Positions 1 to 64,000 of a stretch of 64,000 nt of DNA are shown in pieces (within the stretch, counting starts at the first letter, position 1; each line of letters opens with the position of its first letter). The translations under genes were made by a program, and so were the position numbers. The notes beneath the pieces are model-generated. The model was not told where the DNA came from, made no database searches, and saw only the letters and a list, made by a program, of their open reading frames with translations. This DNA comes from an uncultured bacterium (GTDB lineage: Bacteria > CAZDME01 > JAYEMH01): assembly GCA_964506075.1 (NCBI GenBank), contig CAZDKO010000001.1, positions 25,637 through 89,636 of the forward strand. Direction: 5' to 3'.

Positions 1-171
1 CAAAACAACCGCGATAGTTTAGAAGTAGGCAGCGATACCTTTACCGGCGGGCAATATGAAATAAAATTAAGCGGACTGGACCCTAATCTTTATTTTGTCA
101 AGGTTGAAGCTTTAGATGACGAGGGCCGGGTGATTCATACCCTGATAACTTATCTTTATAAACCGGATTAA
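1..171 (+). CDS. 3' end of an ORF that begins upstream of the window (partial; function unknown)
   Basis: Open frame from position 1 to TAA at 169-171 (..QNNRDSLEVGSDTFTGGQYEIKLSGLDPNLYFVKVEALDDEGRVIHTLITYLYKPD*). It sits directly upstream of the pseudopilin genes in the same orientation. No diagnostic motif. Confidence 0.3.
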   Translation, partial: QNNRDSLEVGSDTFTGGQYEIKLSGLDPNLYFVKVEALDDEGRVIHTLITYLYKPD

Positions 172-180
172 AGACAGGAT

Positions 181-230
181 TAAGAAATAAGAAATAAGGA
201 TTAAGCGGTAAAGGAATAAGAGATTAATAA
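181..230. repeat. Heptanucleotide tandem array, TAAGNNN x about 7
   Basis: taagaaa|taagaaa|taaggat|taagcgg|taaagga|ataagag|attaata shows strict 7-nt periodicity. It is upstream of the 302 pseudopilin gene. Confidence 0.6.
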
Positions 231-241
231 AAATAAAACTT

Positions 242-277
242 AATTCTTAGAGTGAGCGTAGCGAACGTCTTAATCCT
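242..277. repeat. 36-bp element shared with 49175-49210 (inverse orientation, central 6-mers swapped); possible operator
   Basis: aattcttagAGTGAGcgtAGCGAAcgtcttaatcct. The reverse complement of 49175-49210 is aattcttagAGCGAAcaaAGTGAGcgtcttaatcct. Both lie 25-100 bp upstream of a + strand start codon. Confidence 0.5.
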
Positions 278-301
278 GATGACTGAAATAAAGGATTTAA
301 A

Positions 302-844
302 ATGAAAAGCAAAGGATTTAGTTTAGTGGAACTGCTTATTGCTCTGCTTTTGGTGACTGTCATCAGCACAGTTTTTCTGAATATTTTTAAACGCGGCGGC
401 CTGGCCTGGCAATTGGGTGACCGCCGGGTGCAGTCTTACCAGAATGCCCGGGTGATTATGGGACAATTTTTCCGGGAGCTGCCGGTGGTTTATGTGAACG
501 CCACGGAAACTTTTGTCGGCTCAGCCGACCAGATTAGGTTTTTTGCCAATCTCTGGTCAGGAGATAGCGGTGCCGAGGGACTGGTAGAATTGGGTTATCG
601 TAAAAGGTCCGGAGAATATGTTTTGGAAAGATTATATAAAACAGACCCGGCCAGCGCCGATACCTGGCGGGAGCTTGCTTTTTATTTTAAAAGTATCACC
701 TTTACTTATTATGACGGTTCTACCGCCGAAACGTCCTGGAATTCCGCGGCTAAAAACAATAAGCCGCCGTCTAAAGTGGAAATTACCGTGACTATGGAGG
801 ATGATAAAACATACACCACGGCGGTAAGTATCTTGGAGAGATAA
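302..844 (+). CDS. Minor pseudopilin with a prepilin-type N-terminal cleavage/methylation domain (GspJ/PilW-like)
   Basis: The N-terminus MKSKGFSLVELLIALLLVTVISTVF has the canonical G|F-x-L-x-E prepilin peptidase site (Glu at +5) followed by a hydrophobic helix. Length is 180 aa. It is followed by a GspK-like gene. Confidence 0.6.
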   Translation: MKSKGFSLVELLIALLLVTVISTVFLNIFKRGGLAWQLGDRRVQSYQNARVIMGQFFRELPVVYVNATETFVGSADQIRFFANLWSGDSGAEGLVELGYRKRSGEYVLERLYKTDPASADTWRELAFYFKSITFTYYDGSTAETSWNSAAKNNKPPSKVEITVTMEDDKTYTTAVSILER

Positions 845-940
845 TATTAAAGTACCAAAGTATCAAAGAGTCAGAGTGTCAGAGAATTCCTGAAAAGTTG
901 TAGGAATAAAAGGGGATTGGAAACAGAGATAGGTTAAATT

Positions 941-3900
941 ATGATTAAAACGAGATTTAAAAATCAGGGCGGGGTCATAATCATTATGGCCCTGGTGGTT
1001 CTGGTTATTGCCTCGGTGCTGGCGGTAACCTTTGCTACCAGTATGCGCCTGGAGGAAAAAACGGCCGCTACTTTTAGAAAACACGGAAAAGTTTTTTATA
1101 TCGCCCAGGCGGGGTATGAATACGCCCTGGCTATTTTGCGAAAAGATAAAAATGAAGAATCAAGCCGTCCCTACGACGCTTTGAACGAGGAATGGCGGAC
1201 GTTATTTAACGGCAGCGGCGAAGAGGAAGAACCGGCGGTCAATCTGGACGGTATCAATTCCAACGGTATAAACAGCGATGGAAAAGATGCCCGCTGGATT
1301 TATTTACACCGTGACCCGGAAGATGATGAATCTCCGTTAATCGGCCGTTTTGCCGTTTTAATCGTAGATGAAGCCAGTAAACTGAGTCTCCACGCTTCCG
1401 GTAGCGGCCAGCAAAACCAGGGCTGGACGCCTTTTGAAAACGATTTAACCAATTTAAAAAATCCTAATACCGGCGCCAGTTTGTTTGATTCTTCCACGGC
1501 GCCAAATTTAATCAATTACCGCCAGGGTGATAAAACCGGCGGCGGGGTAAACACCAAATACCCGGGTGATAGCGGTGATGACGATAGTGATAACACCCCT
1601 CTGGAAAATGACGGTATTGATAATGACGGCGACGGCGTAATTGATGAGGCTTTTGAAGGAACGAACGAGCCGGATGAATACGTCTCCCGGATTCCCTACG
1701 GTACCGGTGATGAGCTTGATTTTGCCCTGAAGCTGGTTGATGAGTTAAGAATGGTGAGTGGCATCGGGGAAACGACGACGCGGATGTGTAAGAATTTTAC
1801 CACCGTTGATGCCGGGGCTCAAACGCGATACTGGGATAGCGCCACCTCCAGCTGGGAGAGTCAGGAAAATATTAACGCCCTGACTTCAGTTGATACTCTA
1901 TTTAACCTGATGACCGGGGCCGGGATTAGCAGTGAAAATGCGGCCCGCTGGACGGCGAACACAATTGACTATGGCGACCGGGACGGTGTCCCGACGGTAA
2001 TAGAGACCGGCGGCAAAAAATATCTCGGTGTCGAAGGACTCCAGATAAATGAGGTGATGAGCTGGGTTAATCATCGGGGGGATACTTATAAGGGTCCGAT
2101 AATCCTGGATAATTTTGTCGACACCCCGACCAACTGGAATGACCCGAGCAGTTTTAGTAATAATGGCAACTGGAATAATGCTCTTTGGACGGCTCAAGGA
2201 AACGTTGACGGAGGAGAAGATACTTGGACCTGGCCCTGGGATAACGGCACCTACGACATTTATATTTATAGAGATTCAAGTTTAAACGGCCGGGATTTTC
2301 ATTATAAATTTGAAGACGGTATCAGTCCGGGCGTGGACTTGGAAGGCGACACAGATTTTTATCTGAGTGACCGGTATCTGGTTCCCGGGGTTAAAATTTC
2401 TAACGGAGAAATAAGACTAACTTTAAGGGCCAGTGTCGGGGGGGAAACCTTTAGCTGGTTCCAGTGTCTAAGTTTAAATCCCACTAATCCTAATGATCCC
2501 AATACGGGAACAAGGAGAAATAGCTTTGCCGACCCTCCTCCTGTTGGTCCGGTGCAGGACCCACCGCCGGGAGATCCCTGGGATGACAGCACATGGGCGG
2601 CCAAAGGCTGGCAAACCGGAGGAAAAAGTACCTGGGTTTGGACTGTTTCTAACGGCACTTATGATGTTTATTTATATCAGAATATAGGTTGGCCGGGCAC
2701 CAATGACTATGATTATAGGTTTGAAGAAGGTGAAGCCGGAGATATTTCGGGGACGGCTACTTTCGGCTCCAGCGGCACTAATATTTATTATCACGTCGGT
2801 AACGTGACCGTCAGCGGTGGTCAGCTTACCTTGAAACTGACGGCTTGTTACACCTGGACGAGGAGCCGCTTTGAACAAATCGGTGTTGAAGGAGCTGAAT
2901 ACGTAGAATTGGTTAACCTTTCCTCCAGTCCCATCACCATTGATAAAAGTTGGGGGATAAATGTCGGCGGGAATATTATTCTGGATAATAACACGGCTAA
3001 GATTGATTCTTCCAGCCCCGGTACCACCTATAAATTCACCTGGTTTGAAGGAGACGCGGCTACTTTCACCATTCCCGGCTCAACGGCGCCAAATTACAGT
3101 TATTTTATTGCCGCCGACAGCCGCTACGCGATGGATTACCGCCACGCCTGGGCCGATGCTTATAAAGACGGCGTCTGGGGGTCGCCGGGGAATTTGGGTA
3201 ATGAACCGGGAGATTTAGGGGTAATCGGCGATTTAGAAATATCCAACACCGGGGGAGTAAATATTTCTCTGGTTAGAGAAGTAAACGGAGAAGAAATCGT
3301 GGTTGATTTTGTCCCCTGCACCACCACTGCTTCCGGATTCGGGACTTCGGCCTGGGATACGGTCGCACCCCAGGAAGATAAAAGTGTGGAAAGGAACAGC
3401 GCTTATAAAGACGATAGCTCCTGGGCTTTAACTACCGAAGGCTGGGGACGGGGAACACCCGGGGCTGCCAATACCGGTGGTGCCTCGGTTGCCGTCGCGG
3501 TTAAGAACCGGCCCTTTGCCTCGCCGGGATTTATGACCGAGGTTTATAAAGGTACGGGGGATTACTCCACCAATAAATTGATCACTTCGGATATCAAAGA
3601 TTTCGTGAGCGTTCTCACTACCGCTTATTACCGCCTGGAAGTGGAAAATACCACTTCACCTCCGGGCTGGTCAACCGATACGGGGATGGACGGTACCCCC
3701 CGTTATCTTTCGCCTACGGCCGGCAGTAACGCCACTTTAAGCTGGACCGGCCTTCATATCCCGGACGGGACTTATAATCTTTTTGTAGCCGGCGGCATCG
3801 GCGGAAAGTTCCAGTGTCCTTCGGGCACGGCCCGAGTAATGCGGCCCGACGGCATAGTTTATGCCGGTACCGCTGCCGTCAGTAGCGGGAGTTTAACCGT

Positions 3901-4405
3901 CGGTGTTTATGGCGACGGCACCAATCTTTATTCACTGGACTATATTTTACTGGTGCCTGAAAAAGAAAGCCCGCTGCTTATCGGTAAAATCAACATCAAT
4001 ACGGCCAGCGAGCAGGTTTTAAACGCCCTTCCTCCGGCTTTCTGGACCGGGTTTTATATTATTGATTATCGAAACGGCGCCGATAATAAAGACGGGACGA
4101 CGGACGATAATCCTTTTGGAAACATTGGAGAATATCTGTCCATTACCGGATTAAGCGAGGCGCAGTTAGCCGAAGCTTTCCAGAAACAGGCCAGTCTTAT
4201 CACCGTTCATTCCGACATTTTTGAAATTATTGTCGTCGGCCAGGAAATAGAGGATTTAACCAATACAGGTATCTTTGACGACCCGGAGGCCGAAGGGAGA
4301 ACCGGGGAAGCGGACCTGGTCACCGGGAAGGAGAAAATCAGGGCCATTGTTGACCGCTCCTATGACCCACCCAGAGTATTGTATTTCCGCCGGGAACCCG
4401 AGTAA
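941..4405 (+). CDS. Giant (1154 aa) GspK/PilX-like minor pseudopilin with about 800 aa of inserted repeat and Asp-rich modules
   Basis: The N-terminus NQGGVIIIMALVVLVIASVLAVTFATSMRLEEKTAATF..IAQAGYEYALAIL matches the GspK pseudopilin N-domain (no Glu5, conserved R-x-E..A..AG). The C-terminus INTASEQVLNALPP is the GspK helix-hairpin-helix signature. The interior has two copies of a roughly 35-aa module (TWTWPWDNGTYDIYIYRDSSLNGRDFHYKFEDG and TWVWTVSNGTYDVYLYQNIGWPGTNDYDYRFEEG) and Asp-rich loops (DNDGDGVIDE, GDSGDDDSDN). Confidence 0.55.
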   Translation: MIKTRFKNQGGVIIIMALVVLVIASVLAVTFATSMRLEEKTAATFRKHGKVFYIAQAGYEYALAILRKDKNEESSRPYDALNEEWRTLFNGSGEEEEPAVNLDGINSNGINSDGKDARWIYLHRDPEDDESPLIGRFAVLIVDEASKLSLHASGSGQQNQGWTPFENDLTNLKNPNTGASLFDSSTAPNLINYRQGDKTGGGVNTKYPGDSGDDDSDNTPLENDGIDNDGDGVIDEAFEGTNEPDEYVSRIPYGTGDELDFALKLVDELRMVSGIGETTTRMCKNFTTVDAGAQTRYWDSATSSWESQENINALTSVDTLFNLMTGAGISSENAARWTANTIDYGDRDGVPTVIETGGKKYLGVEGLQINEVMSWVNHRGDTYKGPIILDNFVDTPTNWNDPSSFSNNGNWNNALWTAQGNVDGGEDTWTWPWDNGTYDIYIYRDSSLNGRDFHYKFEDGISPGVDLEGDTDFYLSDRYLVPGVKISNGEIRLTLRASVGGETFSWFQCLSLNPTNPNDPNTGTRRNSFADPPPVGPVQDPPPGDPWDDSTWAAKGWQTGGKSTWVWTVSNGTYDVYLYQNIGWPGTNDYDYRFEEGEAGDISGTATFGSSGTNIYYHVGNVTVSGGQLTLKLTACYTWTRSRFEQIGVEGAEYVELVNLSSSPITIDKSWGINVGGNIILDNNTAKIDSSSPGTTYKFTWFEGDAATFTIPGSTAPNYSYFIAADSRYAMDYRHAWADAYKDGVWGSPGNLGNEPGDLGVIGDLEISNTGGVNISLVREVNGEEIVVDFVPCTTTASGFGTSAWDTVAPQEDKSVERNSAYKDDSSWALTTEGWGRGTPGAANTGGASVAVAVKNRPFASPGFMTEVYKGTGDYSTNKLITSDIKDFVSVLTTAYYRLEVENTTSPPGWSTDTGMDGTPRYLSPTAGSNATLSWTGLHIPDGTYNLFVAGGIGGKFQCPSGTARVMRPDGIVYAGTAAVSSGSLTVGVYGDGTNLYSLDYILLVPEKESPLLIGKININTASEQVLNALPPAFWTGFYIIDYRNGADNKDGTTDDNPFGNIGEYLSITGLSEAQLAEAFQKQASLITVHSDIFEIIVVGQEIEDLTNTGIFDDPEAEGRTGEADLVTGKEKIRAIVDRSYDPPRVLYFRREPE

Positions 4406-4513
4406 TTTTTAAATAGGGCTAGCTGTACCCCATTATTTAACCAATTATTGAGTTGGTATAGCTAGCCCTATTAAACTAATGGTAAAATATTAAAAATTTT
4501 GAAAGGAGAAAGA

Positions 4514-5869
4514 ATGGAAACAAATAAAATAATTTATTCCGGCGGTATAATCTTTTTGTGTCTTTTGTTATTTATCATTATTTTTTCACCGGCTTCTTCC
4601 GCCGACGTGATTTATTTAAAAAACGGACAGAAAATGGAAGGGACGATTGAAAAGCAGGATGCAGAGAAGATTTATTTAAAAATTAAACTGGGAATAATCG
4701 GCATCAGCCGGAACCAGATTGACCGGATAGAGAAAACCGTAGAAAAAATCGCCGGGGAAGGAAAAGAGATTGAAACTGAAAAAGAAATAGTAAAGGAAGA
4801 TGATTCGGCGACCAAGAAAAAATTTGAAGAAGAGCAGATGGCAGAAGGAAAAGTTAAATATAAAGACCGCTGGGTAACTCCGGAAGAAAAGGCCATCCTG
4901 GAACTGCCTAAAATAAAAATTTCCAACCGCCGGATTTATAAAGACGGTAAATTATTTTTTATCAAGGGCATAGATTACAGCGTTAATTATCCCAAAATGA
5001 CTAATTTTAGCGATATTCCAAGAACAGTCTGGGAAAAAGATTTTAAGATGATAAAGGAATTAGGCGTAAATACCATCCGCACTTATCATCCCCTCCCGCC
5101 GGAACTGCTGGATTTAGCCGAAGAAAATGAGTTGATGGTCATAGAAGCCGTGGTTTCCCCCAACAGTGAGACAAATTATAATTCCCCGGAAGAATTAAAA
5201 AAGCTTACTGATGAAGCCGTCCGGATAGTCAAGCGGGATAAATTACGCAAATGTATTCTTATGTGGGCTATCTGGAACGACGCTCCTTTCCACTGGGAGA
5301 AAGGCGGTAACTCGGTTGAGCGTTACGGAATGGAAAAGGTAAACGGGTTTTTAGGGAAAATTTATACGGCGGTTAAGAAAGAAGATAAGAATCACCCGGT
5401 CACGGCTTCAAATATGCTTGATTTACCGGGTTCAAATCTGGGATTTGATTTTCTGGATGCTATTGGTATCAACGCTTTTATCGGTATTGCCAAAGAGACC
5501 GGCTGGTTTGAAGGTATCTATACTCAGGAAAAAGCCCGTAACGACATAGAAAAACTGAAAGAGATTTCCGAAAAATATAATAAACCCGTCTATATCGCCG
5601 AGACCGGTTACAGCACCTTCTGCCGGAGCGAAAGACAGGATAAGATAATCAGAGAACAGATTGTTGCCTGCGGAGATGAGCTTCCCGGCGTGATAATTTT
5701 TGAGTGGGCCGATGAATGGTGGAAAGCCGGAAACCCCGCGGTTCAGGATAATAACATTGAAGAACACTGGGGGATAACCGATGCCTATCGCAAACCCAAA
5801 CCCGGCTATGAGGCCGTTTCGGAAATGTTTAAATCCATCAGGACCGAATCAAAGGGATATGTAAGATAA
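4514..5869 (+). CDS. Secreted TIM-barrel glycoside-hydrolase-like protein (ETG nucleophile motif as in GH17)
   Basis: RBS aaaggag lies 6 nt upstream of ATG 4514; the track ORF starting at 4499 includes the RBS. The protein has a signal peptide, a Lys/Glu-rich linker, then GVNTIRTYHP..ILMWAIWND..YIAETGYST..FEWADEWW, which resembles the acid/base and ETGW nucleophile segments of family-17-like beta-glycanases. The family call is weak. Confidence 0.4.
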   Translation: METNKIIYSGGIIFLCLLLFIIIFSPASSADVIYLKNGQKMEGTIEKQDAEKIYLKIKLGIIGISRNQIDRIEKTVEKIAGEGKEIETEKEIVKEDDSATKKKFEEEQMAEGKVKYKDRWVTPEEKAILELPKIKISNRRIYKDGKLFFIKGIDYSVNYPKMTNFSDIPRTVWEKDFKMIKELGVNTIRTYHPLPPELLDLAEENELMVIEAVVSPNSETNYNSPEELKKLTDEAVRIVKRDKLRKCILMWAIWNDAPFHWEKGGNSVERYGMEKVNGFLGKIYTAVKKEDKNHPVTASNMLDLPGSNLGFDFLDAIGINAFIGIAKETGWFEGIYTQEKARNDIEKLKEISEKYNKPVYIAETGYSTFCRSERQDKIIREQIVACGDELPGVIIFEWADEWWKAGNPAVQDNNIEEHWGITDAYRKPKPGYEAVSEMFKSIRTESKGYVR

Positions 5870-5870
5870 A

Positions 5871-6090
5871 AGTAGTTAGTAGACAGTAGATAGTAGTCAG
5901 TAGACAGTAATTTTTAATCAGCAGGCTCTTTAATGCCTAATTCCTAAATGACTAATGACGAATGAATGACCAAATAACTAATAAGGGTACAGAAACCAGA
6001 GCACGGAGTACAAACTCGTCTGTTATCTGTTCCCTGTACTTTTTAGTTTCTTGTTTTTCTCTGTTCTCAGTACTCTGGTATCTGTAATCT
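5871..6090. repeat. Composite intergenic repeat, copy A (AGTAGNN, AATGACN and ACAGANN heptad arrays); homologous in inverse orientation to 14581-14790
   Basis: agtagtt|agtagac|agtagat|agtagtc|agtagac then cagtaatttttaatcagcaggctctttaatgcctaattcctaaatgac then aatgact|aatgacg|aatgaat then ggtacagaaaccagag. The reverse complement of 14690-14790 matches at about 85% over more than 80 nt. Confidence 0.7.
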
Positions 6091-6244
6091 TTATTTTTAT
6101 TTGACTTTTAAATTAACATATGTTATATTTATAGCACTTATATCCTCCTATATTAATGTTGATAACACTCTTAATTTTATTATGTCTGGATTGATAATTC
6201 CTCCCCAAGTACATACCGTTTTAATGAAAGGTTAATTCATTTAT

Positions 6245-7882
6245 ATGAACAAACCCAAGATTACTATCGGTGTAGATATCGGTTCAAGTTGTATTAAAGT
6301 AGTTGAATTGAAAGAAACAAAATCCGGAATAACCCTTAAACGAGCCGGCCTCATAAATACACAGCTTGACCCGGCCAATCCCCCGACTTCAAAAGGTCAA
6401 TATCTGGCCGCCACCCTGGCGAAGTTATTGGCCGTCCTTAACATAAAGAATGTTTCAATTATTACTTCTGTTCCCGGCCAGTCAGTTCTAATTCGGTTAA
6501 TCAAACTTCCCCCTATTCCCGAAGATAAGATTGAGGAAGTCATAAAATATGAAGCCCAGCAACAGGTTCCTTTTTCCCTTGACGAGGTGGTTTGGGACTA
6601 TTATTTGCTTAAGAGAAAAAAAATATTAGAAATGGAAGTGCTGCTGGTAGCGATAAAAATAAATTTAATCGGAGAGATTCAGGATAAACTCGGGCCACAC
6701 CTTAACGCCAGTATCATTGATGTGGCTCCGCTGGCTCTCTATAATTGTGTGCGGTATAACAAGGATTACGAGAACGATAAAAAAGGCGTGGTCGTCATAG
6801 ATATCGGAGCTGAATCCACCGATATTATTTTTTTTAAAGAAGAAGATGTCTGGATAAGAAGTTTTCCTCTGGGGGGGAATAGTTTTACCCAGGTTCTCCA
6901 GAAGGAATTCGGCCTTTCTTACGCTGAAGCGGAACGCATTAAAAAAGGAGGGCTTAAGGACTATCCGGATGAAGAAGTTAAAAGGGTTACCAAGCCGATT
7001 ATTGAAGACTTGATAGTAGAGGTTCAGCACGCTATCGGCTATTATCGAAGCCAGGTTGAAGGATTAACTATTGGAGAGGTGATTTTAACCGGCGGTAACA
7101 GCCGGCTCCCGAATCTGGACCATTTTTTTAGCGAGAGTTTAGGTTTGGAAGTAAAGCATATTGACTGTTTTAAACGAATAAAAAGGGAACCAAATACGAA
7201 AATTTTTGTCGAAGATAAATGGGATGAAATTGAACCTTACCAGCATCTCTTCGGAGTAGCGGCCGGTCTGGCCCTGAGAGATAAAACCAAATGTGCGGTA
7301 GAAATTAACCTTCTCTCCCAGGAACTGGTAAAAAAGAAGACCAGTAAGCGTAAAAAAGAGTCTATAGCCGTTACGTTAATCATTTTTTTTATTATTCTGG
7401 GAAGTGGTTTTTTTATGCTGCGCCGTAGTTTCTCACACTGGCAGGCGAAACTTACTGAAACCCAGAGGCTTTATAATAAAGAATATAGTGTTTACCGGCC
7501 GGAAATAGAAACTTTAAAAAAAGAAAAAAGCCTTCTGGAAGGCCAGGTCGAAGTGATGTATCAACTTCTAGGCAAGAAAATGATGTGTTTAGAGTTATGT
7601 AGAGCTATAGGGAAGAATCTGACCGAAGAAATCTGGATAGACAGTTTGTCTTTTCCCAGAGATTCTGAGAGGGCGGAAGAAAAGGATAAGGAATTTCTTT
7701 TTTTAAAGGGTAAAGCGATGTCATTTGACGTAATTAATGAATTTATGCAGAAGTTAAAAGCGGATACCGCCTATATATCCAAAATAGAACCTTTGGCATC
7801 TAATTCCATAAAAATAGATGATAAAGAATTTATTGAGTTTTTTTTAGAAGGAAAACTTGCTTTGAAAGTAGACAGTAGATAG
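6245..7882 (+). CDS. pilM: Type IV pilus assembly PilM-PilN fusion protein
   Basis: The N-terminus KITIGVDIGSSCIKVVELKETKSGITLKRAG is the PilM actin-like ATPase start. At about residue 345 EINLLSQE matches the PilN INLLP motif. A single TM helix follows (IAVTLIIFFIILGSGFFML) and then a coiled-coil periplasmic region, as in PilN. The last codons overlap the AGTAGNN repeat. Confidence 0.65.
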   Translation: MNKPKITIGVDIGSSCIKVVELKETKSGITLKRAGLINTQLDPANPPTSKGQYLAATLAKLLAVLNIKNVSIITSVPGQSVLIRLIKLPPIPEDKIEEVIKYEAQQQVPFSLDEVVWDYYLLKRKKILEMEVLLVAIKINLIGEIQDKLGPHLNASIIDVAPLALYNCVRYNKDYENDKKGVVVIDIGAESTDIIFFKEEDVWIRSFPLGGNSFTQVLQKEFGLSYAEAERIKKGGLKDYPDEEVKRVTKPIIEDLIVEVQHAIGYYRSQVEGLTIGEVILTGGNSRLPNLDHFFSESLGLEVKHIDCFKRIKREPNTKIFVEDKWDEIEPYQHLFGVAAGLALRDKTKCAVEINLLSQELVKKKTSKRKKESIAVTLIIFFIILGSGFFMLRRSFSHWQAKLTETQRLYNKEYSVYRPEIETLKKEKSLLEGQVEVMYQLLGKKMMCLELCRAIGKNLTEEIWIDSLSFPRDSERAEEKDKEFLFLKGKAMSFDVINEFMQKLKADTAYISKIEPLASNSIKIDDKEFIEFFLEGKLALKVDSR

Positions 7883-7915
7883 TAAACAGTAGTTAGTAGT
7901 CAGTAGTAAATAGTC
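7867..7915. repeat. AGTAGNN heptad tandem array (about 7 units)
   Basis: agtagac|agtagat|agtaaac|agtagtt|agtagtc|agtagta|aatagtc. This is the same word family as 5871-5905 and 14745-14790. Confidence 0.65.
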
Positions 7916-7952
7916 GGTTACCGAGCGACTAGATACGAGATGCGGAGTGTGA

Positions 7953-8723
7953 ATGGCAAAAAATAAATTTGATAGTTCTCTTTTAATAGTCATCGCCATA
8001 ATGATAGTGGTTATGACGGTTTATTTTTTAGGCTTGGTGCGTCCTTATTTATCAAAACGTAAAAAGATAGTTAAAGAGATTAATCAAAAAATTGATGAAC
8101 TGGAATTATTCAGGAAGGAAAAAGGCGGAGTTACTTCTCAGGAATTAATTGATTCCCTTAGGGCAGACCAGGATGATTACCGCAAAAAAATAGAATTTTT
8201 AAAGAAATATCTTGGGGATTTCAAGGTTGCTTTCCCTTCGGGGGTTACCCAGAAAGGTTTATTTTTTAAAGAGCAGGCGTATCAAAGTGAACGCCGTTTA
8301 AGAGAAAATGCCGAGAATAAAGGGATGGTCTTGCCTGATTTTCTGGGTTTTGATAAAGGGGTTCCTAAGGAGGAAAACGCAGAATTGCTGCTCTGGGAAT
8401 TAATGGCCGTTGAGAAGATTGTCGGGACTTTAATTGAAAGCGGAATAGCGTCTTTATCTTCGCTGAACATAAGAACAGTAGAGGAACGCACGCAGTCAGA
8501 GGTGATTTATGATGTTATTCCTGTTGAAATTAAATGCCAGGGACGCACGCAGCCTTTACTTAAATTTGTTTATGATTTAAGCCGCGCTGATTATCCCCTC
8601 ATAATAGAGAAAGCGGATATTCAGAAGGCCATGTCGACCGGAAAAGATAATTTAGAGATAAATTTAACCATAGATGGTATCCGTTTAAAAAAATCTGATG
8701 GAGATAAAGAGAAAAACATATAG
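7953..8723 (+). CDS. pilO: PilO-like pilus assembly protein (N-terminal TM helix plus coiled coil)
   Basis: One N-terminal TM helix (LLIVIAIMIVVMTVYFLGLV), a coiled-coil segment and a C-terminal alpha/beta region. It sits between the pilM-N fusion and pilP-pilQ. The call rests on position and architecture, not a strong motif. Confidence 0.4.
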   Translation: MAKNKFDSSLLIVIAIMIVVMTVYFLGLVRPYLSKRKKIVKEINQKIDELELFRKEKGGVTSQELIDSLRADQDDYRKKIEFLKKYLGDFKVAFPSGVTQKGLFFKEQAYQSERRLRENAENKGMVLPDFLGFDKGVPKEENAELLLWELMAVEKIVGTLIESGIASLSSLNIRTVEERTQSEVIYDVIPVEIKCQGRTQPLLKFVYDLSRADYPLIIEKADIQKAMSTGKDNLEINLTIDGIRLKKSDGDKEKNI

Positions 8724-9168
8724 GGTGGCGGTATCTTTAATTCTGGCCGGGATTATGGGCGCTAAAATCGTTCAGGCCGAAGAGATCGGTTTTCAACCCA
8801 AAATTTTTGACTTACCCCGGCTGGAAAAGATTAAAAATGAATCCTTTGATAATTTTTGGCAGGATATTAACGAAAGGGATATTTTTTCTTCTCCAAAATT
8901 AGATAAGGTGTCTCAGGAAGTAGTTGCTCCGCCTCAAGAAAAGGTTAAGATACCGGAAACGAATTTAATCTATCGGGGAAGCCTCGTGGTGGGAGAAGAA
9001 CAATTGGCTATGATTGAAGTAGTCAAAGACGGTATGAATAAAAGTTACTTTTTGAGGAAAGGAGAATATATAGAAGGGTTTAGAATAGTTGACATCAATA
9101 GGGAATTTGTGTTAATCTATAGTCAGAAGAAAGGCGAACAAAAGCTTTTTCTTCTGGAGGATAATTAA
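8698..9168 (+). CDS. PilP-like small periplasmic pilus assembly protein (candidate)
   Basis: Signal peptide MEIKRKTYRVAVSLILAGIMGAKIVQA|EE. It is a 156-aa protein immediately upstream of the secretin and overlaps the pilO-like gene by 26 nt. Confidence 0.35.
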   Translation: MEIKRKTYRVAVSLILAGIMGAKIVQAEEIGFQPKIFDLPRLEKIKNESFDNFWQDINERDIFSSPKLDKVSQEVVAPPQEKVKIPETNLIYRGSLVVGEEQLAMIEVVKDGMNKSYFLRKGEYIEGFRIVDINREFVLIYSQKKGEQKLFLLEDN

Positions 9169-9187
9169 AAACGACGGAGGTTAGAGG

Positions 9188-11803
9188 ATGAAGAAAGCAA
9201 CGGTTCTTTTGGTAGTTGTGGGGCTAATGCTGCTGGGGGGGGCTTTAGGCTGGAGTGTATCCAGCAATGAGGTTATAAGTATAGGAGTTGAGAAACTCCC
9301 TGACAAAGACTTAGTAACCATCAGAACTGGGACGGAGGTTCATTATACTTATTTTAAATTAAAAAGCAGTAATCTGGAAGAGCCGGACCGGATCGTAATT
9401 GATGTATTAGAAACCGGCCGGACCCGGACGCCGAAGGTCATCCCGGTCGGGACAGAAGTAATTGAGCAGATTCGCACCGGTGTTTACGAAGACAAACAGA
9501 TACGGGTGGTAATTGACTTAAAAGGCGATTATTCTTATAAAGTAGGGAAAAAAGGTAATGATATTATGGTTTATGTGGATAATCCGGTCAGAGCCGCCGT
9601 TCCCGCCCGGGATATACAAAAGGGAACCTTAGCTGAAGACGTTTCCAGTCCTCTTTCGCAGGAAGAAATGGTTCGCCGGTATTATCTGAAAGGTAAAGAG
9701 CTTTATATTGAAGGAAAACAGTACGAAGCTAAAAAAGAATTTGAAAAGGTTTTGACCCTTGACCCTGCACATGTCTGGGCGAAGAGGTATCTGGCGGAGA
9801 TTAAAGAAGAAGAAGGCGCTTTAAAAACACAAGCTAAAGAATTATTGTCTGAACAGATAGGAGAGCTGCAAACATCCCAGGAAAGGGAGTTTATGCAGCA
9901 TTATGGCGCCGGTAAAGCTTATTACGACGAGAAAAGATATTTTGAAGCTATGGAAGAATTTAAAAAAGCTAATGAGCTATTGCCCGACCATAGATTCAGC
10001 GAAGAAGTTAATGCTTATATTTTAAAGTCACAGAAAAATTTACAAAAGACCCGAAGCGATGAAAAATCGGCACGGATTCAATATTTAATCGATGCCGGCC
10101 GAAGCGCCTATATGGCTAATGATTATTCCCGGGCTAAAGAATTATGGAGCAAGATTTTAGAGGTGGACCCGTATAATACACAGGCCTCGGCTTTGATTGC
10201 CAGGGCTGAAAAAGCAATGCTTGACAAAGAAGGGAAAAACGTTGAGGCTCAAAAAAGAATGGAGGAAAAAGCCCGGATTTTAGATGTAGAAAAGAATTTT
10301 TTACGAAAGCCTTATAAAGTTGGACCGGAAAAACCTGAATTAGATATATTGACGGCCAAGGTTGCCGGTGTCGGCAGAAAAGAAAAGGTTTCACGTTTTC
10401 TGGGAGAAAAAGCGACCCAGAAAGTTACTTTAGATTTTAAAGAAGCCAATATCAGGGATGTGATTCAGCAGCTTCATCAATGGACCGGGGTGAATATTAT
10501 TTTAGATGAAGCGGTTTTTAGCGATATAGAACCCACTTTAACCATTTATCTTACTGACGTAACCTTGATTGAAGCTTTGGAGTATATTATAAAAGCCAAA
10601 GGGCTTGATTACCAGTTAACGGAGGGGGTTATTTTTGTGACCACCCCGGAAAGACTCCAGGCCGAAGAAAAAATGGAGACCAGGATTTATCATTTACGCA
10701 AGGGTTTAGCTACCCACACTGTATTTAGTGAGCAGGCGATGGAGCCCAGAAAAGCGGTGGAAAAGGAGGTTTATGCGGAACAAGCCACCGTTCAAAAAGA
10801 AATCACTCTTAAGGACATTCTGGAAAAGAGTATTTCCTGGCCCGAAGGAAGCAAAATTACTCTCATTGAAAGGACCGGTTCTTTAATTGTCACCAACACT
10901 ACTTCTAATTTAATGATTATAGAGGATATTTTAAAAGAATTTGATGCTTCCCCCATCCAGATAATGATTGAGGCCCGTTTTGTTGAAGTCGGCGAAGGCG
11001 GTTTAAAAGAATTAGGGATGGAATGGAAACTGGATACAGACTGGGGTTTTGACCGTGTTTCCGGCAAGGGTAATAAAATTCAGGTTAACAAAGGACAAGT
11101 CAGCGAATTTCCTAAATTAGGCAGCCACAGATTTATTAAAGATATAGATGGTTCAACAATTGATAGTCTTGGTTCAATTGATTTGACCGTCGCCGGCATA
11201 CTTACCACTCCCCAGTTTGAAGCCGTTCTTCATGCGATTGAACAGGACGAAAAGACGAATCTTCTTTCTTCACCCAAGGTTACTACCATTAATGGGCAGG
11301 GAGCGGTTATAAAGGTCGTCCGGGAATATATCTATCCCACTGCTTATAAAACGACTGCTGCTGAATACAATTCAGCCGGCGTCAAGGTAAAAGATGCCAC
11401 CTCCACCCCGGAAAAATTCGTTACCCGTGATGCCGGGATACTGCTTAAGGTTGTACCCCGGGTAGGTATGGATAAAAAAATGATTAATCTAACGATTGTC
11501 CCGGAAGTCAGCGAATTAGGGGAATGGTATGATTACGGCACCGTAGAAACGCCGTATAAACAGCCGTTCTTTGATTCCAGGAAATGTATCACCAGTATTG
11601 TCGTTAACGATGGAGACACCGTAGTTCTGGGAGGATTAATCAAGGAGACGGTTGAGCATATTCGGGACAAAGTTCCTATTTTAGGAGACATTCCTCTTCT
11701 GGGTACGGCGTTCCGCCGCGATTACGACCGGGTAACCAAAAACAATTTAATCGTTTTTGTTACGGCGCGTATTATTGAACCGACCGGGGAAAATTACCGT
11801 TAA
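9188..11803 (+). CDS. pilQ: Type IV pilus secretin PilQ with an N-terminal AMIN domain and an inserted TPR region
   Basis: Signal peptide, then an AMIN-like beta domain (..IRVVIDLKGDYSYKV..). TPR-like repeats follow (YYLKGKELYIEGKQYEAKKEFEKVLTLDP; AGKAYYDEKRYFEAMEEFKKANELLPDH; GRSAYMANDYSRAKELWSKILEVDPYN). The C-terminal secretin signature is VPILGDIPLLGTAFRRDYDRVTKNNLIVFVTARIIE. Confidence 0.8.
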   Translation: MKKATVLLVVVGLMLLGGALGWSVSSNEVISIGVEKLPDKDLVTIRTGTEVHYTYFKLKSSNLEEPDRIVIDVLETGRTRTPKVIPVGTEVIEQIRTGVYEDKQIRVVIDLKGDYSYKVGKKGNDIMVYVDNPVRAAVPARDIQKGTLAEDVSSPLSQEEMVRRYYLKGKELYIEGKQYEAKKEFEKVLTLDPAHVWAKRYLAEIKEEEGALKTQAKELLSEQIGELQTSQEREFMQHYGAGKAYYDEKRYFEAMEEFKKANELLPDHRFSEEVNAYILKSQKNLQKTRSDEKSARIQYLIDAGRSAYMANDYSRAKELWSKILEVDPYNTQASALIARAEKAMLDKEGKNVEAQKRMEEKARILDVEKNFLRKPYKVGPEKPELDILTAKVAGVGRKEKVSRFLGEKATQKVTLDFKEANIRDVIQQLHQWTGVNIILDEAVFSDIEPTLTIYLTDVTLIEALEYIIKAKGLDYQLTEGVIFVTTPERLQAEEKMETRIYHLRKGLATHTVFSEQAMEPRKAVEKEVYAEQATVQKEITLKDILEKSISWPEGSKITLIERTGSLIVTNTTSNLMIIEDILKEFDASPIQIMIEARFVEVGEGGLKELGMEWKLDTDWGFDRVSGKGNKIQVNKGQVSEFPKLGSHRFIKDIDGSTIDSLGSIDLTVAGILTTPQFEAVLHAIEQDEKTNLLSSPKVTTINGQGAVIKVVREYIYPTAYKTTAAEYNSAGVKVKDATSTPEKFVTRDAGILLKVVPRVGMDKKMINLTIVPEVSELGEWYDYGTVETPYKQPFFDSRKCITSIVVNDGDTVVLGGLIKETVEHIRDKVPILGDIPLLGTAFRRDYDRVTKNNLIVFVTARIIEPTGENYR

Positions 11804-11820
11804 AAATATTTTCCCGGTTG
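11776..11820 (+). terminator. Candidate intrinsic terminator overlapping the pilQ stop
   Basis: ccggggaaaat..(13-nt loop)..attttcccgg forms an imperfect 10-bp stem and is followed by ttgattttgtt. Confidence 0.35.
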
Positions 11821-11990
11821 ATTTTGTTAAATGTTTAACTGCCGTTAGCCGACTTAGTTAGATAGTTAGATTTGAAACGTTCGTAATTTTTTGATTTATT
11901 TGATTTGTCATGCCGTAGATTTATCTCTGGCGAAAAGTTTCCAAAACCTACAGCTCTTCAAATTACTCGGTTTATTCATTAATAAGAACC

Positions 11991-12860
11991 ATGCCGAAAG
12001 AAATATATCTGATTGATGGTAATTCTTATGCCTATAGAGCTTTTTACGCTCTGGGAAAACTTACCACTTCTCAAGGAAAGCCAATTGGAGCAGTTTATGG
12101 TTTTTATAACATGCTTTTCAGCTTAATCAGCGAAAAGAGACCGGAATACCTGTCTATTGTCTTTGACCATCCGTCGCCGACTTTCAGGCATAAGAAATTT
12201 GAGGAATATAAAATTCACCGCCGGCCAATGCCTGAAGACTTAAAAGGACAAATTGCTTTAATTAAAGATATTGCTGTAACCATGGATATCTCGGTAATGG
12301 AACAAGCCGGCTTTGAGGCCGATGATATTTTAGCTACCCTGGCAAAAAAATTCGAAAAAGATTTTATGATATTTGTTGTCACCGGGGATAAAGATATTTT
12401 ACAGCTGATTAATTCAAAAATAAAAGTTATTGACACCCATAAGGATAATCTGGTTTATGATGAGGAAAAGGTGAAAGAGCGATACGGCTTTAAGCCGGTC
12501 CAAATTGTGGATTTCATTGCTCTTGCCGGAGATGCTACCGACAATATTCCGGGAGTCCGGGGGATAGGCAGTAAAACAGCCGTGGAGCTCCTTCAGGAAT
12601 TTGGAACCCTTGAAAATATTTACCGGAATCTGGATAAAGTTAAAGGGGAAGCAAAACAAAAAATTCTCCGCGAAAATTATGACCAGGCTAATATCAGCCG
12701 GGAATTAGCTCTTTTAAATTGCCGGGTGCCCATGGAAGTTAACCCGGAGGATTTACGCTGGGTAAAATTTGACAGAGAAAAAATAAAAGCAATTTTTAGA
12801 GACCTGGAATTTAACCGTTTGATTAAACGGCTGGACGAATTACCTTTAGTTTGTACTTAA
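11991..12860 (+). CDS. polA: DNA polymerase I, 5'->3' exonuclease domain fragment (frame 0)
   Basis: LIDGNSYAYRAFYAL (5'-nuclease motif, compare E. coli LVDGSSYLYRAYHAF) and ..REKIKAIFRDLEFNRLIKRL (end of the nuclease domain). The frame terminates at 12858-12860 inside the interdomain linker. Confidence 0.8.
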   Translation: MPKEIYLIDGNSYAYRAFYALGKLTTSQGKPIGAVYGFYNMLFSLISEKRPEYLSIVFDHPSPTFRHKKFEEYKIHRRPMPEDLKGQIALIKDIAVTMDISVMEQAGFEADDILATLAKKFEKDFMIFVVTGDKDILQLINSKIKVIDTHKDNLVYDEEKVKERYGFKPVQIVDFIALAGDATDNIPGVRGIGSKTAVELLQEFGTLENIYRNLDKVKGEAKQKILRENYDQANISRELALLNCRVPMEVNPEDLRWVKFDREKIKAIFRDLEFNRLIKRLDELPLVCT

Positions 12861-14518
12861 CTGATTATTATCAATATAAATCCGGGGTTGTCTTGGTGGG
12901 GAAAAAAGAATTAAATGATTTTATCAAGGCTGTTACAATCGGAAAGAAAGTAGCCTTGGAAATCAAAGCTGAAGATAAAGAAAAAAATTTTTTTGATGCC
13001 GGCCAGGCCGTTACCATCTATCTGGCTGGTGTCAACGGAAACTCTTATTCCGTATCTTTAGATAAGAATTCTCCTGAAGACAATTTAAAGAATATCCTGA
13101 TTGACGAAACGATAGATAAATACGGGTTTGATTTAAAAAATCAATCTCTGATTCTTTGTAATTTTAACCTGGATTTAAAAGCCGTAAAATTTGACCTTCA
13201 GATTGCCGCTCATCTCCTTGATTTTAATCTAGAAAAAGTTTCTTTAGAGAAAGTATTTAGTGAAGCAGAAATTTTAGAAAAAAAATTAAAAAAGGAGCTT
13301 TTGATTTCTCTGTTTCAGGATGTGGAAATGCCTTTAATAGAAGTTTTAGCTTCTATGGAGAAAAAAGGCGTAAAACTCAAAAAGGAGATTTTAGAGCGTC
13401 TTTCCGAAGAGATGGAAGGTCAGAAAAAAACGTTAAGAGAGGAAATCTATAAAATAGCCGGTGAAGAATTTAATATTGATTCACCGAAACAACTCGGCCT
13501 CGTTTTATTCGGTAAATTGGGCTTACCGCCGGTAAAAAAGAAAAAAACAGGATTTTCCACAGATGGGGAAGTTCTTGAAGTTCTGGCAAAAATCCATATT
13601 CTCCCCAAGAAAATTTTGGAGTACCGTGAAATTTCCAAACTTAAATCAACGTATATTGATGTTTTACCCGAACTTATTAGTTCCCGAGACGGGCGTCTTC
13701 ATACCTGTTATAATCAGACGGTTACCGCTACCGGCCGTCTTTCAAGCAGTAATCCCAACCTGCAAAATATTCCCATCAGGAGTGATTGGGGTAAACGTTT
13801 ACGGGAGGCTTTTGTTTCTCCTGATAAGTATTTTCTGCTGGGAGCCGATTATTCGCAGATTGAACTACGCCTTTTAGCCCATTTCTGTAAAGATGCTTTG
13901 CTATGTGAATCTTTTAAGAATGACGAAGATATCCATACGCAGACCGCACAGGAAATTTTTGAAGTCAAAGAAGGCAATATAAACGAAGATTTAAGAAGGA
14001 TGGCTAAAACTATAAATTTTGGAATAATTTACGGGATGAGTGCTTACGGTTTATCCCGCAGTCTACAGATTGAAGTTAATCAGGCCCAGGATTTTATTGA
14101 ACGTTATTTTAAGAAATACCAGGGGGTTAAGCAGTATATTAACCGGGTAATAGAAGAAGCTAAAAACAAAGGTTACGTTACCACGATGTTCGGACGGAAA
14201 CGCTATATTCCCGAGATTAAAAGCTTTATCCGTTCAAAAAAAGAATTCGCCTATCGCATAGCCATTAATACGCCCATTCAGGGCACAGCAGCGGAAATTA
14301 TAAAATTGGCGATGATCGGGATATACAGGGAACTTAAAAATAATAGATTAAAGACAGAAATGATTCTTCAGGTTCATGACGAATTAATTCTGGAAGTTCA
14401 TAAAGATGAGATATCGTTAGTTAAAGAAATAGTAAAAAAAGAAATGGAAAGTGTAGTTAATATTTCAGTGCCGCTTAAGGTAAAGTTATCCCTGGGGAGG
14501 TCCTGGGCGGAAATTTAA
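12851..14518 (+). CDS. polA: DNA polymerase I, vestigial 3'-5' exonuclease-like domain plus polymerase domain fragment (shifted frame; the track start is TTG)
   Basis: Motif A DYSQIELRLLAH, motif B RRMAKTINFGIIYGMSAYGLS, motif C LQVHDELILEV, plus EEFNIDSPKQLGLVLF. There is no DTE proofreading motif. The frame is open from the stop at 12824-12826. Confidence 0.8.
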   Translation: MYLTDYYQYKSGVVLVGKKELNDFIKAVTIGKKVALEIKAEDKEKNFFDAGQAVTIYLAGVNGNSYSVSLDKNSPEDNLKNILIDETIDKYGFDLKNQSLILCNFNLDLKAVKFDLQIAAHLLDFNLEKVSLEKVFSEAEILEKKLKKELLISLFQDVEMPLIEVLASMEKKGVKLKKEILERLSEEMEGQKKTLREEIYKIAGEEFNIDSPKQLGLVLFGKLGLPPVKKKKTGFSTDGEVLEVLAKIHILPKKILEYREISKLKSTYIDVLPELISSRDGRLHTCYNQTVTATGRLSSSNPNLQNIPIRSDWGKRLREAFVSPDKYFLLGADYSQIELRLLAHFCKDALLCESFKNDEDIHTQTAQEIFEVKEGNINEDLRRMAKTINFGIIYGMSAYGLSRSLQIEVNQAQDFIERYFKKYQGVKQYINRVIEEAKNKGYVTTMFGRKRYIPEIKSFIRSKKEFAYRIAINTPIQGTAAEIIKLAMIGIYRELKNNRLKTEMILQVHDELILEVHKDEISLVKEIVKKEMESVVNISVPLKVKLSLGRSWAEI

Positions 14519-14580
14519 GAAGGTAGGTTCTCCGGTTTACCAGTTAGCCGGTTGATTGGTTAAATGATTAACTGGTGAGC

Positions 14581-14790
14581 GGTGAATGGTAAGATAGTGA
14601 AAGATTAAAAGCCATAATCTAAAATGCCGAATGACTAAATCCGAATGCCGAATAAAAGATCTAATGCTCAAATGACTCAAAATGTTTTTTTCTGTTCTCT
14701 TATTAGGTCATTTAGGAATTAGGCATTAAAGGGTCTACTGATTAAAAATTACTGACTACTAACTACTGACTACTGTCTACTATTTACTGA
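14581..14790. repeat. Composite intergenic repeat, copy B (inverse orientation relative to 5871-6090)
   Basis: aatgccg|aatgact|aaatccg|aatgccg heptads; tcatttaggaattaggcattaaagggtctactgattaaaaattactg; then ctgacta|ctaacta|ctgacta|ctgtcta, which is the reverse complement of the AGTAGNN array. The reverse complement aligns to 5871-5960. Confidence 0.7.
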
Positions 14791-14801
14791 AATGAGAAAG
14801 A

Positions 14802-15431
14802 ATGTTAATCATCGGTTTAACCGGTAATATCGGTTCGGGAAAAAGCACCGTGGCCAAAATGTTTCATCGTTTAGGGGCAGCGGTAATTGACGTTGATAAG
14901 CTCGCTCATAAACTTCTTTCCCCGGGAAGTTTAGCATGGAAAGAGGTTGTCACTATTTTCGGAAGAAGAATTCTTAACGCCGACCAAAAAATTAACCGGC
15001 AGAGATTAGGAAGAATCGTCTTTGATAACCAGCAGAGGCTGAAAAAACTCAATAAGGTTATCCATCCGCATCTGGTTCATCAGGTAGAAAATGAGGTTAG
15101 CCGGCTAAAAAGAAATAAAAAGGAAATTATAATTATAGAAGCAGCTTTAGTTATAGAAATAGAGCCTTTATTTAAGATGATTGATTATCTGATTATGATT
15201 AAGATTGACAGAAAAAATCAGATTTCCCGACTTAAAAAAAATAAGAAGCATCTTACCAGAGATGAAATTGTAAAAAGAATTAAGTCTCAAATGCCTCAAC
15301 AGGAGAAAATTAAATTAGCCGATTTTGTTATCAATAATACGGGGAGTTTACAATCAACGCAAAAACAAGTCAAAAAAATTTGGGATGAGGATATTAAATT
15401 ATTAAGGAGGAAATCTTATGGATATTGTTGA
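14802..15431 (+). CDS. coaE: Dephospho-CoA kinase
   Basis: [21 protein letters not shown] contains a P-loop at the N-terminus. Length is 209 aa and the CoaE layout is typical. Confidence 0.85.
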
Positions 15432-16674
15432 TTTAAAAGGTAAAACAATCAATGAATTACATAAAATTGCCCAGGATTTAAATGTGACGGGATTAAGAGG
15501 AATGAAAAAAACCGACCTTATTTTTCGAATCCTCCAGGCAAAAACGGAAAAGAACGGTTTAACTTTTGGCGAGGGGGTGTTAGAAATTTTACCTGACGGT
15601 TTTGGTTTCCTCCGTTCTCCCAATTACAATTATTTACCCTGTCCCGATGATATCTATGTTTCTCCTTCCCAGATTAGACGTTTCAGTTTATTGACCGGGG
15701 ATACGGTTTCCGGGCAAATCAGGCCGCCCAAAGAAGGGGAACGGTATTTTGCTTTACTGAAAGTAGAAGCCGTAAATTTTGAAAATCCCGAAGGGATAAA
15801 AAACCGGATACTTTTTGACGATTTAACGCCTATCTATCCTCAGGAAAAGTTTATCCTGGAAACCAAGCCGGAAGAGATTTCTATGAGGATAATAGACCTT
15901 TTAGCGCCGATTGGTAAAGGTCAGCGGGGTCTAATTGTTTCCCCCCCCCGGGCCGGTAAGACTATCCTGCTTCAAAAAATTGCTAATTCTATTACCACCA
16001 ATACCCCGGAAGCGACCTTAATAGTTCTATTGATTGACGAGCGGCCAGAGGAAGTAACCGATATGCAGCATTCGGTAAAAGGAGAGGTAATCAGTTCTAC
16101 TTTTGACGAACCGGCTGAGCGTCACGTTCAGGTAGCGGAAATGGTTATTGAAAAAGCCAAGCGTTTAGTGGAACAAAAGAAAGATGTAATTATCCTTCTG
16201 GACAGCATTACCCGGTTAGGCCGGGCTTATAATGCCGTTGTCCCCCATAGCGGAAAGATTCTTTCCGGAGGTGTTGATTCCAATGCTTTACAGAAACCGA
16301 AGAGATTCTTCGGTGCGGCCAGAGCGATTGAAGGAGGAGGCAGTATCACCATTATCGCTACCGCTCTAATTGATACGGGAAGCCGTATGGATGAGGTAAT
16401 TTTTGAAGAGTTTAAAGGCACCGGCAATATGGAACTTCAGCTTGATAGAAAGTTAGTGGATAAAAGAGTTTTTCCGGCAATTGATATCAACCGTTCAGGA
16501 ACGCGCCGGGAAGAATTACTTTTAGATAAAAATGAACTCAATAAACTATGGGTGCTCCGCAAGGTTCTTAATTCCTTAAATCCTGTTGAGGCGATGGAAT
16601 TATTGGTTGAGAAGATTCAAAAAACTAAAACCAACAAAGAGTTTCTATCAATTATTAATAATCAGAAGGAGTAA
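15418..16674 (+). CDS. rho: Transcription termination factor Rho
   Basis: N-terminal domain ([19 protein letters not shown]), RNA-binding OB region, Walker [16 protein letters not shown]. Length is 418 aa. It overlaps coaE by 14 nt. Confidence 0.9.
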
Positions 16675-16763
16675 AAAGTTAAATTTTAAAATGATTTTCA
16701 TTATAAAAATGTAATTTTTTATCGGCGACTTAACATTTTTAAAAATAGACGGTAAAGCACTTT

Positions 16764-16807
16764 AAATCTCCAGAAGTAATATCGACTGGAGATTTTTCTG
16801 TTTTTTA
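16764..16807 (+). terminator. Rho-independent terminator downstream of rho
   Basis: aaatctccag / ctggagattt forms a 10-bp perfect stem with a 12-nt loop, followed by ttctgttttttaa. Confidence 0.6.
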
Positions 16808-16877
16808 ACTTAAAAATTCTATGTTATAATAACGAAGAGATAAATCACTTGCCCAGCTTAAAAAGAGGATTTTAAAG

Positions 16878-18245
16878 ATGCGAAACAACACAATTTCCCG
16901 GGTTCAATTAATTTTGCCCGAGATAAAAGAATTAATTGACCAGCAGAATCTCCAGGACTTAAAAGGCCTATGGGATGAATTTGAACCCGTGGAGATTGCT
17001 GAAATAGTAAAAAATCTTAAGTCTAAAGAGCGTCAGTTTTTATTTAATAACTGGAATGATAATTTTGCCGCTGATGTTTTTGAAAATCTGATTCGGTCTG
17101 TCCAGATTTCTCTTCTTAAATCTTTAAATCGTAACGAAAGCGCGAAAATTCTTAATAGACTTTCCTCGGATGAACGGGCCGACCTCTTCTCCACCTTACC
17201 TGAAGATATGGTCAAGGAATTCTTAAGCCTTATGGAGCAGGAAGAGGCGCGCGATGTCAGGGAATTGATTACCTACGACAGTAATACTGCCGGCGGCCGG
17301 ATGACTACGGAATTTGCCCGTTTATCTCCTGACGATACGGTTAGAGAATCTTTAGAAAAAATCCGGGCTCTGGCTAAAGATTTAGAGACCATCTATTATC
17401 TATATGTGCTGGATAAGGAAGAAAAAGTCATCGGTGTTCTCTCGTTAAAAGAGCTGGTAACAGCCGATCCGGATTCACCCGTATCTAAAATAATGCACCG
17501 GCACGTTATTTCTGTTCCGGTTTATATGGATCAAGAACAAGTCGCTCATAAAATTTCCTGGTATGATTTTTTGGCTCTTCCGGTGGTAGATGATATGAGA
17601 CGGATGAGAGGAATTATTACCGTGGATGACATACTTGATGTTATGGAAGATGAATCTACCGAAGATATGTATCATTTAGGAGCGGTGACCAAACCGGTTG
17701 AAAATTATCTCCAGACCAATGTACTTTCTATCGCGCGTCACCGGATTAACTGGCTTTTATTTTTGGTGGTAGCCAGCTTATTCTCCGGTTTAATAATGGA
17801 AAAGAATGCTGCTCTTCTCGGGACAACCGTGACTTTAGCTTTTTTTATTCCTTTGCTTATGAATTCGGGAGGCGGTGCCGGCACACAGGCAGCCACTGTT
17901 ATTGTTAGAGGCTTAGCGACGGGAGACCTTAAACTTAGCGATATCTGGCGAATTATTCGTAAAGAATTATTAATCGGCGTATTAATAGGTACTATTATAG
18001 GGATTTTTGCGGCTCTCAGGGCTTTAATTTTTCAGCAGGACCCGTTGCTTGGTTTAACGGTGGCTTTAACTATGGTTATTATAATCTCCGTAGCGACTAC
18101 AATCGGTTCTCTCCTGCCTTTATTTTTCAAGCGAATCGGGATTGACCCGGCTATTAGTTCCGGCCCCTTGATTAGTACGATTATTGATATTACCACTCTA
18201 TTCATTTATTTTCATATTGCCGTATGGATTTTTAAACTGGGTTAA
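16878..18245 (+). CDS. mgtE: Magnesium transporter MgtE
   Basis: MgtE N-domain, tandem CBS region, and a C-terminal five-TM domain with GGGAGTQAATVIVRGLATGD. Confidence 0.85.
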   Translation: MRNNTISRVQLILPEIKELIDQQNLQDLKGLWDEFEPVEIAEIVKNLKSKERQFLFNNWNDNFAADVFENLIRSVQISLLKSLNRNESAKILNRLSSDERADLFSTLPEDMVKEFLSLMEQEEARDVRELITYDSNTAGGRMTTEFARLSPDDTVRESLEKIRALAKDLETIYYLYVLDKEEKVIGVLSLKELVTADPDSPVSKIMHRHVISVPVYMDQEQVAHKISWYDFLALPVVDDMRRMRGIITVDDILDVMEDESTEDMYHLGAVTKPVENYLQTNVLSIARHRINWLLFLVVASLFSGLIMEKNAALLGTTVTLAFFIPLLMNSGGGAGTQAATVIVRGLATGDLKLSDIWRIIRKELLIGVLIGTIIGIFAALRALIFQQDPLLGLTVALTMVIIISVATTIGSLLPLFFKRIGIDPAISSGPLISTIIDITTLFIYFHIAVWIFKLG

Positions 18246-18247
18246 AT

Positions 18248-19321
18248 ATGAAAAATCAAAAGCTATCTCCCGCTAAAATAATCGCTTTAACGGTAATTAT
18301 TCTGGTTTTAATTTTATATTTCTCGCGACTCTTTTTAGAACCGAAGGTGATTAAAAAAAGCCGGGTTCTAATGGGAACAATAGTTAATATCATTATATTT
18401 GATAGAGATTTAAAAAAAGGAGAGGTAGCTTCTGAACTGGCCTTCCAGGAAATGAAACGGGTAGAGCGGATGCTCTCTATAAAAGATGAATATAGTGAAC
18501 TTTCAAGATTAAACCAGAATGAAGATTTAAAGTTTCACCGGGTAAATCCGGAGATTATTTTTTTACTGAAAGAAAGCCGGAGAATCTCGCGTTTAAGTAA
18601 AGGGAAATTCAGTATTTGCGTCGGGCCGCTGGTTAATTTATGGGAAGAAAAACTGGGCGAGGGGCAGATCCCTACGGAAAAAGAAATAAAAAAAATTTTA
18701 CCCCTGGTAGATTATAGGAACATAGAGATAAATGAACGGAACAATATGGTCAGGTTCAGGAAAAAAGGAGTAAAGATTAACCTGGCCGCTATTGCCAAAG
18801 GTTATGCCGTTGACCAGGCGGCAAAAACACTGAGGAAAAGCGGTATTAAAAATTATCTGGTGGAAGCCGGAGGGGATTTATTTGCCTCGGGTAAAGGAAG
18901 TAATGGAAAAGACTGGCTGATTGGTGTAAAAAATCCCAGAGCAGCAAATATTCTTTTTGAATTTAGATGTACGGATAAAGGCGTAGCCACTTCAGGAGAT
19001 TACGAACGTTTTAAAATAGTAAATGAAAAACGTTATCACCATTTGTTTGATCCATGGTCTGGTTTTCCGGCGGAAAAAGTTATCAGCGTGACGATTATCG
19101 CTCCCAGTGCCATGACGGCTGACGCTTTAGCTACGGCGGTTTTTATTTCAGGAGAAAAAGACGGCCTGAAATTAATTGAAAAAACTAAAGGTGTCCACGG
19201 TATGATTATTGCGGAAAAAGACGAAAAAATAAAAATTTCCATGTCCAAAGGTTTCAAAAAATATTTTAAAATTAAAACCCGCCAAAAATTTTTTAAAAAT
19301 GTTATTTTTTCCCGTCGGTGA
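18248..19321 (+). CDS. apbE: FAD:protein FMN transferase (ApbE family)
   Basis: LAAIAKGYAVDQAAKTLRKSGIKNYLVEAGGDLFASG and ..ATSGDYERF.. are typical of ApbE. An N-terminal TM/signal anchor is present. Confidence 0.7.
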   Translation: MKNQKLSPAKIIALTVIILVLILYFSRLFLEPKVIKKSRVLMGTIVNIIIFDRDLKKGEVASELAFQEMKRVERMLSIKDEYSELSRLNQNEDLKFHRVNPEIIFLLKESRRISRLSKGKFSICVGPLVNLWEEKLGEGQIPTEKEIKKILPLVDYRNIEINERNNMVRFRKKGVKINLAAIAKGYAVDQAAKTLRKSGIKNYLVEAGGDLFASGKGSNGKDWLIGVKNPRAANILFEFRCTDKGVATSGDYERFKIVNEKRYHHLFDPWSGFPAEKVISVTIIAPSAMTADALATAVFISGEKDGLKLIEKTKGVHGMIIAEKDEKIKISMSKGFKKYFKIKTRQKFFKNVIFSRR

Positions 19322-19384
19322 TTAAAACAGCCGTTAATTTAAAATAAAAAAACAAAAAAATTTTCCAAAAATCACATTTTCTTC

Positions 19385-19414
19385 TTGACAAGGAAACTTG
19401 TTTCGTTATATATT
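19385..19414 (+). promoter_or_regulatory. Sigma70-like promoter upstream of the tiny Lys-rich ORF
   Basis: TTGACA (19385-19390), a 16-18-nt spacer, and TATATA/TATATT around 19407-19414. An aggagg RBS follows at 19440-19445. Confidence 0.3.
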
Positions 19415-19452
19415 TAATTAAGATGTTGTTTAATAACGAAGGAGGGGATAAA

Positions 19453-19503
19453 ATGGCGAAGAAAAAGAAAGCGAAAAAAGCCGCAAAGAAAAAGAAAAAA
19501 TAA
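19453..19503 (+). CDS. 16-codon Lys-rich micro-ORF (MAKKKKAKKAAKKKKK)
   Basis: Strong RBS ggaggg 7 nt upstream of ATG. The coding sequence is made of A-rich Lys codons. A promoter-like sequence lies upstream and an intrinsic terminator 38 nt downstream. Not in the supplied ORF track (too short). Confidence 0.25.
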   Translation: MAKKKKAKKAAKKKKK

Positions 19504-19540
19504 ATTTTAAATTTTAGATTGTTAGTTCTAAATGGTTAAA

Positions 19541-19567
19541 AGCAGGAGCGTAAGCTCCTGCTTTTGC
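19541..19567 (+). terminator. Rho-independent terminator after the micro-ORF
   Basis: agcaggagc-gtaa-gctcctgct forms a 9-bp perfect stem with a tetraloop, followed by tttgct. Confidence 0.55.
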
Positions 19568-19602
19568 TATGATGTCGCATCTTGCGGTAAAAGGGGGATT
19601 AA

Positions 19603-19740
19603 ATGTATAATAAGAAATTTTTGATTTTCGCAATTATTTTATTTTTTCTGGCTGGAATTAATTACGGGTGTTCAAAAAAAGAGAAAGGGCAGGAAGAAGA
19701 AAAAACAACTTATGATTTCGTCATCTGGGGAGAGAAGTAA
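19603..19740 (+). CDS. 45-aa small secreted or lipoprotein-like peptide (candidate)
   Basis: RBS aaggggga upstream of ATG. MYNKKFLIFAIILFFLAGINYGCSKKEKGQEEEKTTYDFVIWGEK has one hydrophobic helix then a Cys, followed by a charged tail. Confidence 0.25.
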   Translation: MYNKKFLIFAIILFFLAGINYGCSKKEKGQEEEKTTYDFVIWGEK

Positions 19741-19805
19741 CCCCAAGTTATTAATAAAAGATATTTAAGCTATATCAATTTGCATAACTTGTAAGTGAGG
19801 ATACA

Positions 19806-19889
19806 ATGCCAAAACCGAGAAGAAAAGGGAAATTGCGCTGGCGTTCTAAAAAAGCCAATAAGAGGCGCAGTCCAACCCGGGGCCGGTAG
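19806..19889 (+). CDS. 27-aa highly basic peptide (candidate small protein)
   Basis: RBS gtgagg 5 nt upstream. MPKPRRKGKLRWRSKKANKRRSPTRGR has 13 basic residues out of 27. Confidence 0.2.
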   Translation: MPKPRRKGKLRWRSKKANKRRSPTRGR

Positions 19890-20052
19890 TTTTAGAGTGC
19901 TAACGGGAAAGACTGATTCCTGATAAAAATTTTGTTGACAATATAGCGCATTTGAGGATATATTATTATATATAATATATAGGACTCATTCCCATATTAT
20001 ATGTGGATACATGCTTATATAGTATGTACCGGTTAATATAGGAGGAGAAAAG

Positions 20053-20319
20053 ATGATCAGGAACAGGGAAGAGGAAAAAGTACCGGTTACTGCTCCGCTT
20101 AAGATTTTAGAATATCGGACTTTAAGTAAAGGTTTTGGCTGGTGGTCAGCGGTTGTTTTACTTGAATCATGGGGAAGAAAACAACTTTGTTTTTATCTCT
20201 GGCAAAAAAAAGGTAATAAATGGGCCAGGAAACAAAAGTTCACCATCCAGAATCAGGAGCAATGGGAATATTTATCTGATTGCGTGGAAGAGTTAATTCC
20301 CAAACTCAGTGCTGAATAA
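20053..20319 (+). CDS. Hypothetical protein (88 aa)
   Basis: Strong RBS ataggaggag 6 nt upstream. No recognisable family. Confidence 0.4.
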   Translation: MIRNREEEKVPVTAPLKILEYRTLSKGFGWWSAVVLLESWGRKQLCFYLWQKKGNKWARKQKFTIQNQEQWEYLSDCVEELIPKLSAE

Positions 20320-20430
20320 AAAAATTTAAAAAAATTAAATTTAATACTTGACATAAAGAGCAATATTTTGTATAAATATACAAACCTAAATTTTTAGGGG
20401 GTGAAAAGAAAACCCATAGGAGGTAGATGG

Positions 20431-20856
20431 TTGAAAAGTCTGGGGAGACATGTGTTGCTGGAACTTTTTGACTGTGACGGTAAAATACTTAATAGTGAGA
20501 GTAAGGTGAGAGTTATTCTCCGGCGGTCGGCTGAAATTGCCAAGGCGAACATTGTCGGAGATTTTTTTCATCAATTCAATCCTTACGGAATAAGCGGGAT
20601 AATAGTCATATCTGAATCTCATTTCTCAATTCACACCTGGCCGGAGTATAATTACGCGGCCGTTGATTTATTCAGCTGTGACGACTCATTAAAGATAAAA
20701 AGCGCTATTGATTATATCAAAGAAAGTTTTAAAGCGCAGAAGACCACAATTTTAGAATTAAAAAGGGGCGTATTGAATTTGCCCCCTGACAAAATAGAGT
20801 ATAAACCTAAGTTTATTACGCAGCCTTACCGTTTGGAAGAAGTTAAGATACTCTGA
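20431..20856 (+). CDS. speH: S-adenosylmethionine decarboxylase proenzyme (pyruvoyl-dependent, SpeH type)
   Basis: HVLLELFDCD..NP.GISGIIVISESHFSIHTWPEYNYAAVDLFSC contains the ES|H self-cleavage site and IHTWPE. The likely start is TTG 20431, preceded by aggagg at 20417-20422. The track ORF starts at GTG 20401. Confidence 0.8.
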   Translation: MKSLGRHVLLELFDCDGKILNSESKVRVILRRSAEIAKANIVGDFFHQFNPYGISGIIVISESHFSIHTWPEYNYAAVDLFSCDDSLKIKSAIDYIKESFKAQKTTILELKRGVLNLPPDKIEYKPKFITQPYRLEEVKIL

Positions 20857-20881
20857 ATTTAAATAGAATAAGGAAATTAAA

Positions 20882-20919
20882 GAGAGGAGCAAGCCGTAGC
20901 GGCTCCTCTTTTTTTTTAA
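20882..20919 (+). terminator. Rho-independent terminator after speH
   Basis: agaggagc..gctcctct forms a GC-rich stem with an inner gccg/cggc extension, followed by T9. Confidence 0.7.
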
Positions 20920-20926
20920 TATGGGG

Positions 20927-20954
20927 TTGACTCCAATTTTTTTTGGCGTATAAT
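20927..20954 (+). promoter_or_regulatory. Near-consensus sigma70 promoter for tRNA-Val
   Basis: TTGACT (20927-20932), a 16-nt spacer, and TATAAT (20949-20954). The tRNA starts 15 nt downstream. Confidence 0.5.
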
Positions 20955-20968
20955 ATATTTGTTATTAT

Positions 20969-21045
20969 GGACGATTAGCTCAGCTGGATAGAGCACTGTC
21001 TTCACACGGCAGGGGTCGCTGGTTCGAGCCCAGCATCGTCCACCA
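20969..21045 (+). tRNA. tRNA-Val (anticodon CAC), CCA encoded
   Basis: Cloverleaf folded by hand. Acceptor GGACGAT/ATCGTCC; D arm GCTC-AGCTGGATA-GAGC; anticodon stem CTGTC/GGCAG with loop TTCACAC (CAC at positions 34-36); T arm GCTGG-TTCGAGC-CCAGC; discriminator A plus CCA. Confidence 0.85.
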
Positions 21046-21133
21046 ACCTGGCAGATAGCAAAGGGCAAATAGCTAATGGTTTATAATTAATAATTCTGGC
21101 GATTAGCCGTGTGCCACTTGTTCAAAAAGGCGG

Positions 21134-22846
21134 TTACTTATTGAGGTATTTTTTGATTTGTTCCAGGCTGTTCCGGGCGTCAAGGGCTTCCGGGGAAGAA
21201 GGATTAATCTCTATTACTTTCTTCCAGAGCGGGATAGCTCGTTCTAAATCGCCTTTATTGGCGTAAAGCATCCCGAGATTAAGATACCCTTTTAAATATT
21301 GAGGGTCAATTTTTATAGATTCCTGGTATTCTGCTTCAGCTTCTTTCCATTTTCCTTCCTGAGCATAAAAAAGCCCTAAAAGACAATAAGCCTCGGTAAG
21401 ACCCGGGTCAGATATCTTGGCCCGGCGGGCACATTCTTCCCCTTCTTTTAATCTTCCTTTCACCCAGTAGACCGCTCCCAGATTAACCAGGGCTTTAGCG
21501 TGGTCAGGTTGTAACTTAAGAAGGTTTCTAAAAGCTTTTTCTGCTTCTTCGTAGCTTCCTTCTCTTAAATAAATAGTGCCTAAATTATACCAGACCAGGA
21601 CTACCTCAGGATTATATTTCAAAATTTTTTGATACAGTTTAACCTCATTTTGCCATTGAAGGTTTTGTGTTACGGTGAGAGAGGCATAGTAGATAAAAAA
21701 AGGCATAAAGACAAAAATTAAAAATTTTTTCCGGTTGACCGCTTTTTCAATTATCCGGCCCAGGAGGGCCAGGAAGCCGATTGAAGGAATATATAACCAG
21801 TGCTCTGCTATCAAAGCATTAAGGCGCAATATATTCAAGAAAGGAAGGAGAAAGATAAAAAACCAGAAAGAGAAGAAGAAAGTAAATCGAGATTTATGAT
21901 AGCTCTTAATTGCCGCCCAGATAATTATAACCAGTAGGAAAGAAAAAATAATAAAGGCCGGGTCAAGAAACGATTTAACCAGATGATATCCTCTGGCCAT
22001 TTTAAGTTCCTGGGGGAATATGAGCAGGCCTAAATAAGAGAATAATATCTTTATTGAAGTAGCCAGTCTCAAGAAATAATCGCGGTTAAAATGGAAAGCC
22101 AGGTTAGTTTCGGTAAATTTAAGAAAATGAAAACGGAAATAAATGTATCCTAAAGCGGTGATAAAAAAAGGGGCCGGTTTTATTAAATTCCCCCCCTTTG
22201 AGGATTTTTCTCTAACGACGGGATTTATTTCCGTCTTCTCTTTGGCGAAACTTAATTCATACAGCAGCAGGATGAAAGGGAAAATCAAGGCCAATTCTTT
22301 AGAGAGCAGGGCACCCGTAAAGAATAACACGGAGCAGATGTAGCTAGAATTTGAATTTTTGCGGTAAGCAAGCAAAGAGAGCAGGATAAAAATAGTTACC
22401 AGGCTATCGGCTCTCCCGGCAATATAACTGACCGCTTCGGTATGTATCGGATGGATAGCAAAGAGTAACCCCGCCCAAAGCGCCGTCAGGTGTTTTTCTC
22501 CTATTTCAAGAACAAGAAAATAAACCAGGATAGAGGCCAGTAAATGAAGTATGAGATTGGTCAGGTGGTATCCCGCCGCCTTAAAATGCCAGATGTGATA
22601 ATCCAGAAGCAGGGTCAGCGTCTGCAAGGGGCGGTAGAAAGTACTTGCCTCTCCGGTAGTGTAAAAAAGATGATGAGTGAAAATATCCGGAATGAATTTC
22701 CAGTTTTGAATGAGCAGGTTTTTTTCTATTAATAAATGGTCATCCCACACAAATGGATTTTTTAGGGTATTAGAATATAAGGCGATACAGGAGACGCTGA
22801 TTAAGAATAACGCCAGGATAGTATTTTTATTCATTGGCTGTTTCAC
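21134..22846 (-). CDS. Polytopic membrane protein with a C-terminal TPR array (TMTC/PMT-like GT-C architecture), paralog 1
   Basis: About 11 predicted TM helices, with conserved NPFVWDDHLLI in the first loop. The C-terminal has about 5 TPR units (..YNLGTIYLREGSYEEAEKAFRNLLKLQPDH..). Confidence 0.5.
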   Translation of the reverse strand: MKQPMNKNTILALFLISVSCIALYSNTLKNPFVWDDHLLIEKNLLIQNWKFIPDIFTHHLFYTTGEASTFYRPLQTLTLLLDYHIWHFKAAGYHLTNLILHLLASILVYFLVLEIGEKHLTALWAGLLFAIHPIHTEAVSYIAGRADSLVTIFILLSLLAYRKNSNSSYICSVLFFTGALLSKELALIFPFILLLYELSFAKEKTEINPVVREKSSKGGNLIKPAPFFITALGYIYFRFHFLKFTETNLAFHFNRDYFLRLATSIKILFSYLGLLIFPQELKMARGYHLVKSFLDPAFIIFSFLLVIIIWAAIKSYHKSRFTFFFSFWFFIFLLPFLNILRLNALIAEHWLYIPSIGFLALLGRIIEKAVNRKKFLIFVFMPFFIYYASLTVTQNLQWQNEVKLYQKILKYNPEVVLVWYNLGTIYLREGSYEEAEKAFRNLLKLQPDHAKALVNLGAVYWVKGRLKEGEECARRAKISDPGLTEAYCLLGLFYAQEGKWKEAEAEYQESIKIDPQYLKGYLNLGMLYANKGDLERAIPLWKKVIEINPSSPEALDARNSLEQIKKYLNK

Positions 22847-24497
22847 TGAGCATCTTTTCCAGGTTATACTTAGCCTGTTCGTTTAGGGGATCTATGGATA
22901 AAACTTTATTCCATGTCTCTTCGGCTAAGGCTTTTTTACCTGTTTTTTCGTAATATATCCCCAGGTTATTTAATGTTCCCAGATGCAAAGGATTAACCGC
23001 CAGGGCTTTTTGGAAATATTGGTGGGCTAAATCACGCTCCCCGCTTAAAAAATAGAAAAGGCCCAGGTTATTCCAGGCGTCAAAATTAAGAGGGTCTAAT
23101 TCGGTAGCTCGGCTAAAGCATTTTCTGGCTTCTTCTAATTGTTGATTACGGATATAAGCCACTCCAAGGCTATTATATGAATCGCTGTCATTGGGTCTTA
23201 AAGCCAGCACTTTTTGAAACTGTACGGCGGCCTGAGAGTTTAAACCTTCATCAAGTAAAATCTGCCCCAGAAGATAATTGGCCCGGAAAGAATTCGGAGC
23301 GGCATCCAGGGTATGCCGGCAGAATTTGACTTTATCTCCCCACTCAATGTTTCTTTTAATGGTGAAGCTGCTGTAGAATATAAGCAGTAAAAACAGGATG
23401 GAATAGAACGAAACTTCGCTTTTAGTCAGATTTTTTAATCCGGAAATTACCAGGACAAAAAACCCGATAGAGGCAAGATATACCCAGTGTTCGGCAATCA
23501 GGGTATCCAGTTTTATGATATTTAGCATTGGAAGCAGAAGAACGAAAAACCAGCCGGTAAAGAAAAAAGTTATTCTGGAACGTTTATAAGTGAGAAACAT
23601 TAAATAGATAATAACGGCTAACCCCAGAAGAGGTAAAATAAAGGAATAATCCAGGAAAGATTGAGGCGGCATTAAACGGCGCTCTACATGGAGATTAACC
23701 GGGTAAAGAAGGAGTTGCAGGTAAATAAAGATAACCTTGCCGATACTGAAGAGGCGCGGTAAAAAATTATATACTGAATATTCTAAAACTTTATAGCCGG
23801 AAAATTCTAAAAGGTAAGCACGTAAGTAGATATAAAGGGCATCTGTAGCTATAAAGGGGAGGTATCTTGTAAGCCGGAAAACGTCTTTGAATTTATCCCT
23901 CCGGAAAGTAAAATCATAAAAAATCAGTAATAACGGGAAAATAAGGGCGTATTCTTTACAAAAAAGAGAAGGGATGAAAGAGATTATAGAAAGAAGGTAG
24001 AAAGACCTAATGTAGCACAGAAAGGCTAAAAGCAGAAAGACACCGACTAATAAATCTGCCCGTCCGGAGATATAAGTGACGGCCTGGGTATGAACAGCGT
24101 GAATTACAAAAAGGAGACTGCTGGCTAAAGATACGGCGTAATTTTTAGTAATGGTTTTAATTATAAGAAACATTAATACGGCGTTAGCAACGTGCAGGAA
24201 AACATTGGTCAAATGGTAACCCAAAGTGTCCAGTGTCCAGAACTGAAAATCCAGAAGATAAGTTAGTTCCTGTAAAGGGCGGTAAAAAAATGTATTGGAG
24301 CGGTAAAAACGAAACAAAGGAGTAGTAAATATATTCACTAAATTCTGCCAGCTCCTGATATATGGATTCCTTACTATCAGTATTTCATCATCCCATATGA
24401 AAGGATTGGGAAAACTATAGGAGTAGACGGCAATCCCTAGCCCCAGAATGAGTAATACAGCTTTAAGGTTTCTGGCTTTCTCAGTCTGTGAGTTCAT
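22827..24497 (-). CDS. Polytopic membrane protein with a C-terminal TPR array, paralog 2
   Basis: Same architecture; loop motif NPFIWDDEILI. The start overlaps paralog 1 by 20 nt. Confidence 0.5.
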   Translation of the reverse strand: MNSQTEKARNLKAVLLILGLGIAVYSYSFPNPFIWDDEILIVRNPYIRSWQNLVNIFTTPLFRFYRSNTFFYRPLQELTYLLDFQFWTLDTLGYHLTNVFLHVANAVLMFLIIKTITKNYAVSLASSLLFVIHAVHTQAVTYISGRADLLVGVFLLLAFLCYIRSFYLLSIISFIPSLFCKEYALIFPLLLIFYDFTFRRDKFKDVFRLTRYLPFIATDALYIYLRAYLLEFSGYKVLEYSVYNFLPRLFSIGKVIFIYLQLLLYPVNLHVERRLMPPQSFLDYSFILPLLGLAVIIYLMFLTYKRSRITFFFTGWFFVLLLPMLNIIKLDTLIAEHWVYLASIGFFVLVISGLKNLTKSEVSFYSILFLLLIFYSSFTIKRNIEWGDKVKFCRHTLDAAPNSFRANYLLGQILLDEGLNSQAAVQFQKVLALRPNDSDSYNSLGVAYIRNQQLEEARKCFSRATELDPLNFDAWNNLGLFYFLSGERDLAHQYFQKALAVNPLHLGTLNNLGIYYEKTGKKALAEETWNKVLSIDPLNEQAKYNLEKMLSETANE

Positions 24498-26349
24498 CAG
24501 TATCCCCTTCTAATTCAGATGTATCTTTTTTTAATTTTTCTAAATTATATTTTGCTTCCTGGTAATGCGGGTCAAGTTTTAAAGCTTTCATCCATTCTTT
24601 TTTGGCTTCATTTAGTTCATTCATTTCCGCATAGCATATCCCCAGGTTATTATGCAGTTCGGGAAAATTATTGTCAATAGATAACCCGGCCTTAAAGATA
24701 TCCCTGGCTTCTTCAATCTTTCCTTTCTGATAATAGAAGTTGCCTAATTTGTAGTAAGTATAAGCAAAACCCGGGTTTGTTTCCATCATTTTACGGTATA
24801 TCTGGACAGCTTTTTCATCTTCTCCTTTTTTGGAATATAGGTCGGCAAGGCTGAGATGAGCCTCTATATTCTCCGGGTCCGACTTTAATAAAATCTTCAG
24901 TTCTTCTTCAGCCTCATCTAATTTTCCGGTTTCAATTAGAACGGAAGCAAGGTTATGCCGGGCTTTAAAATATTGCGGGACCTTTTTTATAACTTTTTTT
25001 AAAAGAGCGGTTGCTTCAGGATATCTTTTTTGCTCGGAATATATCGAGGCAAGACAGATATCCATCCGGCTGGAATAAGGGGCTTTACGGGCGGTATATT
25101 CATAGAAAGTCAGAGGGTCTCTCCAGATTTGAATTTGTTTTATAGTCATATAAGAATAGATTACCAGAAGAAGGGTTAGAAAAAGCGGAATAAAGTTTTC
25201 TCCGATTTTTAGCTTTTCCATTGCCGGATGATTTTTTATTTTAAAAGCCAGCCAGGCCATAATAGCCAGAAAACCGGTTGAAGGCAGATAAAGCCAGTGT
25301 TCAGCCATCTGGGCGTTTAAGGGGATAATATTTAAAAAAGGGGAAAGCGTAATGACAAACAGTAAAGCAAAAAACCCCACGGCTTTATCTTTTCTGGAAA
25401 GTTTCAGGCAAAGATAAATAATAATTAGAATAAATATTAATGAAAAAATTACGCCAGAATCTAAAAAGCTTTCACTCCACGGGACGAATCTTTCCATATG
25501 GAGATTATAAGGAAATAAAAGAAGCAGGATATACTGGCTGATTATTTTTAGCTCGGTAATCATCCTTATCCCCCAGGACATATTCCACTGGTAGAAGTTT
25601 AAAGAATCGGCGGCGGTTAACTTAAGCCGGATAAACGCATATAAGAAGCCGATCATTAAGAACCATAAGAAAGGAAATAATTTTTGATTCAAACTTTCTT
25701 TTTTTAGAAAAATCAAGTTGTAAGCGAGGATTACAAAAGGAAAGACTAAATTTGACTCTCTGGAAAATAACGCCAGCAGGAATGAAAAAAGGGAAAGCGG
25801 GAATAAAAATTTGTTTCCTTTCTTCGCCTCAATATAAGTACTCAGTGCCAGTAAAATAAAAAGTGTCCCCAGAGGGTCGGCCCGCCCGGAAATATAGACG
25901 ACCGCCTCCGTCTGGACAGGGTGGACGAGGAAGAAAACCCCTCCCCATAAACTTATAAATAAATTTTTAAAAATTTGATAAAGAATTAAAGAAAACATAA
26001 CCCCACAGGAAATATGAATGAAACTATTAGACAGGTGATAACCGAAAGGATTTAGTCCCCAGAGGCGGTAATCCAGGGCGTAAGAAATCTCCTGTAGCGG
26101 GCGGTAGTATTTACTTTGTCCCTGGAGATGATGAAAAAGAAACCGGCTAAAAGAGAAATACCAGTTATGTAAACTTTTTATAAAATGGTTATCTTTAATT
26201 AAGTGGTCATCGTCCCAGACGAAATCGTTAGACCAGCTGAAAGAATAAACCGCTATTCCTATTAAAATTATTATCAGAAAATTTTTAAATAGTTGCGCCC
26301 GCATATCTTGTAAAAGACCAATTGTTTTTTGGTGTTTAAAATTGAGCAA
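24481..26349 (-). CDS. Polytopic membrane protein with a C-terminal TPR array, paralog 3
   Basis: Same architecture; loop motif NDFVWDDDHLI. The TPR units run to a C-terminal acidic tail. Confidence 0.5.
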   Translation of the reverse strand: MLNFKHQKTIGLLQDMRAQLFKNFLIIILIGIAVYSFSWSNDFVWDDDHLIKDNHFIKSLHNWYFSFSRFLFHHLQGQSKYYRPLQEISYALDYRLWGLNPFGYHLSNSFIHISCGVMFSLILYQIFKNLFISLWGGVFFLVHPVQTEAVVYISGRADPLGTLFILLALSTYIEAKKGNKFLFPLSLFSFLLALFSRESNLVFPFVILAYNLIFLKKESLNQKLFPFLWFLMIGFLYAFIRLKLTAADSLNFYQWNMSWGIRMITELKIISQYILLLLFPYNLHMERFVPWSESFLDSGVIFSLIFILIIIYLCLKLSRKDKAVGFFALLFVITLSPFLNIIPLNAQMAEHWLYLPSTGFLAIMAWLAFKIKNHPAMEKLKIGENFIPLFLTLLLVIYSYMTIKQIQIWRDPLTFYEYTARKAPYSSRMDICLASIYSEQKRYPEATALLKKVIKKVPQYFKARHNLASVLIETGKLDEAEEELKILLKSDPENIEAHLSLADLYSKKGEDEKAVQIYRKMMETNPGFAYTYYKLGNFYYQKGKIEEARDIFKAGLSIDNNFPELHNNLGICYAEMNELNEAKKEWMKALKLDPHYQEAKYNLEKLKKDTSELEGDTDELTD

Positions 26350-26355
26350 TATGGT

Positions 26356-27240
26356 TTATGAATTGGAAGACGAGTTAGGAATAGTTATTTCAACTGAAGT
26401 ATGCCCATATTGCTGGAATCTATTGGTTTTTATTTTGATATCACAGGGATTGCAGTGGCCGAAATGGTCGCAATCTCTGAATTTCTCTTCAATCTGAAAC
26501 CCCGGATTTAAAATATTCCCTATTACGTCTATCCCGGCGTAAAGGTCGGAGTGGCAGCGGAAGATATTACCGAGGCTATCCATGAGAAGTTCGGTTGTTT
26601 TACATTGCACTTTCTTTTTGAATTTTTTATCGCAGGCGCCGGGATATTTATAGGAACCATATAACTTTCCGTTATGTTCCCCGAGAAATTCTTTGAGGCG
26701 GAAATCAATCCCGAGTTTCCGGCATTTAATCTGGGCGTCTTTTATGATTTTTTCATAAGGTGGAAACATTACCGCCCAGATGCCGATGCTGAAATTTGCC
26801 TCTAACATCCGGAGTATTTTTTTGATTAATTCATCTAAATCCATTTGTTCCGGATGATAACTTACCCGGATGGAGGCATAAGGGGATTTTCTTTTAATCC
26901 TTTCGGGATCCACGGCTTTTATGAAATTTTCCACGTCAAACTGCAAATTAGTTAAAATGTCAAGATTAAGTTCCGGCTTTAAATTATTGATGATATAAAT
27001 AAAGTCCGGATGAAGACTTGGTTCTCCGCCCTGTAAAGTTACCGGCAGGTCTTCGCGTGAGATAAGCCGGTTAAGGGCTTTTACCCATTCCTGGCCTGAA
27101 ATCATTTTTCTCCTGATTACGCTCTGTTCAAAATTATTAATGCAAAAACTGCACTTTAGATTACAGGCAAAAGTTAAAAAAGCGGCAATGTAGTTATAAT
27201 GAGACGGTATTTTGATTGGTTTCATAATTTTCTGTTTCAT
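26356..27240 (-). CDS. Radical SAM protein with a C-terminal Cys-rich (SPASM/twitch-like) region
   Basis: CNLKCSFC (CX3CX2C) at residues 26-33. The C-terminal cysteines are ..CDKK..QCK..RCH..CDHFGHCNPCD. Confidence 0.6.
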   Translation of the reverse strand: MKQKIMKPIKIPSHYNYIAAFLTFACNLKCSFCINNFEQSVIRRKMISGQEWVKALNRLISREDLPVTLQGGEPSLHPDFIYIINNLKPELNLDILTNLQFDVENFIKAVDPERIKRKSPYASIRVSYHPEQMDLDELIKKILRMLEANFSIGIWAVMFPPYEKIIKDAQIKCRKLGIDFRLKEFLGEHNGKLYGSYKYPGACDKKFKKKVQCKTTELLMDSLGNIFRCHSDLYAGIDVIGNILNPGFQIEEKFRDCDHFGHCNPCDIKIKTNRFQQYGHTSVEITIPNSSSNS

Positions 27241-27260
27241 AGGGTCCTCTTTTAAAAAAA

Positions 27261-27782
27261 TTATTCAAATTCAGATTTTTTCCCCAGAAGGATAATTTTT
27301 AAGAAGATTAAAAATCTGGCCATTATTAAAACGAGGGGTTTCCCGATAAAAAGTTTATTATTATCCAGTTTGACCTGTCCGGTTTGTATTAATCTGGAAA
27401 TCCTTCGTTCAATGATTTCCTTGGCGTTATAACGGCTTAAAATTTCATTTAAGGTTAGCCCGCCGGCAGATTCTTTTAATTCTCTTAAGATTCTCGTCCG
27501 CCGGGCGGTTTCACCCAGATTAATAAAATGGAAATAGCAGTATCCTAAAGCCGAATAGGCAATGAAATCCGCCAAGAAATTACCGGCCACGTCTTTTAAA
27601 GCCGTTTTTTCTCCGGTAATTTCAAGTAAAGATAAAGCCGATAAACCGGCAATAAATCCCCAAAATATAGATTTAAGGAGCCCTGATTGCGGACGAATCC
27701 TGTAATGTAAAATCTGGCTGATGACGTTTACCGCCAGGGCAATTAAAGGGATAGAAACGTTTAAACAATCTTTCCAGGTCAA
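27261..27782 (-). CDS. Small membrane protein with a winged-helix-like core; paralog of 27785-28306
   Basis: N-terminal TM helices, then TRILRELKESAGGLTLNEILSRYNAKEIIERRISRLIQTGQVKLDNNKLF, then a C-terminal TM helix. Confidence 0.35.
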   Translation of the reverse strand: MTWKDCLNVSIPLIALAVNVISQILHYRIRPQSGLLKSIFWGFIAGLSALSLLEITGEKTALKDVAGNFLADFIAYSALGYCYFHFINLGETARRTRILRELKESAGGLTLNEILSRYNAKEIIERRISRLIQTGQVKLDNNKLFIGKPLVLIMARFLIFLKIILLGKKSEFE

Positions 27783-27784
27783 AT

Positions 27785-28306
27785 TCAGCCGCCTTTAGGA
27801 GCGTTTAATAGGTTTCGAAAAACAATGAATATCCCGGCTATAAAACTTCCCGCGGGATTCAATTTATATTTCTCCCCCTCTTTATACGCCAGTCCGTCGT
27901 TTACTAAATTGTTTATCCGCGGTTTAACCAGATATTCGTCATTCAGAAGGTTATACAGTTTATCTCTTTCCAGTCCACCGGGATGGGTTTTAGCGATATT
28001 TAAGACCATAATTAAAGAAGGACTGTCTACTTCCACCGCAGAATATGTGGTGATATAGGCGAGAGTCAGAGAAATATATAGAAGAGAAAGTTTTAAGAAA
28101 TCAGGCAAGCTCTGAGGCGGAGTAATGCCGCCCAAGGCCAGGGATGGATTTATTTTTAATATAAATAGACTGACAGCCAATACACCCAGAAAAATCTCCA
28201 GGAGAATGACGACGTGTTTTTTCCCGGGGAGGTGCACCCGCCAGATAATAAGGTGGAGCAAAAAAGATATTATGAATATTAAAATTCCGTAAAGGAGGAT
28301 ACTCAT
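27785..28306 (-). CDS. Small membrane protein with a winged-helix-like core; paralog of 27261-27782
   Basis: N-terminal TM helices, then IMVLNIAKTHPGGLERDKLYNLLNDEYLVKPRINNLVNDGLAYKEGEKYKL, then a C-terminal TM helix. It aligns position-for-position with the neighbouring paralog. Confidence 0.35.
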   Translation of the reverse strand: MSILLYGILIFIISFLLHLIIWRVHLPGKKHVVILLEIFLGVLAVSLFILKINPSLALGGITPPQSLPDFLKLSLLYISLTLAYITTYSAVEVDSPSLIMVLNIAKTHPGGLERDKLYNLLNDEYLVKPRINNLVNDGLAYKEGEKYKLNPAGSFIAGIFIVFRNLLNAPKGG

Positions 28307-28340
28307 CGTGATTCTTTCCCGGATAAATTTTTAAATAAAT

Positions 28341-29444
28341 TTAGATAAAATTAATGTGTTCCGGCGGAGGCCCCTCGGGCTTTTCCAGCTTAACCCGCCC
28401 GGCTTTTAAATCAGAAAGAAATTCGTTAACTTTATGCTGGAGGCATAAAGTGCCGCACATGGTTCTGGCGTCAAATTTATCGGAAGAGAGAAGCCGTAAA
28501 ACTTCCCAGTAACGTTCACTTTTCCAGATTTCCTTAAATGATTTTTCGGCGATATTACCGATATGATATTTGGAATATCCAGTGTTAAAAAGCATACCGC
28601 AAGGAGCGACTAAACCCGAACCGGAAAACTGCATGATAAAAGCCGGGCCGTAACAGCGGATATATTTACGTTTTCCCTCACTCATGATTTTAGACCATTT
28701 AACCGCGACCTGATATTTATCCGTTGAATGCTTCTCGGCCTCCTTTAAAATATCGACACATTCTGAATATTGAGAATAGTTTACCCCCAGACTTCCTTTC
28801 TCATCGTCACTGCAATGTTTAAAAATTACGTAGTCAACCCCCATTTCTTTACCCAGTTTTGTCAGAGGGATAACCTGATCAGAGAAGGCCGGGAGAAAAA
28901 CCATCTGCAGCCCGATAGTGACTTTTAAGTTCTTCTCCTTTTTAATCTTTACGCATTCGCGGATAATCCGGCAGACCTTATGATAACATTCTTCGGTGCA
29001 GCCGTGAATCTGGGCGTATCTCTTCGGTTCGGCGGCGGAAATATTAAAGCGGATATAAGTTAAAGCCGGCAGAATTTCTTCTAAACGCTCAAGGTTAAGT
29101 AAATATCCGTTAGTGCCGAGAGCCATATCCAGACCGTTAGCTTTCCCGCGGCGGATGGCTTCATAGATATGAGGGGAACAGGTGCTTTCGCCGTCGCTGA
29201 CAAAGCTTACCGCTTTAACCCCTATTTCGGCGGCATCGTCAAGAAACCTGAAGATAACGTCTCTGGTCATTTTTTTCTCGTCGTTTGCCTGTAGCTGCCC
29301 GTAGCAGTAAATGCAGCGGTAGGTGCATCTTCTGGTTAAAGAACAGTCAATGGTGATAGGCGCAATTCTTTCACCCTTAAGCCACGCTTCAAGCCGGTCT
29401 TTATGCCAGAGTAATTTATGACTGTCAAGAATCAGTTTTGCCAT
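28341..29444 (-). CDS. Radical SAM protein (paralog of 32271-33338)
   Basis: CSLTRRCTYRCIYC has a CX3CX2C motif. It is preceded by the conserved N-motif DSHKLLWHKDRLEAWLKG and ends in a Cys-containing tail. Confidence 0.6.
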   Translation of the reverse strand: MAKLILDSHKLLWHKDRLEAWLKGERIAPITIDCSLTRRCTYRCIYCYGQLQANDEKKMTRDVIFRFLDDAAEIGVKAVSFVSDGESTCSPHIYEAIRRGKANGLDMALGTNGYLLNLERLEEILPALTYIRFNISAAEPKRYAQIHGCTEECYHKVCRIIRECVKIKKEKNLKVTIGLQMVFLPAFSDQVIPLTKLGKEMGVDYVIFKHCSDDEKGSLGVNYSQYSECVDILKEAEKHSTDKYQVAVKWSKIMSEGKRKYIRCYGPAFIMQFSGSGLVAPCGMLFNTGYSKYHIGNIAEKSFKEIWKSERYWEVLRLLSSDKFDARTMCGTLCLQHKVNEFLSDLKAGRVKLEKPEGPPPEHINFI

Positions 29445-29458
29445 ATTGTATTTTGTAT

Positions 29459-30238
29459 TTAATCTTTTGGATTTTCTCTTCTTAGCGCTGTTAGTGAATC
29501 TTTGGAATAGACGGTTTTCTTTTCTCTTCTGGTTTTAAAATAAAAATCCCTGACTAATTTAAAATAACCTTTGATAACCTTAAGGAGAGAAGGGAAGGTA
29601 ACGGCTTTAGAAACGCCTGATTTTCTCAAGCCCAGCTTATAGGGAACCTCAGCAAAAAGATATCCTTTTTTGACTGACCGGATCAGGATATCGGTTTGAA
29701 AAAAGAAACTGTCCGAATGCCAGTTTAATTCTTCCAGGATTGACTTTCGGTAAAGGACCGTGCCGTTGGTGTAATTGAAATTGACTAAAAAAGTAGTGTT
29801 GATGATAAAACGATAGATAAAAGAAAGGATGTTTCTAAATGATGTTCTGGCTTCTCTGTTAAAAATGAAAGGAATAACGATGTCTACCTGTTCAAGAAGC
29901 TTATAATAACGAAGGGTTTCTTTCGGGTCATTTTCATTATCTCCCGGAAGCATAACGATGCTATCTCCCTTTGAATAATCAACCCCCTCCCAGAAAGAGG
30001 CGCCTATCCCCTTTGGCTTATCGTGTTTAATGACGTAAATCCGGGCCGGATTTTCTTTTATTTTCTCTTCAACCAGCTCTTGAGTCCGGTCGGTACTCCC
30101 GTCATTAATAACAACGATTTCGCCGTTTATATTAAAAAAATCAAGAGCTTCCAGTGTTTCGGTAATGGCCGCAGAAATATTTTTTTCTTCATTCAGAGCC
30201 GGCATAATTATGCTTAATTTGTTTTTATCTTTTTCCAT
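29459..30238 (-). CDS. GT2-family glycosyltransferase, polyprenyl-phosphate sugar synthase-like (DPM1/ArnC/GtrB-like)
   Basis: LSIIMPALNEEKNI..EIVVINDGSTDRT..VMLPGDNE are GT-A N-terminal motifs. Length is 259 aa. Confidence 0.6.
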   Translation of the reverse strand: MEKDKNKLSIIMPALNEEKNISAAITETLEALDFFNINGEIVVINDGSTDRTQELVEEKIKENPARIYVIKHDKPKGIGASFWEGVDYSKGDSIVMLPGDNENDPKETLRYYKLLEQVDIVIPFIFNREARTSFRNILSFIYRFIINTTFLVNFNYTNGTVLYRKSILEELNWHSDSFFFQTDILIRSVKKGYLFAEVPYKLGLRKSGVSKAVTFPSLLKVIKGYFKLVRDFYFKTRREKKTVYSKDSLTALRRENPKD

Positions 30239-31272
30239 AATGTTCTCTTCACGGCTTTTATAATGTCTTTTGAATCTTTATAAAAGGCCTTTTCTAATTC
30301 GTAACTGCCGGGTGTGGGGGTATCCGGCAGGGCGACAATTTCAACCGCTGATTTTAGATACGGTTTTATTTTATTGTGGAGGCGTCCCAGAATAATTTCG
30401 GCGGCACCGCCTTTTTGCCAGCCCGGGTCAGCCATAACCAGCCGGCCGGTTTTTTTGACCGAATCAATAATTATCTTTTCATCCAGAGGATTAAGAGACC
30501 GGGGGTCAATAATTTCCATGCTAATACCGTCCCGGTTTAATTTTTCCGAGGCTTTAATGGCTTCGGCAACCATCAGGGATATGGCCAGAACCGTAACGTC
30601 TTTTCCGGTTTTTCTGATTAAACCCTTTCCAAGGGGAATTAAATACTCTCTTTCAGGCACATATCCTTTGATATCATAGAGCCAGCGGTGTTCAATAAAC
30701 ACCACCGGGTTATTATCGGCAATACTGGAAAGTAAAAGTCCCTTGGCGTCATAAGCTGAAGACGGTATCACCACTTTAACACCGGGCATATGAATAAATA
30801 AGGCGTGCAGGGCCTGAGAATGCTGGGCGGCTGAACCCCAACCCCGGCCGATAATGGCCCGGATAACCAGAGGAACGCAGGATTTACCACCGGACATATA
30901 AGAGATTTTCGCCGCGTGGTTAAGTATCTGGTCAAAAGATAGGAGTAAGAAATCCACTCTCATATGGACTAAGACCGGTCTCATCCCGGTTAAAGCCGCG
31001 CCGACGGCAAATCCGGTGAGGGCGTTCTCGGCTATGGGCGTATCAAAAACTTTATTTCCGAATTCCCGGTGAAGGTTAAGGGTTGAGCCAAAGATACCGC
31101 CCGGGTCGTCAATTCCTTCTCCCATTATAAAGACGCCGGGGTCTCTTTTAAGAGCCTGAAGGAGCGCTTCTCTTAAGGCTTCCCTATAGCTTAAGAGTCT
31201 TTTATTCTTAATGTTTTTTTCAGACGGTAAATATTTAACGGCTTTATCTACGGCTACCTTGGTCCAGGGCAT
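30214..31272 (-). CDS. ThDP-dependent 2-oxoacid dehydrogenase E1 component, beta subunit-like
   Basis: LSYREALREALLQALKRDPGVFIMGEGIDDPGGIFGSTLNLHREFGNKVFDTPIAENALTGFAVGAALTGMRPV is the typical E1-beta / transketolase C-terminal pyrimidine-binding fold. Confidence 0.7.
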   Translation of the reverse strand: MPWTKVAVDKAVKYLPSEKNIKNKRLLSYREALREALLQALKRDPGVFIMGEGIDDPGGIFGSTLNLHREFGNKVFDTPIAENALTGFAVGAALTGMRPVLVHMRVDFLLLSFDQILNHAAKISYMSGGKSCVPLVIRAIIGRGWGSAAQHSQALHALFIHMPGVKVVIPSSAYDAKGLLLSSIADNNPVVFIEHRWLYDIKGYVPEREYLIPLGKGLIRKTGKDVTVLAISLMVAEAIKASEKLNRDGISMEIIDPRSLNPLDEKIIIDSVKKTGRLVMADPGWQKGGAAEIILGRLHNKIKPYLKSAVEIVALPDTPTPGSYELEKAFYKDSKDIIKAVKRTLWKKIKTN

Positions 31273-32261
31273 TATATTTTCTCCCGGTAAACGTCTTTGT
31301 AGAGTTCTTTCCTCTCCGGGAAAGAACTCTTTTGGGCAAAGTTTTCAGCTTCTCTTATTTCTTTGGTAATTTGCAAACGGAGATTTTTAATTTTTTCTTT
31401 ATTTAGCCTTCCGGTTTCCAAAAGATATTCTTCTAATTTTTGGACCGGACATTTTTTTATCCAGTGTTCAAGCTCGCCCTTCGGCCGGCAGCCTTTTTCA
31501 AAATCACAGTCCGGACCGACGTGACCTTTCCAGCGGTAAGTCCGGCATTCAAGAAGAAAGGGGCCTCCTTCTTCTCTAATTTTTTTAATGAGGTCGCCGG
31601 CAATTCCCATTATTTCTAAGGCGTTATTTCCATCGCAGCGGAAACCTTTAATACCGAAGATTTCCCCTTTTTGAAAGATGTTGTCTTTTGACTGTCTCAC
31701 CCGCTGAGGCGAGTTGGTGGCGTAGAAGTTATTTTCGCAGACGAATAACACCGCCAGTTTCTTCAAGGCGGCAAAATTGAGGCTTTCGTAGAAGACCCCC
31801 TGGTCCACGGCTCCATCCCCGAAAAAAGTAACGGCGATGTTTTTGCTTTTTTGGAATTTAAGGCTTAAAGCGGCGCCTACGGCCAGAGGTATGTCGCCGC
31901 CGACGATAGCCGAGGTGGCAAAAATCCCGTAAGCCGGGTCTGACAGATGCATGGAGCCACCTTTGCCTTTACAGCAGCCCGTCTCTTTTCCATAAAGTTC
32001 AGCCATAATAGAGGAAAGACTCATGCCTTTGGCAATACAATGGCCGTGACAGCGATGATTGGTAAAGAGATAATCTTCTTTTTTTAAATAGTGAATAACT
32101 CCGGCAGCGATAGCTTCCTCGCCGATATATAAATGGACCGGCGTTTTCATTTCCTGTTCGGGATATAGCTCAATTATCCTTTCTTCAAACAGGCGGATTT
32201 TAAGCATCACGGTATAGACCCGGAGTAAATCATTAATTGAGATTTGCGTTTTTATTATCAT
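31272..32261 (-). CDS. ThDP-dependent 2-oxoacid dehydrogenase E1 component, alpha subunit-like
   Basis: The ThDP-binding motif is FFGDGAVDQGVFYESLNFAALKKLAVLFVCENNFYA (GDG..NN). HLYIGEEAIAAG is near the N-terminus. There is a 1-nt overlap with the beta gene. Confidence 0.7.
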   Translation of the reverse strand: MIIKTQISINDLLRVYTVMLKIRLFEERIIELYPEQEMKTPVHLYIGEEAIAAGVIHYLKKEDYLFTNHRCHGHCIAKGMSLSSIMAELYGKETGCCKGKGGSMHLSDPAYGIFATSAIVGGDIPLAVGAALSLKFQKSKNIAVTFFGDGAVDQGVFYESLNFAALKKLAVLFVCENNFYATNSPQRVRQSKDNIFQKGEIFGIKGFRCDGNNALEIMGIAGDLIKKIREEGGPFLLECRTYRWKGHVGPDCDFEKGCRPKGELEHWIKKCPVQKLEEYLLETGRLNKEKIKNLRLQITKEIREAENFAQKSSFPERKELYKDVYREKI

Positions 32262-32270
32262 AATTTACAA

Positions 32271-33338
32271 TTAAATAAAATTAACGTGTGGACCGGGATG
32301 TTCCAGCTCCCAGAGATAGCTGTTTATTTTATCCAGTCGGCAAACCTCCCGGCATTTAGTTGTATCTAATTTCCGGGCGGCTCTTTTTAAAATGTCTTTC
32401 CGGCGTTTACTTTCCATTATGGTTTTAAAGCTATGCTGATAAATGTTGCCGTAACAAAATTCTTTTTTCCCGAGAAAAGCACTGCAGGCGTAAATGTCGC
32501 CTCCGGCGGTGATATATGTCCAGAAAGGTAAACCCAGGCAATGTTTATAGTCACGGCCGGAACTTAATCTTCTTATAGTTTCGCTTCTAAAAATAATTTT
32601 AAATTTATTGTTCTGTATGTTCTCTAATTTTTTGCTCAGGTAGGTATAATTTTCGTATTTAAATGCCGGATTGATATGCGACCGGCTTAGAGGATGTTGT
32701 GAGTATGGCTTTATAGTTAAATAGTCCACACCGATATTTTTTAACAATTGAGCCAGGATGCATACCTCTTTTACGTTTTCGGGAATGAGTAATAACTGTA
32801 CGCCGATTACTGTTTTCAATTTATTTTTATTTTTGATTTTAACGGCATCCTCAAGATTTTTCAGGACCTTATTAAAATCCTCTTTTAGGGTTCGGTGGAC
32901 CAGGGCGTAAGTTTTATCTTTCCCCGCATTTAAACTGATTCTTATCCAGCTGAGGAAATCCAGCATCTCTTTTGCTTTATCTTCGGTAAAGAGAACACCG
33001 TTAGTAGTTATTGAAACATCAATTCCGGAATTTTTTGTATAGCGGACAATTTCAGAGATATCTTTATGAAGCAGGGGTTCTCCTTCACCGGCGTACATAA
33101 CACTTTTAACGCCTGAGTTAGAAGCTTGCTTTAAGGTGTTTTTTAAAACATTTAAGTCCAGGAATACCGGCTTATATTTCAGATAGTCAAGAGCGCAGAA
33201 GATACACCGGTGGTTGCAACCTCCCGAAGGGGTAATTTCCATATAAAGAGGATAGATGGTTTTACCCTTCAGCCAGTCGCTTACTCTTTCGGGGTGAAAC
33301 ATCAGTTTATGGCTATCTATTCTAAAGTTATCCTGCAT
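32271..33338 (-). CDS. Radical SAM protein (paralog of 28341-29444)
   Basis: GGCNHRCIFC has a CX3CX2C motif. It is preceded by DSHKLMFHPERVSDWLKGKTIYPLYMEITP. Confidence 0.6.
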   Translation of the reverse strand: MQDNFRIDSHKLMFHPERVSDWLKGKTIYPLYMEITPSGGCNHRCIFCALDYLKYKPVFLDLNVLKNTLKQASNSGVKSVMYAGEGEPLLHKDISEIVRYTKNSGIDVSITTNGVLFTEDKAKEMLDFLSWIRISLNAGKDKTYALVHRTLKEDFNKVLKNLEDAVKIKNKNKLKTVIGVQLLLIPENVKEVCILAQLLKNIGVDYLTIKPYSQHPLSRSHINPAFKYENYTYLSKKLENIQNNKFKIIFRSETIRRLSSGRDYKHCLGLPFWTYITAGGDIYACSAFLGKKEFCYGNIYQHSFKTIMESKRRKDILKRAARKLDTTKCREVCRLDKINSYLWELEHPGPHVNFI

Positions 33339-33340
33339 GG

Positions 33341-34282
33341 CTATTTCTCTTTCAATAATAAGTTTGCAATTTCGTTTTTGATTTTTTCCGGTTTAATAAA
33401 TTCCATACAATTTATTTTCTGGATGCATTTAGAATCATGACAGGGAATACATTTATAAGAAGTTTCAGGTAAAATTTTAACCCCTCTCCCGTATAGAAAG
33501 ACTTCTTTGGAAGAGGTGGGTCCAAAAAGAGCGATAATCTTTTTCTTTAAGGCAATGGCTAAATGCATTCCTAAACTGTCATTGGTAACAATTAACCGGC
33601 AGGAGTTAATCCAGTTGATATATTCATGGAGCTCGTTTAAGCCCTTCTGCCATGATATTTTATATCTCTTTTTTAAAAGACTTTCCAGCTTATTCCAGTG
33701 TTTTTCGGGCCAGCTCTTATTCGGCCATTTATTGCCGGCAATCCAGTTAAACCCAACGTCATATTTTACCAGAGAAGCCGGATTATAGCCAAGAATATAT
33801 TCTTTTTTTTCAGTCCACTTTTCTCCGACCATTGAAGCCAGGGCATCCTGCCAGAATTTTAAATTTTCTTTCTTTTTTTCTAAATCAAGACAGAGACTTA
33901 AAACCTTTTCCGCTCCGTCATAAGCCTGCGCCACGCCGCGGTTAACGTCAAATCTGAACCCGAATCTTCTCCAGGCATTAATGGAATCAGAAAAAGCACA
34001 GATGCCGGGGCCCTTTTCCAGATTAATGACCGTATCAAAACGTTCCCGCTGAAGCTGTAGAACCGATTCAAGGTTAAAAATTAATATCCGGTTGATAAAA
34101 GGGTTATTTTCCAGGAGCGGATAAGCTTTTTCGTCAACCAACCAGGTAACATCATCGTCTTTTAAATAGTTTAAAATTACCGTGGTTCTTAATACGTCCC
34201 CGAGGCTGGTGGTAGTGCTTATTTCCTTATCCAGTGTTTCCGAATATCCCAATTTGATGATTAAAACTTTTTTTGCCGTCAT
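33341..34282 (-). CDS. GT9-family glycosyltransferase (heptosyltransferase-like)
   Basis: ..LIVTNDSLGMHLAIALKKKIIALFGPTS.. is the GT9 C-terminal signature. Length is 313 aa. Confidence 0.6.
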   Translation of the reverse strand: MTAKKVLIIKLGYSETLDKEISTTTSLGDVLRTTVILNYLKDDDVTWLVDEKAYPLLENNPFINRILIFNLESVLQLQRERFDTVINLEKGPGICAFSDSINAWRRFGFRFDVNRGVAQAYDGAEKVLSLCLDLEKKKENLKFWQDALASMVGEKWTEKKEYILGYNPASLVKYDVGFNWIAGNKWPNKSWPEKHWNKLESLLKKRYKISWQKGLNELHEYINWINSCRLIVTNDSLGMHLAIALKKKIIALFGPTSSKEVFLYGRGVKILPETSYKCIPCHDSKCIQKINCMEFIKPEKIKNEIANLLLKEK

Positions 34283-34319
34283 AACGCCTCCACTAAAAGT
34301 TTAATTTTAAATAGTTTTA

Positions 34320-36257
34320 TTAATTAATCCAGAGTGTTCCTAAATTTATCTCTCCGGAGGGGTCGTTTTCATTACCTCTGGAGGAGACGGGTAAAATTTC
34401 TTTATTGGCTAAATTAAAGACCGTGGCTTTAACTTGATAGCTTTCCGGTTTTACCCACGAAGGGATTAACAGGAAATGGTGCTCTTTAACGATTTTCTCC
34501 TCAGGCCAGGTATCGGGCTGGTATGTTCGGTAACCTAAAACATGGTATTTATTAAACGGGGTATCTTTAGAATCAAATCGGATAAAAAGACCTAATTCTT
34601 TCGGTGTTTCTCCTGTTCGTTTCCAATAATAGATAAAGTGCATAATCTTCAGATTGCTTTTATTTTCCTGAATAATGTCATACCCCAGAAAGATTAACCG
34701 GTTATCTATGTTGACGTTACTGAGATTTTTTATTTCCGAAGCCCGTACAAACTCGCATAGATCATGCCCTTCTCTATAGTTCTTCTTGAATAAGACAATG
34801 TCGTCAACCGCTTCCAGAACCTTCCAGTTACCATTTTTTAGAAAATTCTCTATGTTAGCCGGGGCCTGAGGCGGGAAAAAGGAACTAATCAACAGGGGTT
34901 CATTAAAATCTATTAAGGCGTATTCTAAATTGTCCGGCGGATTATATTTCACCTGAGTGTGCATTTGGACCCCGGTGGCCACAAAATGCATTGAGTAAAG
35001 ATTATGCCGATGGGCTAATTTCGGTAAAAACTGAAAGGTGGCTATAACTGAAGCATCTTCGGGAATCATTTTGAGTATCTGATTTTTAGCTTCTACCAGG
35101 GTATCAATTTTACAGTTATTTATATACTTCATAAAATAAAATTGCGGGGCTCTTAAATAAAAACCGGCGGCAATTGAAACGATTACAAATCCGGAAAGCA
35201 GTTTATAACGGTAATTGTAAATTTCTCTATAAGCCAATAATTTTTTAAAAGCAAATATAACCGAAGAAAATATAAAAGGGATAAGAAAAGCGACGTATTG
35301 ATAGTGAATGTCAGCGTGAGTGCCTGCCGTTGATAAAAGGTTTTGGGCGAAAACCGGTAAAGTCATTAATAATATCCCGGGACTCAATAATCCGATAAAA
35401 GAGACGGGAACAAACAATTGATATAGATATAGAATTTTCCTGGGGGTAAAAATGAATTTGAAGATATATAGAGGATGGGTGAGGACATTCCATAGTATCT
35501 CCCCCCAGCTTCTGCCTAAATGTTTGTAAAATATACTGAAAATAAAGCCTTCCTGATATAATTTGGCCGCCTTAGCAAAGTAAGGAATAATGAATTTTAA
35601 TGACAGGATAAACCAGGCAACCCCTAAAAGAAAAGGCGTTAAAATCCATTTTTTAGACCTTTTTCTTAAAAGAGCGTATAATCCGAACATCGTCACGACT
35701 AAGCTGACATTTTCTTTGCAGGATAAAGCTAACAAAATAAAAACCATGAATTTGCCGAACTTTTCCTTATGGAAGTAATATATGGCAAAAGCAAGAAAAA
35801 ATACCGTAAAAGAGTCAAAATGGGTTTCAAAGAGATTAACAAAACCCAAAGGGGGATACATTAAATACACCAGCCCGATGATTAAAGCGAAGGTTTTATT
35901 GATTTCTGATTTCCCCAATAAATACAAAGGATACGCCGCCAGGCCCAAAAAAAGACTTTGTAAAAATAAGATGGTTACGGGATGCTGAAAAAGAGCGTAG
36001 ACAGGCAGAATCAAAAGAACAATTAGATAAAAATGTGCTCCAAAAATTGATTCTTCCAGAAAGGGAAAATAGAGAAATTTACCATGCAAACTATTCCAGT
36101 AGACAATAATGTCACTGGCAAAGTCTATATCGTAATAATTAAAAGAATGATATTTCAGGAAGCAGATATAACTGAAAAGAAAAATATAGATGAATATCAA
36201 AATCCATATGGCTTTATCAGAAAATTTATCGAAAAATTTATTGATTGGTTTTCTCAT
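34320..36257 (-). CDS. Large polytopic membrane protein, GT-C-like (DUF2079-like layout)
   Basis: About 12 TM helices in the first roughly 400 aa, then a roughly 240-aa soluble C-terminal domain. Confidence 0.35.
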   Translation of the reverse strand: MRKPINKFFDKFSDKAIWILIFIYIFLFSYICFLKYHSFNYYDIDFASDIIVYWNSLHGKFLYFPFLEESIFGAHFYLIVLLILPVYALFQHPVTILFLQSLFLGLAAYPLYLLGKSEINKTFALIIGLVYLMYPPLGFVNLFETHFDSFTVFFLAFAIYYFHKEKFGKFMVFILLALSCKENVSLVVTMFGLYALLRKRSKKWILTPFLLGVAWFILSLKFIIPYFAKAAKLYQEGFIFSIFYKHLGRSWGEILWNVLTHPLYIFKFIFTPRKILYLYQLFVPVSFIGLLSPGILLMTLPVFAQNLLSTAGTHADIHYQYVAFLIPFIFSSVIFAFKKLLAYREIYNYRYKLLSGFVIVSIAAGFYLRAPQFYFMKYINNCKIDTLVEAKNQILKMIPEDASVIATFQFLPKLAHRHNLYSMHFVATGVQMHTQVKYNPPDNLEYALIDFNEPLLISSFFPPQAPANIENFLKNGNWKVLEAVDDIVLFKKNYREGHDLCEFVRASEIKNLSNVNIDNRLIFLGYDIIQENKSNLKIMHFIYYWKRTGETPKELGLFIRFDSKDTPFNKYHVLGYRTYQPDTWPEEKIVKEHHFLLIPSWVKPESYQVKATVFNLANKEILPVSSRGNENDPSGEINLGTLWIN

Positions 36258-38532
36258 TGATGTATCTCTTTAATCCTGAATAATTATAGAGAAGCATTAC
36301 TGAGATGATTGAAAGCCCCAGAAAATAACAGAATAAAGTGAACACATATAATTTAGGCTTGTATATAAATCTCAGTGTATGCTCGCCTTTATCAATAATA
36401 ACAGACTTAAAAGCTAAATTAGCTTCATATATTACGCCCTGTTTTCCGTTGATAAAGACTTTCCATGATTTGTCAAAAGCGTCACCGTAATAAAGTAAAC
36501 TGTCTCTCTCCGCATTAATGTCCAGAATAATTTCATTAGGGCCGAATTTTTTTACCGTGATTTCTCCGCAAGTTTCGTTGTTTACGTTATCCGGTGATTT
36601 CTCTAAATGAGAATAAGCGGAGGGTAAATTTTTCTCGATAAAAATTACCTGCCGGGCAGTATCGGGGTCTATTTTACTTAAGGCTTCGATTATTTTATCC
36701 CGCGGTAAAACGATGACGTTAGAAACAAGCCGAAGTTTAGGAGCGGATATGCCCGCCAGGATGCTTTTAATTTCATTGGGAATTTGCTGGTGATTGGCAA
36801 ATTCAAAAAAATCCTTCATTTCATAAATGTGGGTGGTGACGTCGCGGGCTTTAGTGCTGTAAGCGGTAAATATTTTAAGCGTTGCCGGCACAAAAGCATA
36901 AAAAGGATATTTAGGACCGATTACTGGAATCCGGTAGTTTTCTTCAGGCGGTTTAACCGAATACAATAAAGGGGGGGTAATTCTCGGCAAAGTTACGAAA
37001 TTGTAAACATTGCTGTTAAACAGAGCCAAATCAACGATTATAAAAAATAATATCAGGGTATATTTAGTTTTTATATTTATCTTTTTAAAGTTTAATAAAA
37101 TGAAAATAAGAGGTATGCCGATAACGAAAAAGATTAAATTGGAATCAGATAAAGAAAGTGAATCTTGAAGCGTGGCTTTTAAGGCGTCGTTCATATACGC
37201 TAAATAGCCCAATAAAATGTGATATTTTAAAGTTAAAAAATTACTGAGACTGATGGTATTGGCATTGATTAACCAGGCGAAAAAGCATATCAGCACGCCT
37301 AAAAAGAAATAAGGTATTTTATAAAACTTGAGTCTGGATTTAAAGGCGGCTTCAAAAATTACATCCGAGCCGATACAGGTGAAATAAACTAAACAAAAGA
37401 TGAAAAAGGGGCCAAAAGTATGGGTGTTTCTAATTATTGAGAAAAAAGGGAAAAATTTATTAAAAAATAAGTAGAGGGGGCTTCTGTACCCCAACATCAA
37501 ACTCATGGTCAGTAAAATAGTTATTATGAATCCCCATTTATATTTATGACGGGAAAAACCCATTCCGAATATAGCCAGAAAAAGAGGAATTAACCCAATA
37601 TACAGAAAAGATTCAGATACATAATACCAGTTAAAGAAATGCAATATGAAAGAGTAAGGAGTAAGAAGATTTAAAAAATCAGCCGGAAAAGAATGGGCGG
37701 CGAAAGGGGCTTCGAACATTTTTACCGTGGGAACCACATCATAGGTATAAGCTAAATAAATAGGCAGAATTTTTATTGTTAGAAGAAATAATATGGATAA
37801 GGCCAAAAAACTGACGGCTTTATGGTTTTTTAAGAACATGCCTAATTTCGGCCAGCGGATGCTTTTGGATAAAAGTAAAGACAATAAAAGAATAGTTACC
37901 GAACTTATTATGAACATTGAATGGTAGGAGGGCAGTGTTATCCCTAAAAAAAGTACCGTTAATAAAAGGAATTTAGGTTTCTGCTCCTCCAGGAATCTTA
38001 CGGACGAATATACGATCCAGGGTAGTAAATAAAAGGCTAAAAGGAAAGCGTGCTGTCTTAAATAAGAGGTAGAGAAAGACGAAAAAGAGATGGCGACAAA
38101 AGCAAGGAAAGCACTGATTTCATATCTGGCTACATGCCGGTAAAAAAAGTATGCCCCGCAGATAAAGATCAAATAGCGTAAGAATAAATCCCAGTGGTAA
38201 AGGGTGAGTAAATTAATATGTAACAGCTTGCCGGTCAAAATTAACAGCAGCGTTGAAGGATCAGATAGATGAAGGATATTTATGTTTAGAAAAAAGATTT
38301 CCCCGCAGTTCATATAGGGATTCCAGAAGGACCAGACGCCGTGCTGGAGATTATCGGCAAAGTAATGGAATATTCCATACCAGATGATACTGTCATGTGA
38401 AACCATTAATTTATTGGAAATTAATAGTTGCCATTGTAGAATTATCAAGCCCGAAACAACAAAAGCGATGGCTAAGAAAATTTTTAAAATTTTGTGCTTT
38501 AACATAGCTAAATATTTAATAGTTAGAAACAA
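36238..38532 (-). CDS. Large polytopic membrane protein, GT-C-like (YfhO-like layout)
   Basis: 764 aa. About 14 TM helices followed by a C-terminal beta-rich domain and one terminal TM helix. The start overlaps the upstream gene by 20 nt. Confidence 0.35.
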   Translation of the reverse strand: MFLTIKYLAMLKHKILKIFLAIAFVVSGLIILQWQLLISNKLMVSHDSIIWYGIFHYFADNLQHGVWSFWNPYMNCGEIFFLNINILHLSDPSTLLLILTGKLLHINLLTLYHWDLFLRYLIFICGAYFFYRHVARYEISAFLAFVAISFSSFSTSYLRQHAFLLAFYLLPWIVYSSVRFLEEQKPKFLLLTVLFLGITLPSYHSMFIISSVTILLLSLLLSKSIRWPKLGMFLKNHKAVSFLALSILFLLTIKILPIYLAYTYDVVPTVKMFEAPFAAHSFPADFLNLLTPYSFILHFFNWYYVSESFLYIGLIPLFLAIFGMGFSRHKYKWGFIITILLTMSLMLGYRSPLYLFFNKFFPFFSIIRNTHTFGPFFIFCLVYFTCIGSDVIFEAAFKSRLKFYKIPYFFLGVLICFFAWLINANTISLSNFLTLKYHILLGYLAYMNDALKATLQDSLSLSDSNLIFFVIGIPLIFILLNFKKINIKTKYTLILFFIIVDLALFNSNVYNFVTLPRITPPLLYSVKPPEENYRIPVIGPKYPFYAFVPATLKIFTAYSTKARDVTTHIYEMKDFFEFANHQQIPNEIKSILAGISAPKLRLVSNVIVLPRDKIIEALSKIDPDTARQVIFIEKNLPSAYSHLEKSPDNVNNETCGEITVKKFGPNEIILDINAERDSLLYYGDAFDKSWKVFINGKQGVIYEANLAFKSVIIDKGEHTLRFIYKPKLYVFTLFCYFLGLSIISVMLLYNYSGLKRYINEKTNQ

Positions 38533-38535
38533 ATG

Positions 38536-39996
38536 TTATACGTATATTTTAATTAACGCTTCTAAAAGCTTAAAGCTAAGTTTAATCAGCCCGCCCCACT
38601 CCTTTGGTTTTAAATACCACTTTGGGGGAAGATAAAACCAGCCGGCCGGCCCTATTCTTTTTATCAATAGTTCCATAACCCTGTTTAATCTTAAAGAGAA
38701 AAGAAGGTTGGCTTTGATTATGTCTTTTCTTAATGTCTCTTCATCGGTTGTTATCGGAACGTAAGGCAATTTCGCCTGGGTTTTGGAATCCTGGACCAGT
38801 GAGCCGCAGGCATTAAGATTACCCCAGTCTTTTTCGATAAAAAGCCTGCCTTCGGCTTTGGCGATTTCATATAATTTGGTTCCCGGATAGGGAGTAGCGT
38901 TATTAAAGCGGACATAATCCAGATTCAATTTTTTAGCTAATTTATAATCCTGCCATCTTTCTTCTCTGGTTTCGGTGGGGAGACCAAATATAAATGTTCC
39001 GGAAACCTCGAAGCCGTGTTGCTTAGCCATTTTTACCGCTTCAATATTGGCCTGCACGGTTTCTCTTTTATTCAATATGACCATTAATCGTTCCGAAGCA
39101 GTTTCCAATCCAAAATTAATCAATCTAAAGCCCGCTTGTTTCAAAATATCAAGCATATTGTCATTAACCGCATCGGCTCTCGTCTGACAATCAAAAGTTA
39201 TTTTTTTATGAAATTGTTTTTTTATTATACCTTCGCATAGTTCAATGACTCTTTTAGGGTTAGCCGTAAAATTATCGTCAAGGAAATTAATGTGGGTTTG
39301 TTTATATTTGTTGACCAGAAGGTCTATTTCATCAAGGACAATCGCCGTAGGCACATAACGAAATTTCTGCCCGGAAATTAATCGCTGGCTGCAAAATATA
39401 CAGTCGTAAGGGCATCCCCGGGAACTGGCGATAAAACTAAAATTATATCTGCCGATGTCTTTCTCAAAGAGATAATAGGGAAAGGGGGAGAGCTGACTTA
39501 GCTCGGGTAAATCAGTATCGGGGTTATGAATGACTTCTCCGTTCTTTTTAAAAGACAGTCCTTTTATATTTGAATAGTCGCCTCTATTTTTAATCGCCTC
39601 GTAAAGAGTCACTAAAGTTTCTTCTGCTTCGCCGCGAAGGACAAAATCAATGTCGGCATTTTCTAAAACTTCTTCAGGGAGGACAGTCGGATGAATTCCC
39701 CCCGAAATAATTTTTGAATCCGGATATAAAGTTTTGATTAAACGGGCAATTTCTTTACTTCTTCCCACGCAGGCGGTTAAAGTGGATAGACCAAAGATAT
39801 ATGGCGGGGAGGTAGTTTTGACGGATTCTTTAAGTAAATCTCTGGATATGGGTTGGATATGTTCATTGACTATGGTTATTTTTTTACCGTGAGAAAGTAA
39901 GCTTGAGGCTAAATAACCGATGCCGATAGGAACACTCAAAGGGACATATTTATCAAAAATACCGAATTTGGTTGATTTTGGATTTATTAAAATCAT
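38536..39996 (-). CDS. B12-binding-domain radical SAM protein (class B)
   Basis: An N-terminal Rossmann-like B12-binding region (MILINPKSTKFG..IGIGYLASSL..) followed by RGCPYDCIFCSQ (CX3CX2C). Length is 486 aa. Confidence 0.65.
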   Translation of the reverse strand: MILINPKSTKFGIFDKYVPLSVPIGIGYLASSLLSHGKKITIVNEHIQPISRDLLKESVKTTSPPYIFGLSTLTACVGRSKEIARLIKTLYPDSKIISGGIHPTVLPEEVLENADIDFVLRGEAEETLVTLYEAIKNRGDYSNIKGLSFKKNGEVIHNPDTDLPELSQLSPFPYYLFEKDIGRYNFSFIASSRGCPYDCIFCSQRLISGQKFRYVPTAIVLDEIDLLVNKYKQTHINFLDDNFTANPKRVIELCEGIIKKQFHKKITFDCQTRADAVNDNMLDILKQAGFRLINFGLETASERLMVILNKRETVQANIEAVKMAKQHGFEVSGTFIFGLPTETREERWQDYKLAKKLNLDYVRFNNATPYPGTKLYEIAKAEGRLFIEKDWGNLNACGSLVQDSKTQAKLPYVPITTDEETLRKDIIKANLLFSLRLNRVMELLIKRIGPAGWFYLPPKWYLKPKEWGGLIKLSFKLLEALIKIYV

Positions 39997-40287
39997 TAAT
40001 TTTAAGGGATATAGGGCTTTATGAAATTTTGGCTTTCCGTATTATAGCAGTAATTTAATACTAATGCCAGATTTATTTAGTCATATTGTGATATATAGCG
40101 AAAAGGGAGAATATCCACAAAAATTACCTTTCCGATTGTAAAACGACAGAATATTTTAAGGTTTTAGACTGATAATACTCTTGCCCCCATAAACTATATA
40201 TGGTAATATTAAAAACAATAAACTCCGAAAGAAAGTTTCTTGCCGGTTTAGGCGAGACTGAATACGAAGAAAAAGGAGAAAATAGCT

Positions 40288-40941
40288 ATGTTTAACGACA
40301 TAAAGGCCTGTTTTGAGCGGGACCCGGCGGCTAAAAATATTCTGGAAGTACTTTTTTGCTATTCGGGTCTGCACGCTATAATTGGTTATAGGACCTGTCA
40401 TTTTCTCTATCGGCTGCATATCCCTTTTTTTCCCCGGTTTTTTTCTCAGATAGTCAGGTTTTTTACCGGAACGGAAATCCATCCGGCTGCCCAGATCGGC
40501 CGGGGCTTTTTTATTGACCACGGTATGGGAGTGGTCATAGGGGAGACCACGGTGATTGGTGATAACGTTACTCTTTTTCAGGGGGTAACTCTGGGCGGAA
40601 CCGGAAAAGAGAAGGGTAAAAGGCACCCGACTTTAGGTAATAACGTCGTCGTTGGCGCCGGAGCAAAAATACTGGGTAATATTACCATCGGTGATAATGT
40701 CCAGGTGGGAGCTAATGCAGTGGTCGTCCGTTCGGTTCCGACTAATTCAACGGTGGTCGGAGTTCCGGGACGGATTGCCAGACGTGAGGGCGTGCCGATT
40801 CCGGGAATTAATCTTGACCATACCAGTCTTCCTGACCCGCTGGCCGAAAAATTGGAAAATGTTCAGCATGAAATTGACCTGATTGAGAAACATCTTAAGG
40901 AGTGGAGAGAAAATAAAACTAAAAATAACCCAACAGGATAA
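40288..40941 (+). CDS. cysE: Serine O-acetyltransferase
   Basis: An N-terminal SATase helical domain ([27 protein letters not shown]) plus a left-handed beta-helix of hexapeptide repeats ([41 protein letters not shown]). RBS aaaggag. Confidence 0.85.
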
Positions 40942-41160
40942 AATTTACAATAAACAAATTCCAAATTACCCGTCTGCCCTGTCTGCCGAGAGGGAGGTGC
41001 CCCGCTTCGCCAAGCGAGGCGAGCAGGCAGGCGACAAACAGATAAACAATATACAAATTCCAAAACCGAAATTCCCAATAGCATATTGTCTATGGTATAT
41101 TGTAGTTTGTTTGTAATTTGTATATTGGTAATTGGAATTTACTGGACTATAAGGTAAATA
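40942..41160. repeat. Heptad-periodic AT-rich intergenic region with an embedded GC-rich hairpin island (40970-41036)
   Basis: caaattN heptads; a GC island ccgtctgccctgtctgccgagagggaggtgccccgcttcgccaagcgaggcgagcaggcaggcgac with local hairpin cgctt-cgcc-aagcg; then atattgt|ctatggt|atattgt|agtttgt|ttgtaat|ttgtata|ttggtaa|ttggaat. Confidence 0.55.
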
Positions 41161-42570
41161 ATGGTTTTAAAAGTTTATAACACACTCAAGCGAAAGAAAG
41201 AAGAATTTATTCCTCTTAAAAAAGGCAGGGTAAATATGTATGTCTGCGGGGTCACGGTTTACGATGACTGCCACCTGGGACACGCCCGGGCGTACGTTGC
41301 TTTTGACGTTATCCGCCGGTATCTGGAGGATAAAGGATATAAAGTTAACTATATCCAGAATTTTACCGATATAGACGATAAGATTATTAACCGGGCGAGG
41401 GAGGAAGTGGCCTCCTCCGGCGATAAAAAGGCCGATTTAAAGGAAAAAGTGAAAGAAATAAGCGAGCGCTACATCAAATCTTACTTTGAGGTAATGGATA
41501 AGCTGAACATCAAAAGGGCGGATAAATATCCTAAAGCGACCGAAAATATCCCGGAAATGATTCAGATGATTAAAATTCTTATTGACAGGGGGTTTGCTTA
41601 TGAGGTGGACGGCAATGTTTACTTTGCGGTGGAGAACTTTAAAAACTACGGTAAACTTTCCCGTCGGCCGCGCGACGAAATGGCTAATATCAGCCGGATT
41701 GAAAAGGATGAAAATAAAAAAAGCCCGCTTGATTTTGCTCTATGGAAAAAGTCAAAGCCGGATGAACCGGCCTGGCCTGACCCCTGGGGAGAAGGCCGCC
41801 CGGGCTGGCACATAGAGTGCTCGGTGATGTCTCAGAAAAATCTGGGGGAGACCCTTGATATTCACGGGGGAGGGAGTGATTTAATTTTCCCTCACCACGA
41901 AAACGAAATTGCCCAGTCAGAGGCTTATACGGGAAAACCCTTTGTCCGCTACTGGCTTCATAACGGCTTTATTACCATTAATAAAGAGAAAATGTCTAAA
42001 TCGTTAGGTAATATCTTTGCTTTAAAAGACCTTTTTGGAAAATATCCACCCGAAGTGGTTCGTCTTTTTCTTATTTCCACTCACTACCGCAGTCCCATTG
42101 ATTTCAGCCCGGATAAAATTGAGGAAGCCCGGAAAAAATGGGAAAGAATCAGTATTTGTTTAGAAAAAAAACCGGCGGTGATTCCGGAAAAGAGAGTAAA
42201 TTATCTAGATACAGAAAAACTTTTTACCCGTTTTGAAGAATTTATGGATGATGATTTTAATACTGCCGGGGCAATCGGAATCGTTTTTGAACTGGTGGGG
42301 ATGATTAATAAAGAGTTGGAGAAAGATAGGCCTGAAGAAAAATTAATTAACGCCGGTTATCAGGTTTTAGAGAAGATGCTTAAAGTTTTAGGGTTGCCGG
42401 ATAGAATCGTGAAAAAATCCGAACAGGAAATTGAGGACTTAATCAGGCAAAGAGAAGAAGCGCGTGCTTCTAAAAACTGGGCTTTGTCCGATAAAATCCG
42501 CGACGAATTAAAATCGCGCGGCGTCGTCCTTGAAGATACCAAAGACGGGACGAAGTGGAGGAGAATATAG
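41161..42570 (+). CDS. cysS: Cysteine--tRNA ligase
   Basis: HIGH-type motif CHLGHARAYVAFDVIRRYL and KMSKS. Zn-binding cysteines are present. Length is 469 aa. Confidence 0.9.
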   Translation: MVLKVYNTLKRKKEEFIPLKKGRVNMYVCGVTVYDDCHLGHARAYVAFDVIRRYLEDKGYKVNYIQNFTDIDDKIINRAREEVASSGDKKADLKEKVKEISERYIKSYFEVMDKLNIKRADKYPKATENIPEMIQMIKILIDRGFAYEVDGNVYFAVENFKNYGKLSRRPRDEMANISRIEKDENKKSPLDFALWKKSKPDEPAWPDPWGEGRPGWHIECSVMSQKNLGETLDIHGGGSDLIFPHHENEIAQSEAYTGKPFVRYWLHNGFITINKEKMSKSLGNIFALKDLFGKYPPEVVRLFLISTHYRSPIDFSPDKIEEARKKWERISICLEKKPAVIPEKRVNYLDTEKLFTRFEEFMDDDFNTAGAIGIVFELVGMINKELEKDRPEEKLINAGYQVLEKMLKVLGLPDRIVKKSEQEIEDLIRQREEARASKNWALSDKIRDELKSRGVVLEDTKDGTKWRRI

Positions 42571-42623
42571 GTTTTCCGGTTTATAACTGGTCAACCGGCT
42601 AACTGAAAGCAAGGAGGGAAAAA

Positions 42624-43409
42624 ATGGACTGGGGAATGAAAAATCGTTTAAATACACTGATGCCGAACGGGCGTTGTTTTTTTATGCCCATTGACCACGG
42701 TTATTTTCAGGGGCCGACGAGGGGATTGGAAAAACCGGGCGAAACGATAAAGCTACTCCTTCCTTATGTTGACGCTCTTTTTTGCACCAGAGGCGTTCTT
42801 CGTTCATCAATTGACCCTCTGAAAAGTAAACCGATTGTTTTAAGAGTCTCGGGATGCACCAGTATGGTCGGGGGAGACCTGGCTAATGAAGAAGTTACCA
42901 CCTCAATCGAAGAGATTATTCGCCTCAACGCCTCGGCCGTGGGAGTATCTGTTTTTATCGGTAGTAATTATGAACGACAGACGTTACTTAATCTTTCCAA
43001 AATGGTTAATGACTGCGAAAATTACGGTATCCCGGTCATGGCCGTAACCGCCGTAGGCAAGGAACTGGAAAAACGGGACGCGCGGTATCTCTCTTTATGC
43101 TGCCGGATTGCGGCCGAACTGGGAGCGCGCGTGGTCAAAACTTACTGGTGTGAAAATTTTGAGAAAGTCGTTCAGGGCTGTCCGGTTCCGGTGATTATGG
43201 CCGGCGGACCAAAATGCGAAACAGAAAAAGAGGTTTTTGAATTTGTTTACGACGGGATGCAGAAAGGCGCGGTCGGCATCAATCTGGGACGGAATGTCTG
43301 GCAGAATCCTGCTCCGGTTTCCATAGCTAAAGCCTTAAGAGCGATCGTTCATAAAAAAGCAACGGTTAGAGAAGCAGTCGAGATATTTAAAGAAAATAAA
43401 AAGGAATAA
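42624..43409 (+). CDS. Class I aldolase of the DhnA/FbaB (DeoC/LacD-fold) family
   Basis: FFMPIDHGYFQGPTRGLE near the N-terminus. Length (261 aa) and TIM-barrel layout are typical of DhnA-type fructose-bisphosphate / ADH-synthase aldolases. Confidence 0.65.
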   Translation: MDWGMKNRLNTLMPNGRCFFMPIDHGYFQGPTRGLEKPGETIKLLLPYVDALFCTRGVLRSSIDPLKSKPIVLRVSGCTSMVGGDLANEEVTTSIEEIIRLNASAVGVSVFIGSNYERQTLLNLSKMVNDCENYGIPVMAVTAVGKELEKRDARYLSLCCRIAAELGARVVKTYWCENFEKVVQGCPVPVIMAGGPKCETEKEVFEFVYDGMQKGAVGINLGRNVWQNPAPVSIAKALRAIVHKKATVREAVEIFKENKKE

Positions 43410-43410
43410 T

Positions 43411-43481
43411 AAATCATAAATTCCAAATTACAATAGACAAATTACAAACAATACACAATATCCAATATCCAATATTAAATA
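43411..43481. repeat. Heptanucleotide tandem array (10 units)
   Basis: aaatcat|aaattcc|aaattac|aatagac|aaattac|aaacaat|acacaat|atccaat|atccaat|attaaat. Confidence 0.65.
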
Positions 43482-43841
43482 ATGTCTATAACTCGAACCA
43501 AACCATATGATTTAGAAGAAAGAACTTTAGAATTTGCTAAGGGAATAATTAAACTATGTAAAAAGATGAACAGGGATACAATTAATATAAAACTAATTGG
43601 ACAATTAATAGCTTCTTCAACCTCTGTGGGAGCAAATTATAGAGAGGCAAATGAAAAACTAAGCAAGAAAGATTTTCTGCACAGGATGAGGATTTCTAGA
43701 AAAGAATGTAAGGAAACAAGTTTTTGGTTAGAGCTTATTAAAGAGACAAATGGCCAATTTGAAAACGAATTAAACAGTTTTATTAGAGAATCTCAAGAGT
43801 TAAGAAATATATTTACCTCTATTATCGATAAATCTAAATAA
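43482..43841 (+). CDS. Four-helix-bundle protein (23S rRNA intervening-sequence protein family)
   Basis: ..LEFAKGIIKLCKKM..IGQLIASSTSVGANYREANEKLSKKDFLHRMRISRKECKETSFWLELIKE matches the conserved core of this family. Length is 119 aa. Confidence 0.7.
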   Translation: MSITRTKPYDLEERTLEFAKGIIKLCKKMNRDTINIKLIGQLIASSTSVGANYREANEKLSKKDFLHRMRISRKECKETSFWLELIKETNGQFENELNSFIRESQELRNIFTSIIDKSK

Positions 43842-43989
43842 TTTTTAGCTTTTGTGTATTAAAGTTTTGTATATTGTTTGCCCTGTGAAATTTAAAGAAT
43901 TTCCAGGATTAAGTTCCCGCAATTTTTCAAATTACAGGGGATAATTTGTAATTTATGTATTGTAATTTTAACTATTTTGGTAATGTAAA

Positions 43990-44967
43990 ATGCGTGTAGC
44001 TGTTTATTATAACAATCACGATATCCGCCTGGAAGAAAGGCCGGTGCCTGAAATTTCAACCGGTGAAATTCTGGTTAAAATGATGGCCAGCGGTATCTGC
44101 GGAACCGACGTGATGGAATGGTACCGAATTCAAAAAGCCCCGCGGGTTCTGGGGCATGAGATAGCCGGTATCATTGCTGAGTCTAAGTCAAAAAAATATA
44201 AAGCGGGGGAGAGGGTATTTGTCAGCCATCACGTGCCCTGTAATACCTGTAAATATTGTCTGGATGGTAATCATACGGCTTGCGAGACACTTCATAAAGG
44301 TAACTACGAACCGGGTGGATATAGTGAATTTATCCGGGTGTCCAGAGAAAATGTCAGTCTCGGCACTTATGTTTTACCGAAAAGTGTTTCTTATGAAGAA
44401 GGAACGATGATTGAGCCTTTAGCCTGTGCCGTCAGAGGCCAGAGAATAATTACCGTTAAGAAAGGGCAGATAGTTTTAGTTCTGGGAAGCGGTGTTTCGG
44501 GTCTTTTAAATATTCGTCTGGCGAAATTAAAAGGAGCCAGAGTTATTGCGACCGACATCAATGATTACCGGTTAAATAAGGCCAGAGAGTTTGGCGCCGA
44601 TGAAGTTTTAAAACCGGATGAGGTCTTAAGTCTTAAAGCAGACCGGATTATCATTTGTACCGGTGCGTACCAGGCCGTCAAGCAGGCCTTTGACTGTATA
44701 GACAGAAAAGGCATCATCTTACTTTTTGCCATTCCTGACCGAAACATAGAAGTACCGGTTACGGATTTCTGGAGAAACGAAATCACCATTACCTCTTCTT
44801 ACGGCGCCGCCCCGTCTGATTTAAAAGAAGCCCTGGATTTAATCAAAGATAAAAAGGTGGACGTTAAGGCCACAATTACCCACCGGCTGCCGTTAGAGGA
44901 AATTCTGGAAGCTTTCCGGATAGTTTCTGAAGCGGGAGAATCTTTAAAGGTAGTTTTGACCCCTTAA
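43990..44967 (+). CDS. Zn-dependent alcohol dehydrogenase, MDR family (threonine/sorbitol dehydrogenase-like)
   Basis: GICGTDV..GHEIAGII has the catalytic Zn ligands. The structural Zn site is CNTCKYCLDGNHTAC. The Rossmann motif is VLGSGVSG. Confidence 0.75.
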   Translation: MRVAVYYNNHDIRLEERPVPEISTGEILVKMMASGICGTDVMEWYRIQKAPRVLGHEIAGIIAESKSKKYKAGERVFVSHHVPCNTCKYCLDGNHTACETLHKGNYEPGGYSEFIRVSRENVSLGTYVLPKSVSYEEGTMIEPLACAVRGQRIITVKKGQIVLVLGSGVSGLLNIRLAKLKGARVIATDINDYRLNKAREFGADEVLKPDEVLSLKADRIIICTGAYQAVKQAFDCIDRKGIILLFAIPDRNIEVPVTDFWRNEITITSSYGAAPSDLKEALDLIKDKKVDVKATITHRLPLEEILEAFRIVSEAGESLKVVLTP

Positions 44968-44985
44968 TAATACATACTAAAAATA

Positions 44986-47709
44986 ATGAATTGTAGATTT
45001 TTCAAAATCGTCAGATTACTCCTCGGAAAATTTTTATTATTTTTAATTTTAGCCGGGTTTATTTTTTCACCTTTCGCCTTTGCCTCTAATGATGACTATA
45101 GTCCTTATGGAGTTATGACTCACTTTGAAAGGCCGGATTTCTATAAGATTGATGACCTTAGAAAAAGCTGTAAATTAATTAGAGAGGCCGGAATACAGTG
45201 GGTGCTTACCTGTTTTAACTGGAAAGATGTTGAACCGCATCAAGGCCATTTTGATTTTTCCCAGACGGATAGAATTGTATATATCACTTCTTCCCATAAT
45301 TTAAAGTTGATGCCTTTAATCTGGCTCTGTCCTGAATGGGCGGAAGATTCTTCGGGAGGCGGCAAAGAAAAAGAATCTTATCTTTATCCCCCCCGGGATA
45401 AAGAGGAATTCGCCAATTTTGTTTATCAGCTGGTAAAAAGGTATAAAAATAAAATTAAATACTGGCAGATTTGGGGGGAAGAAAATACCCCCGGCCGGTG
45501 GCTACCCGAATCAGACCCGGCGGCATACCTTGATTTACTCAAAGCTTCCTACCAGAAAATAAAAGAAGCCGACCCGGAGGCCAAAGTTGTTCTGGGAGGT
45601 TTGGCTTTGCATGATTTAGACAAATTTTTAGAAAAACTCTATCAGCTTGGCGGTAAAGATTATTTTGATATTCTGGCGATCAATCCTTACGTTCACCCCA
45701 CGCTTAATTATGACCCTTATCTGGATAAAAAAGGGGAAGCCCTTGAACTTTTAAAAGATTATATTTTCAGCGTCCGCCAGATTATGGCCAAGCACGGAGA
45801 TTCTTTAAAACCGTTATGGATAACCGAAATAGGTTCTCCCGGACAGGACCAACCGGGAGATTGGTGGTTACTGGGAGAAACTCCGACCGAACAGGAACAG
45901 GCCGAATGGGTGACGAAAATCTACACCGAACTTCTAAAAGAAGACCTGGTTGATAAAATATTCTGGTATAATTTCAGAACCCCGCCCGACCAGCTAAAGG
46001 CCCGCGCTGGTTTGGTGGAAACAGATTACCGGATAAAACCGGCTTATCAGGCTTATAAAAAACTGCCCAAACTCAAAAAACGCCAGGGCTTTAATGTTTT
46101 TCTTATTTCCGTCGATTGTCTGCGGCCCGACCACTTAAGCTGTTACGGTTACTGGCGGCCGACGACTCCGACCATTGATAAACTGGCTGGAGACGGAGTG
46201 AGATTTGCCCGGGTAATCTCGGTGGCCCCCTGGACATCGCCTTCTTTAATTTCTTTACTTACCTCTTTATACCCGCCGGTGCACGGGGTGGACGGACGAA
46301 CCAGATCTTTACCGGAGGGAGCGCCGACGCCGATTAAGATATTGAAAAATCTGGGTTACCTGGTTCCCGGAATATCTTATATTCACACCGTCTGGAATTA
46401 TCAGAATTTAGGGTTTGACGTCGTTAAAGAACCCACCCGTTTTGAAGAAAAAAATGAAGAGGTCCGAATTAACGAATGGCTGGATAAGAACTACCGAAAA
46501 AAGTTCTTTTTCTGGCATCATTTTTATACGCCTCATATACCGTATAATCCCCTGCCTGAGTACGAGAAACTCTTTTTACAAGATGAAAAGGAGCTCCCCC
46601 GGGAGATTAGAAAAAAACTGCGTTTTGTCCGGACTCAGCCGGCCATTCGAGAAGGGGAGTTAAGTTTTACGGAAGAGGAACTTTTCTATATTATATCTCT
46701 TTATGATGCGGAGATAAGACAGTTAGATGACCAGATAGCTTCGGTGGTGAATAAACTTGAAGAGCTGGGTATACTTTATAAGACTATTCTGGTTATTACG
46801 GCCGACCACGGGGAAGAATTTCTTGAACACGGTAATATCGGACACGCCTCAACCACTTTAGCGGCCAGTTTGTATGATGAGTGTCTGCGCATTCCGCTTA
46901 TTATGTGGAATCCCCGCCTTTTACCCCGGTCTGAAATAATCAGCCAGCAAATCCAGAATATAGATATTATGCCGACCATATTTGAGCTTTTAGGTATTGA
47001 TTTAAATATACCGGTAGACGGTAGTTCTCTTATCCCTTTAATTCAGCAGAAAACCGATAAACCCCCCAGGGAATATGCTTTTAGTGATACCACCCCCGGC
47101 GGTTTTCAATCTACCGAGGAACAGGAAAAAAGAAGAATTAATTCCATAAGAACAGAGGATTGGAAATTAATTTATAATTACAGTTCAGAAAAGGAAAATT
47201 ATCTTTTATTTAATTTAAGAGAAGACCCGAAGGAAGAAAAAAATATAATTGAAGATTATCCGCAGATAGTCCGGCAGTTGACTTTTCAGCTTCGCAGATG
47301 GGTTTTTAACTGTCTGGTTAAAAGGAAATGGTTTCTGGCTCAAGGTAAAAAAAAGGAGGAGAAACTCCTTCCCCCTGATTTAGCGGGTAAGATCAGCTCT
47401 CCGGAAGTTATTTATCCCGGCGATAATTCAAATTTAACATACGAAGAAAACAGCGGGAAAGTTATTCTTGAATGGACCGGTGACCCCCGGCTTTCATATA
47501 TCGTTGAATACGACGTCGGTCTTGGTAATTTTAATATGAAAGGTGATTTCCCGTCCGAAGGTACCCGTCAGGAATTTGGTCCTATCCCTAAGGACGTCTG
47601 GAAGCTTTTACCCGCTTATAATCCCTGGAAATTCAGGGTTAAGGTTAAAGGCCAGGAAAATTTACGTAGCCGATGGATTCGTTTTAATTTTTCCCTCCCC
47701 GAAGAATAA
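44986..47709 (+). CDS. Secreted two-domain protein: glycoside-hydrolase-like TIM barrel plus an alkaline-phosphatase-superfamily (sulfatase-like) domain with a non-canonical active site
   Basis: Signal/TM, then ..LTCFNWKDVEPHQGHFDFSQTDRIV.. (GH5/GH42-like barrel). At about residue 370: FLISVDCLRPDHLSCYGYWRPTTPTIDKLAGDGVRF..APWTSPSLISLLTSLYPPVHG. This aligns to the sulfatase signature AP-x-C-x-PSR with Cys->Thr and Arg->Leu. Confidence 0.5.
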   Translation: MNCRFFKIVRLLLGKFLLFLILAGFIFSPFAFASNDDYSPYGVMTHFERPDFYKIDDLRKSCKLIREAGIQWVLTCFNWKDVEPHQGHFDFSQTDRIVYITSSHNLKLMPLIWLCPEWAEDSSGGGKEKESYLYPPRDKEEFANFVYQLVKRYKNKIKYWQIWGEENTPGRWLPESDPAAYLDLLKASYQKIKEADPEAKVVLGGLALHDLDKFLEKLYQLGGKDYFDILAINPYVHPTLNYDPYLDKKGEALELLKDYIFSVRQIMAKHGDSLKPLWITEIGSPGQDQPGDWWLLGETPTEQEQAEWVTKIYTELLKEDLVDKIFWYNFRTPPDQLKARAGLVETDYRIKPAYQAYKKLPKLKKRQGFNVFLISVDCLRPDHLSCYGYWRPTTPTIDKLAGDGVRFARVISVAPWTSPSLISLLTSLYPPVHGVDGRTRSLPEGAPTPIKILKNLGYLVPGISYIHTVWNYQNLGFDVVKEPTRFEEKNEEVRINEWLDKNYRKKFFFWHHFYTPHIPYNPLPEYEKLFLQDEKELPREIRKKLRFVRTQPAIREGELSFTEEELFYIISLYDAEIRQLDDQIASVVNKLEELGILYKTILVITADHGEEFLEHGNIGHASTTLAASLYDECLRIPLIMWNPRLLPRSEIISQQIQNIDIMPTIFELLGIDLNIPVDGSSLIPLIQQKTDKPPREYAFSDTTPGGFQSTEEQEKRRINSIRTEDWKLIYNYSSEKENYLLFNLREDPKEEKNIIEDYPQIVRQLTFQLRRWVFNCLVKRKWFLAQGKKKEEKLLPPDLAGKISSPEVIYPGDNSNLTYEENSGKVILEWTGDPRLSYIVEYDVGLGNFNMKGDFPSEGTRQEFGPIPKDVWKLLPAYNPWKFRVKVKGQENLRSRWIRFNFSLPEE

Positions 47710-47877
47710 AATAACCGTTATTACCCAAATATTATTTTAACTATAAAATTATAATATATAAAAGTGTTTTATGTTGATTAGAGGCAATACATATGTTAGT
47801 TTAATATTAATCCGGCTCTCTCTAAAGTATCAGACGGATAGAAAAGAGGAGCTTTTAACTAATTAAAGGAGATAAAG

Positions 47878-48510
47878 ATGAAAAACTTATTAAAATTTCT
47901 CTCTGAGTTCTCGCCGGTAGCGGTTATGGTTGCTTCTTTAATGTTAACTTTAACCGTGGTTAGCCTGGTCATTTTAACCGGTTACTATGCCTGGGAAACA
48001 AGAGCCTTAAGGAAAATCGCTTCCAAAGCCGTTTTTGCCGAACTTTCTCCCCAGGTTTTTCTGGAAATTTCCGATTCTATAACCGAGGTAAATAGAGATG
48101 AAAAAGATAAAGGTCTCTATATAGCGGTCACGGTTGATATAAAAAACGCCGGGAAAACAGCCGCCAGTCAGATTCAAGGCGGGTATGAGATATTTTTTAA
48201 AGAGGAGAAAAAAGAAGAGGGAATACTCCCGCTTTTACCGGTTTTATTTCCTTCCCAGAATTTACCCGTGCTTTTTAAAACGATTTTTATTCCTCTGGAT
48301 GATAAACAACTGGATAGTTTTACCGAATTGATAAATAACAGGAGAAACCCACAAAACCCAACGGTTAAAGACAGCGATAAGATTATTACGCCGGTGATGT
48401 TAAACGTTCATTTTAAATATATTGACCCGGCCGGGCAAAGTCAGAATTACGGGAGCAGGTTTATATATATCCCCGTTACCCAAAAATGGATGTATACACA
48501 TGAGCAGTAG
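47878..48510 (+). CDS. Hypothetical membrane-anchored protein
   Basis: One N-terminal TM helix (VAVMVASLMLTLTVVSLVILTGYYAW). No recognisable family. Confidence 0.4.
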   Translation: MKNLLKFLSEFSPVAVMVASLMLTLTVVSLVILTGYYAWETRALRKIASKAVFAELSPQVFLEISDSITEVNRDEKDKGLYIAVTVDIKNAGKTAASQIQGGYEIFFKEEKKEEGILPLLPVLFPSQNLPVLFKTIFIPLDDKQLDSFTELINNRRNPQNPTVKDSDKIITPVMLNVHFKYIDPAGQSQNYGSRFIYIPVTQKWMYTHEQ

Positions 48511-49129
48511 ATTAAGAAAAGAGCTGGCTGGATTCGGCCGGAAGCTCTTTGAAAAAGGATTAATTCATGGTTCGGGCGGGAATATAAGCGCGCGGGAAGG
48601 GAAATTTGTTTATCTTTCCCCGAGCGGGTTTTATCTTAATAATATTAAGCCTTCCCAGCACATTAAGCTGAATTTAAGAACCGGTAAAAAAGAAAATTCT
48701 GTTTTAAAGCCCACCTGCGAAACCCCTATGCATCTGGCCTGTTATCGAGCCAGAAGTGATATTCAGGCGGTCATCCATGTCCACCCTCCTTTTGCCATTG
48801 CTTCAAGCTGTGCCGGAATAACCCTCAGAGCTTTATTTCCGGATTTTGTCGTTTTAATCGGGGATAAGGTGCCTTTAGTTCCTTATTTTATTCCCGGCTC
48901 TCAAATTATCGGGGAAAGATTTAAAAAGATTTTTAAAAAATATTCAGCCGTCTTGATTCAGAATCACGGACTGGTTACCGTGGGTAAAAATCTTTCCGAG
49001 GCCTTTCTCCGGGCAGAAATTATTGAGGAAGCGGCTAAGATTTATTACCTGGCTCGCTCACTGGGCCGGGTGAGGTTTCTATCCAAAAAAGAAATAGTGG
49101 AGATTGAAAAGAAATATAAAGGGAAATAG
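48500..49129 (+). CDS. Class II aldolase/adducin-family protein (fuculose-phosphate aldolase / MTRu-1-P dehydratase-like)
   Basis: MSSRLRKELAGFGRKLFEKGLIHGSGGNISAREG..AVIHVHPP..NHGLVTVG. The likely start is ATG 48500, in frame inside the longer track ORF that starts at 48422. Confidence 0.65.
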   Translation: MSSRLRKELAGFGRKLFEKGLIHGSGGNISAREGKFVYLSPSGFYLNNIKPSQHIKLNLRTGKKENSVLKPTCETPMHLACYRARSDIQAVIHVHPPFAIASSCAGITLRALFPDFVVLIGDKVPLVPYFIPGSQIIGERFKKIFKKYSAVLIQNHGLVTVGKNLSEAFLRAEIIEEAAKIYYLARSLGRVRFLSKKEIVEIEKKYKGK

Positions 49130-49130
49130 A

Positions 49131-49290
49131 TAACAGAGTACAGATTACAGAGAACAGAGTGACGAAAAAGTAAATAAAGAATTAAGGATTAAGACGCTCA
49201 CTTTGTTCGCTCTAAGAATTAAGGAATATAAGTAAAATAAATACTTAATTCTTAATCCTTAGTTCTTAATTCTGGATTATCTGTCATTTA
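49131..49290. repeat. Intergenic heptad-word repeat (ACAGANN array plus ATTAAGG/CTTAAT words) containing the 36-bp element copy at 49175-49210
   Basis: acagagt|acagatt|acagaga|acagagt; aggattaagacgCTCACTttgTTCGCTctaagaatt; cttaattcttaatccttagttcttaattc. Confidence 0.6.
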
Positions 49291-49310
49291 ACAGTTAAGG
49301 TCACACAGCT

Positions 49311-50222
49311 ATGTTTACCCAAATGTTAAGCCAGATCAGTATTCTTTTATTAATGGTTTTTATCGGGGTTTTAGCCCGGTTCACCAAAATTTTAACCGAG
49401 CCGGTTACCCGGGACCTGAATAAATTAATTATTGGTCTGACCCTGCCTATTTTATATTTCTACGTTCTGATTGAACAAACCTCCCGGGAGATTCTGTTTT
49501 CCAGCTGGTATCTGCCTTTTCTGGCCGTCGGTATTGTTCTGGGCGGTTTTTTCCTGGCGCGTCTATATACCAAATTGGTTTCTATTCCGCCCGAACAAGA
49601 AAAATCTTTCTTATATCTTTCTTCGTTCACTAACTGCGGATTTTTATCCATTCCTTTAGCTCTTTTTCTTCTGGGAGAAGAGGGGATGGTCAGGGTGGTT
49701 ATTTTTAATCTGGGTTTTTCGGTTCTTATCTGGACCCTGGGAGTAAGTATTCTGGGTGGGAAAAAAAAGGTGAAGTTGATTTTTAAAAATCTGTTTAATG
49801 CCGGGACCGTCGCTTTAGTATTAGGTTTTATCGGTGTAATTGCCGGCTTGAAATTACCTTATGTGGTCAGCGGCGCTTTGGGCCCTATTGGTAAACTGAC
49901 CATTCCTTTAGCGATGCTTCTTATCGGCGGGATACTGGCCGGCCGGGAGATTCATAAAAAAATTGAATTCAAACTGATTGTCCCCTTGATTTTAATCCGT
50001 TTAGTAATTATTCCTTTTTTAGCTCTGGTTATCGGTAAGCTTCTGGTTTTTCCTCCTTTTATTCAAAGTGTCTTTGTCCTTCAGGCGGCGATGCCTTCAG
50101 CTTCAACCACCCCCATCTTCGTTCAGCGTTATGGCGGTGAAGCAGAGTTGGCCGGTTCAGGTGTATTCTTTACCCATATTATTTCCATCGTCACCGTTCC
50201 TTTCTGGATAAGTCTGATATAA
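49311..50222 (+). CDS. AEC-family (auxin efflux carrier / MdcF-like) transporter
   Basis: 303 aa with about 10 TM helices in two 5-TM halves, the typical AEC layout. Confidence 0.55.
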   Translation: MFTQMLSQISILLLMVFIGVLARFTKILTEPVTRDLNKLIIGLTLPILYFYVLIEQTSREILFSSWYLPFLAVGIVLGGFFLARLYTKLVSIPPEQEKSFLYLSSFTNCGFLSIPLALFLLGEEGMVRVVIFNLGFSVLIWTLGVSILGGKKKVKLIFKNLFNAGTVALVLGFIGVIAGLKLPYVVSGALGPIGKLTIPLAMLLIGGILAGREIHKKIEFKLIVPLILIRLVIIPFLALVIGKLLVFPPFIQSVFVLQAAMPSASTTPIFVQRYGGEAELAGSGVFFTHIISIVTVPFWISLI

Positions 50223-50449
50223 AATTCTCACCCAATTCCTATTTTCCTAACCCTACCAAAATGCATAAAAATACATAAGCGATAAGTGTGTGAGTAAATC
50301 TTTAATTTTATATAAAATTAGATCAAATTTAACAGAAAATTCGACTTTTTAAAAGAGATTGTGGTATACTTATTATAATTAGGGTACCTACCTAAAAAAC
50401 GCAGGAAATTACCAACCTGAATAATCACAGAAATAAAAAAGGAGAGAAA

Positions 50450-51658
50450 ATGCAAAAAATATTAATTGGTTTGTTTTTAACCATTATCCTGGTTTTGTCT
50501 TCATCCTCTGTTTCTCAGGCGCTTACCTGGGAGATAAATGAGATTTCAACCACGGCCAACAATTTCTCCCCCCAGATAGACGGAAGCAAAGTGGTCTGGG
50601 CGGGAGCCGACGATTATACTGCCGACATATATCTCTACGATATCAATACCGGAACGGCCGCCAACATTTCAAATAATTCTGAGACAGATAGTTCTCCTCA
50701 GATAAGCGGGAATAATGTCACCTGGTATGGTAGTAACGATTATGATATATCCTTTTATAATGGCACAGAGGTAACGAATATTACCAACAGCCCGGGTTTT
50801 TATGACCTATACCCCGAGATAGATGGAAGCAAGGTGGTCTGGGGAGGAAGAGTTATAGGCACTAGCGTGGCTGAAATATATCTTTACGATTACAGCACCG
50901 GAGGGACAACTAATCTTTCCAACACCCCAGATTACGGTGATGTGGATCCCCGGATAAGCGGGAATTATGTGGTTTGGAACGGGGGCTCTTCCTCCGGACA
51001 AAGCCAGATATACGGTTATAACGGGACGGCGAAAATCCAAATTACAAACAACCTTTATTCAAATACAGCTCCCCAGATAAGCGGAAATTACGTGACCTGG
51101 AAGGGTTATTACAGCGGTAATTACCTCATAGGGCTTTACGATTTTAGTACCGGTGAGACAACTAATATTTATAGTGGTACCACTTGGCACGCTTCACCTC
51201 AGATAGGCGGGCATTATGTAACCTGGCTTCAAAGTGACGGCGTATACCTTTACGATATTGAGACCACGAATATGATTCAGCTTTCCACCAATTATTATTC
51301 CAGCGGGTATAACATAAGCGGGAATAATGTGGTCTGGTGTGAATATGAGAGTATCAACCCCGATCCTTTCGATCCCTTTGGTTCAACAATGTATAAGTAT
51401 GAGATATTCTTTTATGATGGGTCAAATGTAACTCAGATTACCGATAACGGCGAGACCCTGTTTGAGTCTTATTCTGCTCCGGTAATAGACGGGAATAACG
51501 TGGTTTGGACGGCGGATAGGGCCGTATTTCTGGCCAAAGGGTTAGGGGATGAAGAAGAAGAGGAAGAAGAATTAATCCCCGAACCGGCCTCACTTTTGCT
51601 TTTGGGGATGGGGGTATTGGGAATAGGGTTGTTCAGGAGGAGAAGGTTGTTGGGATGA
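50450..51658 (+). CDS. Secreted PD40/TolB-like beta-propeller repeat protein with a PEP-CTERM sorting signal
   Basis: Signal peptide ..SVSQA|LTW. About 8 repeats of the form SPQIDGSKVVW..DIYLYDINTGTAANIS. An acidic stretch EEEEEEE is followed by IPEPASLLLLGMGVLGIGLFRRRRLLG (PEP motif, TM helix, Arg cluster). Confidence 0.75.
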   Translation: MQKILIGLFLTIILVLSSSSVSQALTWEINEISTTANNFSPQIDGSKVVWAGADDYTADIYLYDINTGTAANISNNSETDSSPQISGNNVTWYGSNDYDISFYNGTEVTNITNSPGFYDLYPEIDGSKVVWGGRVIGTSVAEIYLYDYSTGGTTNLSNTPDYGDVDPRISGNYVVWNGGSSSGQSQIYGYNGTAKIQITNNLYSNTAPQISGNYVTWKGYYSGNYLIGLYDFSTGETTNIYSGTTWHASPQIGGHYVTWLQSDGVYLYDIETTNMIQLSTNYYSSGYNISGNNVVWCEYESINPDPFDPFGSTMYKYEIFFYDGSNVTQITDNGETLFESYSAPVIDGNNVVWTADRAVFLAKGLGDEEEEEEELIPEPASLLLLGMGVLGIGLFRRRRLLG

Positions 51659-51815
51659 GTCTGATATAAAATTTCAACTTATTTTCTATTTTTTCTCCGG
51701 ACATTTCACCCTATTACCGCAATTTGATTTCTGATAAAAAAATATGCTATAATTAACCTGTACAAAAACCTACAGAGATTAATTACCAGAATTACCACCT
51801 TATTATAATAATAGA

Positions 51816-53090
51816 ATGAAAAAATCAGTGATTTACTTATTTTCTTTCCTTAGCGCCGCGATTATTCTCGGTATTTTCCCTTCTTCAGGTTTTACCCAAA
51901 CGCACACCATTACCCAGCTTACGGCGCCAGACATAACAGAGGCAGATGAACCTAGAATAAATAACAATGGAGAAGTAGTCTGGTCTGGAGTCGATGAGAA
52001 CGGTAATTATCAGGTACTCTTTTACGATGGTACCACCACATATCAACTTACAGATGATGATAATGATAATTATATGCCTCAGATAAATAACAATGGTCAG
52101 GTAGTTTGGTTGGGAGCTGGCGATATATATTTCTGGGATGGAATACATCCGGCCGGTCCTACCATAACCCGGGTTACCACCACTGACTATTGGGAGAACT
52201 CCTACCATATCAACGATAACGGAGAAATTGTCTGGTATGGTGGTCCGGGCGGCGTGAGCATGAATTATGAAATATATTTCTGGGACGGAAATGATTCCTA
52301 CCAGATTACGGATAATACTTTAGGAGACCATGAACCTAAAATCAACAATAATGGTCGGGTAGTCTGGAATAAGTTTGATGGTCATGACCTGGAAATATAT
52401 TTCTGGGATGGGATAAATCCGGCCAGTCCTACCACAATCCAGATTACCAATAATACTTTGAGTGCTCAATATCAACAGATAAACAACAATGGACAGGTAG
52501 TCTGGTGTGAAGGTTATCATAATGGCGGTAATGAAGACCTATATTTCTGGGACGGAATGGACCCTCTGAACCCCAACATCATCTCGCTGGGCATGGAAGG
52601 CAATGGCAGGTCCTATTATCCCCAGATAAACAATAACGGAGCAGTAGTCTGGTATATGCATGAGTATGATCTTGACCCGGAGAGTGAAGAAGATGATTAT
52701 GAAATCTATTTATGGGACGGAACTAGCATTATCCAGATTACCGATAATGACTTTGATGACGGGGTAGACGGGGTACAGATAAACGATAATGGAGACATAG
52801 TGTGGGTGGGCGGAGTTTTTTGGGGTGCAGGAATAAATACTGAATTATACTTTTATGATGGTTCTACCGGACTTATTACCCAGCTTACCGAGGATACGGC
52901 AACCCACTATTCTCCCCAAATAAATAATAATGGGGATATAGTCTGGTACAGTTACAATGAAGATGAGGAAATGGTCGTCTTGTTTGCCAGCAGAGACCAG
53001 GGTGAAGACGTCATTCCCGAACCGGCCTCACTTTTGCTTTTGGGGATAGGGGTGGTGGGTATAGGGTTGTTCAGGAAAAAGAAAAATTAG
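51816..53090 (+). CDS. Secreted beta-propeller repeat protein with a PEP-CTERM sorting signal (paralog)
   Basis: Signal peptide. Repeats PQINNNGQVVW..EIYFWDG..QITDN. The C-terminus is IPEPASLLLLGIGVVGIGLFRKKKN. The roughly 60 nt encoding the sorting signal is nearly identical to 51579-51640. Confidence 0.75.
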   Translation: MKKSVIYLFSFLSAAIILGIFPSSGFTQTHTITQLTAPDITEADEPRINNNGEVVWSGVDENGNYQVLFYDGTTTYQLTDDDNDNYMPQINNNGQVVWLGAGDIYFWDGIHPAGPTITRVTTTDYWENSYHINDNGEIVWYGGPGGVSMNYEIYFWDGNDSYQITDNTLGDHEPKINNNGRVVWNKFDGHDLEIYFWDGINPASPTTIQITNNTLSAQYQQINNNGQVVWCEGYHNGGNEDLYFWDGMDPLNPNIISLGMEGNGRSYYPQINNNGAVVWYMHEYDLDPESEEDDYEIYLWDGTSIIQITDNDFDDGVDGVQINDNGDIVWVGGVFWGAGINTELYFYDGSTGLITQLTEDTATHYSPQINNNGDIVWYSYNEDEEMVVLFASRDQGEDVIPEPASLLLLGIGVVGIGLFRKKKN

Positions 53091-53158
53091 TTAAAAACGA
53101 CCGCCCGCCTTTATCGGGTAAAAGAAGGCAAAAAATAGTATCCGATATTTAATTCCGG

Positions 53159-53197
53159 AAGACGTAACTATTCTAAAATGGTTACGTCTTTTTTTAT
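53159..53197 (+). terminator. Rho-independent terminator after the PEP-CTERM pair
   Basis: aagacgtaac..(12-nt loop)..gttacgtctt forms a 10-bp perfect stem followed by T7. Confidence 0.65.
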
Positions 53198-53279
53198 TCC
53201 GATAGCCAGGGAAATATGCTAAGCTTAGGCAATAAAACAATTGCGTTCCGCCGGGGAAAATTTTAAATAATTAGAAAAA

Positions 53280-56200
53280 ATGAATTTCGAAGAATTTTTA
53301 AATACATTAGAAGATTATCCTCAATTTAAAGAATGTCTAAAGGAATTATCTTTAAATAAAAACATAGAGGTTACCGGTTTAGTTCCCGGGGCCAAAGCCT
53401 TTTTATTGGCCGGACTGGGAAAATCTTTAGCCAGGCGGATTTTATTGGTTGCGCCGGGTATAGCTGAAGCCGAGCAGATTTCTCAGGATATTAACTCTTT
53501 TGGCCATAAGGTTTATAATTTTCCCGCCTGGGAAATTTTACCCAAGGAAGAGCTTCTGCCGCACAGTGATATTGTCGGAGAGCAGCTCAGGATTTTAAAA
53601 ATTTTAAAAGACGAGAAAAATTATCCACCCGCCTTTTTTGTCGCCTCAGCCAAAGCATTTTATCATAATATTTTATCTCCCTCCCGCTTTGACCATTTGA
53701 GTTTTGAACTGGTTGAAGGTCACGAATGTAATCTGGACGGGCTCATTAAGAAACTGGATAAAGGCGGCTACAGCCGTTTACCCCTGGTTGAAGAAAAAGG
53801 AAATTTTTCTCTCCGGGGAGGCATCCTTGACATTTTCCCTTTAAATGAAGAAAATCCGGTCCGGATAGAATTTTTTGGCGATGAGGTTGAGTCCATCCGC
53901 TATTTTGACCCCCTTACCCAGCGGTCTTTAAAAAAGGTAAAAAGGATTTTTATCCCGCCGGCCCTGATCCAGGGAGAGAGCAGTTTACTGGAATATCTAT
54001 CTTCTGTAGATTCAATAATTCTGGATGAACCGGTTTTAATTAAAGAACAATTAACCGAGACCGTCTGGCAGAGATTTATTTCTTTTTTAAAAAAGAAGAG
54101 TAACCTTTATCTTTCAAGCCTGGCTCAATCTTTACCCGATTTACCGGTTCCTTTAAATATCCGGTTTACCTCCGGAGCAGTCGACGTTTTATGGGAGGAT
54201 TTTTCCGCTTTTATTTTCCGGCTTAAAAAATGGCAGGCAGATGATTTTAAAATTGCCCTGGTTTCTCAAAACGAAGGGGAAGCGACGAGACTTAAAGAAC
54301 TGCTTCAGGAAAATAAGATTGAGGCGACGGAGAATATATTTTTTACCATAGCGGAATTAAATCACGGATTTATTTTACCTGATTTAAAAATAATTTTAAT
54401 TACCGACCGGGAAATTTTTCATCGCTATTCTGAAAAAAGGCCGCGGCAGCGTTTTAAAGGTGGACTGCCTATTTCTACTTACCGGGAGCTGGAAAAAGGT
54501 GATTTAGTGGTTCATCTGAATTACGGTATCGGTAAATATCAAGGGATAAAAAAATTAAAAATTCAAGAGGGGAAAAAAGATTTTCTGGCCATTGAATATC
54601 AAAATAACGATATTCTTTATGTCCCTATAGAACAGGTAAAGCTGGTTCAAAAATATGTCGGGATTGAAGGTAGTGTCCCGAGATTATATAAGCTGGGTGG
54701 AAATGCCTGGTTTAAGGTTTTAAAAAGAACTAAAAAAGCTTTAAGAGACATGGCTTCCGAACTTTTAGCCCTCTACGCTAAAAGGCAGATGAAATCCGGC
54801 TATGCTTTTCCGGCAGACAGCCAATGGCAGCAAGAGTTTGACAGTGCTTTTATCTACGAAGAGACTCCTGACCAGAAAGAAGCGATTCTGGAAGTAAAAA
54901 GAGACCTGGAGAGGTCCCGCCCGATGGACCGTTTGATTTGTGGTGACGTCGGTTACGGGAAAACCGAAGTCGCCATGCGGGCGGCTTTTAAGGTGGCTAC
55001 CGAAGGAAAACAGGTAGCCGTACTTGTCCCCACGACTATTTTAGCCCAGCAGCATTTCTATACCTTTCGCGACCGGATGGCCGATTATCCCATCCGGATT
55101 GAAATGTTAAGCCGCTTTAAAACGCCTGAAGAACAAAAAGAAATTGTTAAAGCCCTGGCGAGTGGAAAAGTAGATATAGTTATCGGTACGCATCGTCTCC
55201 TTCAATCCGATATAAACTTTTATAATCTGGGTTTACTGGTAATTGATGAAGAGCAGCGTTTTGGGGTTGCCCATAAAGAGAAGATAAAAAAAATTAAAGA
55301 ACTGGTCGATGTTTTAACCCTGACGGCGACTCCTATACCGCGCACTCTTTATATGTCTCTTACCGGCATGCGTGATTTAAGCGTTATTGAAACCCCCCCG
55401 CGGGATAGATTGCCTATTGAAACCTTCGTTCTGGAATATGACGAAAAAATCGTGGTGGAAGCCATCAGAAGAGAAAGAGAGAGAGAAGGGCAGGTGTTCT
55501 TTGTTTATAACCGGATAAAACATATTTATAAAGTCGCCGGGAAACTTGGTGAAGTTATGCCCCATTTAAGAATTGGTGTTGCCCACGGAAGGATGAATGA
55601 AAGAGAGCTGGAAAAAGTGATGTTGCGCTTTATTAACCGTGAAATCGACATTTTGGTTTCTACCACTATTATTGAGTCGGGGCTGGATATTCCCAATGTT
55701 AACACCATTATTTTAACTAACGCCCATCAGTATGGCTTAGCCGACCTTTATCAACTTAGAGGCCGGGTCGGCCGATATAAACACCGGGCTTACGCTTATC
55801 TTTTTATTCCCAAAGGAGAGATAATTACCGGGGAAGCCATTAAACGTTTAAAGACCATGGAAGAGTTTACTGAACTGGGGGCAGGAATCCGTATCGCCAT
55901 GCGTGATTTAGAAATTAGAGGGGCAGGTAACGTTCTTGGCCCCCAGCAGCATGGATTTATTACGGCCGTGGGCTTTGATTTATACTGCCGCTTGCTCCAG
56001 GAATCTGTAGCTGAATTAAAGGGGGAGTTTCTGCCTGGACCGAAGCTGGAGACTAAAATTAATCTGGATGTTCCGGAATACATTCCTGACGAGTATATCC
56101 CGGAGGCCAGACAGAAGGTGGAAATTTACGCCAAAATATCTTCCCTGAATTCTTTAGAGGATTTAGAGGACCTGAGGAGAGAACTCATTGACCGGTTTGG

Positions 56201-56492
56201 CTCCCCTGATGAAGAAATGCAGATCCTTCTGGATGTGGCGGAGGTGAGAATGCGGGCTAATTCCCTGGGGATTGAAAGAATATACCGGGAAAAATCTAAC
56301 CGAAGAATTAATCTCCAATTTAATCCTGAACATACGCCCGATATTTCAAAAATTGAGGGTTTGGTTAAAAATAGCGAAGTTCAACTTTATTTTTACCAGG
56401 ATAAAGAGAACCGGGTAAGTCTAAAGCTGAATTGGGATGGAGAGGATAGAGTCGGCCTCTCTCTTTTGAAAAAGATATTGCAGAAGCAGTAA
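53280..56492 (+). CDS. mfd: Transcription-repair coupling factor
   Basis: UvrB-homology N-domains, an RNAP-interacting domain, and a superfamily-2 translocase with Walker [24 protein letters not shown] and [11 protein letters not shown]-terminal TRG-containing domain is present. Length is 1070 aa. Confidence 0.9.
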
Positions 56493-56635
56493 TGATGTGT
56501 TAGTATTGCATTTATTCATAAATGATTAAATCCGGACCTTAAAAAAGGCAGATGGTAAGCGGAATTAATCGTTTTTTTATTTAAGAGAGGCCACTTAGAG
56601 ATTCGAAGTCTCAATTTATTTAAAGACAGGAATAT

Positions 56636-57631
56636 ATGTTTGAAGGAAAGCCGCGAGTCGCTATTACCATGGGAGATGCCGCTGGTATTGGTCCGGAAGT
56701 AACTCTCAAAGCGCTGTTTGACCCGCAAATTCAAAATTTAGCCCGGTATGTGGTTTTTGGTAATAGCCGCTATTTAAAATTTATAGCTCAAAAAGTTTTA
56801 TATAAAAAAGCTAATGTATATTCTTTAAAAGATATTAAGGATTTAGAGAGACCCGGGAAAGGCATAGCCGTTTTAGATTTTGAGAGTCTCCCCGGTAAAT
56901 TTATCTGGGGAAAAATAAATCCTGAAATAGCCCGGGCGGCTTTAATTTATATTAAAGAGGCGGCCAATTTATGCCTGAAAGGAAAATTTGCGGCTTTAGT
57001 TACGGCCCCGGTAAATAAAGAGGCGATAAATCAAGCCGGATTTAAATTTTCCGGCCATACGGAATTTTTAGCTCAATTTTCCAGGGTTAAAAGTTTTATG
57101 ATGATGCTTATCGGTGGCGGCTGGCGGGTTATCCTGGTGACCCGGCACCAGCCTTTAAAAAAAGTAAGCCGGCTTCTTAGTGTTGATAAGATTGTTGAAG
57201 CCGTTGAATTGGGGGTAGAGGGTTTAAAGAAACTGGGGATTAAAAAACCGCGGATAGCGGTGGCCGCTTTTAATCCGCACGCCGGTGAGGGCGGTGTTCT
57301 GGGGGATGAAGAAGAGAAAATTATTACCCCGGCAGTCAAAAAGATGAAGAAAAAGGGGATAATAGTTTACGGCCCCCTGGCTAGTGACACTTTGTTCCTA
57401 CCCAGGAATAGAGAAAAATATGATGCCCAGGTTGTTATGTATCATGACCAGGGGTTAATCCCGCTTAAAATGAGTGGTTTTGGAAAAGCAGTTAATGTAA
57501 CCTGGGGGTTACCTTTTATCCGGACCTCTCCCGGTCATGGCACGGCTTACGAATTGGCCGGAAAAGGGGAAGCCGACCCCGACAGTATGAAAGAAGCGAT
57601 TAAACTGGCCGTGAAACTGGCTAAAGCATGA
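56636..57631 (+). CDS. pdxA: 4-hydroxythreonine-4-phosphate dehydrogenase
   Basis: PRVAITMGDAAGIGPEV at the N-terminus, ..SGHTEFLA.., and a length of 331 aa fit the PdxA family. Confidence 0.8.
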   Translation: MFEGKPRVAITMGDAAGIGPEVTLKALFDPQIQNLARYVVFGNSRYLKFIAQKVLYKKANVYSLKDIKDLERPGKGIAVLDFESLPGKFIWGKINPEIARAALIYIKEAANLCLKGKFAALVTAPVNKEAINQAGFKFSGHTEFLAQFSRVKSFMMMLIGGGWRVILVTRHQPLKKVSRLLSVDKIVEAVELGVEGLKKLGIKKPRIAVAAFNPHAGEGGVLGDEEEKIITPAVKKMKKKGIIVYGPLASDTLFLPRNREKYDAQVVMYHDQGLIPLKMSGFGKAVNVTWGLPFIRTSPGHGTAYELAGKGEADPDSMKEAIKLAVKLAKA

Positions 57632-57640
57632 ATTGGTGAG

Positions 57641-57736
57641 TGGTTAACTGATTTATCAGTTGGCCGGTTTACCAGTTATCAGTAATCAATTTTCAGAATA
57701 CGGATGACGGTATACGGGTAACGGAATACGGTATAC
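57641..57736. repeat. Heptad tandem array CRGNNNN (at least 9 consecutive units) and shared words with 14521-14560
   Basis: cagttat|cagtaat|caatttt|cagaata|cggatga|cggtata|cgggtaa|cggaata|cggtata. The upstream ccggtttaccagtta also occurs at 14536-14550. Confidence 0.65.
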
Positions 57737-57747
57737 CTGCCTGCAGC

Positions 57748-57778
57748 CCGCCTGTCGGCGGACAGGGCGGACAGGCGG
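57748..57778. repeat. GC-rich hairpin island (ccgcctgtc / gacaggcgg stem, 13-nt loop)
   Basis: The island shares words (cctgtc, gacagg, gccgagag) with the GC island at 40970-41036. It lies about 115 nt after the pdxA stop with no trailing T-run. Confidence 0.45.
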
Positions 57779-57855
57779 CCGAGAGAAGACAAATTTAGTT
57801 ATAGGTTTCACGTTTAGATTAACTAACTACTGGTGGATGATTTCGCCAAAGGATT

Positions 57856-59058
57856 ATGTCAATGATCAGACAAGTTTCAGATAAATACATTATGCCGACT
57901 TATCGCCGGGAGGTTTCTTTAGTTAAAGGCAAAGGAACCGTGGTCTATGACGATAAAGGAAAATCGTATCTTGATTTTATCTCCGGCATTTCAGTTAATA
58001 ACCTTGGATACGGCAATAAAAAAATTGTTGACGCCATCAGGGCTCAGAGTAAGTTGCTTATCCATTGCTCAAATTTATATTATAATGAGCCACAGGCAAA
58101 ATTAGCCGAGTGGCTGGTTAAGCATTCTTTTGGCGATCGGGTTTTTTTCGGTAATAGCGGCGCGGAAGCCATAGAAGGAGCGATCAAACTGGCCAGGAAA
58201 TGTGCCAAGCAGAACGGGCCGCGAAAATTTAAGATTATCTCCATGCAGAATTCTTTCCACGGTCGCACCTTTGGCGCTTTAAGTGCTACGGGACAGACTA
58301 AATATCAAAAGGGTTTTGAACCGATGTTAGAAGGATTTAATTACATCCCTTTTAATGATTTAAAAGCGGCAGAAGAAACGATTGACAGGGATTGCTGTGC
58401 CGTGCTTGTCGAGCCAGTCCAGGGTGAGGGCGGGGTTAATTTAGCGACGAAGGATTTCCTGGCGGGTCTCAAAAACCTTTGTCAAAAAAATAAAGCCCTT
58501 CTTATTTTTGACGAGATTCAATGCGGAATGGGAAGAACCGGGAAACTCTTTGCTTACGAACATTACGGAGTCACTCCTGATATCATGGTTTTAGCTAAAA
58601 GTCTGGGGGGGGGATTGCCTTTGGGAGCAATAGTTGCTGAAGAAAATATCAGCCGCGAATTTTCTCCTTCAACCCACGCCTCCACTTTTGGAGGCAACCC
58701 GGTCAGCTGCGCCGCCGGTTTAGCTTTTTGTAAACAACTGGAAGCGAAAGGATTTTTAGATAAAGTAACTGAAAAAGGAGATTATTTTAAAAATAAACTG
58801 GAAAATTTGAAGAAGGATTTTAAGTATATTAAGGAAATACGCGGCCAGGGTTTAATGATCGGTATGGAGCTGAACTTAAACGGCAGATTTTTAGCGACTA
58901 AATGTCTTTATGCGGGTTTATTGATTAATTGCACCGGCGATACAGTTTTAAGATTTCTGCCTCCGCTGACGGTTAAACGGACAGAGATTGATAAGGCAAT
59001 TCAAATAATGAAGACAGCCTTTAAGGAGTATTTTGAGAAGGTTGAAGGTAAACGTTAG
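57856..59058 (+). CDS. argD: Acetylornithine aminotransferase (class III PLP aminotransferase)
   Basis: Class III aminotransferase motifs (..GNSGAEAIEGAIKLARK.., DEIQCGMGRTGKLFA, a PLP Lys in VLAKSLGGG). It lies in a cluster with argF, argG and argH. Confidence 0.8.
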   Translation: MSMIRQVSDKYIMPTYRREVSLVKGKGTVVYDDKGKSYLDFISGISVNNLGYGNKKIVDAIRAQSKLLIHCSNLYYNEPQAKLAEWLVKHSFGDRVFFGNSGAEAIEGAIKLARKCAKQNGPRKFKIISMQNSFHGRTFGALSATGQTKYQKGFEPMLEGFNYIPFNDLKAAEETIDRDCCAVLVEPVQGEGGVNLATKDFLAGLKNLCQKNKALLIFDEIQCGMGRTGKLFAYEHYGVTPDIMVLAKSLGGGLPLGAIVAEENISREFSPSTHASTFGGNPVSCAAGLAFCKQLEAKGFLDKVTEKGDYFKNKLENLKKDFKYIKEIRGQGLMIGMELNLNGRFLATKCLYAGLLINCTGDTVLRFLPPLTVKRTEIDKAIQIMKTAFKEYFEKVEGKR

Positions 59059-59091
59059 AAAAGGAGACTTTTCTAACGGTAAATCTTAGAG

Positions 59092-60033
59092 GTGAAAATG
59101 TTAAAGAAAGATTTGATTTCCATTACCGAGCTTTCCCGTGAGGATATAAAACTCATATTCGATTGGACGGTGAAGATTAAACGCAGTAAAAATGGAGGGA
59201 AGGGTTTACTGTCGGGGAAAAGTCTGGGCTTAATTTTTGAAAAACCTTCCAGCCGGACGCGTATCTCCTTTGAAGTGGCGATGTATCAGTTAGGAGGCCA
59301 GGCAATCTACCTCGGGGAGGAGCAGATTCAGTTAGGGAAACGGGAAAGTGTGGCTGATGTGGCCAGGACGGTTTCCCGTTATATTGATGGGGTGGTCTTA
59401 CGGACTTTTTCTCACGAGACAATTCTTGAATTTGCCCGTTTTGCTTCCATCGCGGTTATCAACGGTCTTTCTGATTTATACCATCCCTGTCAGGTTTTAG
59501 CCGACATTTTCACTTTTAATGAACTTAAGGGAAAAATAAAAGGCAAAACGGTTGCTTTTATTGGCGATGGTAACAACGTTGCTCGTTCCTGGATCTGGGG
59601 AGCAGCTAAGACGGGGATAAACCTGGTTCTTTCTTCGCCTTTACAATATAAGATTGAAGAGACCCTGATTAAAGAAGCAGATAAAATAGCCAGAAAAAAT
59701 GGCGGTAGTATTCAATTTGAAATGGAACCGCATCAAGCAGTAAAAAATGCCGATCTTATTTATACGGATGTCTGGGTGAGTATGGGACAGGAAGAAGAGA
59801 GAGAAAAACGGGAAAAAAGTTTTGCTGCCTACCAGGTGAATGATGAACTTTTGTCTTTAGCTAATCCAGACTGTCTGGTGATGCACTGTTTACCGGCGCA
59901 TCGTGGGGAAGAAATAACCAATAGCGTCCTTGACGGTAAACACTCAGTCGTCTGGGATGAAGCGGAAAACCGTCTCCACGTGCAAAAAGCCATTCTTTAT
60001 TTACTATTGGGAAAAAAATTAGTTAATTTTTAG
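59092..60033 (+). CDS. argF: Ornithine carbamoyltransferase
   Basis: STRTR carbamoyl-phosphate motif (SSRTRISFEVA), DVWVSMGQEEE (the OTC SMG motif) and HCLP. Confidence 0.85.
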   Translation: MKMLKKDLISITELSREDIKLIFDWTVKIKRSKNGGKGLLSGKSLGLIFEKPSSRTRISFEVAMYQLGGQAIYLGEEQIQLGKRESVADVARTVSRYIDGVVLRTFSHETILEFARFASIAVINGLSDLYHPCQVLADIFTFNELKGKIKGKTVAFIGDGNNVARSWIWGAAKTGINLVLSSPLQYKIEETLIKEADKIARKNGGSIQFEMEPHQAVKNADLIYTDVWVSMGQEEEREKREKSFAAYQVNDELLSLANPDCLVMHCLPAHRGEEITNSVLDGKHSVVWDEAENRLHVQKAILYLLLGKKLVNF

Positions 60034-60097
60034 GAAATAGTATCCAGTGTTTAGCAGACGTTAATCACTAACGACTGATGAATGGAAGGGGGATAAA

Positions 60098-60874
60098 ATG
60101 GCAAAAGAAAGTATGGGATTTTGGAAAAGCGTGATTAATAGTTTTAATCCGAATAGCTACGTAAAAATTACCGGACAAAAATTCGGCCGGAGCTTTTTGT
60201 ATCTCTTCCTTTTAATCATCACCATCTCTCTTTTTCTTTCGGTAAGGTTAAGTTCAACTATAGTTCACTTAACGAGTGAATTCGTAGGTAAAGTTGGTGA
60301 AAAAATCCCTGAAATCAGGATTACCGAAGGGGTAGTTTCAGTTCCAATTGCCCAGCCGTATGTTTACGTGGTAGAAAACTATGCTTTTATCATCGATACT
60401 ACCGGACAGGTTAGTTCTCTGGATGATTATGATTCAGGGATGCTTCTGACCAGGGATAAACTTATTTATAAAGATAAAGCCAGGATGAAAACCGAAAGTT
60501 ACGATTTGTCAAAAATAAATTCACTTTATCTGACTCCGGAAACATTAAATAATTGGCTGAGGAAGGGAAGCAAGGTATTAATTCCTATATTGTTTATTAT
60601 TCTGGTAATTTATTATCTGGTGGCAAAGAACATACAGCTTTTTCTATTCAGTTTAGCCGCCCTTCTGGCTAACCAGATTAAGAACAAAAAATTGAGTTAT
60701 CACGAACTTTTAAATATCGGGGTTTACGCGTTGACTCCGCCGACTCTTCTGGCGTCTGTTATGATTCTTTTTAATCTTAGGTTTCCTCTTTTTGGCTTAA
60801 TCTATAGTTTGCTTTATATACTCATTATAGTCTTAGCGGTCGGAAGAATTCCACAGCAGGGAGAAGTTAAATGA
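60098..60874 (+). CDS. Hypothetical polytopic membrane protein embedded in the arg cluster
   Basis: Four or five TM helices. The stop overlaps the argG start (ATGA). Confidence 0.45.
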   Translation: MAKESMGFWKSVINSFNPNSYVKITGQKFGRSFLYLFLLIITISLFLSVRLSSTIVHLTSEFVGKVGEKIPEIRITEGVVSVPIAQPYVYVVENYAFIIDTTGQVSSLDDYDSGMLLTRDKLIYKDKARMKTESYDLSKINSLYLTPETLNNWLRKGSKVLIPILFIILVIYYLVAKNIQLFLFSLAALLANQIKNKKLSYHELLNIGVYALTPPTLLASVMILFNLRFPLFGLIYSLLYILIIVLAVGRIPQQGEVK

Positions 60875-62073
60875 ATAAAAAGAAAATTGTTTTAGCCTAT
60901 TCCGGCGGATTAGATACATCGGTGGCCATATCCTGGCTTAAAAAAGAACGAGGGCTGGAAGTAATTGCTCTTTTAGTTGACCTCGGTCAGCCCAAGGATC
61001 TTACCCGGGTGAAAGATAAAGCTTTAAAAATTGGGGCGAGTTCTGCTTATTTAATTGACGCCAAAGAGGAATTTTTAAAGGAATATGTTTATCCGGCGCT
61101 TAAGGCCGGGGCAGTTTATGAAGGTAAGTATTTCCTGGCTACGGCCCTGGGGCGGCCTTTAATCGCTAAAAAACTTGTTGAAGTCGCCCGTCGGGAAAAG
61201 GCGGATTTCGTTGCCCATGGCTGCACCGGCAAAGGCAACGATCAGGTTCGGTTTGAAGTGTCCATCATGGCTTTAAATCCCCGGTTAAAAGTCATCGCTC
61301 CTATCCGGGAGTGGACTTTAAAAACCCGGGAAGAATCGATGATTTATGCTAAAAAAAATAACATCCCGATTGACCAGACTAAAAAATCACCTTATAGTCT
61401 TGACGAAAATCTCTGGGGAGTAAGCATTGAATGCGGGGTGCTGGAGGACCCGACTAATGTTCCGCCGGATGATGCTTATCATTATACACAGTCTTTAAAA
61501 AAAGCGCCTGATAAAGCTCAAACGGTAGAAATAGAGTTTAAAGAGGGAATTCCGCTTAAGCTCAACAATAAAAGTTTAAGCCCGGTAGAACTGGTTTTAG
61601 AACTGAGTAAAATTGGGGGGGAGCATGGGATTGGACGGACCGATTTAGTGGAAAACCGGCTGGTCGGTATTAAATCACGTGAAATTTATGAGGCCCCGGC
61701 GGCAAAAATTCTTCATACCGCTCACCGCGCCTTAGAAGAATTAACCCTGGACCGGGAGACATTTCATTTTAAAGAAGGCGTGGCTTTAAAGTATGCCGAA
61801 CTTGTATATTACGGTTATTGGTTTTCTCCTTTAAGGGAGGCGCTCGATGCTTTTATTGATGTCTCCCAGAAAAATGTTACTGGCCAGATTCAAATGAGTC
61901 TTTATAAAGGAAACTGTGAAGTGCTAAGTCGTAAATCACCTTATAGTCTATACCAGAAGAATTTAGCTACTTATGAAAAGGGAGATATATTTGACCAGAG
62001 TTTAGCCGAGGGTTTTATTAAACTCTGGGGGCTGCCGCTTAAGGTTCAAGCGGAATTGAAGAAGAAAGATTGA
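60871..62073 (+). CDS. argG: Argininosuccinate synthase
   Basis: IVLAYSGGLDTSVAISWLK (PP-loop) and ..HGCTGKGNDQVRFE.. are the argG signatures. Confidence 0.9.
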   Translation: MNKKKIVLAYSGGLDTSVAISWLKKERGLEVIALLVDLGQPKDLTRVKDKALKIGASSAYLIDAKEEFLKEYVYPALKAGAVYEGKYFLATALGRPLIAKKLVEVARREKADFVAHGCTGKGNDQVRFEVSIMALNPRLKVIAPIREWTLKTREESMIYAKKNNIPIDQTKKSPYSLDENLWGVSIECGVLEDPTNVPPDDAYHYTQSLKKAPDKAQTVEIEFKEGIPLKLNNKSLSPVELVLELSKIGGEHGIGRTDLVENRLVGIKSREIYEAPAAKILHTAHRALEELTLDRETFHFKEGVALKYAELVYYGYWFSPLREALDAFIDVSQKNVTGQIQMSLYKGNCEVLSRKSPYSLYQKNLATYEKGDIFDQSLAEGFIKLWGLPLKVQAELKKKD

Positions 62074-62148
62074 ATTATACTATAAAACGTTCACTGCGTT
62101 CACTAGTGATTAGTTAAATGGTTAATTAGTTAACTGGTTGAAAGGTAT

Positions 62149-62215
62149 GTAGTCGTTAGTGAATAGTATTTAGAAGGGTTTACTAAATACTAACGACTAT
62201 TCACCAATGACTGGT
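62149..62215. repeat. Inverted pair of heptad arrays: TAGNNNN x4 then NNNNACT x5
   Basis: tagtcgt|tagtgaa|tagtatt|tagaagg then gtttact|aaatact|aacgact|attcacc|aatgact. The arms can pair (tagtatttag / ctaaatacta, gtcgtta / taacgac). The word AGTCGTTAGTGA also occurs at 60061-60085 in reverse complement. Confidence 0.55.
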
Positions 62216-62240
62216 CAACTTATACAACCGGGAGGACATC

Positions 62241-63614
62241 ATGAAACTTTGGGGAGGACGGTTCAGGAAAAAAACCCATCCAAAGGCAGAAGAATTTCTT
62301 TCATCCATTTCCTTCGACCAGCGGCTTTACCGTGAAGATATTGAGGGAAGTATCGCCCACGCCAAGATGCTGGGTGCTTCTGGTATTATTACTGAAAAAG
62401 AAGCCGAATCAATGGTCAAAGGTTTAGAAGAGATAAAAGGAGAAATAGAGAAAGGACAAATCCATTTTCTTGAAGAAGAAGATATCCATATGGCCATAGA
62501 AGAATACCTGGCTAAAAAAATCGGTGAGACGGCCGGGAAGCTTCATACCGCCCGCAGCCGTAATGACCAGGTGGCGCTGGATATGCGTCTTTTTTTACGC
62601 CGGGAAATCAAGGCAATTTCTAATTTGATTGAGACGTTAGAAAGGGTTATCCTGGATAAAGCTTCGGAAAATATCAAAGTGATTATGCCCGGGTTTACCC
62701 ATCTCCAGCACGCTCAGCCCGTTCTTTTTTCGCATCACCTTTTGACCTATTTTTATATGCTTAACCGCGATAAAAGCCGTCTGGATGATTGTTTAAAAAG
62801 GGTCAACGTTTTACCTCTGGGTTCGGCGGCAATAGCCGGGACTTCTTTACCCATTGACCGCGAATACGTCGCCAAGCTTTTGGATTTCCCGGAAATTTCT
62901 CCTCATTCAATTGATGCGGTAAGCGACCGGGATTTTATCGTTGAATTCGTGGCGACGAGCGCCATCATCGCCATGCATCTTTCCCGTTTCAGTGAAGAGT
63001 TGATTTTATGGGTCACGACGGAGTTCGGTTTTATTTCCATCGGTGATGATTTCTGTACCGGTAGCAGCCTTATGCCGCAGAAAAAAAATCCTGACGTGGC
63101 CGAATTGGTGCGGGCCAAAACCGGACGGGTATACGGGAATTTAATTCAGATTCTAACTATCTTGAAAGGTCTCCCGCTGGCTTATAACCGGGACATGCAG
63201 GAGGATAAAATTTCTCTTTTTGATACGGTGGACACTATAAAAGAAATCCTTTCTGTTTTTTCCGATATGCTTAAGACAGTGGAAATAAATAAAGAAAAAA
63301 TGGAGAAAGAAGCCCAACAAGGATATCTCCTGGCAACTGACTTAGCCGAATATCTGGTTAAAAAAGGGGTTCCTTTTCGTGAGGCGCACATATCGGTGGG
63401 GAAACTGGTAAAATATGCGGAGGAGCACGAGAAAAAATTAGAAAACCTGACCCTGGATGAATTTAAAGCTTTTTCTTATCAGTTTGAAAAAGATGTTTAC
63501 CAGATAATGAACCTGGATGTATCGGTTAACTCTAAAAAATCATCAGGAGGAACCTCTCCGGATAATGTAGAGAAGATGATTTCCGAAGCGAGAAAACAAA
63601 TAGGGAATGGTTAA
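62241..63614 (+). CDS. argH: Argininosuccinate lyase
   Basis: MKLWGGRF at the N-terminus. The fumarate-lyase signature is GSSLMPQKKNPD. Length is 457 aa. Confidence 0.9.
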   Translation: MKLWGGRFRKKTHPKAEEFLSSISFDQRLYREDIEGSIAHAKMLGASGIITEKEAESMVKGLEEIKGEIEKGQIHFLEEEDIHMAIEEYLAKKIGETAGKLHTARSRNDQVALDMRLFLRREIKAISNLIETLERVILDKASENIKVIMPGFTHLQHAQPVLFSHHLLTYFYMLNRDKSRLDDCLKRVNVLPLGSAAIAGTSLPIDREYVAKLLDFPEISPHSIDAVSDRDFIVEFVATSAIIAMHLSRFSEELILWVTTEFGFISIGDDFCTGSSLMPQKKNPDVAELVRAKTGRVYGNLIQILTILKGLPLAYNRDMQEDKISLFDTVDTIKEILSVFSDMLKTVEINKEKMEKEAQQGYLLATDLAEYLVKKGVPFREAHISVGKLVKYAEEHEKKLENLTLDEFKAFSYQFEKDVYQIMNLDVSVNSKKSSGGTSPDNVEKMISEARKQIGNG

Positions 63615-63688
63615 TTGGTGATTAGCAATTTAAATCACGGTTTTATTAATTAACCAGTAACCAATTAACCATTTAACCAAATAAAAGT

Positions 63689-64000
63689 ATGGATTACTTT
63701 AATTACAAAAATGACAGGTTGTACGCCGAAGATGTAGATATAGAGATGTTGGCTAAAAAATTCGGTACGCCTCTTTATGTTTACAGTAAACGGACTATTC
63801 TGGAACATTTCCACAAACTTTCTAAAGCTCTATCGCCGATAAACCCGTTAATCTGTTATTCCGTTAAAGCGAACGGGAATCTTAGTATAGGAAGGATTCT
63901 GGTTAAAGCGGGGGCGGGATTAGATATTGTTTCGGGGGGCGAGTTATTTAGAGCGATAAAGATGGGTTGCCCACCTGAAAAAATAGTTTACGCGGGCGTG
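63689..64000 (+). CDS. lysA: PLP-dependent Orn/DAP/Arg decarboxylase fold, diaminopimelate decarboxylase-like (5' partial, runs off the window)
   Basis: ..FGTPLYVYSKRTILEHF..ICYSVKANGNLSIGRIL (the YxVKAN PLP-Lys motif) is typical of LysA and related decarboxylases. Confidence 0.55.
   Translation, partial: MDYFNYKNDRLYAEDVDIEMLAKKFGTPLYVYSKRTILEHFHKLSKALSPINPLICYSVKANGNLSIGRILVKAGAGLDIVSGGELFRAIKMGCPPEKIVYAGV

What the first reader, a model, noticed from the sequence alone, without database searches (positions are those of the whole stretch)
44986..47709. Secreted fusion of a glycoside-hydrolase-like barrel and a sulfatase-like domain whose formylglycine motif reads T-S-P-S-L
The alkaline-phosphatase-superfamily domain keeps the N-terminal metal-binding block (VDCLRPDH..YGY..TPTIDKLAGDGVRF). 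At the position of the sulfatase C/S-x-P-S-R signature it has A-P-W-T-S-P-S-L. The modifiable Cys or Ser is replaced by Thr and the Arg by Leu. That rules out a formylglycine-dependent sulfatase. It points to a phosphoryl- or phosphonate-transfer activity, or to a non-catalytic binding module, fused to a glycanase.
Basis: seen in the sequence. Interest (0 to 1): 0.55.

Follow-up and report, generated by a model that had tools for sequence, protein, structure and literature searches.

The report
Glycanase fused to threonine-type sulfatase-like enzyme
This gene encodes an exported three-part protein in which a sugar-chain-cutting domain is joined to a domain that looks like a sulfatase but has the catalytic residues of a phosphate-transferring enzyme; that domain belongs to a very large, untested family usually mislabelled "sulfatase".

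Summary
ORF 44986-47709 (+) encodes a 907-aa protein with four parts:
- a signal peptide;
- a PslG-like clan GH-A barrel with both catalytic Glu (E165, E281);
- a sulfatase-fold domain (PF00884 + SGSH_C);
- an FN3/Ig-like beta-sandwich.

At the C/S-x-P-x-R position the protein reads T417-S-P-S-L421. The register was checked against solved sulfatases. The Thr is not a strain mutation: all 7 orthologs keep it, and so do 134 of 136 aligned top representatives and 106 of 108 assignable metagenome relatives (3 further ORFs gapped); the rest have Ser, none Cys.

The two sulfate-binding Lys are also replaced (Y465, H620), as is the second metal Asp (C378). D377, T417, H517, D607, H608 and H620 are near-invariant. 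They map one-to-one onto the catalytic set of the phosphoethanolamine transferase EptA (hhalign probability 98%).

A formylglycine sulfatase is therefore excluded. The conserved catalytic set argues against a non-catalytic module. The best reading is a Thr-nucleophile metallo-phosphoesterase or phosphotransferase built on the sulfatase scaffold, acting together with the glycanase on a phospho-decorated glycan. The substrate is inferred, not shown.

The Thr lineage is huge (about 13,000 clusters at 50% identity score E<=1e-30 to the domain) and I found no characterised or solved member. The GH fusion is rare and confined to Omnitrophota/PVC MAGs. Interest is moderate.

The parts
44986..47709 (+). 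Whole ORF, 907 aa including stop: signal peptide + GH barrel + Thr-type sulfatase-fold domain + beta-sandwich
44986..45084 (+). N-terminal signal peptide (residues 1-33, MNCRFFKIVRLLLGKFLLFLILAGFIFSPFAFA | SNDD); could alternatively be an uncleaved signal anchor
   Evidence: Sequence features; modelled as helix 3-27; similar hydrophobic N-termini in the orthologs. Inferred, no predictor was run.
45097..46065 (+). PslG-like clan GH-A (beta/alpha)8 glycoside hydrolase domain (residues ~38-360)
   Evidence: phmmer to PslG 4zn2/5bx9 E 2.4e-18 and to 5jvk E 1e-16; weak Pfam GH10/GH42/GH39 hits
45472..45486 (+). W-G-E-E-N: acid/base motif with E165 (45478-45480). The Asn of the canonical N-E(P) motif is replaced by Gly164.
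   Evidence: Aligned to PslG 'WNEPN'. G-E is found only in the fusion clade; all 20 GH-only relatives have W/Q-N-E.
45817..45834 (+). W-I-T-E-I-G: catalytic nucleophile E281 (45826-45828)
   Evidence: Aligned to PslG 'wsTEwg'; invariant in orthologs and kept in most relatives
46078..47355 (+). Sulfatase-fold alkaline-phosphatase-superfamily domain (residues 365-790), including the SGSH_C-type C-terminal subdomain
   Evidence: PF00884 E 3e-42 and PF16347 E 1e-19; Foldseek to S1 sulfatases and PMHs E ~1e-24; pLDDT mostly above 90
46111..46134 (+). V-D-C-L-R-P-D-H: first metal ligand D377 (46114-46116). The second sulfatase Asp is replaced by C378.
46225..46248 (+). A-P-W-T-S-P-S-L: nucleophile T417 (46234-46236) at the formylglycine position and L421 at the Arg position
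46378..46386 (+). Y465-I-H467 at the sulfatase G-K-x-H position: the sulfate-binding Lys is replaced by Tyr and the His is kept
   Evidence: Alignment to 5g2v 'igKwH'; conserved in close orthologs only
46534..46536 (+). H517, invariant His, equivalent to the sulfatase active-site His and to the His of the 'gsHgp' motif in E. coli EptA
46804..46845 (+). D607-H608-G-E-E-F-L-E-H615-G-N-I-G-H620: metal ligands D607/H608, and H620 at the position of the second sulfate-binding Lys (D+13)
   Evidence: EfAS residue map D311/H312/K324 in PMC12421950
47401..47706 (+). C-terminal ~100-aa beta-sandwich (FN3/Ig/Calx-beta-like) accessory module
   Evidence: AF2 pLDDT 89.6. Only weak Foldseek hits to Calx-beta/FN3, TM 0.3-0.5. 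No Pfam or PDB sequence hit. Follows the Thr-type domain in ~45 of 150 representatives.

Best explanation
The protein is an exported, three-module enzyme.

Module 1 is a retaining clan GH-A endoglycanase related to PslG, with acid/base E165 and nucleophile E281.

Module 2 has the fold of a true (S1-type) sulfatase but not its chemistry. A single Zn/Mn-type metal would be held by D377, T417, D607 and H608. The metal activates the T417 hydroxyl, which attacks a phosphate ester, most likely a diester. This forms a covalent phospho-Thr intermediate that is then resolved by water (esterase) or by an acceptor hydroxyl (transferase). H517 and H620 take the places used in EptA/MCR-1 for the second metal or leaving-group handling.

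Module 3 is an FN3/Ig-like sandwich that travels with module 2 and probably helps hold a polymeric substrate.

I infer that the two catalytic modules act on one phospho-decorated or phosphodiester-linked polysaccharide outside the cytoplasm. One strips or cleaves the phosphoester and the other cuts the glycosidic backbone. Known parallels are sulfatase-GH fusions and PelA/PgaB-type 'hydrolase + de-decorating' enzymes.

Shown: architecture, register, conservation and the residue mapping. Inferred: metal identity, phosphate rather than sulfate, hydrolase rather than transferase, and the substrate.
For: - Architecture and register.
- Thr and Leu are invariant in the orthologs.
- The D/T/H/D/H/H constellation is near-invariant in 54 homologs, in the top 150 of an exhaustive search and in 111 ORFs from 80 metagenome loci, with no Cys at all. 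This is purifying selection on a catalytic site.
- Residues specific to sulfate/FGly chemistry are all replaced: Arg->L421, Lys->Y465, Lys->H620, second Asp->C378. The EfAS residue map and its mutagenesis serve as reference (PMC12421950).
- hhalign of the Thr-clade profile against E. coli EptA gives probability 98.2% and E 4e-14. It aligns D377, T417, H517, D607, H608 and H620 with the Glu, Thr, His, Asp-His and His of the EptA motifs gEts, gtaTavs, gsHgp, sDHge and iylHg. From my own knowledge, these correspond to MCR-1 E246, T285, H395, D465, H466 and H478.
- The GH module keeps both catalytic Glu.
- Fusion partners elsewhere in the clade are glycan- or envelope-related: PA14, Golvesin_C, VanZ, TPR.
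- Neighbours are enriched for glycosyltransferases and for a second AP-superfamily type, Phosphodiest/NPP-like.
Against: - There is no biochemical data for any clade member and no solved structure.
- Overall sequence and fold are closest to true sulfatases and phosphonate monoester hydrolases, not to Thr-type phosphotransferases.
- Genomic context is heterogeneous. The fusion orthologs share no conserved operon, and the unbiased neighbour census shows only modest glycan-gene enrichment.
- A subset of clade members sits next to PAPS-synthesis genes, which could point to sulfate esters.
- G164 replaces the conserved Asn in the GH module, so its activity or specificity may be atypical.
Confidence: 0.45

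Rival explanations
1. Same Thr-phosphoenzyme chemistry, but the role is biosynthetic. The domain would transfer a phospho-substituent (phosphoethanolamine, phosphoglycerol, phosphocholine) onto, or between, chains of the cell's own exopolysaccharide in the periplasm. The PslG-like module would act as the chain-trimming hydrolase of the secretion machinery, as with BcsG + BcsZ for cellulose, soluble OpgB for periplasmic glucans, or PelA.
For: - The catalytic set is that of transferases.
- Closer stand-alone relatives lie in glycan-biosynthesis clusters containing GT2/GT4, Wzy, a flippase, NeuB and ManC.
- An O-carbamoyltransferase lies directly downstream of a fusion ortholog and of P0011, and occurs in 3 of 80 further loci.
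- PilZ or c-di-GMP genes lie near several fusion orthologs.
- From established knowledge, PslG itself is part of a biosynthetic machinery.
Against: - There is no multi-TM domain to reach a phospholipid donor; only one N-terminal hydrophobic segment is present.
- BcsG shows no significant profile match.
- The gene in this window is not in an EPS operon.
- The unbiased census shows only modest GT enrichment.
Confidence: 0.2
2. The domain still works on sulfate esters, as a formylglycine-independent, Thr-nucleophile sulfatase or sulfo-group editing enzyme for sulfated polysaccharides.
For: - Scaffold and closest relatives are true sulfatases.
- PAPS-synthesis genes (APS kinase, CysD, CysN/C) are adjacent or close in L018, L023, L026 and L034. 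That is 4 of 85 sampled loci, against roughly 0.3 expected by chance on my rough estimate.
- From established knowledge, Thr/Ser AP-superfamily enzymes have weak promiscuous sulfatase activity.
Against: - Both sulfate-binding Lys and the FGly-stabilising Arg are replaced, while the His pair typical of phosphotransferases is present.
- No efficient Thr-nucleophile sulfatase is known.
- PAPS genes accompany only about 5% of loci and may simply mark multiply decorated glycan clusters.
- The exported protein cannot use cytoplasmic PAPS.
Confidence: 0.1
3. The sulfatase-like domain is a catalytically dead binding module that targets the glycanase to an anionic (sulfated or phosphorylated) glycan.
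For: It lacks the canonical sulfatase nucleophile and Arg. Pseudo-enzymes do occur in this superfamily (established knowledge).
Against: Metal ligands, Thr and two His are near-invariant across very divergent sequences. That pattern is not expected for a non-catalytic module. The same constellation is the working site of EptA.
Confidence: 0.05
4. T417 is post-translationally oxidised by a radical-SAM maturase to a ketone whose hydrate substitutes for formylglycine, giving a cryptic sulfatase.
For: - Two radical-SAM/SPASM genes lie in the window at 28341-29444 and 32271-33338 on the minus strand.
- SulfAtlas notes that Thr oxidation would give a ketone (PMC5066984).
Against: - Those genes do not match anSME models. 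They lie 12-16 kb away, on the other strand, in an unrelated cluster.
- The maturase recognition Arg is absent (L421).
- The sulfate-binding Lys are lost.
- No such modification has ever been shown in vivo.
Confidence: 0.02

Closest known systems
Formylglycine-dependent (S1) sulfatases and phosphonate monoester hydrolases (e.g. SpAS1 4upi, BT4656 5g2v, RlPMH 2vqr, EfAS 9koq)
   Same: - Best sequence and fold matches: profile E down to 6.5e-73, Foldseek E ~1e-24.
- Same two-subdomain architecture, including SGSH_C.
- Same positions for the first Asp, the Asp-His pair and the active-site His; x-P-S retained after the nucleophile.
   Different: - Nucleophile is Thr, not Cys/Ser->FGly.
- Arg of C-x-P-x-R is Leu.
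- Both sulfate-binding Lys are replaced (Tyr, His).
- Second metal Asp is Cys.
- No maturase is recognisable nearby.
Phosphoethanolamine transferases EptA/MCR-1 (and, more distantly, LtaS, OpgB, GacH)
   Same: - Thr nucleophile at the N-terminus of the same helix.
- Metal ligands acid/Thr/Asp/His, plus two His, at equivalent positions (hhalign probability 98%).
- Extracytoplasmic location.
   Different: - No N-terminal multi-TM lipid-donor domain.
- Asp instead of Glu as the first ligand.
- Has the sulfatase-type C-terminal subdomain.
- Family HMM scores far below cut-offs: 34 bits against 500.
- T-S-P-S motif rather than T-x-N-x-E or G-T-S-T.
PslG (GH39, Pseudomonas aeruginosa Psl endoglycanase; 4zn2/5bx9)
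   Same: (beta/alpha)8 barrel aligned over ~300 residues. Acid/base Glu and nucleophile Glu are conserved. Exported.
   Different: - About 25% identity.
- The Asn preceding the acid/base Glu is Gly (W-G-E-E-N), uniquely in the fusion clade.
- Fused to two further modules.
- Not encoded in a psl-like operon.
Bifunctional glycan-processing fusions: GH78-sulfatase of Formosa agariphila (6hr5), PelA (hydrolase + deacetylase), PgaB
   Same: One exported polypeptide combines a glycoside hydrolase with an enzyme that removes or edits a substituent of the same polymer.
   Different: The partner here is a Thr-type AP-superfamily domain. I found no described example of this pairing in the searched literature.

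Membership tests
S1 formylglycine-dependent sulfatases (SulfAtlas S1) | C/S-x-P/A-x-R signature with a modifiable Cys or Ser | tested here: not met
   T417-S-P-S-L421. The register was confirmed against 5g2v, 4upl and 4upi. Invariant in the orthologs. 0 Cys among more than 290 relatives.
S1 formylglycine-dependent sulfatases (SulfAtlas S1) | Sulfatase alpha/beta fold with C-terminal subdomain | tested here: met
   PF00884 E 3e-42 and SGSH_C E 1e-19; Foldseek to S1 sulfatases E ~1e-24 with TM(target) 0.6-0.7
S1 formylglycine-dependent sulfatases (SulfAtlas S1) | Sulfate-binding Lys pair and a second metal-binding Asp | tested here: not met
   Lys->Y465, Lys->H620, Asp->C378; reference residue map of EfAS in PMC12421950
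S1 formylglycine-dependent sulfatases (SulfAtlas S1) | Maturase (FGE or anSME) encoded in the genome | tested here: inconclusive
   None is recognisable in the 64-kb window. Two rSAM/SPASM proteins do not match anSME models. The whole genome is not available.
Thr-nucleophile phosphotransferases of the AP superfamily (EptA/MCR-1/LtaS type) | Catalytic Thr plus acid/Asp/His metal ligands and two additional His at equivalent positions | tested here: met
   hhalign of the Thr-clade profile against E. coli EptA gives probability 98.2% and aligns all six positions
Thr-nucleophile phosphotransferases of the AP superfamily (EptA/MCR-1/LtaS type) | N-terminal multi-spanning membrane domain that presents the phospholipid donor | tested here: not met
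   Only one N-terminal hydrophobic segment (residues ~11-33), followed directly by the GH barrel
Thr-nucleophile phosphotransferases of the AP superfamily (EptA/MCR-1/LtaS type) | Score above the curated family cut-off | tested here: not met
   NCBIfam P_eth_NH2_trans 33.7 bits against cut-off 500; LtaS 18.9 against 970; BcsG has no significant profile match
Thr-nucleophile phosphotransferases of the AP superfamily (EptA/MCR-1/LtaS type) | Phosphoryl transfer through a phospho-Thr intermediate | not testable with these tools
   Needs enzymology and mass spectrometry
Clan GH-A / GH39 PslG-like glycoside hydrolases | (beta/alpha)8 barrel with the nucleophile Glu after strand 7 | tested here: met
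   PslG alignment E 2.4e-18; E281 in W-I-T-E-I-G aligns with the PslG nucleophile; alternating strand/helix pattern in the model
Clan GH-A / GH39 PslG-like glycoside hydrolases | Asn-Glu (N-E-P) acid/base motif after strand 4 | tested here: inconclusive
   Glu165 is present but the Asn is Gly164 in all fusion orthologs. All 20 GH-only relatives keep N-E.
Clan GH-A / GH39 PslG-like glycoside hydrolases | Assignment to one CAZy/Pfam GH family above threshold | tested here: inconclusive
   GH39 scores 19.4 bits, below its cut-off of 26. GH10 (28.7) and GH42 (26.6) are just above their cut-offs but match only partially.

The most novel reading that the evidence does not exclude
The Thr-type domain represents a large, functionally unexplored enzyme class. 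It would be a direct offshoot of true sulfatases that swapped formylglycine chemistry for a Thr/His-based active site, making it a natural intermediate between sulfatases and phosphoethanolamine/phosphoglycerol transferases. In Omnitrophota it would be coupled to a glycanase whose -1 subsite has been remodelled (Asn->Gly next to the acid/base). The pair would then form a dedicated 'phosphoglycan depolymerase' for polymers substituted at or near C2. Alternatively, the clade would contain the first formylglycine-independent sulfatases, linked to PAPS-dependent glycan sulfation clusters.
Probability: 0.2. Interest if true: 0.7.

Novelty: new variant of a known kind. Interest (0 to 1): 0.45.

Why it matters
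- **Annotation.** Tens of thousands of proteins labelled 'arylsulfatase A-like' or 'sulfatase' in genomes and metagenomes, including this one, cannot be formylglycine sulfatases. Counting them inflates estimates of sulfated-glycan degradation capacity, for example in PVC-group bacteria.
- **Enzyme evolution.** A sulfatase-scaffold lineage with a phosphotransferase-type catalytic set is a natural test case for how the alkaline-phosphatase superfamily switches nucleophile and substrate charge.
- **Biology.** The fusion with a PslG-like glycanase gives a concrete, testable hint at the substrate class (a phospho-decorated polysaccharide) for a family with no known function. It may also bear on how Omnitrophota, which are largely uncultured, handle their own or their hosts' envelope polymers.

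Tried and rejected
- **Alignment A2**, built from all hits, mixed GH-only and sulfatase-only proteins across domain borders. I discarded it and used A3 for modelling.
- **Mn-dependent arylsulfatase EfAS** (NCBIfam hit) as a possible Thr precedent. The paper shows Cys61->FGly, so it is not a precedent.
- **BcsG as closest analogue.** No significant profile match.
- **anSME candidates in the window.** The two rSAM/SPASM proteins give only weak generic hits.
- **Promoter/terminator scan**. Counts equal those of shuffles, so it is uninformative.
- **C-terminal module.** No Pfam or PDB sequence hit. Foldseek gives only generic FN3/Calx-beta similarity.
- **'Always in glycan-biosynthesis clusters'.** The first five contexts suggested this, but the unbiased census of 131 neighbours showed only modest enrichment, so I downgraded it.
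- **Conserved operon around the fusion orthologs.** None found.
- **Phosphonate-specific reading.** No supporting evidence.
Full report
**1. What is there**

ORF 44986..47709 (+) encodes 907 aa. Pfam finds Sulfatase PF00884 (residues 370-671, E 3e-42) and the sulfatase C-terminal subdomain SGSH_C (629-770, E 1e-19). It also gives weak clan GH-A hits (GH10/GH42/GH39) in residues ~55-360.

Against solved structures, the N-terminal part matches PslG (4zn2/5bx9, E 2.4e-18 over ~300 residues). The central part matches S1 sulfatases and phosphonate monoester hydrolases.

An AlphaFold model built on a clean 27-sequence alignment (pTM 0.81, sulfatase-like domain mostly pLDDT >90) shows three parts: a (beta/alpha)8-type N-terminal domain, the sulfatase fold and a C-terminal beta-sandwich. 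Foldseek puts S1 sulfatases and PMHs on top at E ~1e-24.

The C-terminal ~100 residues, modelled alone at pLDDT 89.6, resemble FN3/Ig/Calx-beta sandwiches only generically (TM 0.3-0.5). They have no Pfam or PDB sequence match.

The N-terminus (basic residues, then ~18 hydrophobic residues, then AFA|SN) reads as a Sec signal peptide. This is an inference from the sequence. All feature coordinates were verified by translation.

**2.

HMMER alignments to 5g2v, 4upl and 4upi place T417 on the formylglycine Cys/Ser and L421 on the Arg of C/S-x-P-x-R. A profile of relatives gives the same register. In the model T417 opens helix 417-426 after strand 405-411, which is the standard nucleophile position.

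They do not: seven orthologs at 51-69% identity all read APWTS[PA][SA]L.

**3. It is a lineage, not an oddity**

| Sample | Thr | Ser | Cys | Source |
|---|---|---|---|---|
| 54 sulfatase-domain homologs from the word-indexed search | 53 | 0 | 1 | |
| 136 aligned of the top 150 representatives | 134 | 2 | 0 | |
| 111 ORFs in 80 metagenome loci (3 gapped) | 106 | 2 | 0 | |

The single Cys sequence in the first sample is the most distant hit, and it is a canonical DD...CSPSR...K sulfatase.

An exhaustive HMMER scan of 1.84 billion cluster representatives with residues 362-790 found 13,170 proteins at E<=1e-30 and 57,603 at E<=1e-10.

D377, H517, D607, H608 and H620 are near-invariant across all these sets, and H615 is mostly conserved. 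The positions that define sulfate/FGly chemistry are replaced together:
- Arg -> L421 (Leu, His, Ile, Val or Met elsewhere in the clade);
- the G-K-x-H Lys -> Y465;
- the Lys at D+13 -> H620;
- the second metal Asp -> C378 (Ser, Thr or Ala elsewhere).

The EfAS paper gives a mutationally validated reference map for the sulfatase residues: D20, Q21, C61, R65, K110, H112, H220, D311, H312, K324 (PMC12421950). EfAS itself is a Cys-FGly enzyme, so the NCBIfam 'Mn arylsulfatase' hit is not a Thr precedent.

**4. What the active site resembles**

I fetched real eptA and bcsG genes from E. coli K-12. The Thr-clade profile aligns to EptA with hhalign probability 98.2% (E 4e-14, 263 columns). The alignment superposes:

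| Query residue | EptA motif |
|---|---|
| D377 | Glu of 'gEts' |
| T417 | catalytic Thr of 'gtaTavs' |
| H517 | 'gsHgp' |
| D607/H608 | 'sDHge' |
| H620 | 'iylHg' |

This is the full catalytic set of phosphoethanolamine transferases. BcsG gave no significant match.

By overall similarity the domain is still much closer to true sulfatases. NCBIfam scores arylsulfatase at 5e-41 against the PEtN transferase model at 1e-8 and LtaS at 5e-4, all far below the family cut-offs. The best PDB profile hit is SpAS1 at 6.5e-73. None of the 60 best PDB matches shown belongs to the Thr lineage, so the lineage appears to have no solved structure.

So the domain works like an EptA-type Thr metallo-phosphotransferase but is a member of neither family. 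It fails the S1 signature, and it lacks the multi-TM donor domain and the family scores of the PEtN/LtaS group.

**5. The glycanase half**

E165 (acid/base) and E281 (nucleophile) align with the PslG catalytic glutamates. The Asn that precedes the acid/base in clan GH-A is Gly164 (W-G-E-E-N) in every fusion ortholog. From established knowledge, that Asn contacts the 2-OH of the -1 sugar. All 20 GH-only relatives examined keep W/Q-N-E.

This is a conserved, clade-specific remodelling of the -1 subsite. It may accommodate a substituent, or a different group, at C2. That is speculation.

**6. Distribution and context**

The three-module fusion occurs in only two of 185,579 species-representative genomes. 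One is labelled Candidatus Omnitrophota and one 'Planctomycetales'. A handful of metagenome contigs also carry it. The sulfatase-like + beta-sandwich pair without the GH is common: ~45 of the top 150 representatives.

Around the six fusion orthologs there is loose synteny but no operon. Shared genes are an LsrF/DeoC-type aldolase, a Zn-ADH, a nucleoside transporter and CNNM/NIL. Recurrent nearby genes are:
- PilZ or c-di-GMP genes (L003, L021, L022);
- polysaccharide deacetylases (L001, L004);
- an O-carbamoyltransferase directly downstream (L004);
- a giant GH94 protein (L022).

Five stand-alone relatives gave suggestive contexts. Four lie in glycan-biosynthesis clusters and two lie next to PAPS-synthesis genes. 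A larger test tempered this. In 80 loci (908 kb), CysD/CysN occur in 2 and carbamoyltransferase in 3. A Pfam census of 131 nearest neighbours is heterogeneous: Phosphodiest/NPP-like 5, GT1 5, TPR 4, MacB/FtsX 4, GT2 3.

Other clade members are fused to PA14, Golvesin_C, VanZ, TPR or a second copy of the domain. Context therefore points weakly to envelope or glycan chemistry and does not fix the substrate.

**7. Maturase question**

The window holds two radical-SAM/SPASM genes (28341-29444 and 32271-33338, minus strand). They match no anSME model and only weakly match generic SPASM families. They belong to a separate envelope-glycan cluster. No FGE-like gene was seen among the window ORFs I scanned; the ORFs before 21 kb were not scanned.

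**8. Literature**

The SulfAtlas paper already states that about half of the PF00884 seed sequences carry Thr (TxNxE, the LtaS type) and should not be called sulfatases (PMC5066984). My searches found no characterised Thr-type member of the sulfatase-proper scaffold and no PslG-type fusion of this kind. The library covers only open-access papers.

**9. Verdict**

The most likely mechanism is metal-assisted attack by T417 on a phosphate (di)ester through a phospho-Thr intermediate. It would act alongside a PslG-like glycanase on an extracytoplasmic phospho-decorated polysaccharide (confidence 0.45). A biosynthetic transferase role (0.2) shares the same chemistry. Thr-based sulfate-ester chemistry (0.1) is kept alive by the PAPS-gene neighbours. 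A dead binding module (0.05) and Thr oxidation (0.02) are unlikely.

Novelty: a new variant of a known kind, namely a Thr-nucleophile AP-superfamily enzyme on a sulfatase scaffold in a rare GH fusion. Interest is moderate (0.45).

Noticed in passing
window 45472-45486 (G164-E165): The clan GH-A 'N-E' acid/base motif reads 'G-E-E/Q-N' in all fusion orthologs. All 20 GH-only relatives keep N-E. This is a clade-specific change of the -1 subsite.
   Followed up: partly
L018:1948-2541, L023:3739-6944, L026:13172-15766, L034:121-2119: PAPS-synthesis genes (APS kinase, CysD, CysN/C) lie next to Thr-type sulfatase-like genes in 4 of 85 sampled loci. In L023 and L034 they are divergently adjacent. This is more than the roughly 0.3 loci I estimate by chance, and it is unexplained.
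   Followed up: partly
L004:10724-12958, L018:8581-10395, L042, L060, L092: A NodU/CmcH-type O-carbamoyltransferase lies directly downstream of a fusion ortholog (P0007) and of a 38%-identical stand-alone relative (P0011). It is also present in 3 of 80 further loci.
   Followed up: partly
window 21134-39996 (minus strand): A long envelope-glycan-type cluster: three PMT/TPR membrane proteins, two radical-SAM/SPASM proteins, another radical-SAM protein, a GT2, E1 dehydrogenase alpha/beta subunits, a heptosyltransferase-like GT9, DUF2079, a YfhO-like protein and a B12-binding radical-SAM enzyme. It is not linked to the finding by operon structure.
   Followed up: partly
window 50450-51658 and 51816-53090: Two PEP-CTERM-anchored proteins, one with beta-propeller repeats. 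They imply an exosortase system, which is usually associated with EPS production, in this genome.
   Followed up: no
window 42624-43409: A DeoC-family protein scores above the curated cut-off (349 against 297 bits) for the LsrF-type 3-hydroxy-5-phosphonooxypentane-2,4-dione thiolase. The aldolase/Zn-ADH pair recurs near several fusion orthologs (L001, L021).
   Followed up: no
window 43482-43841: A free-standing '23S rRNA intervening sequence protein' (PF05635) gene sits between the aldolase and the Zn-ADH.
   Followed up: no
window 47878-48510 / 48422-49129: A 210-aa hypothetical protein with an N-terminal hydrophobic segment and no family match. The listed TTG start of the following class II aldolase overlaps it by 89 nt, and the aldolase domain begins at residue 34, so the true start is probably further downstream.
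   Followed up: no
80 metagenome loci L025-L104: Thr-type genes are often present as two or more paralogs per locus (111 ORFs in 80 loci). They frequently neighbour a second AP-superfamily type (PF01663 Phosphodiest/NPP-like).
   Followed up: partly
P0070, P0075, P0077 (relatives): Several close relatives of the Thr-type domain are fused to a VanZ-like membrane domain, and one also to PA14. Others (P0020-P0024) carry a Golvesin_C domain.
   Followed up: no

What the first reader, a model, noticed from the sequence alone, without database searches (positions are those of the whole stretch)
50450..53090. Tandem PEP-CTERM beta-propeller proteins with nearly identical sorting signals and no exosortase in the window
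Both proteins consist of about 8 PD40/TolB-like blades (S-P-Q-I-x-G-x-x-V-V-W ... IY-x-YD). They end in an acidic linker plus PEP-A-S-LLLLG-x-GV-x-GIGLFR-(R/K)4. The roughly 60 nt encoding the signal are almost identical (51579-51640 versus 53019-53078), while the propeller bodies have diverged (PQISGN versus PQINNNG repeats). That suggests gene conversion or a recent duplication of the anchor. PEP-CTERM proteins require an exosortase and usually accompany polysaccharide-export loci; none is recognisable within 64 kb.
Basis: partly seen in the sequence, partly recalled or inferred. Interest (0 to 1): 0.55.

Follow-up and report, generated by a model that had tools for sequence, protein, structure and literature searches.

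The report
Two neighbouring PEP-CTERM propeller surface proteins
Two adjacent genes in a Ratteibacteria-like (PVC-group) bacterium encode ordinary secreted eight-bladed beta-propeller proteins with a standard PEP-CTERM surface-sorting tail; the only unusual feature is that recombination has made the tail-coding DNA nearly identical in two otherwise old, diverged genes.

Summary
Gene A (50450-51658) and gene B (51816-53090) each encode a signal peptide, eight propeller blades, an acidic linker and a PEP-CTERM tail that scores above the curated cut-offs. The tail-coding DNA is 57/61 nt identical. Sixteen of 19 shared residues use the same codon, against 5.8 expected (P~1e-6). The bodies share only 30% of residues.

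The bodies belong to two old subfamilies, and dozens to over a hundred database proteins are closer to each than they are to one another. So the shared tail reflects recombination or gene conversion, not recent whole-gene duplication. A 40-nt copy of the upstream transporter gene's 3' end follows gene A and supplies its stop codon. This marks a head-to-tail recombination joint.

The closest relative found, a Ratteibacteria MAG, has the transporter gene directly followed by mfd, without either propeller gene. A triplet of such genes in an unrelated metagenome contig shows a similar sharp-edged 3' conversion tract.

No exosortase lies within the 64 kb. That is normal, because PEP-CTERM genes are usually scattered. 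The rest of the genome could not be retrieved, so the exosortase question stays open. The "adjacent GT-C locus" is 10.5 kb away. Verdict: a new member of a known kind, of low to moderate interest.

The parts
49311..50222 (+). AEC-family (Mem_trans) transporter gene, the left flank of the insertion. Its last 17 nt plus the following 23 nt form repeat copy H.
   Evidence: Pfam PF03547 at 131.8 bits. The ortholog in L006 ends with the same ...VPFWISLI* and is followed directly by mfd.
50206..50245 (+). Repeat H, copy 1: the 3' end of the transporter gene plus the start of the intergenic region.
   Evidence: Direct repeat D15, 40 nt at 80% identity, with the first 21 nt matching 20/21. The motif occurs only twice in the window, with 0.03 expected.
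50341..50370 (+). Sigma-70-like promoter candidate for gene A (TCGACT-18-TATACT with TG). This is a consensus match only.
50450..51658 (+). Gene A, 402 aa. It has a Sec-type signal peptide (aa 1-24, ...VSQA|L), eight blades (aa ~26-365), an acidic linker D367-E374, a PEP-CTERM tail (aa 376-399) and the residues LLG before the stop.
   Evidence: TIGR04275 scores 111.1 bits against a cut-off of 85, with 8 stretches. PF07589 and TIGR02595 are above their cut-offs. AF2 gives pLDDT 89.3 with helices at 2-16 and 379-401. Foldseek's top match is the eight-bladed Tako8.
51578..51638 (+). Homogenised tail tract, copy 1, encoding PEPASLLLLGMGVLGIGLFR.
   Evidence: 57/61 nt identical to 53016-53076. Codon test P~1e-6. 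No stable RNA fold, z = +0.9.
51639..51652 (+). Recombination joint between tail tract T and repeat H'. It has no counterpart after B's tail or before H.
   Evidence: Alignments.
51653..51692 (+). Repeat H', copy 2 of the transporter gene's 3' end. It supplies gene A's TGA stop codon.
   Evidence: D15. H' differs from H at 1 of 21 positions, whereas the L006 ortholog differs from H at 4 of 21.
51724..51753 (+). Sigma-70-like promoter candidate for gene B (TTGATT-18-TATAAT with TG, 10/12 matches).
51816..53090 (+). Gene B, 424 aa. It has a signal peptide, eight blades of the PQINNNGxVVW type, a short acidic linker and a PEP-CTERM tail (aa 400-423).
   Evidence: PF07589 scores 27.7 bits and TIGR02595 24.2 bits. 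TIGR05002 scores only 28.4 bits against a cut-off of 50. AF2 gives pLDDT 87.8. Foldseek matches S9-peptidase, DPP-IV and TolB propellers. The protein is 100% identical to P0067, an NCBI entry on a 132,672-bp contig.
53016..53076 (+). Homogenised tail tract, copy 2.
53157..53192 (+). Terminator-like hairpin with a T-run downstream of gene B.
   Evidence: 16-pair stem. Inverted repeat I17.
53280..56492 (+). mfd, the right flank of the insertion. It was used to identify the lineage.
   Evidence: 68% identity over residues 1-1056 to Candidatus Ratteibacteria MAG086 (L006). All other loci are at 52% or less.

Best explanation
Genes A and B encode two secreted, very acidic, Cys-poor, eight-bladed beta-propeller proteins. 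No catalytic domain was detected. They are most likely binding or matrix modules of the cell surface.

Each has a Sec signal peptide and a C-terminal PEP-CTERM signal, made of a PEP motif, a transmembrane helix and a basic cluster. The inferred route follows what is established for this family. Sec exports the protein. The C-terminal helix holds it in the inner membrane, with PEP at the periplasmic face. An exosortase encoded elsewhere in the genome cleaves at PEP and passes the propeller on towards the outer surface or exopolysaccharide layer. The window encodes a secretin, so the envelope is diderm.

On their evolution, the two bodies are old paralogues from different subfamilies. A is the PxISGNxVVW / TIGR04275 type, which often carries PEP-CTERM. 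B is the PQINxNGxVVW / NxxGxxAF-like type, which rarely does. They sit as a lineage-specific ~3 kb insertion between a transporter gene and mfd.

The junction at A's 3' end reads tail tract, 14 nt, then a copy of the transporter gene's 3' end. This shows that two cassettes, each once lying directly downstream of that transporter gene, were joined head to tail by recombination. The near-identical 61-nt tail-coding tract is a recombination or gene-conversion tract. It is not the product of protein-level selection.

Shown here: gene structures, family scores, fold, the repeats, the codon statistics, and absence of the genes in the relative. Inferred: the exosortase dependence, the surface location, the binding role, and the exact order of recombination events.
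For: PEP-CTERM HMMs score above the curated cut-offs in both proteins. The AF2 models have N-terminal and C-terminal helices. Composition matches the PEP-CTERM cohort described by Haft 2006: high S/T/N, one Cys each, and 45 or 64 acidic against 14 or 13 basic residues. The upstream non-coding regions are 227 nt and 157 nt and each carries its own promoter-like site, as Haft reports for more than 65% of such genes. A secretin (PF00263, 133 bits) is encoded in the window.

Evidence for old paralogy: A against B scores 97 bits by BLASTP. B ranks 67th among A's hits, at 74 bits against a best of 204. B's best non-self hits score 148-257 bits. Blades cluster by gene (41%) rather than by position (33%).

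Tail modularity: 21/120 A-type hits have PEP-CTERM-like tails, against 3/120 B-type hits including B itself.

Recombination: the codon test gives 16/19 against 5.8 expected, P~1e-6. The H/H' repeat is unique to these two sites. The rest of the upstream regions is not significantly alignable. L006 lacks both genes between the transporter gene and mfd.

A parallel case exists in L086. Genes g1 and g3 have bodies 59% identical in nucleotides, yet share a near-perfect tract from about -130 to +33 nt around the stop codon, with sharp borders.
Against: No exosortase was seen, and the rest of the genome could not be examined. Haft 2006 records one genome, Chlorobium tepidum, with two PEP-CTERM proteins and no EpsH.

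At the protein level the tail is close to the general PEP-CTERM consensus. Unrelated database proteins match 18-20 of 24 residues. Only the synonymous-site evidence therefore argues for recombination. The tract is short, 61 nt with 4 differences, so the timing and direction of the exchange are uncertain. No ligand or function is known for either propeller subfamily. Signal peptides were judged by inspection and by the AF2 helices, not by a dedicated predictor.
Confidence: 0.7

Rival explanations
1. A and B arose by a simple in-situ tandem duplication of one ancestral gene. The bodies then diverged rapidly, through diversifying selection and within-gene blade homogenisation. Purifying selection kept the tail, and no later exchange occurred.
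For: The head-to-tail geometry has nearly equal repeat spacing: H/H' at 1447 nt and T/T' at 1438 nt. The blades of each gene resemble one another more than those of the other gene. This could reflect concerted evolution.
Against: Sixty-six database proteins are closer to A than B is, and at least 119 proteins score 148 bits or more to B, against 97 bits by BLASTP (74 by HMMER) for A against B. Each subfamily has its own widely conserved blade consensus. Purifying selection on the protein does not preserve synonymous codons. It would also not preserve the non-coding H' copy at 20/21 while the adjacent upstream regions are unalignable.
Confidence: 0.1
2. The PEP-CTERM-like tails are orphan or decayed signals. 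The genome has no exosortase, and the C-terminal helix acts only as an inner-membrane anchor.
For: There is no exosortase in 64 kb and only two PEP-CTERM genes were seen. A precedent exists in C. tepidum. The nearest relative's syntenic locus lacks the genes.
Against: Both tails keep all three elements, and the substitutions between them are conservative (M/I, L/V, R/K). Both score above the curated cut-offs. Both proteins show the typical PEP-CTERM compositional bias. PVC-group bacteria are classic PEP-CTERM/exosortase hosts according to Haft 2006. Only about 64 kb of the genome was examined.
Confidence: 0.1
3. The tandem arrangement is an assembly artefact. Two strain haplotypes of one locus, transporter-A-mfd and transporter-B-mfd, were concatenated in a metagenome assembly.
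For: The structure looks exactly like two alternative occupants of the same slot placed one after the other, each preceded by the transporter gene's 3' end. The source appears to be a metagenome-assembled contig (relatives).
Against: H' is not an exact copy of H and T' is not an exact copy of T. The longest exact shared run is 32 nt, which from general knowledge is shorter than typical final assembler k-mers. The 14-nt joint is unique sequence and gives gene A an in-frame ending and a stop codon. The identical B protein in the NCBI record probably comes from the same assembly, so it is not independent evidence.
Confidence: 0.07

Closest known systems
PEP-CTERM / exosortase (EpsH, XrtA) protein-sorting system (Haft et al. 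2006, PMC1569441; TIGR02595, PF07589)
   Same: The tail sits at the extreme C-terminus and has a PEP motif, a hydrophobic helix and a basic cluster. The proteins have an N-terminal signal peptide and a low-Cys, Ser/Thr/Asn-rich, acidic body. The genes are single units with long upstream regions in a diderm host of the PVC supergroup. Tails are more alike within a genome than between genomes.
   Different: The cognate exosortase and EPS locus were not observed, since only 64 kb was available. Here the within-genome tail similarity is shown at synonymous sites with a recombination joint, which the 2006 description does not report.
TIGR04275 'beta_prop_Msarc' beta-propeller repeat proteins (PF26549 Tricorn_N-like hits among homologues)
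   Same: Gene A scores 111 bits against a cut-off of 85, with eight ~40-aa repeats of the PxISGNxVVW...IxxYD type. Homologues carry many alternative C-terminal modules.
   Different: A is anchored by PEP-CTERM in a bacterium. The family was named from Methanosarcina proteins. Its function is unknown.
TIGR05002 NxxGxxAF 'choice-of-anchor' tandem repeat proteins
   Same: Gene B's blade motif INNNGxVVW has the NxxGxx(V/A)(W/F) pattern. Its homologues end in diverse modules such as dockerin and PKD.
   Different: B scores 28 bits against a cut-off of 50, so it is a relative and not a member by the curated threshold. PEP-CTERM is rare among its closest relatives (3/120).
TolB / Tricorn / S9-peptidase beta-propellers (PD40-type blades)
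   Same: The four-stranded blade fold is shared. Foldseek gives probability 1.0 with E-values of 1e-9 to 1e-11.
   Different: A and B have eight blades, whereas from general knowledge TolB has six and Tricorn six or seven. They lack the TolB N-terminal domain and any peptidase domain. Sequence identity is 9-17%. TolB HMM scores are far below the cut-off, and Pfam gives no PD40 hit.

Membership tests
PEP-CTERM sorting domain (TIGR02595 / PF07589) | HMM score above the curated cut-off, with the domain at the extreme C-terminus | tested here: met
   PF07589 scores 26.7 and 27.7 bits against 20.7. TIGR02595 scores 20.9 and 24.2 bits against 16. The domains end 3 and 1 residues before the stop codon.
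PEP-CTERM sorting domain (TIGR02595 / PF07589) | Pro-Glu-Pro motif, then a hydrophobic transmembrane stretch, then a basic cluster | tested here: met
   The tails read IPEPASLLLLGMGVLGIGLFRRRR and IPEPASLLLLGIGVVGIGLFRKKK. AF2 predicts helices at 379-401 and 403-423.
PEP-CTERM sorting domain (TIGR02595 / PF07589) | N-terminal signal peptide and no internal transmembrane segment | tested here: met
   The N-termini are MQK-hydrophobic-VSQA|L and MKK-hydrophobic. AF2 predicts N-terminal helices at 2-16 and 2-19, with an all-beta body in between. No dedicated signal-peptide predictor was available.
PEP-CTERM sorting domain (TIGR02595 / PF07589) | Host with an inner and an outer membrane | tested here: met
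   A secretin (PF00263, 133 bits) with an AMIN domain is encoded at 9188-11803. The lineage is Ratteibacteria-like, in the PVC supergroup.
PEP-CTERM sorting domain (TIGR02595 / PF07589) | Cognate exosortase (EpsH/Xrt) in the same genome, usually with several more PEP-CTERM genes | not testable with these tools
   There is none in the 64-kb window. The source genome is not retrievable. The tail-based protein searches could not identify same-genome paralogues.
TIGR04275 beta_prop_Msarc repeat protein | Whole-protein score of at least 85 bits from tandem ~40-aa repeats | tested here: met
   Gene A scores 111.1 bits with 8 stretches. Gene B does not hit this model.
TIGR05002 NxxGxxAF choice-of-anchor repeat | Whole-protein score of at least 50 bits | tested here: not met
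   Gene B scores 28.4 bits with no stretch passing on its own. It shows motif resemblance only.
TolB (TIGR02800) / PD40 repeat (PF07676) | TolB equivalog score of at least 343 bits, or a PD40 Pfam match | tested here: not met
   TIGR02800 scores 24.3 bits for A and 15.6 bits for B. Neither protein has a PF07676 hit at E<=1. The similarity is at fold level only.
Eight-bladed beta-propeller fold | Closed propeller of eight four-stranded blades | tested here: met
   Each protein has eight sequence repeats. The confident AF2 models have 33 and 32 strands. The top structural match for A is the eight-bladed designer protein Tako8, with target-normalised TM-score 0.67. Among B's best matches is dipeptidyl peptidase IV (query-normalised TM-score 0.65), whose propeller is eight-bladed by general knowledge. 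Model coordinates were not inspected directly.

The most novel reading that the evidence does not exclude
The slot between the transporter gene and mfd may be a cassette-exchange site for surface propeller genes. In this reading, the PEP-CTERM-coding 3' end and the transporter gene's 3' end act as short homology arms. Different propeller bodies would be swapped or stacked through these arms. The sorting-signal DNA would then double as a recombination handle, giving an uncultured PVC-group lineage a way to vary its surface proteins. The recurrence of sharp 3' conversion tracts that extend past the stop codon in an unrelated tandem array (L086) hints that this could be general for PEP-CTERM paralogues.
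Probability: 0.2. Interest if true: 0.5.

Novelty: new member of a known kind. Interest (0 to 1): 0.22.

Why it matters
This documents PEP-CTERM surface proteins in a Ratteibacteria-like genome, a candidate phylum with almost no functional description. It also gives a clean nucleotide-level example of how the modular PEP-CTERM tail is moved or homogenised between unrelated protein bodies. That offers a mechanism for the long-known observation that these tails are more alike within a genome than between genomes. It changes no general understanding of the exosortase system. It does warn that the absence of an exosortase in a 64-kb neighbourhood is not informative.

Tried and rejected
1. Recovering the source genome failed.
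- Exact-protein look-ups for A, B, Rho and P0067 found nothing.
- The 29-nt tail string has no match in genome contigs.
- A degenerate tail pattern in metagenome-contig hit only five contigs carrying unrelated PEP-CTERM genes from other organisms.
- The cluster look-up for P0067 gave no accession or name.

2. A tail-profile search of the 5.8-billion-protein index returned only 100 short candidates and did not even recover B (two searches were parameter errors). The full HMMER scan recovered B. Otherwise it showed only that the tail is close to the general PEP-CTERM consensus. Same-genome paralogues could not be identified.

3. RNA-level selection on the tail is rejected. Folding z-scores are +0.9 and +0.5, and there is no Rfam hit in 48000-54000.

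4. Homology of the two promoter/5'UTR regions is not significant beyond the 40-nt repeat. In the two scoring schemes, 185 and 64 of 1000 shuffles reach the observed score, despite an apparent MAFFT alignment.

5. A dispersed-motif explanation for the H repeat is rejected. The motif occurs only twice in the window and in none of the 92 loci.

6. An integron or tRNA-island style insertion is rejected. The only tRNA is at 20969, and no integrase family appeared among the Pfam/NCBIfam hits for the window's ORFs.

7. Glycosylation by the GT-C cluster has no support. Sequons are not enriched, and the cluster is 10.5 kb away on the other strand.

8. The literature search found no statement on exosortases or PEP-CTERM in Ratteibacteria.
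Full report
**What is there**

The window holds two + strand ORFs at the stated coordinates: A at 50450-51658 (402 aa) and B at 51816-53090 (424 aa). Both carry a C-terminal PEP-CTERM domain above the curated thresholds. PF07589 scores 26.7 and 27.7 bits against 20.7, and TIGR02595 scores 20.9 and 24.2 bits against 16. The tails read IPEPASLLLLGMGVLGIGLFRRRR(LLG) and IPEPASLLLLGIGVVGIGLFRKKK(N). An acidic linker precedes each tail, DEEEEEEE in A and DQGED in B. Both proteins start with a typical Sec signal (MQK..., MKK..., then a hydrophobic stretch). A pattern scan of all six frames finds no other PEP-CTERM ORF in the window.

**The bodies**

Each protein has eight repeats of about 37-57 aa (the truncated last units are 21 and 28 aa). 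A uses (S/A)PQI(S/D)G(N/S)xVxW ... IYLYD. B uses PQINNNGxVVW ... EIYFWDG ... QIT.
- A is a member of TIGR04275 ('beta_prop_Msarc'), with 111 bits against a cut-off of 85 and eight stretches.
- B only weakly resembles the TIGR05002 NxxGxxAF 'choice-of-anchor' repeat, with 28 bits against a cut-off of 50.
- The TolB models score far below their cut-offs, and Pfam gives no PD40 hit.
- AlphaFold2 models built on alignments of 61 and 66 sequences are confident (pLDDT 89.3 and 87.8, pTM 0.85 and 0.84). They are all-beta between an N-terminal and a C-terminal helix.
- By Foldseek against the PDB, A is closest to the eight-bladed designer propeller Tako8, then Tricorn, TolB and BamB. B is closest to S9-peptidase, DPP-IV and TolB propellers. 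Sequence identity is 9-17% throughout.
- No catalytic domain was detected by the family scans or the fold search. Both proteins are very acidic (45 acidic to 14 basic residues, and 64 to 13), have one Cys each, and are rich in Ser, Thr and Asn. This is the compositional signature Haft et al. reported for PEP-CTERM proteins (PMC1569441).

**The nucleotide observation**

The tail-coding DNA at 51578-51638 and 53016-53076 is 57/61 nt identical. It includes a 32-nt exact run that occurs only at these two sites in the window. At residues shared by the two tails, 16 of 19 codons are identical, against 5.8 expected from the window's codon usage (P=9e-7). In the bodies the figures are 56 of 102 against 41.4 expected, with 31% amino-acid and 47% nucleotide identity.

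At the protein level the tail is not special. A full HMMER scan of 1.84 billion representatives finds 1761 proteins matching the tail profile, and unrelated proteins match 18-20 of 24 residues. The evidence for a recent shared origin of the tail DNA is therefore the synonymous-site identity. In addition, the codon string CTTTTGCTTTTGGG behind PEPAS was found in only five of 241 million metagenome records. The tract has no unusual RNA fold and no Rfam match.

**A and B are not recent duplicates**

- A against B scores 97 bits by BLASTP.
- In A's homologue list, B (P0067) ranks 67th, at 74 bits against a best of 204.
- B's 119 listed non-self hits all score 148-257 bits.
- Each subfamily has its own conserved blade consensus across many organisms.
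- Blades are more alike within a gene (41%) than between genes (31.5%), and there is no positional correspondence (32.9%).
- PEP-CTERM-like tails occur on 21/120 A-type hits but on only 3/120 B-type hits, including B itself. Other homologues end in dockerin, PKD, SLH, CBM or T9SS modules (Pfam columns).

The tail is thus a swappable module, and B may have received its tail locally. That direction is an inference.

**The locus history**

The neighbouring mfd gene (53280-56492) is 68% identical to that of a Candidatus Ratteibacteria MAG (L006). Every other genome is at 52% or less. Ratteibacteria belong to the PVC supergroup.

In L006 the orthologous AEC-family transporter gene, which also ends ...VPFWISLI*, is followed after 100 nt by mfd and then pdxA. 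A and B are absent there. A and B are therefore most simply a lineage-specific ~3 kb insertion (loss from the L006 lineage is not excluded), with GC content like the rest of the window.

A 40-nt direct repeat at 50206-50245 and 51653-51692 has its first 21 nt matching 20/21. It copies the transporter gene's 3' end to a position immediately after gene A, and it supplies A's stop codon. The motif occurs nowhere else in the window or in the 92 fetched loci. The copy is closer to the window's own transporter gene (1 difference) than to that of L006 (4 differences).

Gene A's 3' end is thus a composite: tail tract T, a unique 14-nt joint, then H'. The remainder of the two upstream regions is not significantly alignable.

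This geometry means each cassette once lay directly downstream of the transporter gene's 3' end, and that the two were joined head to tail by recombination. The data cannot decide which route produced this. The three candidates are unequal exchange between two haplotypes, duplication followed by replacement of one body, or later conversion of the tail.

**A parallel case**

A JGI contig (L086) carries three tandem PEP-CTERM propeller genes. Genes g1 and g3 have bodies only 51% identical in amino acids and 59% in nucleotides. They nonetheless share a near-perfect tract from about 130 nt before the stop codon to 33 nt after it, with abrupt borders. Gene g2 is closest to g3 in the body (75%) but has a less similar tail. 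This mosaic extends into non-coding DNA and is typical of gene conversion. It shows that the phenomenon recurs.

**The exosortase question**

No ORF of 120 aa or more in the window that was scanned matches an exosortase or archaeosortase model; the three left unscanned lie inside or overlap other genes. This is not anomalous, for three reasons.
- Haft et al. found a median of 8 PEP-CTERM genes per positive genome. They are mostly single-gene units with more than 200 nt of upstream non-coding DNA.
- Here the upstream regions are 227 nt and 157 nt, each with its own promoter-like site, and a terminator-like hairpin follows B.
- Three homologues inspected in other organisms also have no exosortase within about 10 kb or to the contig end.

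The envelope is diderm-type, since the window encodes a secretin and type IV pilus-like genes. The decisive genome-wide test could not be run. B's protein is in the collection, from an NCBI contig of 132,672 bp, but no accession, name or DNA could be retrieved. An orphan signal, as in Chlorobium tepidum, remains possible but is the less likely reading.

**The 'adjacent GT-C locus'**

The glycan cluster contains three GT-C/TPR paralogues, radical-SAM enzymes, GT2, GT9, DUF2079 and a YfhO-like protein. It lies at 21134-39996 on the minus strand. Between it and gene A lie 10.5 kb holding cysS, an aldolase, a dehydrogenase, a sulfatase and the transporter gene. N-x-S/T sequons are not enriched in A or B. 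Nothing links the cluster to these proteins.

**Verdict**

These are ordinary members of a well-known class: exosortase-type PEP-CTERM surface proteins with propeller bodies of known repeat families. They sit in a poorly studied PVC-group lineage. The one feature worth recording is the nucleotide-level evidence that the sorting-signal DNA and a flank of the upstream gene mark a recombination joint and conversion tract between two old paralogues. Interest is low to moderate.

Noticed in passing
window 11991-14518: DNA polymerase I is split into a 5'-3' exonuclease ORF (11991-12860) and a polymerase-domain ORF (12851-14518, TTG start). The two overlap by 10 nt. This could be a genuine split gene or a frameshift.
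   Followed up: no
window 302-11803: A type IV pilus / T2SS-like cluster. It holds a T2SSJ-like pseudopilin, a 1154-aa protein with only a PilX_N hit, and a long 545-aa PilM. It also holds a 256-aa protein with a weak Amuc_1100-family pilus-like hit (45 bits, cut-off 180) and a secretin with AMIN, TPR and STN domains. An Omnitrophota homologue of gene A (P0082) also sits next to pseudopilin genes.
   Followed up: partly
window 21134-39996 (minus strand): A large surface-glycan-type cluster. It holds three tandem GT-C (PMT-like) + TPR paralogues and four radical-SAM enzymes (two SPASM, one B12-binding). It also holds GT2, GT9, E1 alpha/beta dehydrogenase subunits, DUF2079, a YfhO-like protein and two 173-aa ORFs with no family hit.
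   Followed up: partly
L086 7341-11095 (JGI Ga0373620_0009905): Three tandem PEP-CTERM propeller genes in an unrelated GC-rich organism. The first and third share a ~165-nt near-identical tract spanning the last ~130 coding nt and 33 nt past the stop, with sharp borders, while their bodies are 59% identical.
   Followed up: yes
window 49173-49278: Nested inverted repeats (22-nt arms, 91% complementary, 55 nt apart) in the intergenic region upstream of the AEC transporter gene. There is no Rfam match.
   Followed up: partly
window 44986-47709: A 907-aa protein combining N-terminal glycoside-hydrolase-like hits (GH10/GH42/GH39, weak) with a sulfatase domain (145 bits) and an SGSH_C domain. This suggests degradation of sulfated glycans.
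   Followed up: no
proteins P0307-P0313: Several long database 'proteins' (900-2500 aa) contain 4-10 internal matches to the PEP-CTERM tail profile. They may be read-through or fused gene calls across tandem PEP-CTERM genes, or true multi-tail proteins.
   Followed up: no
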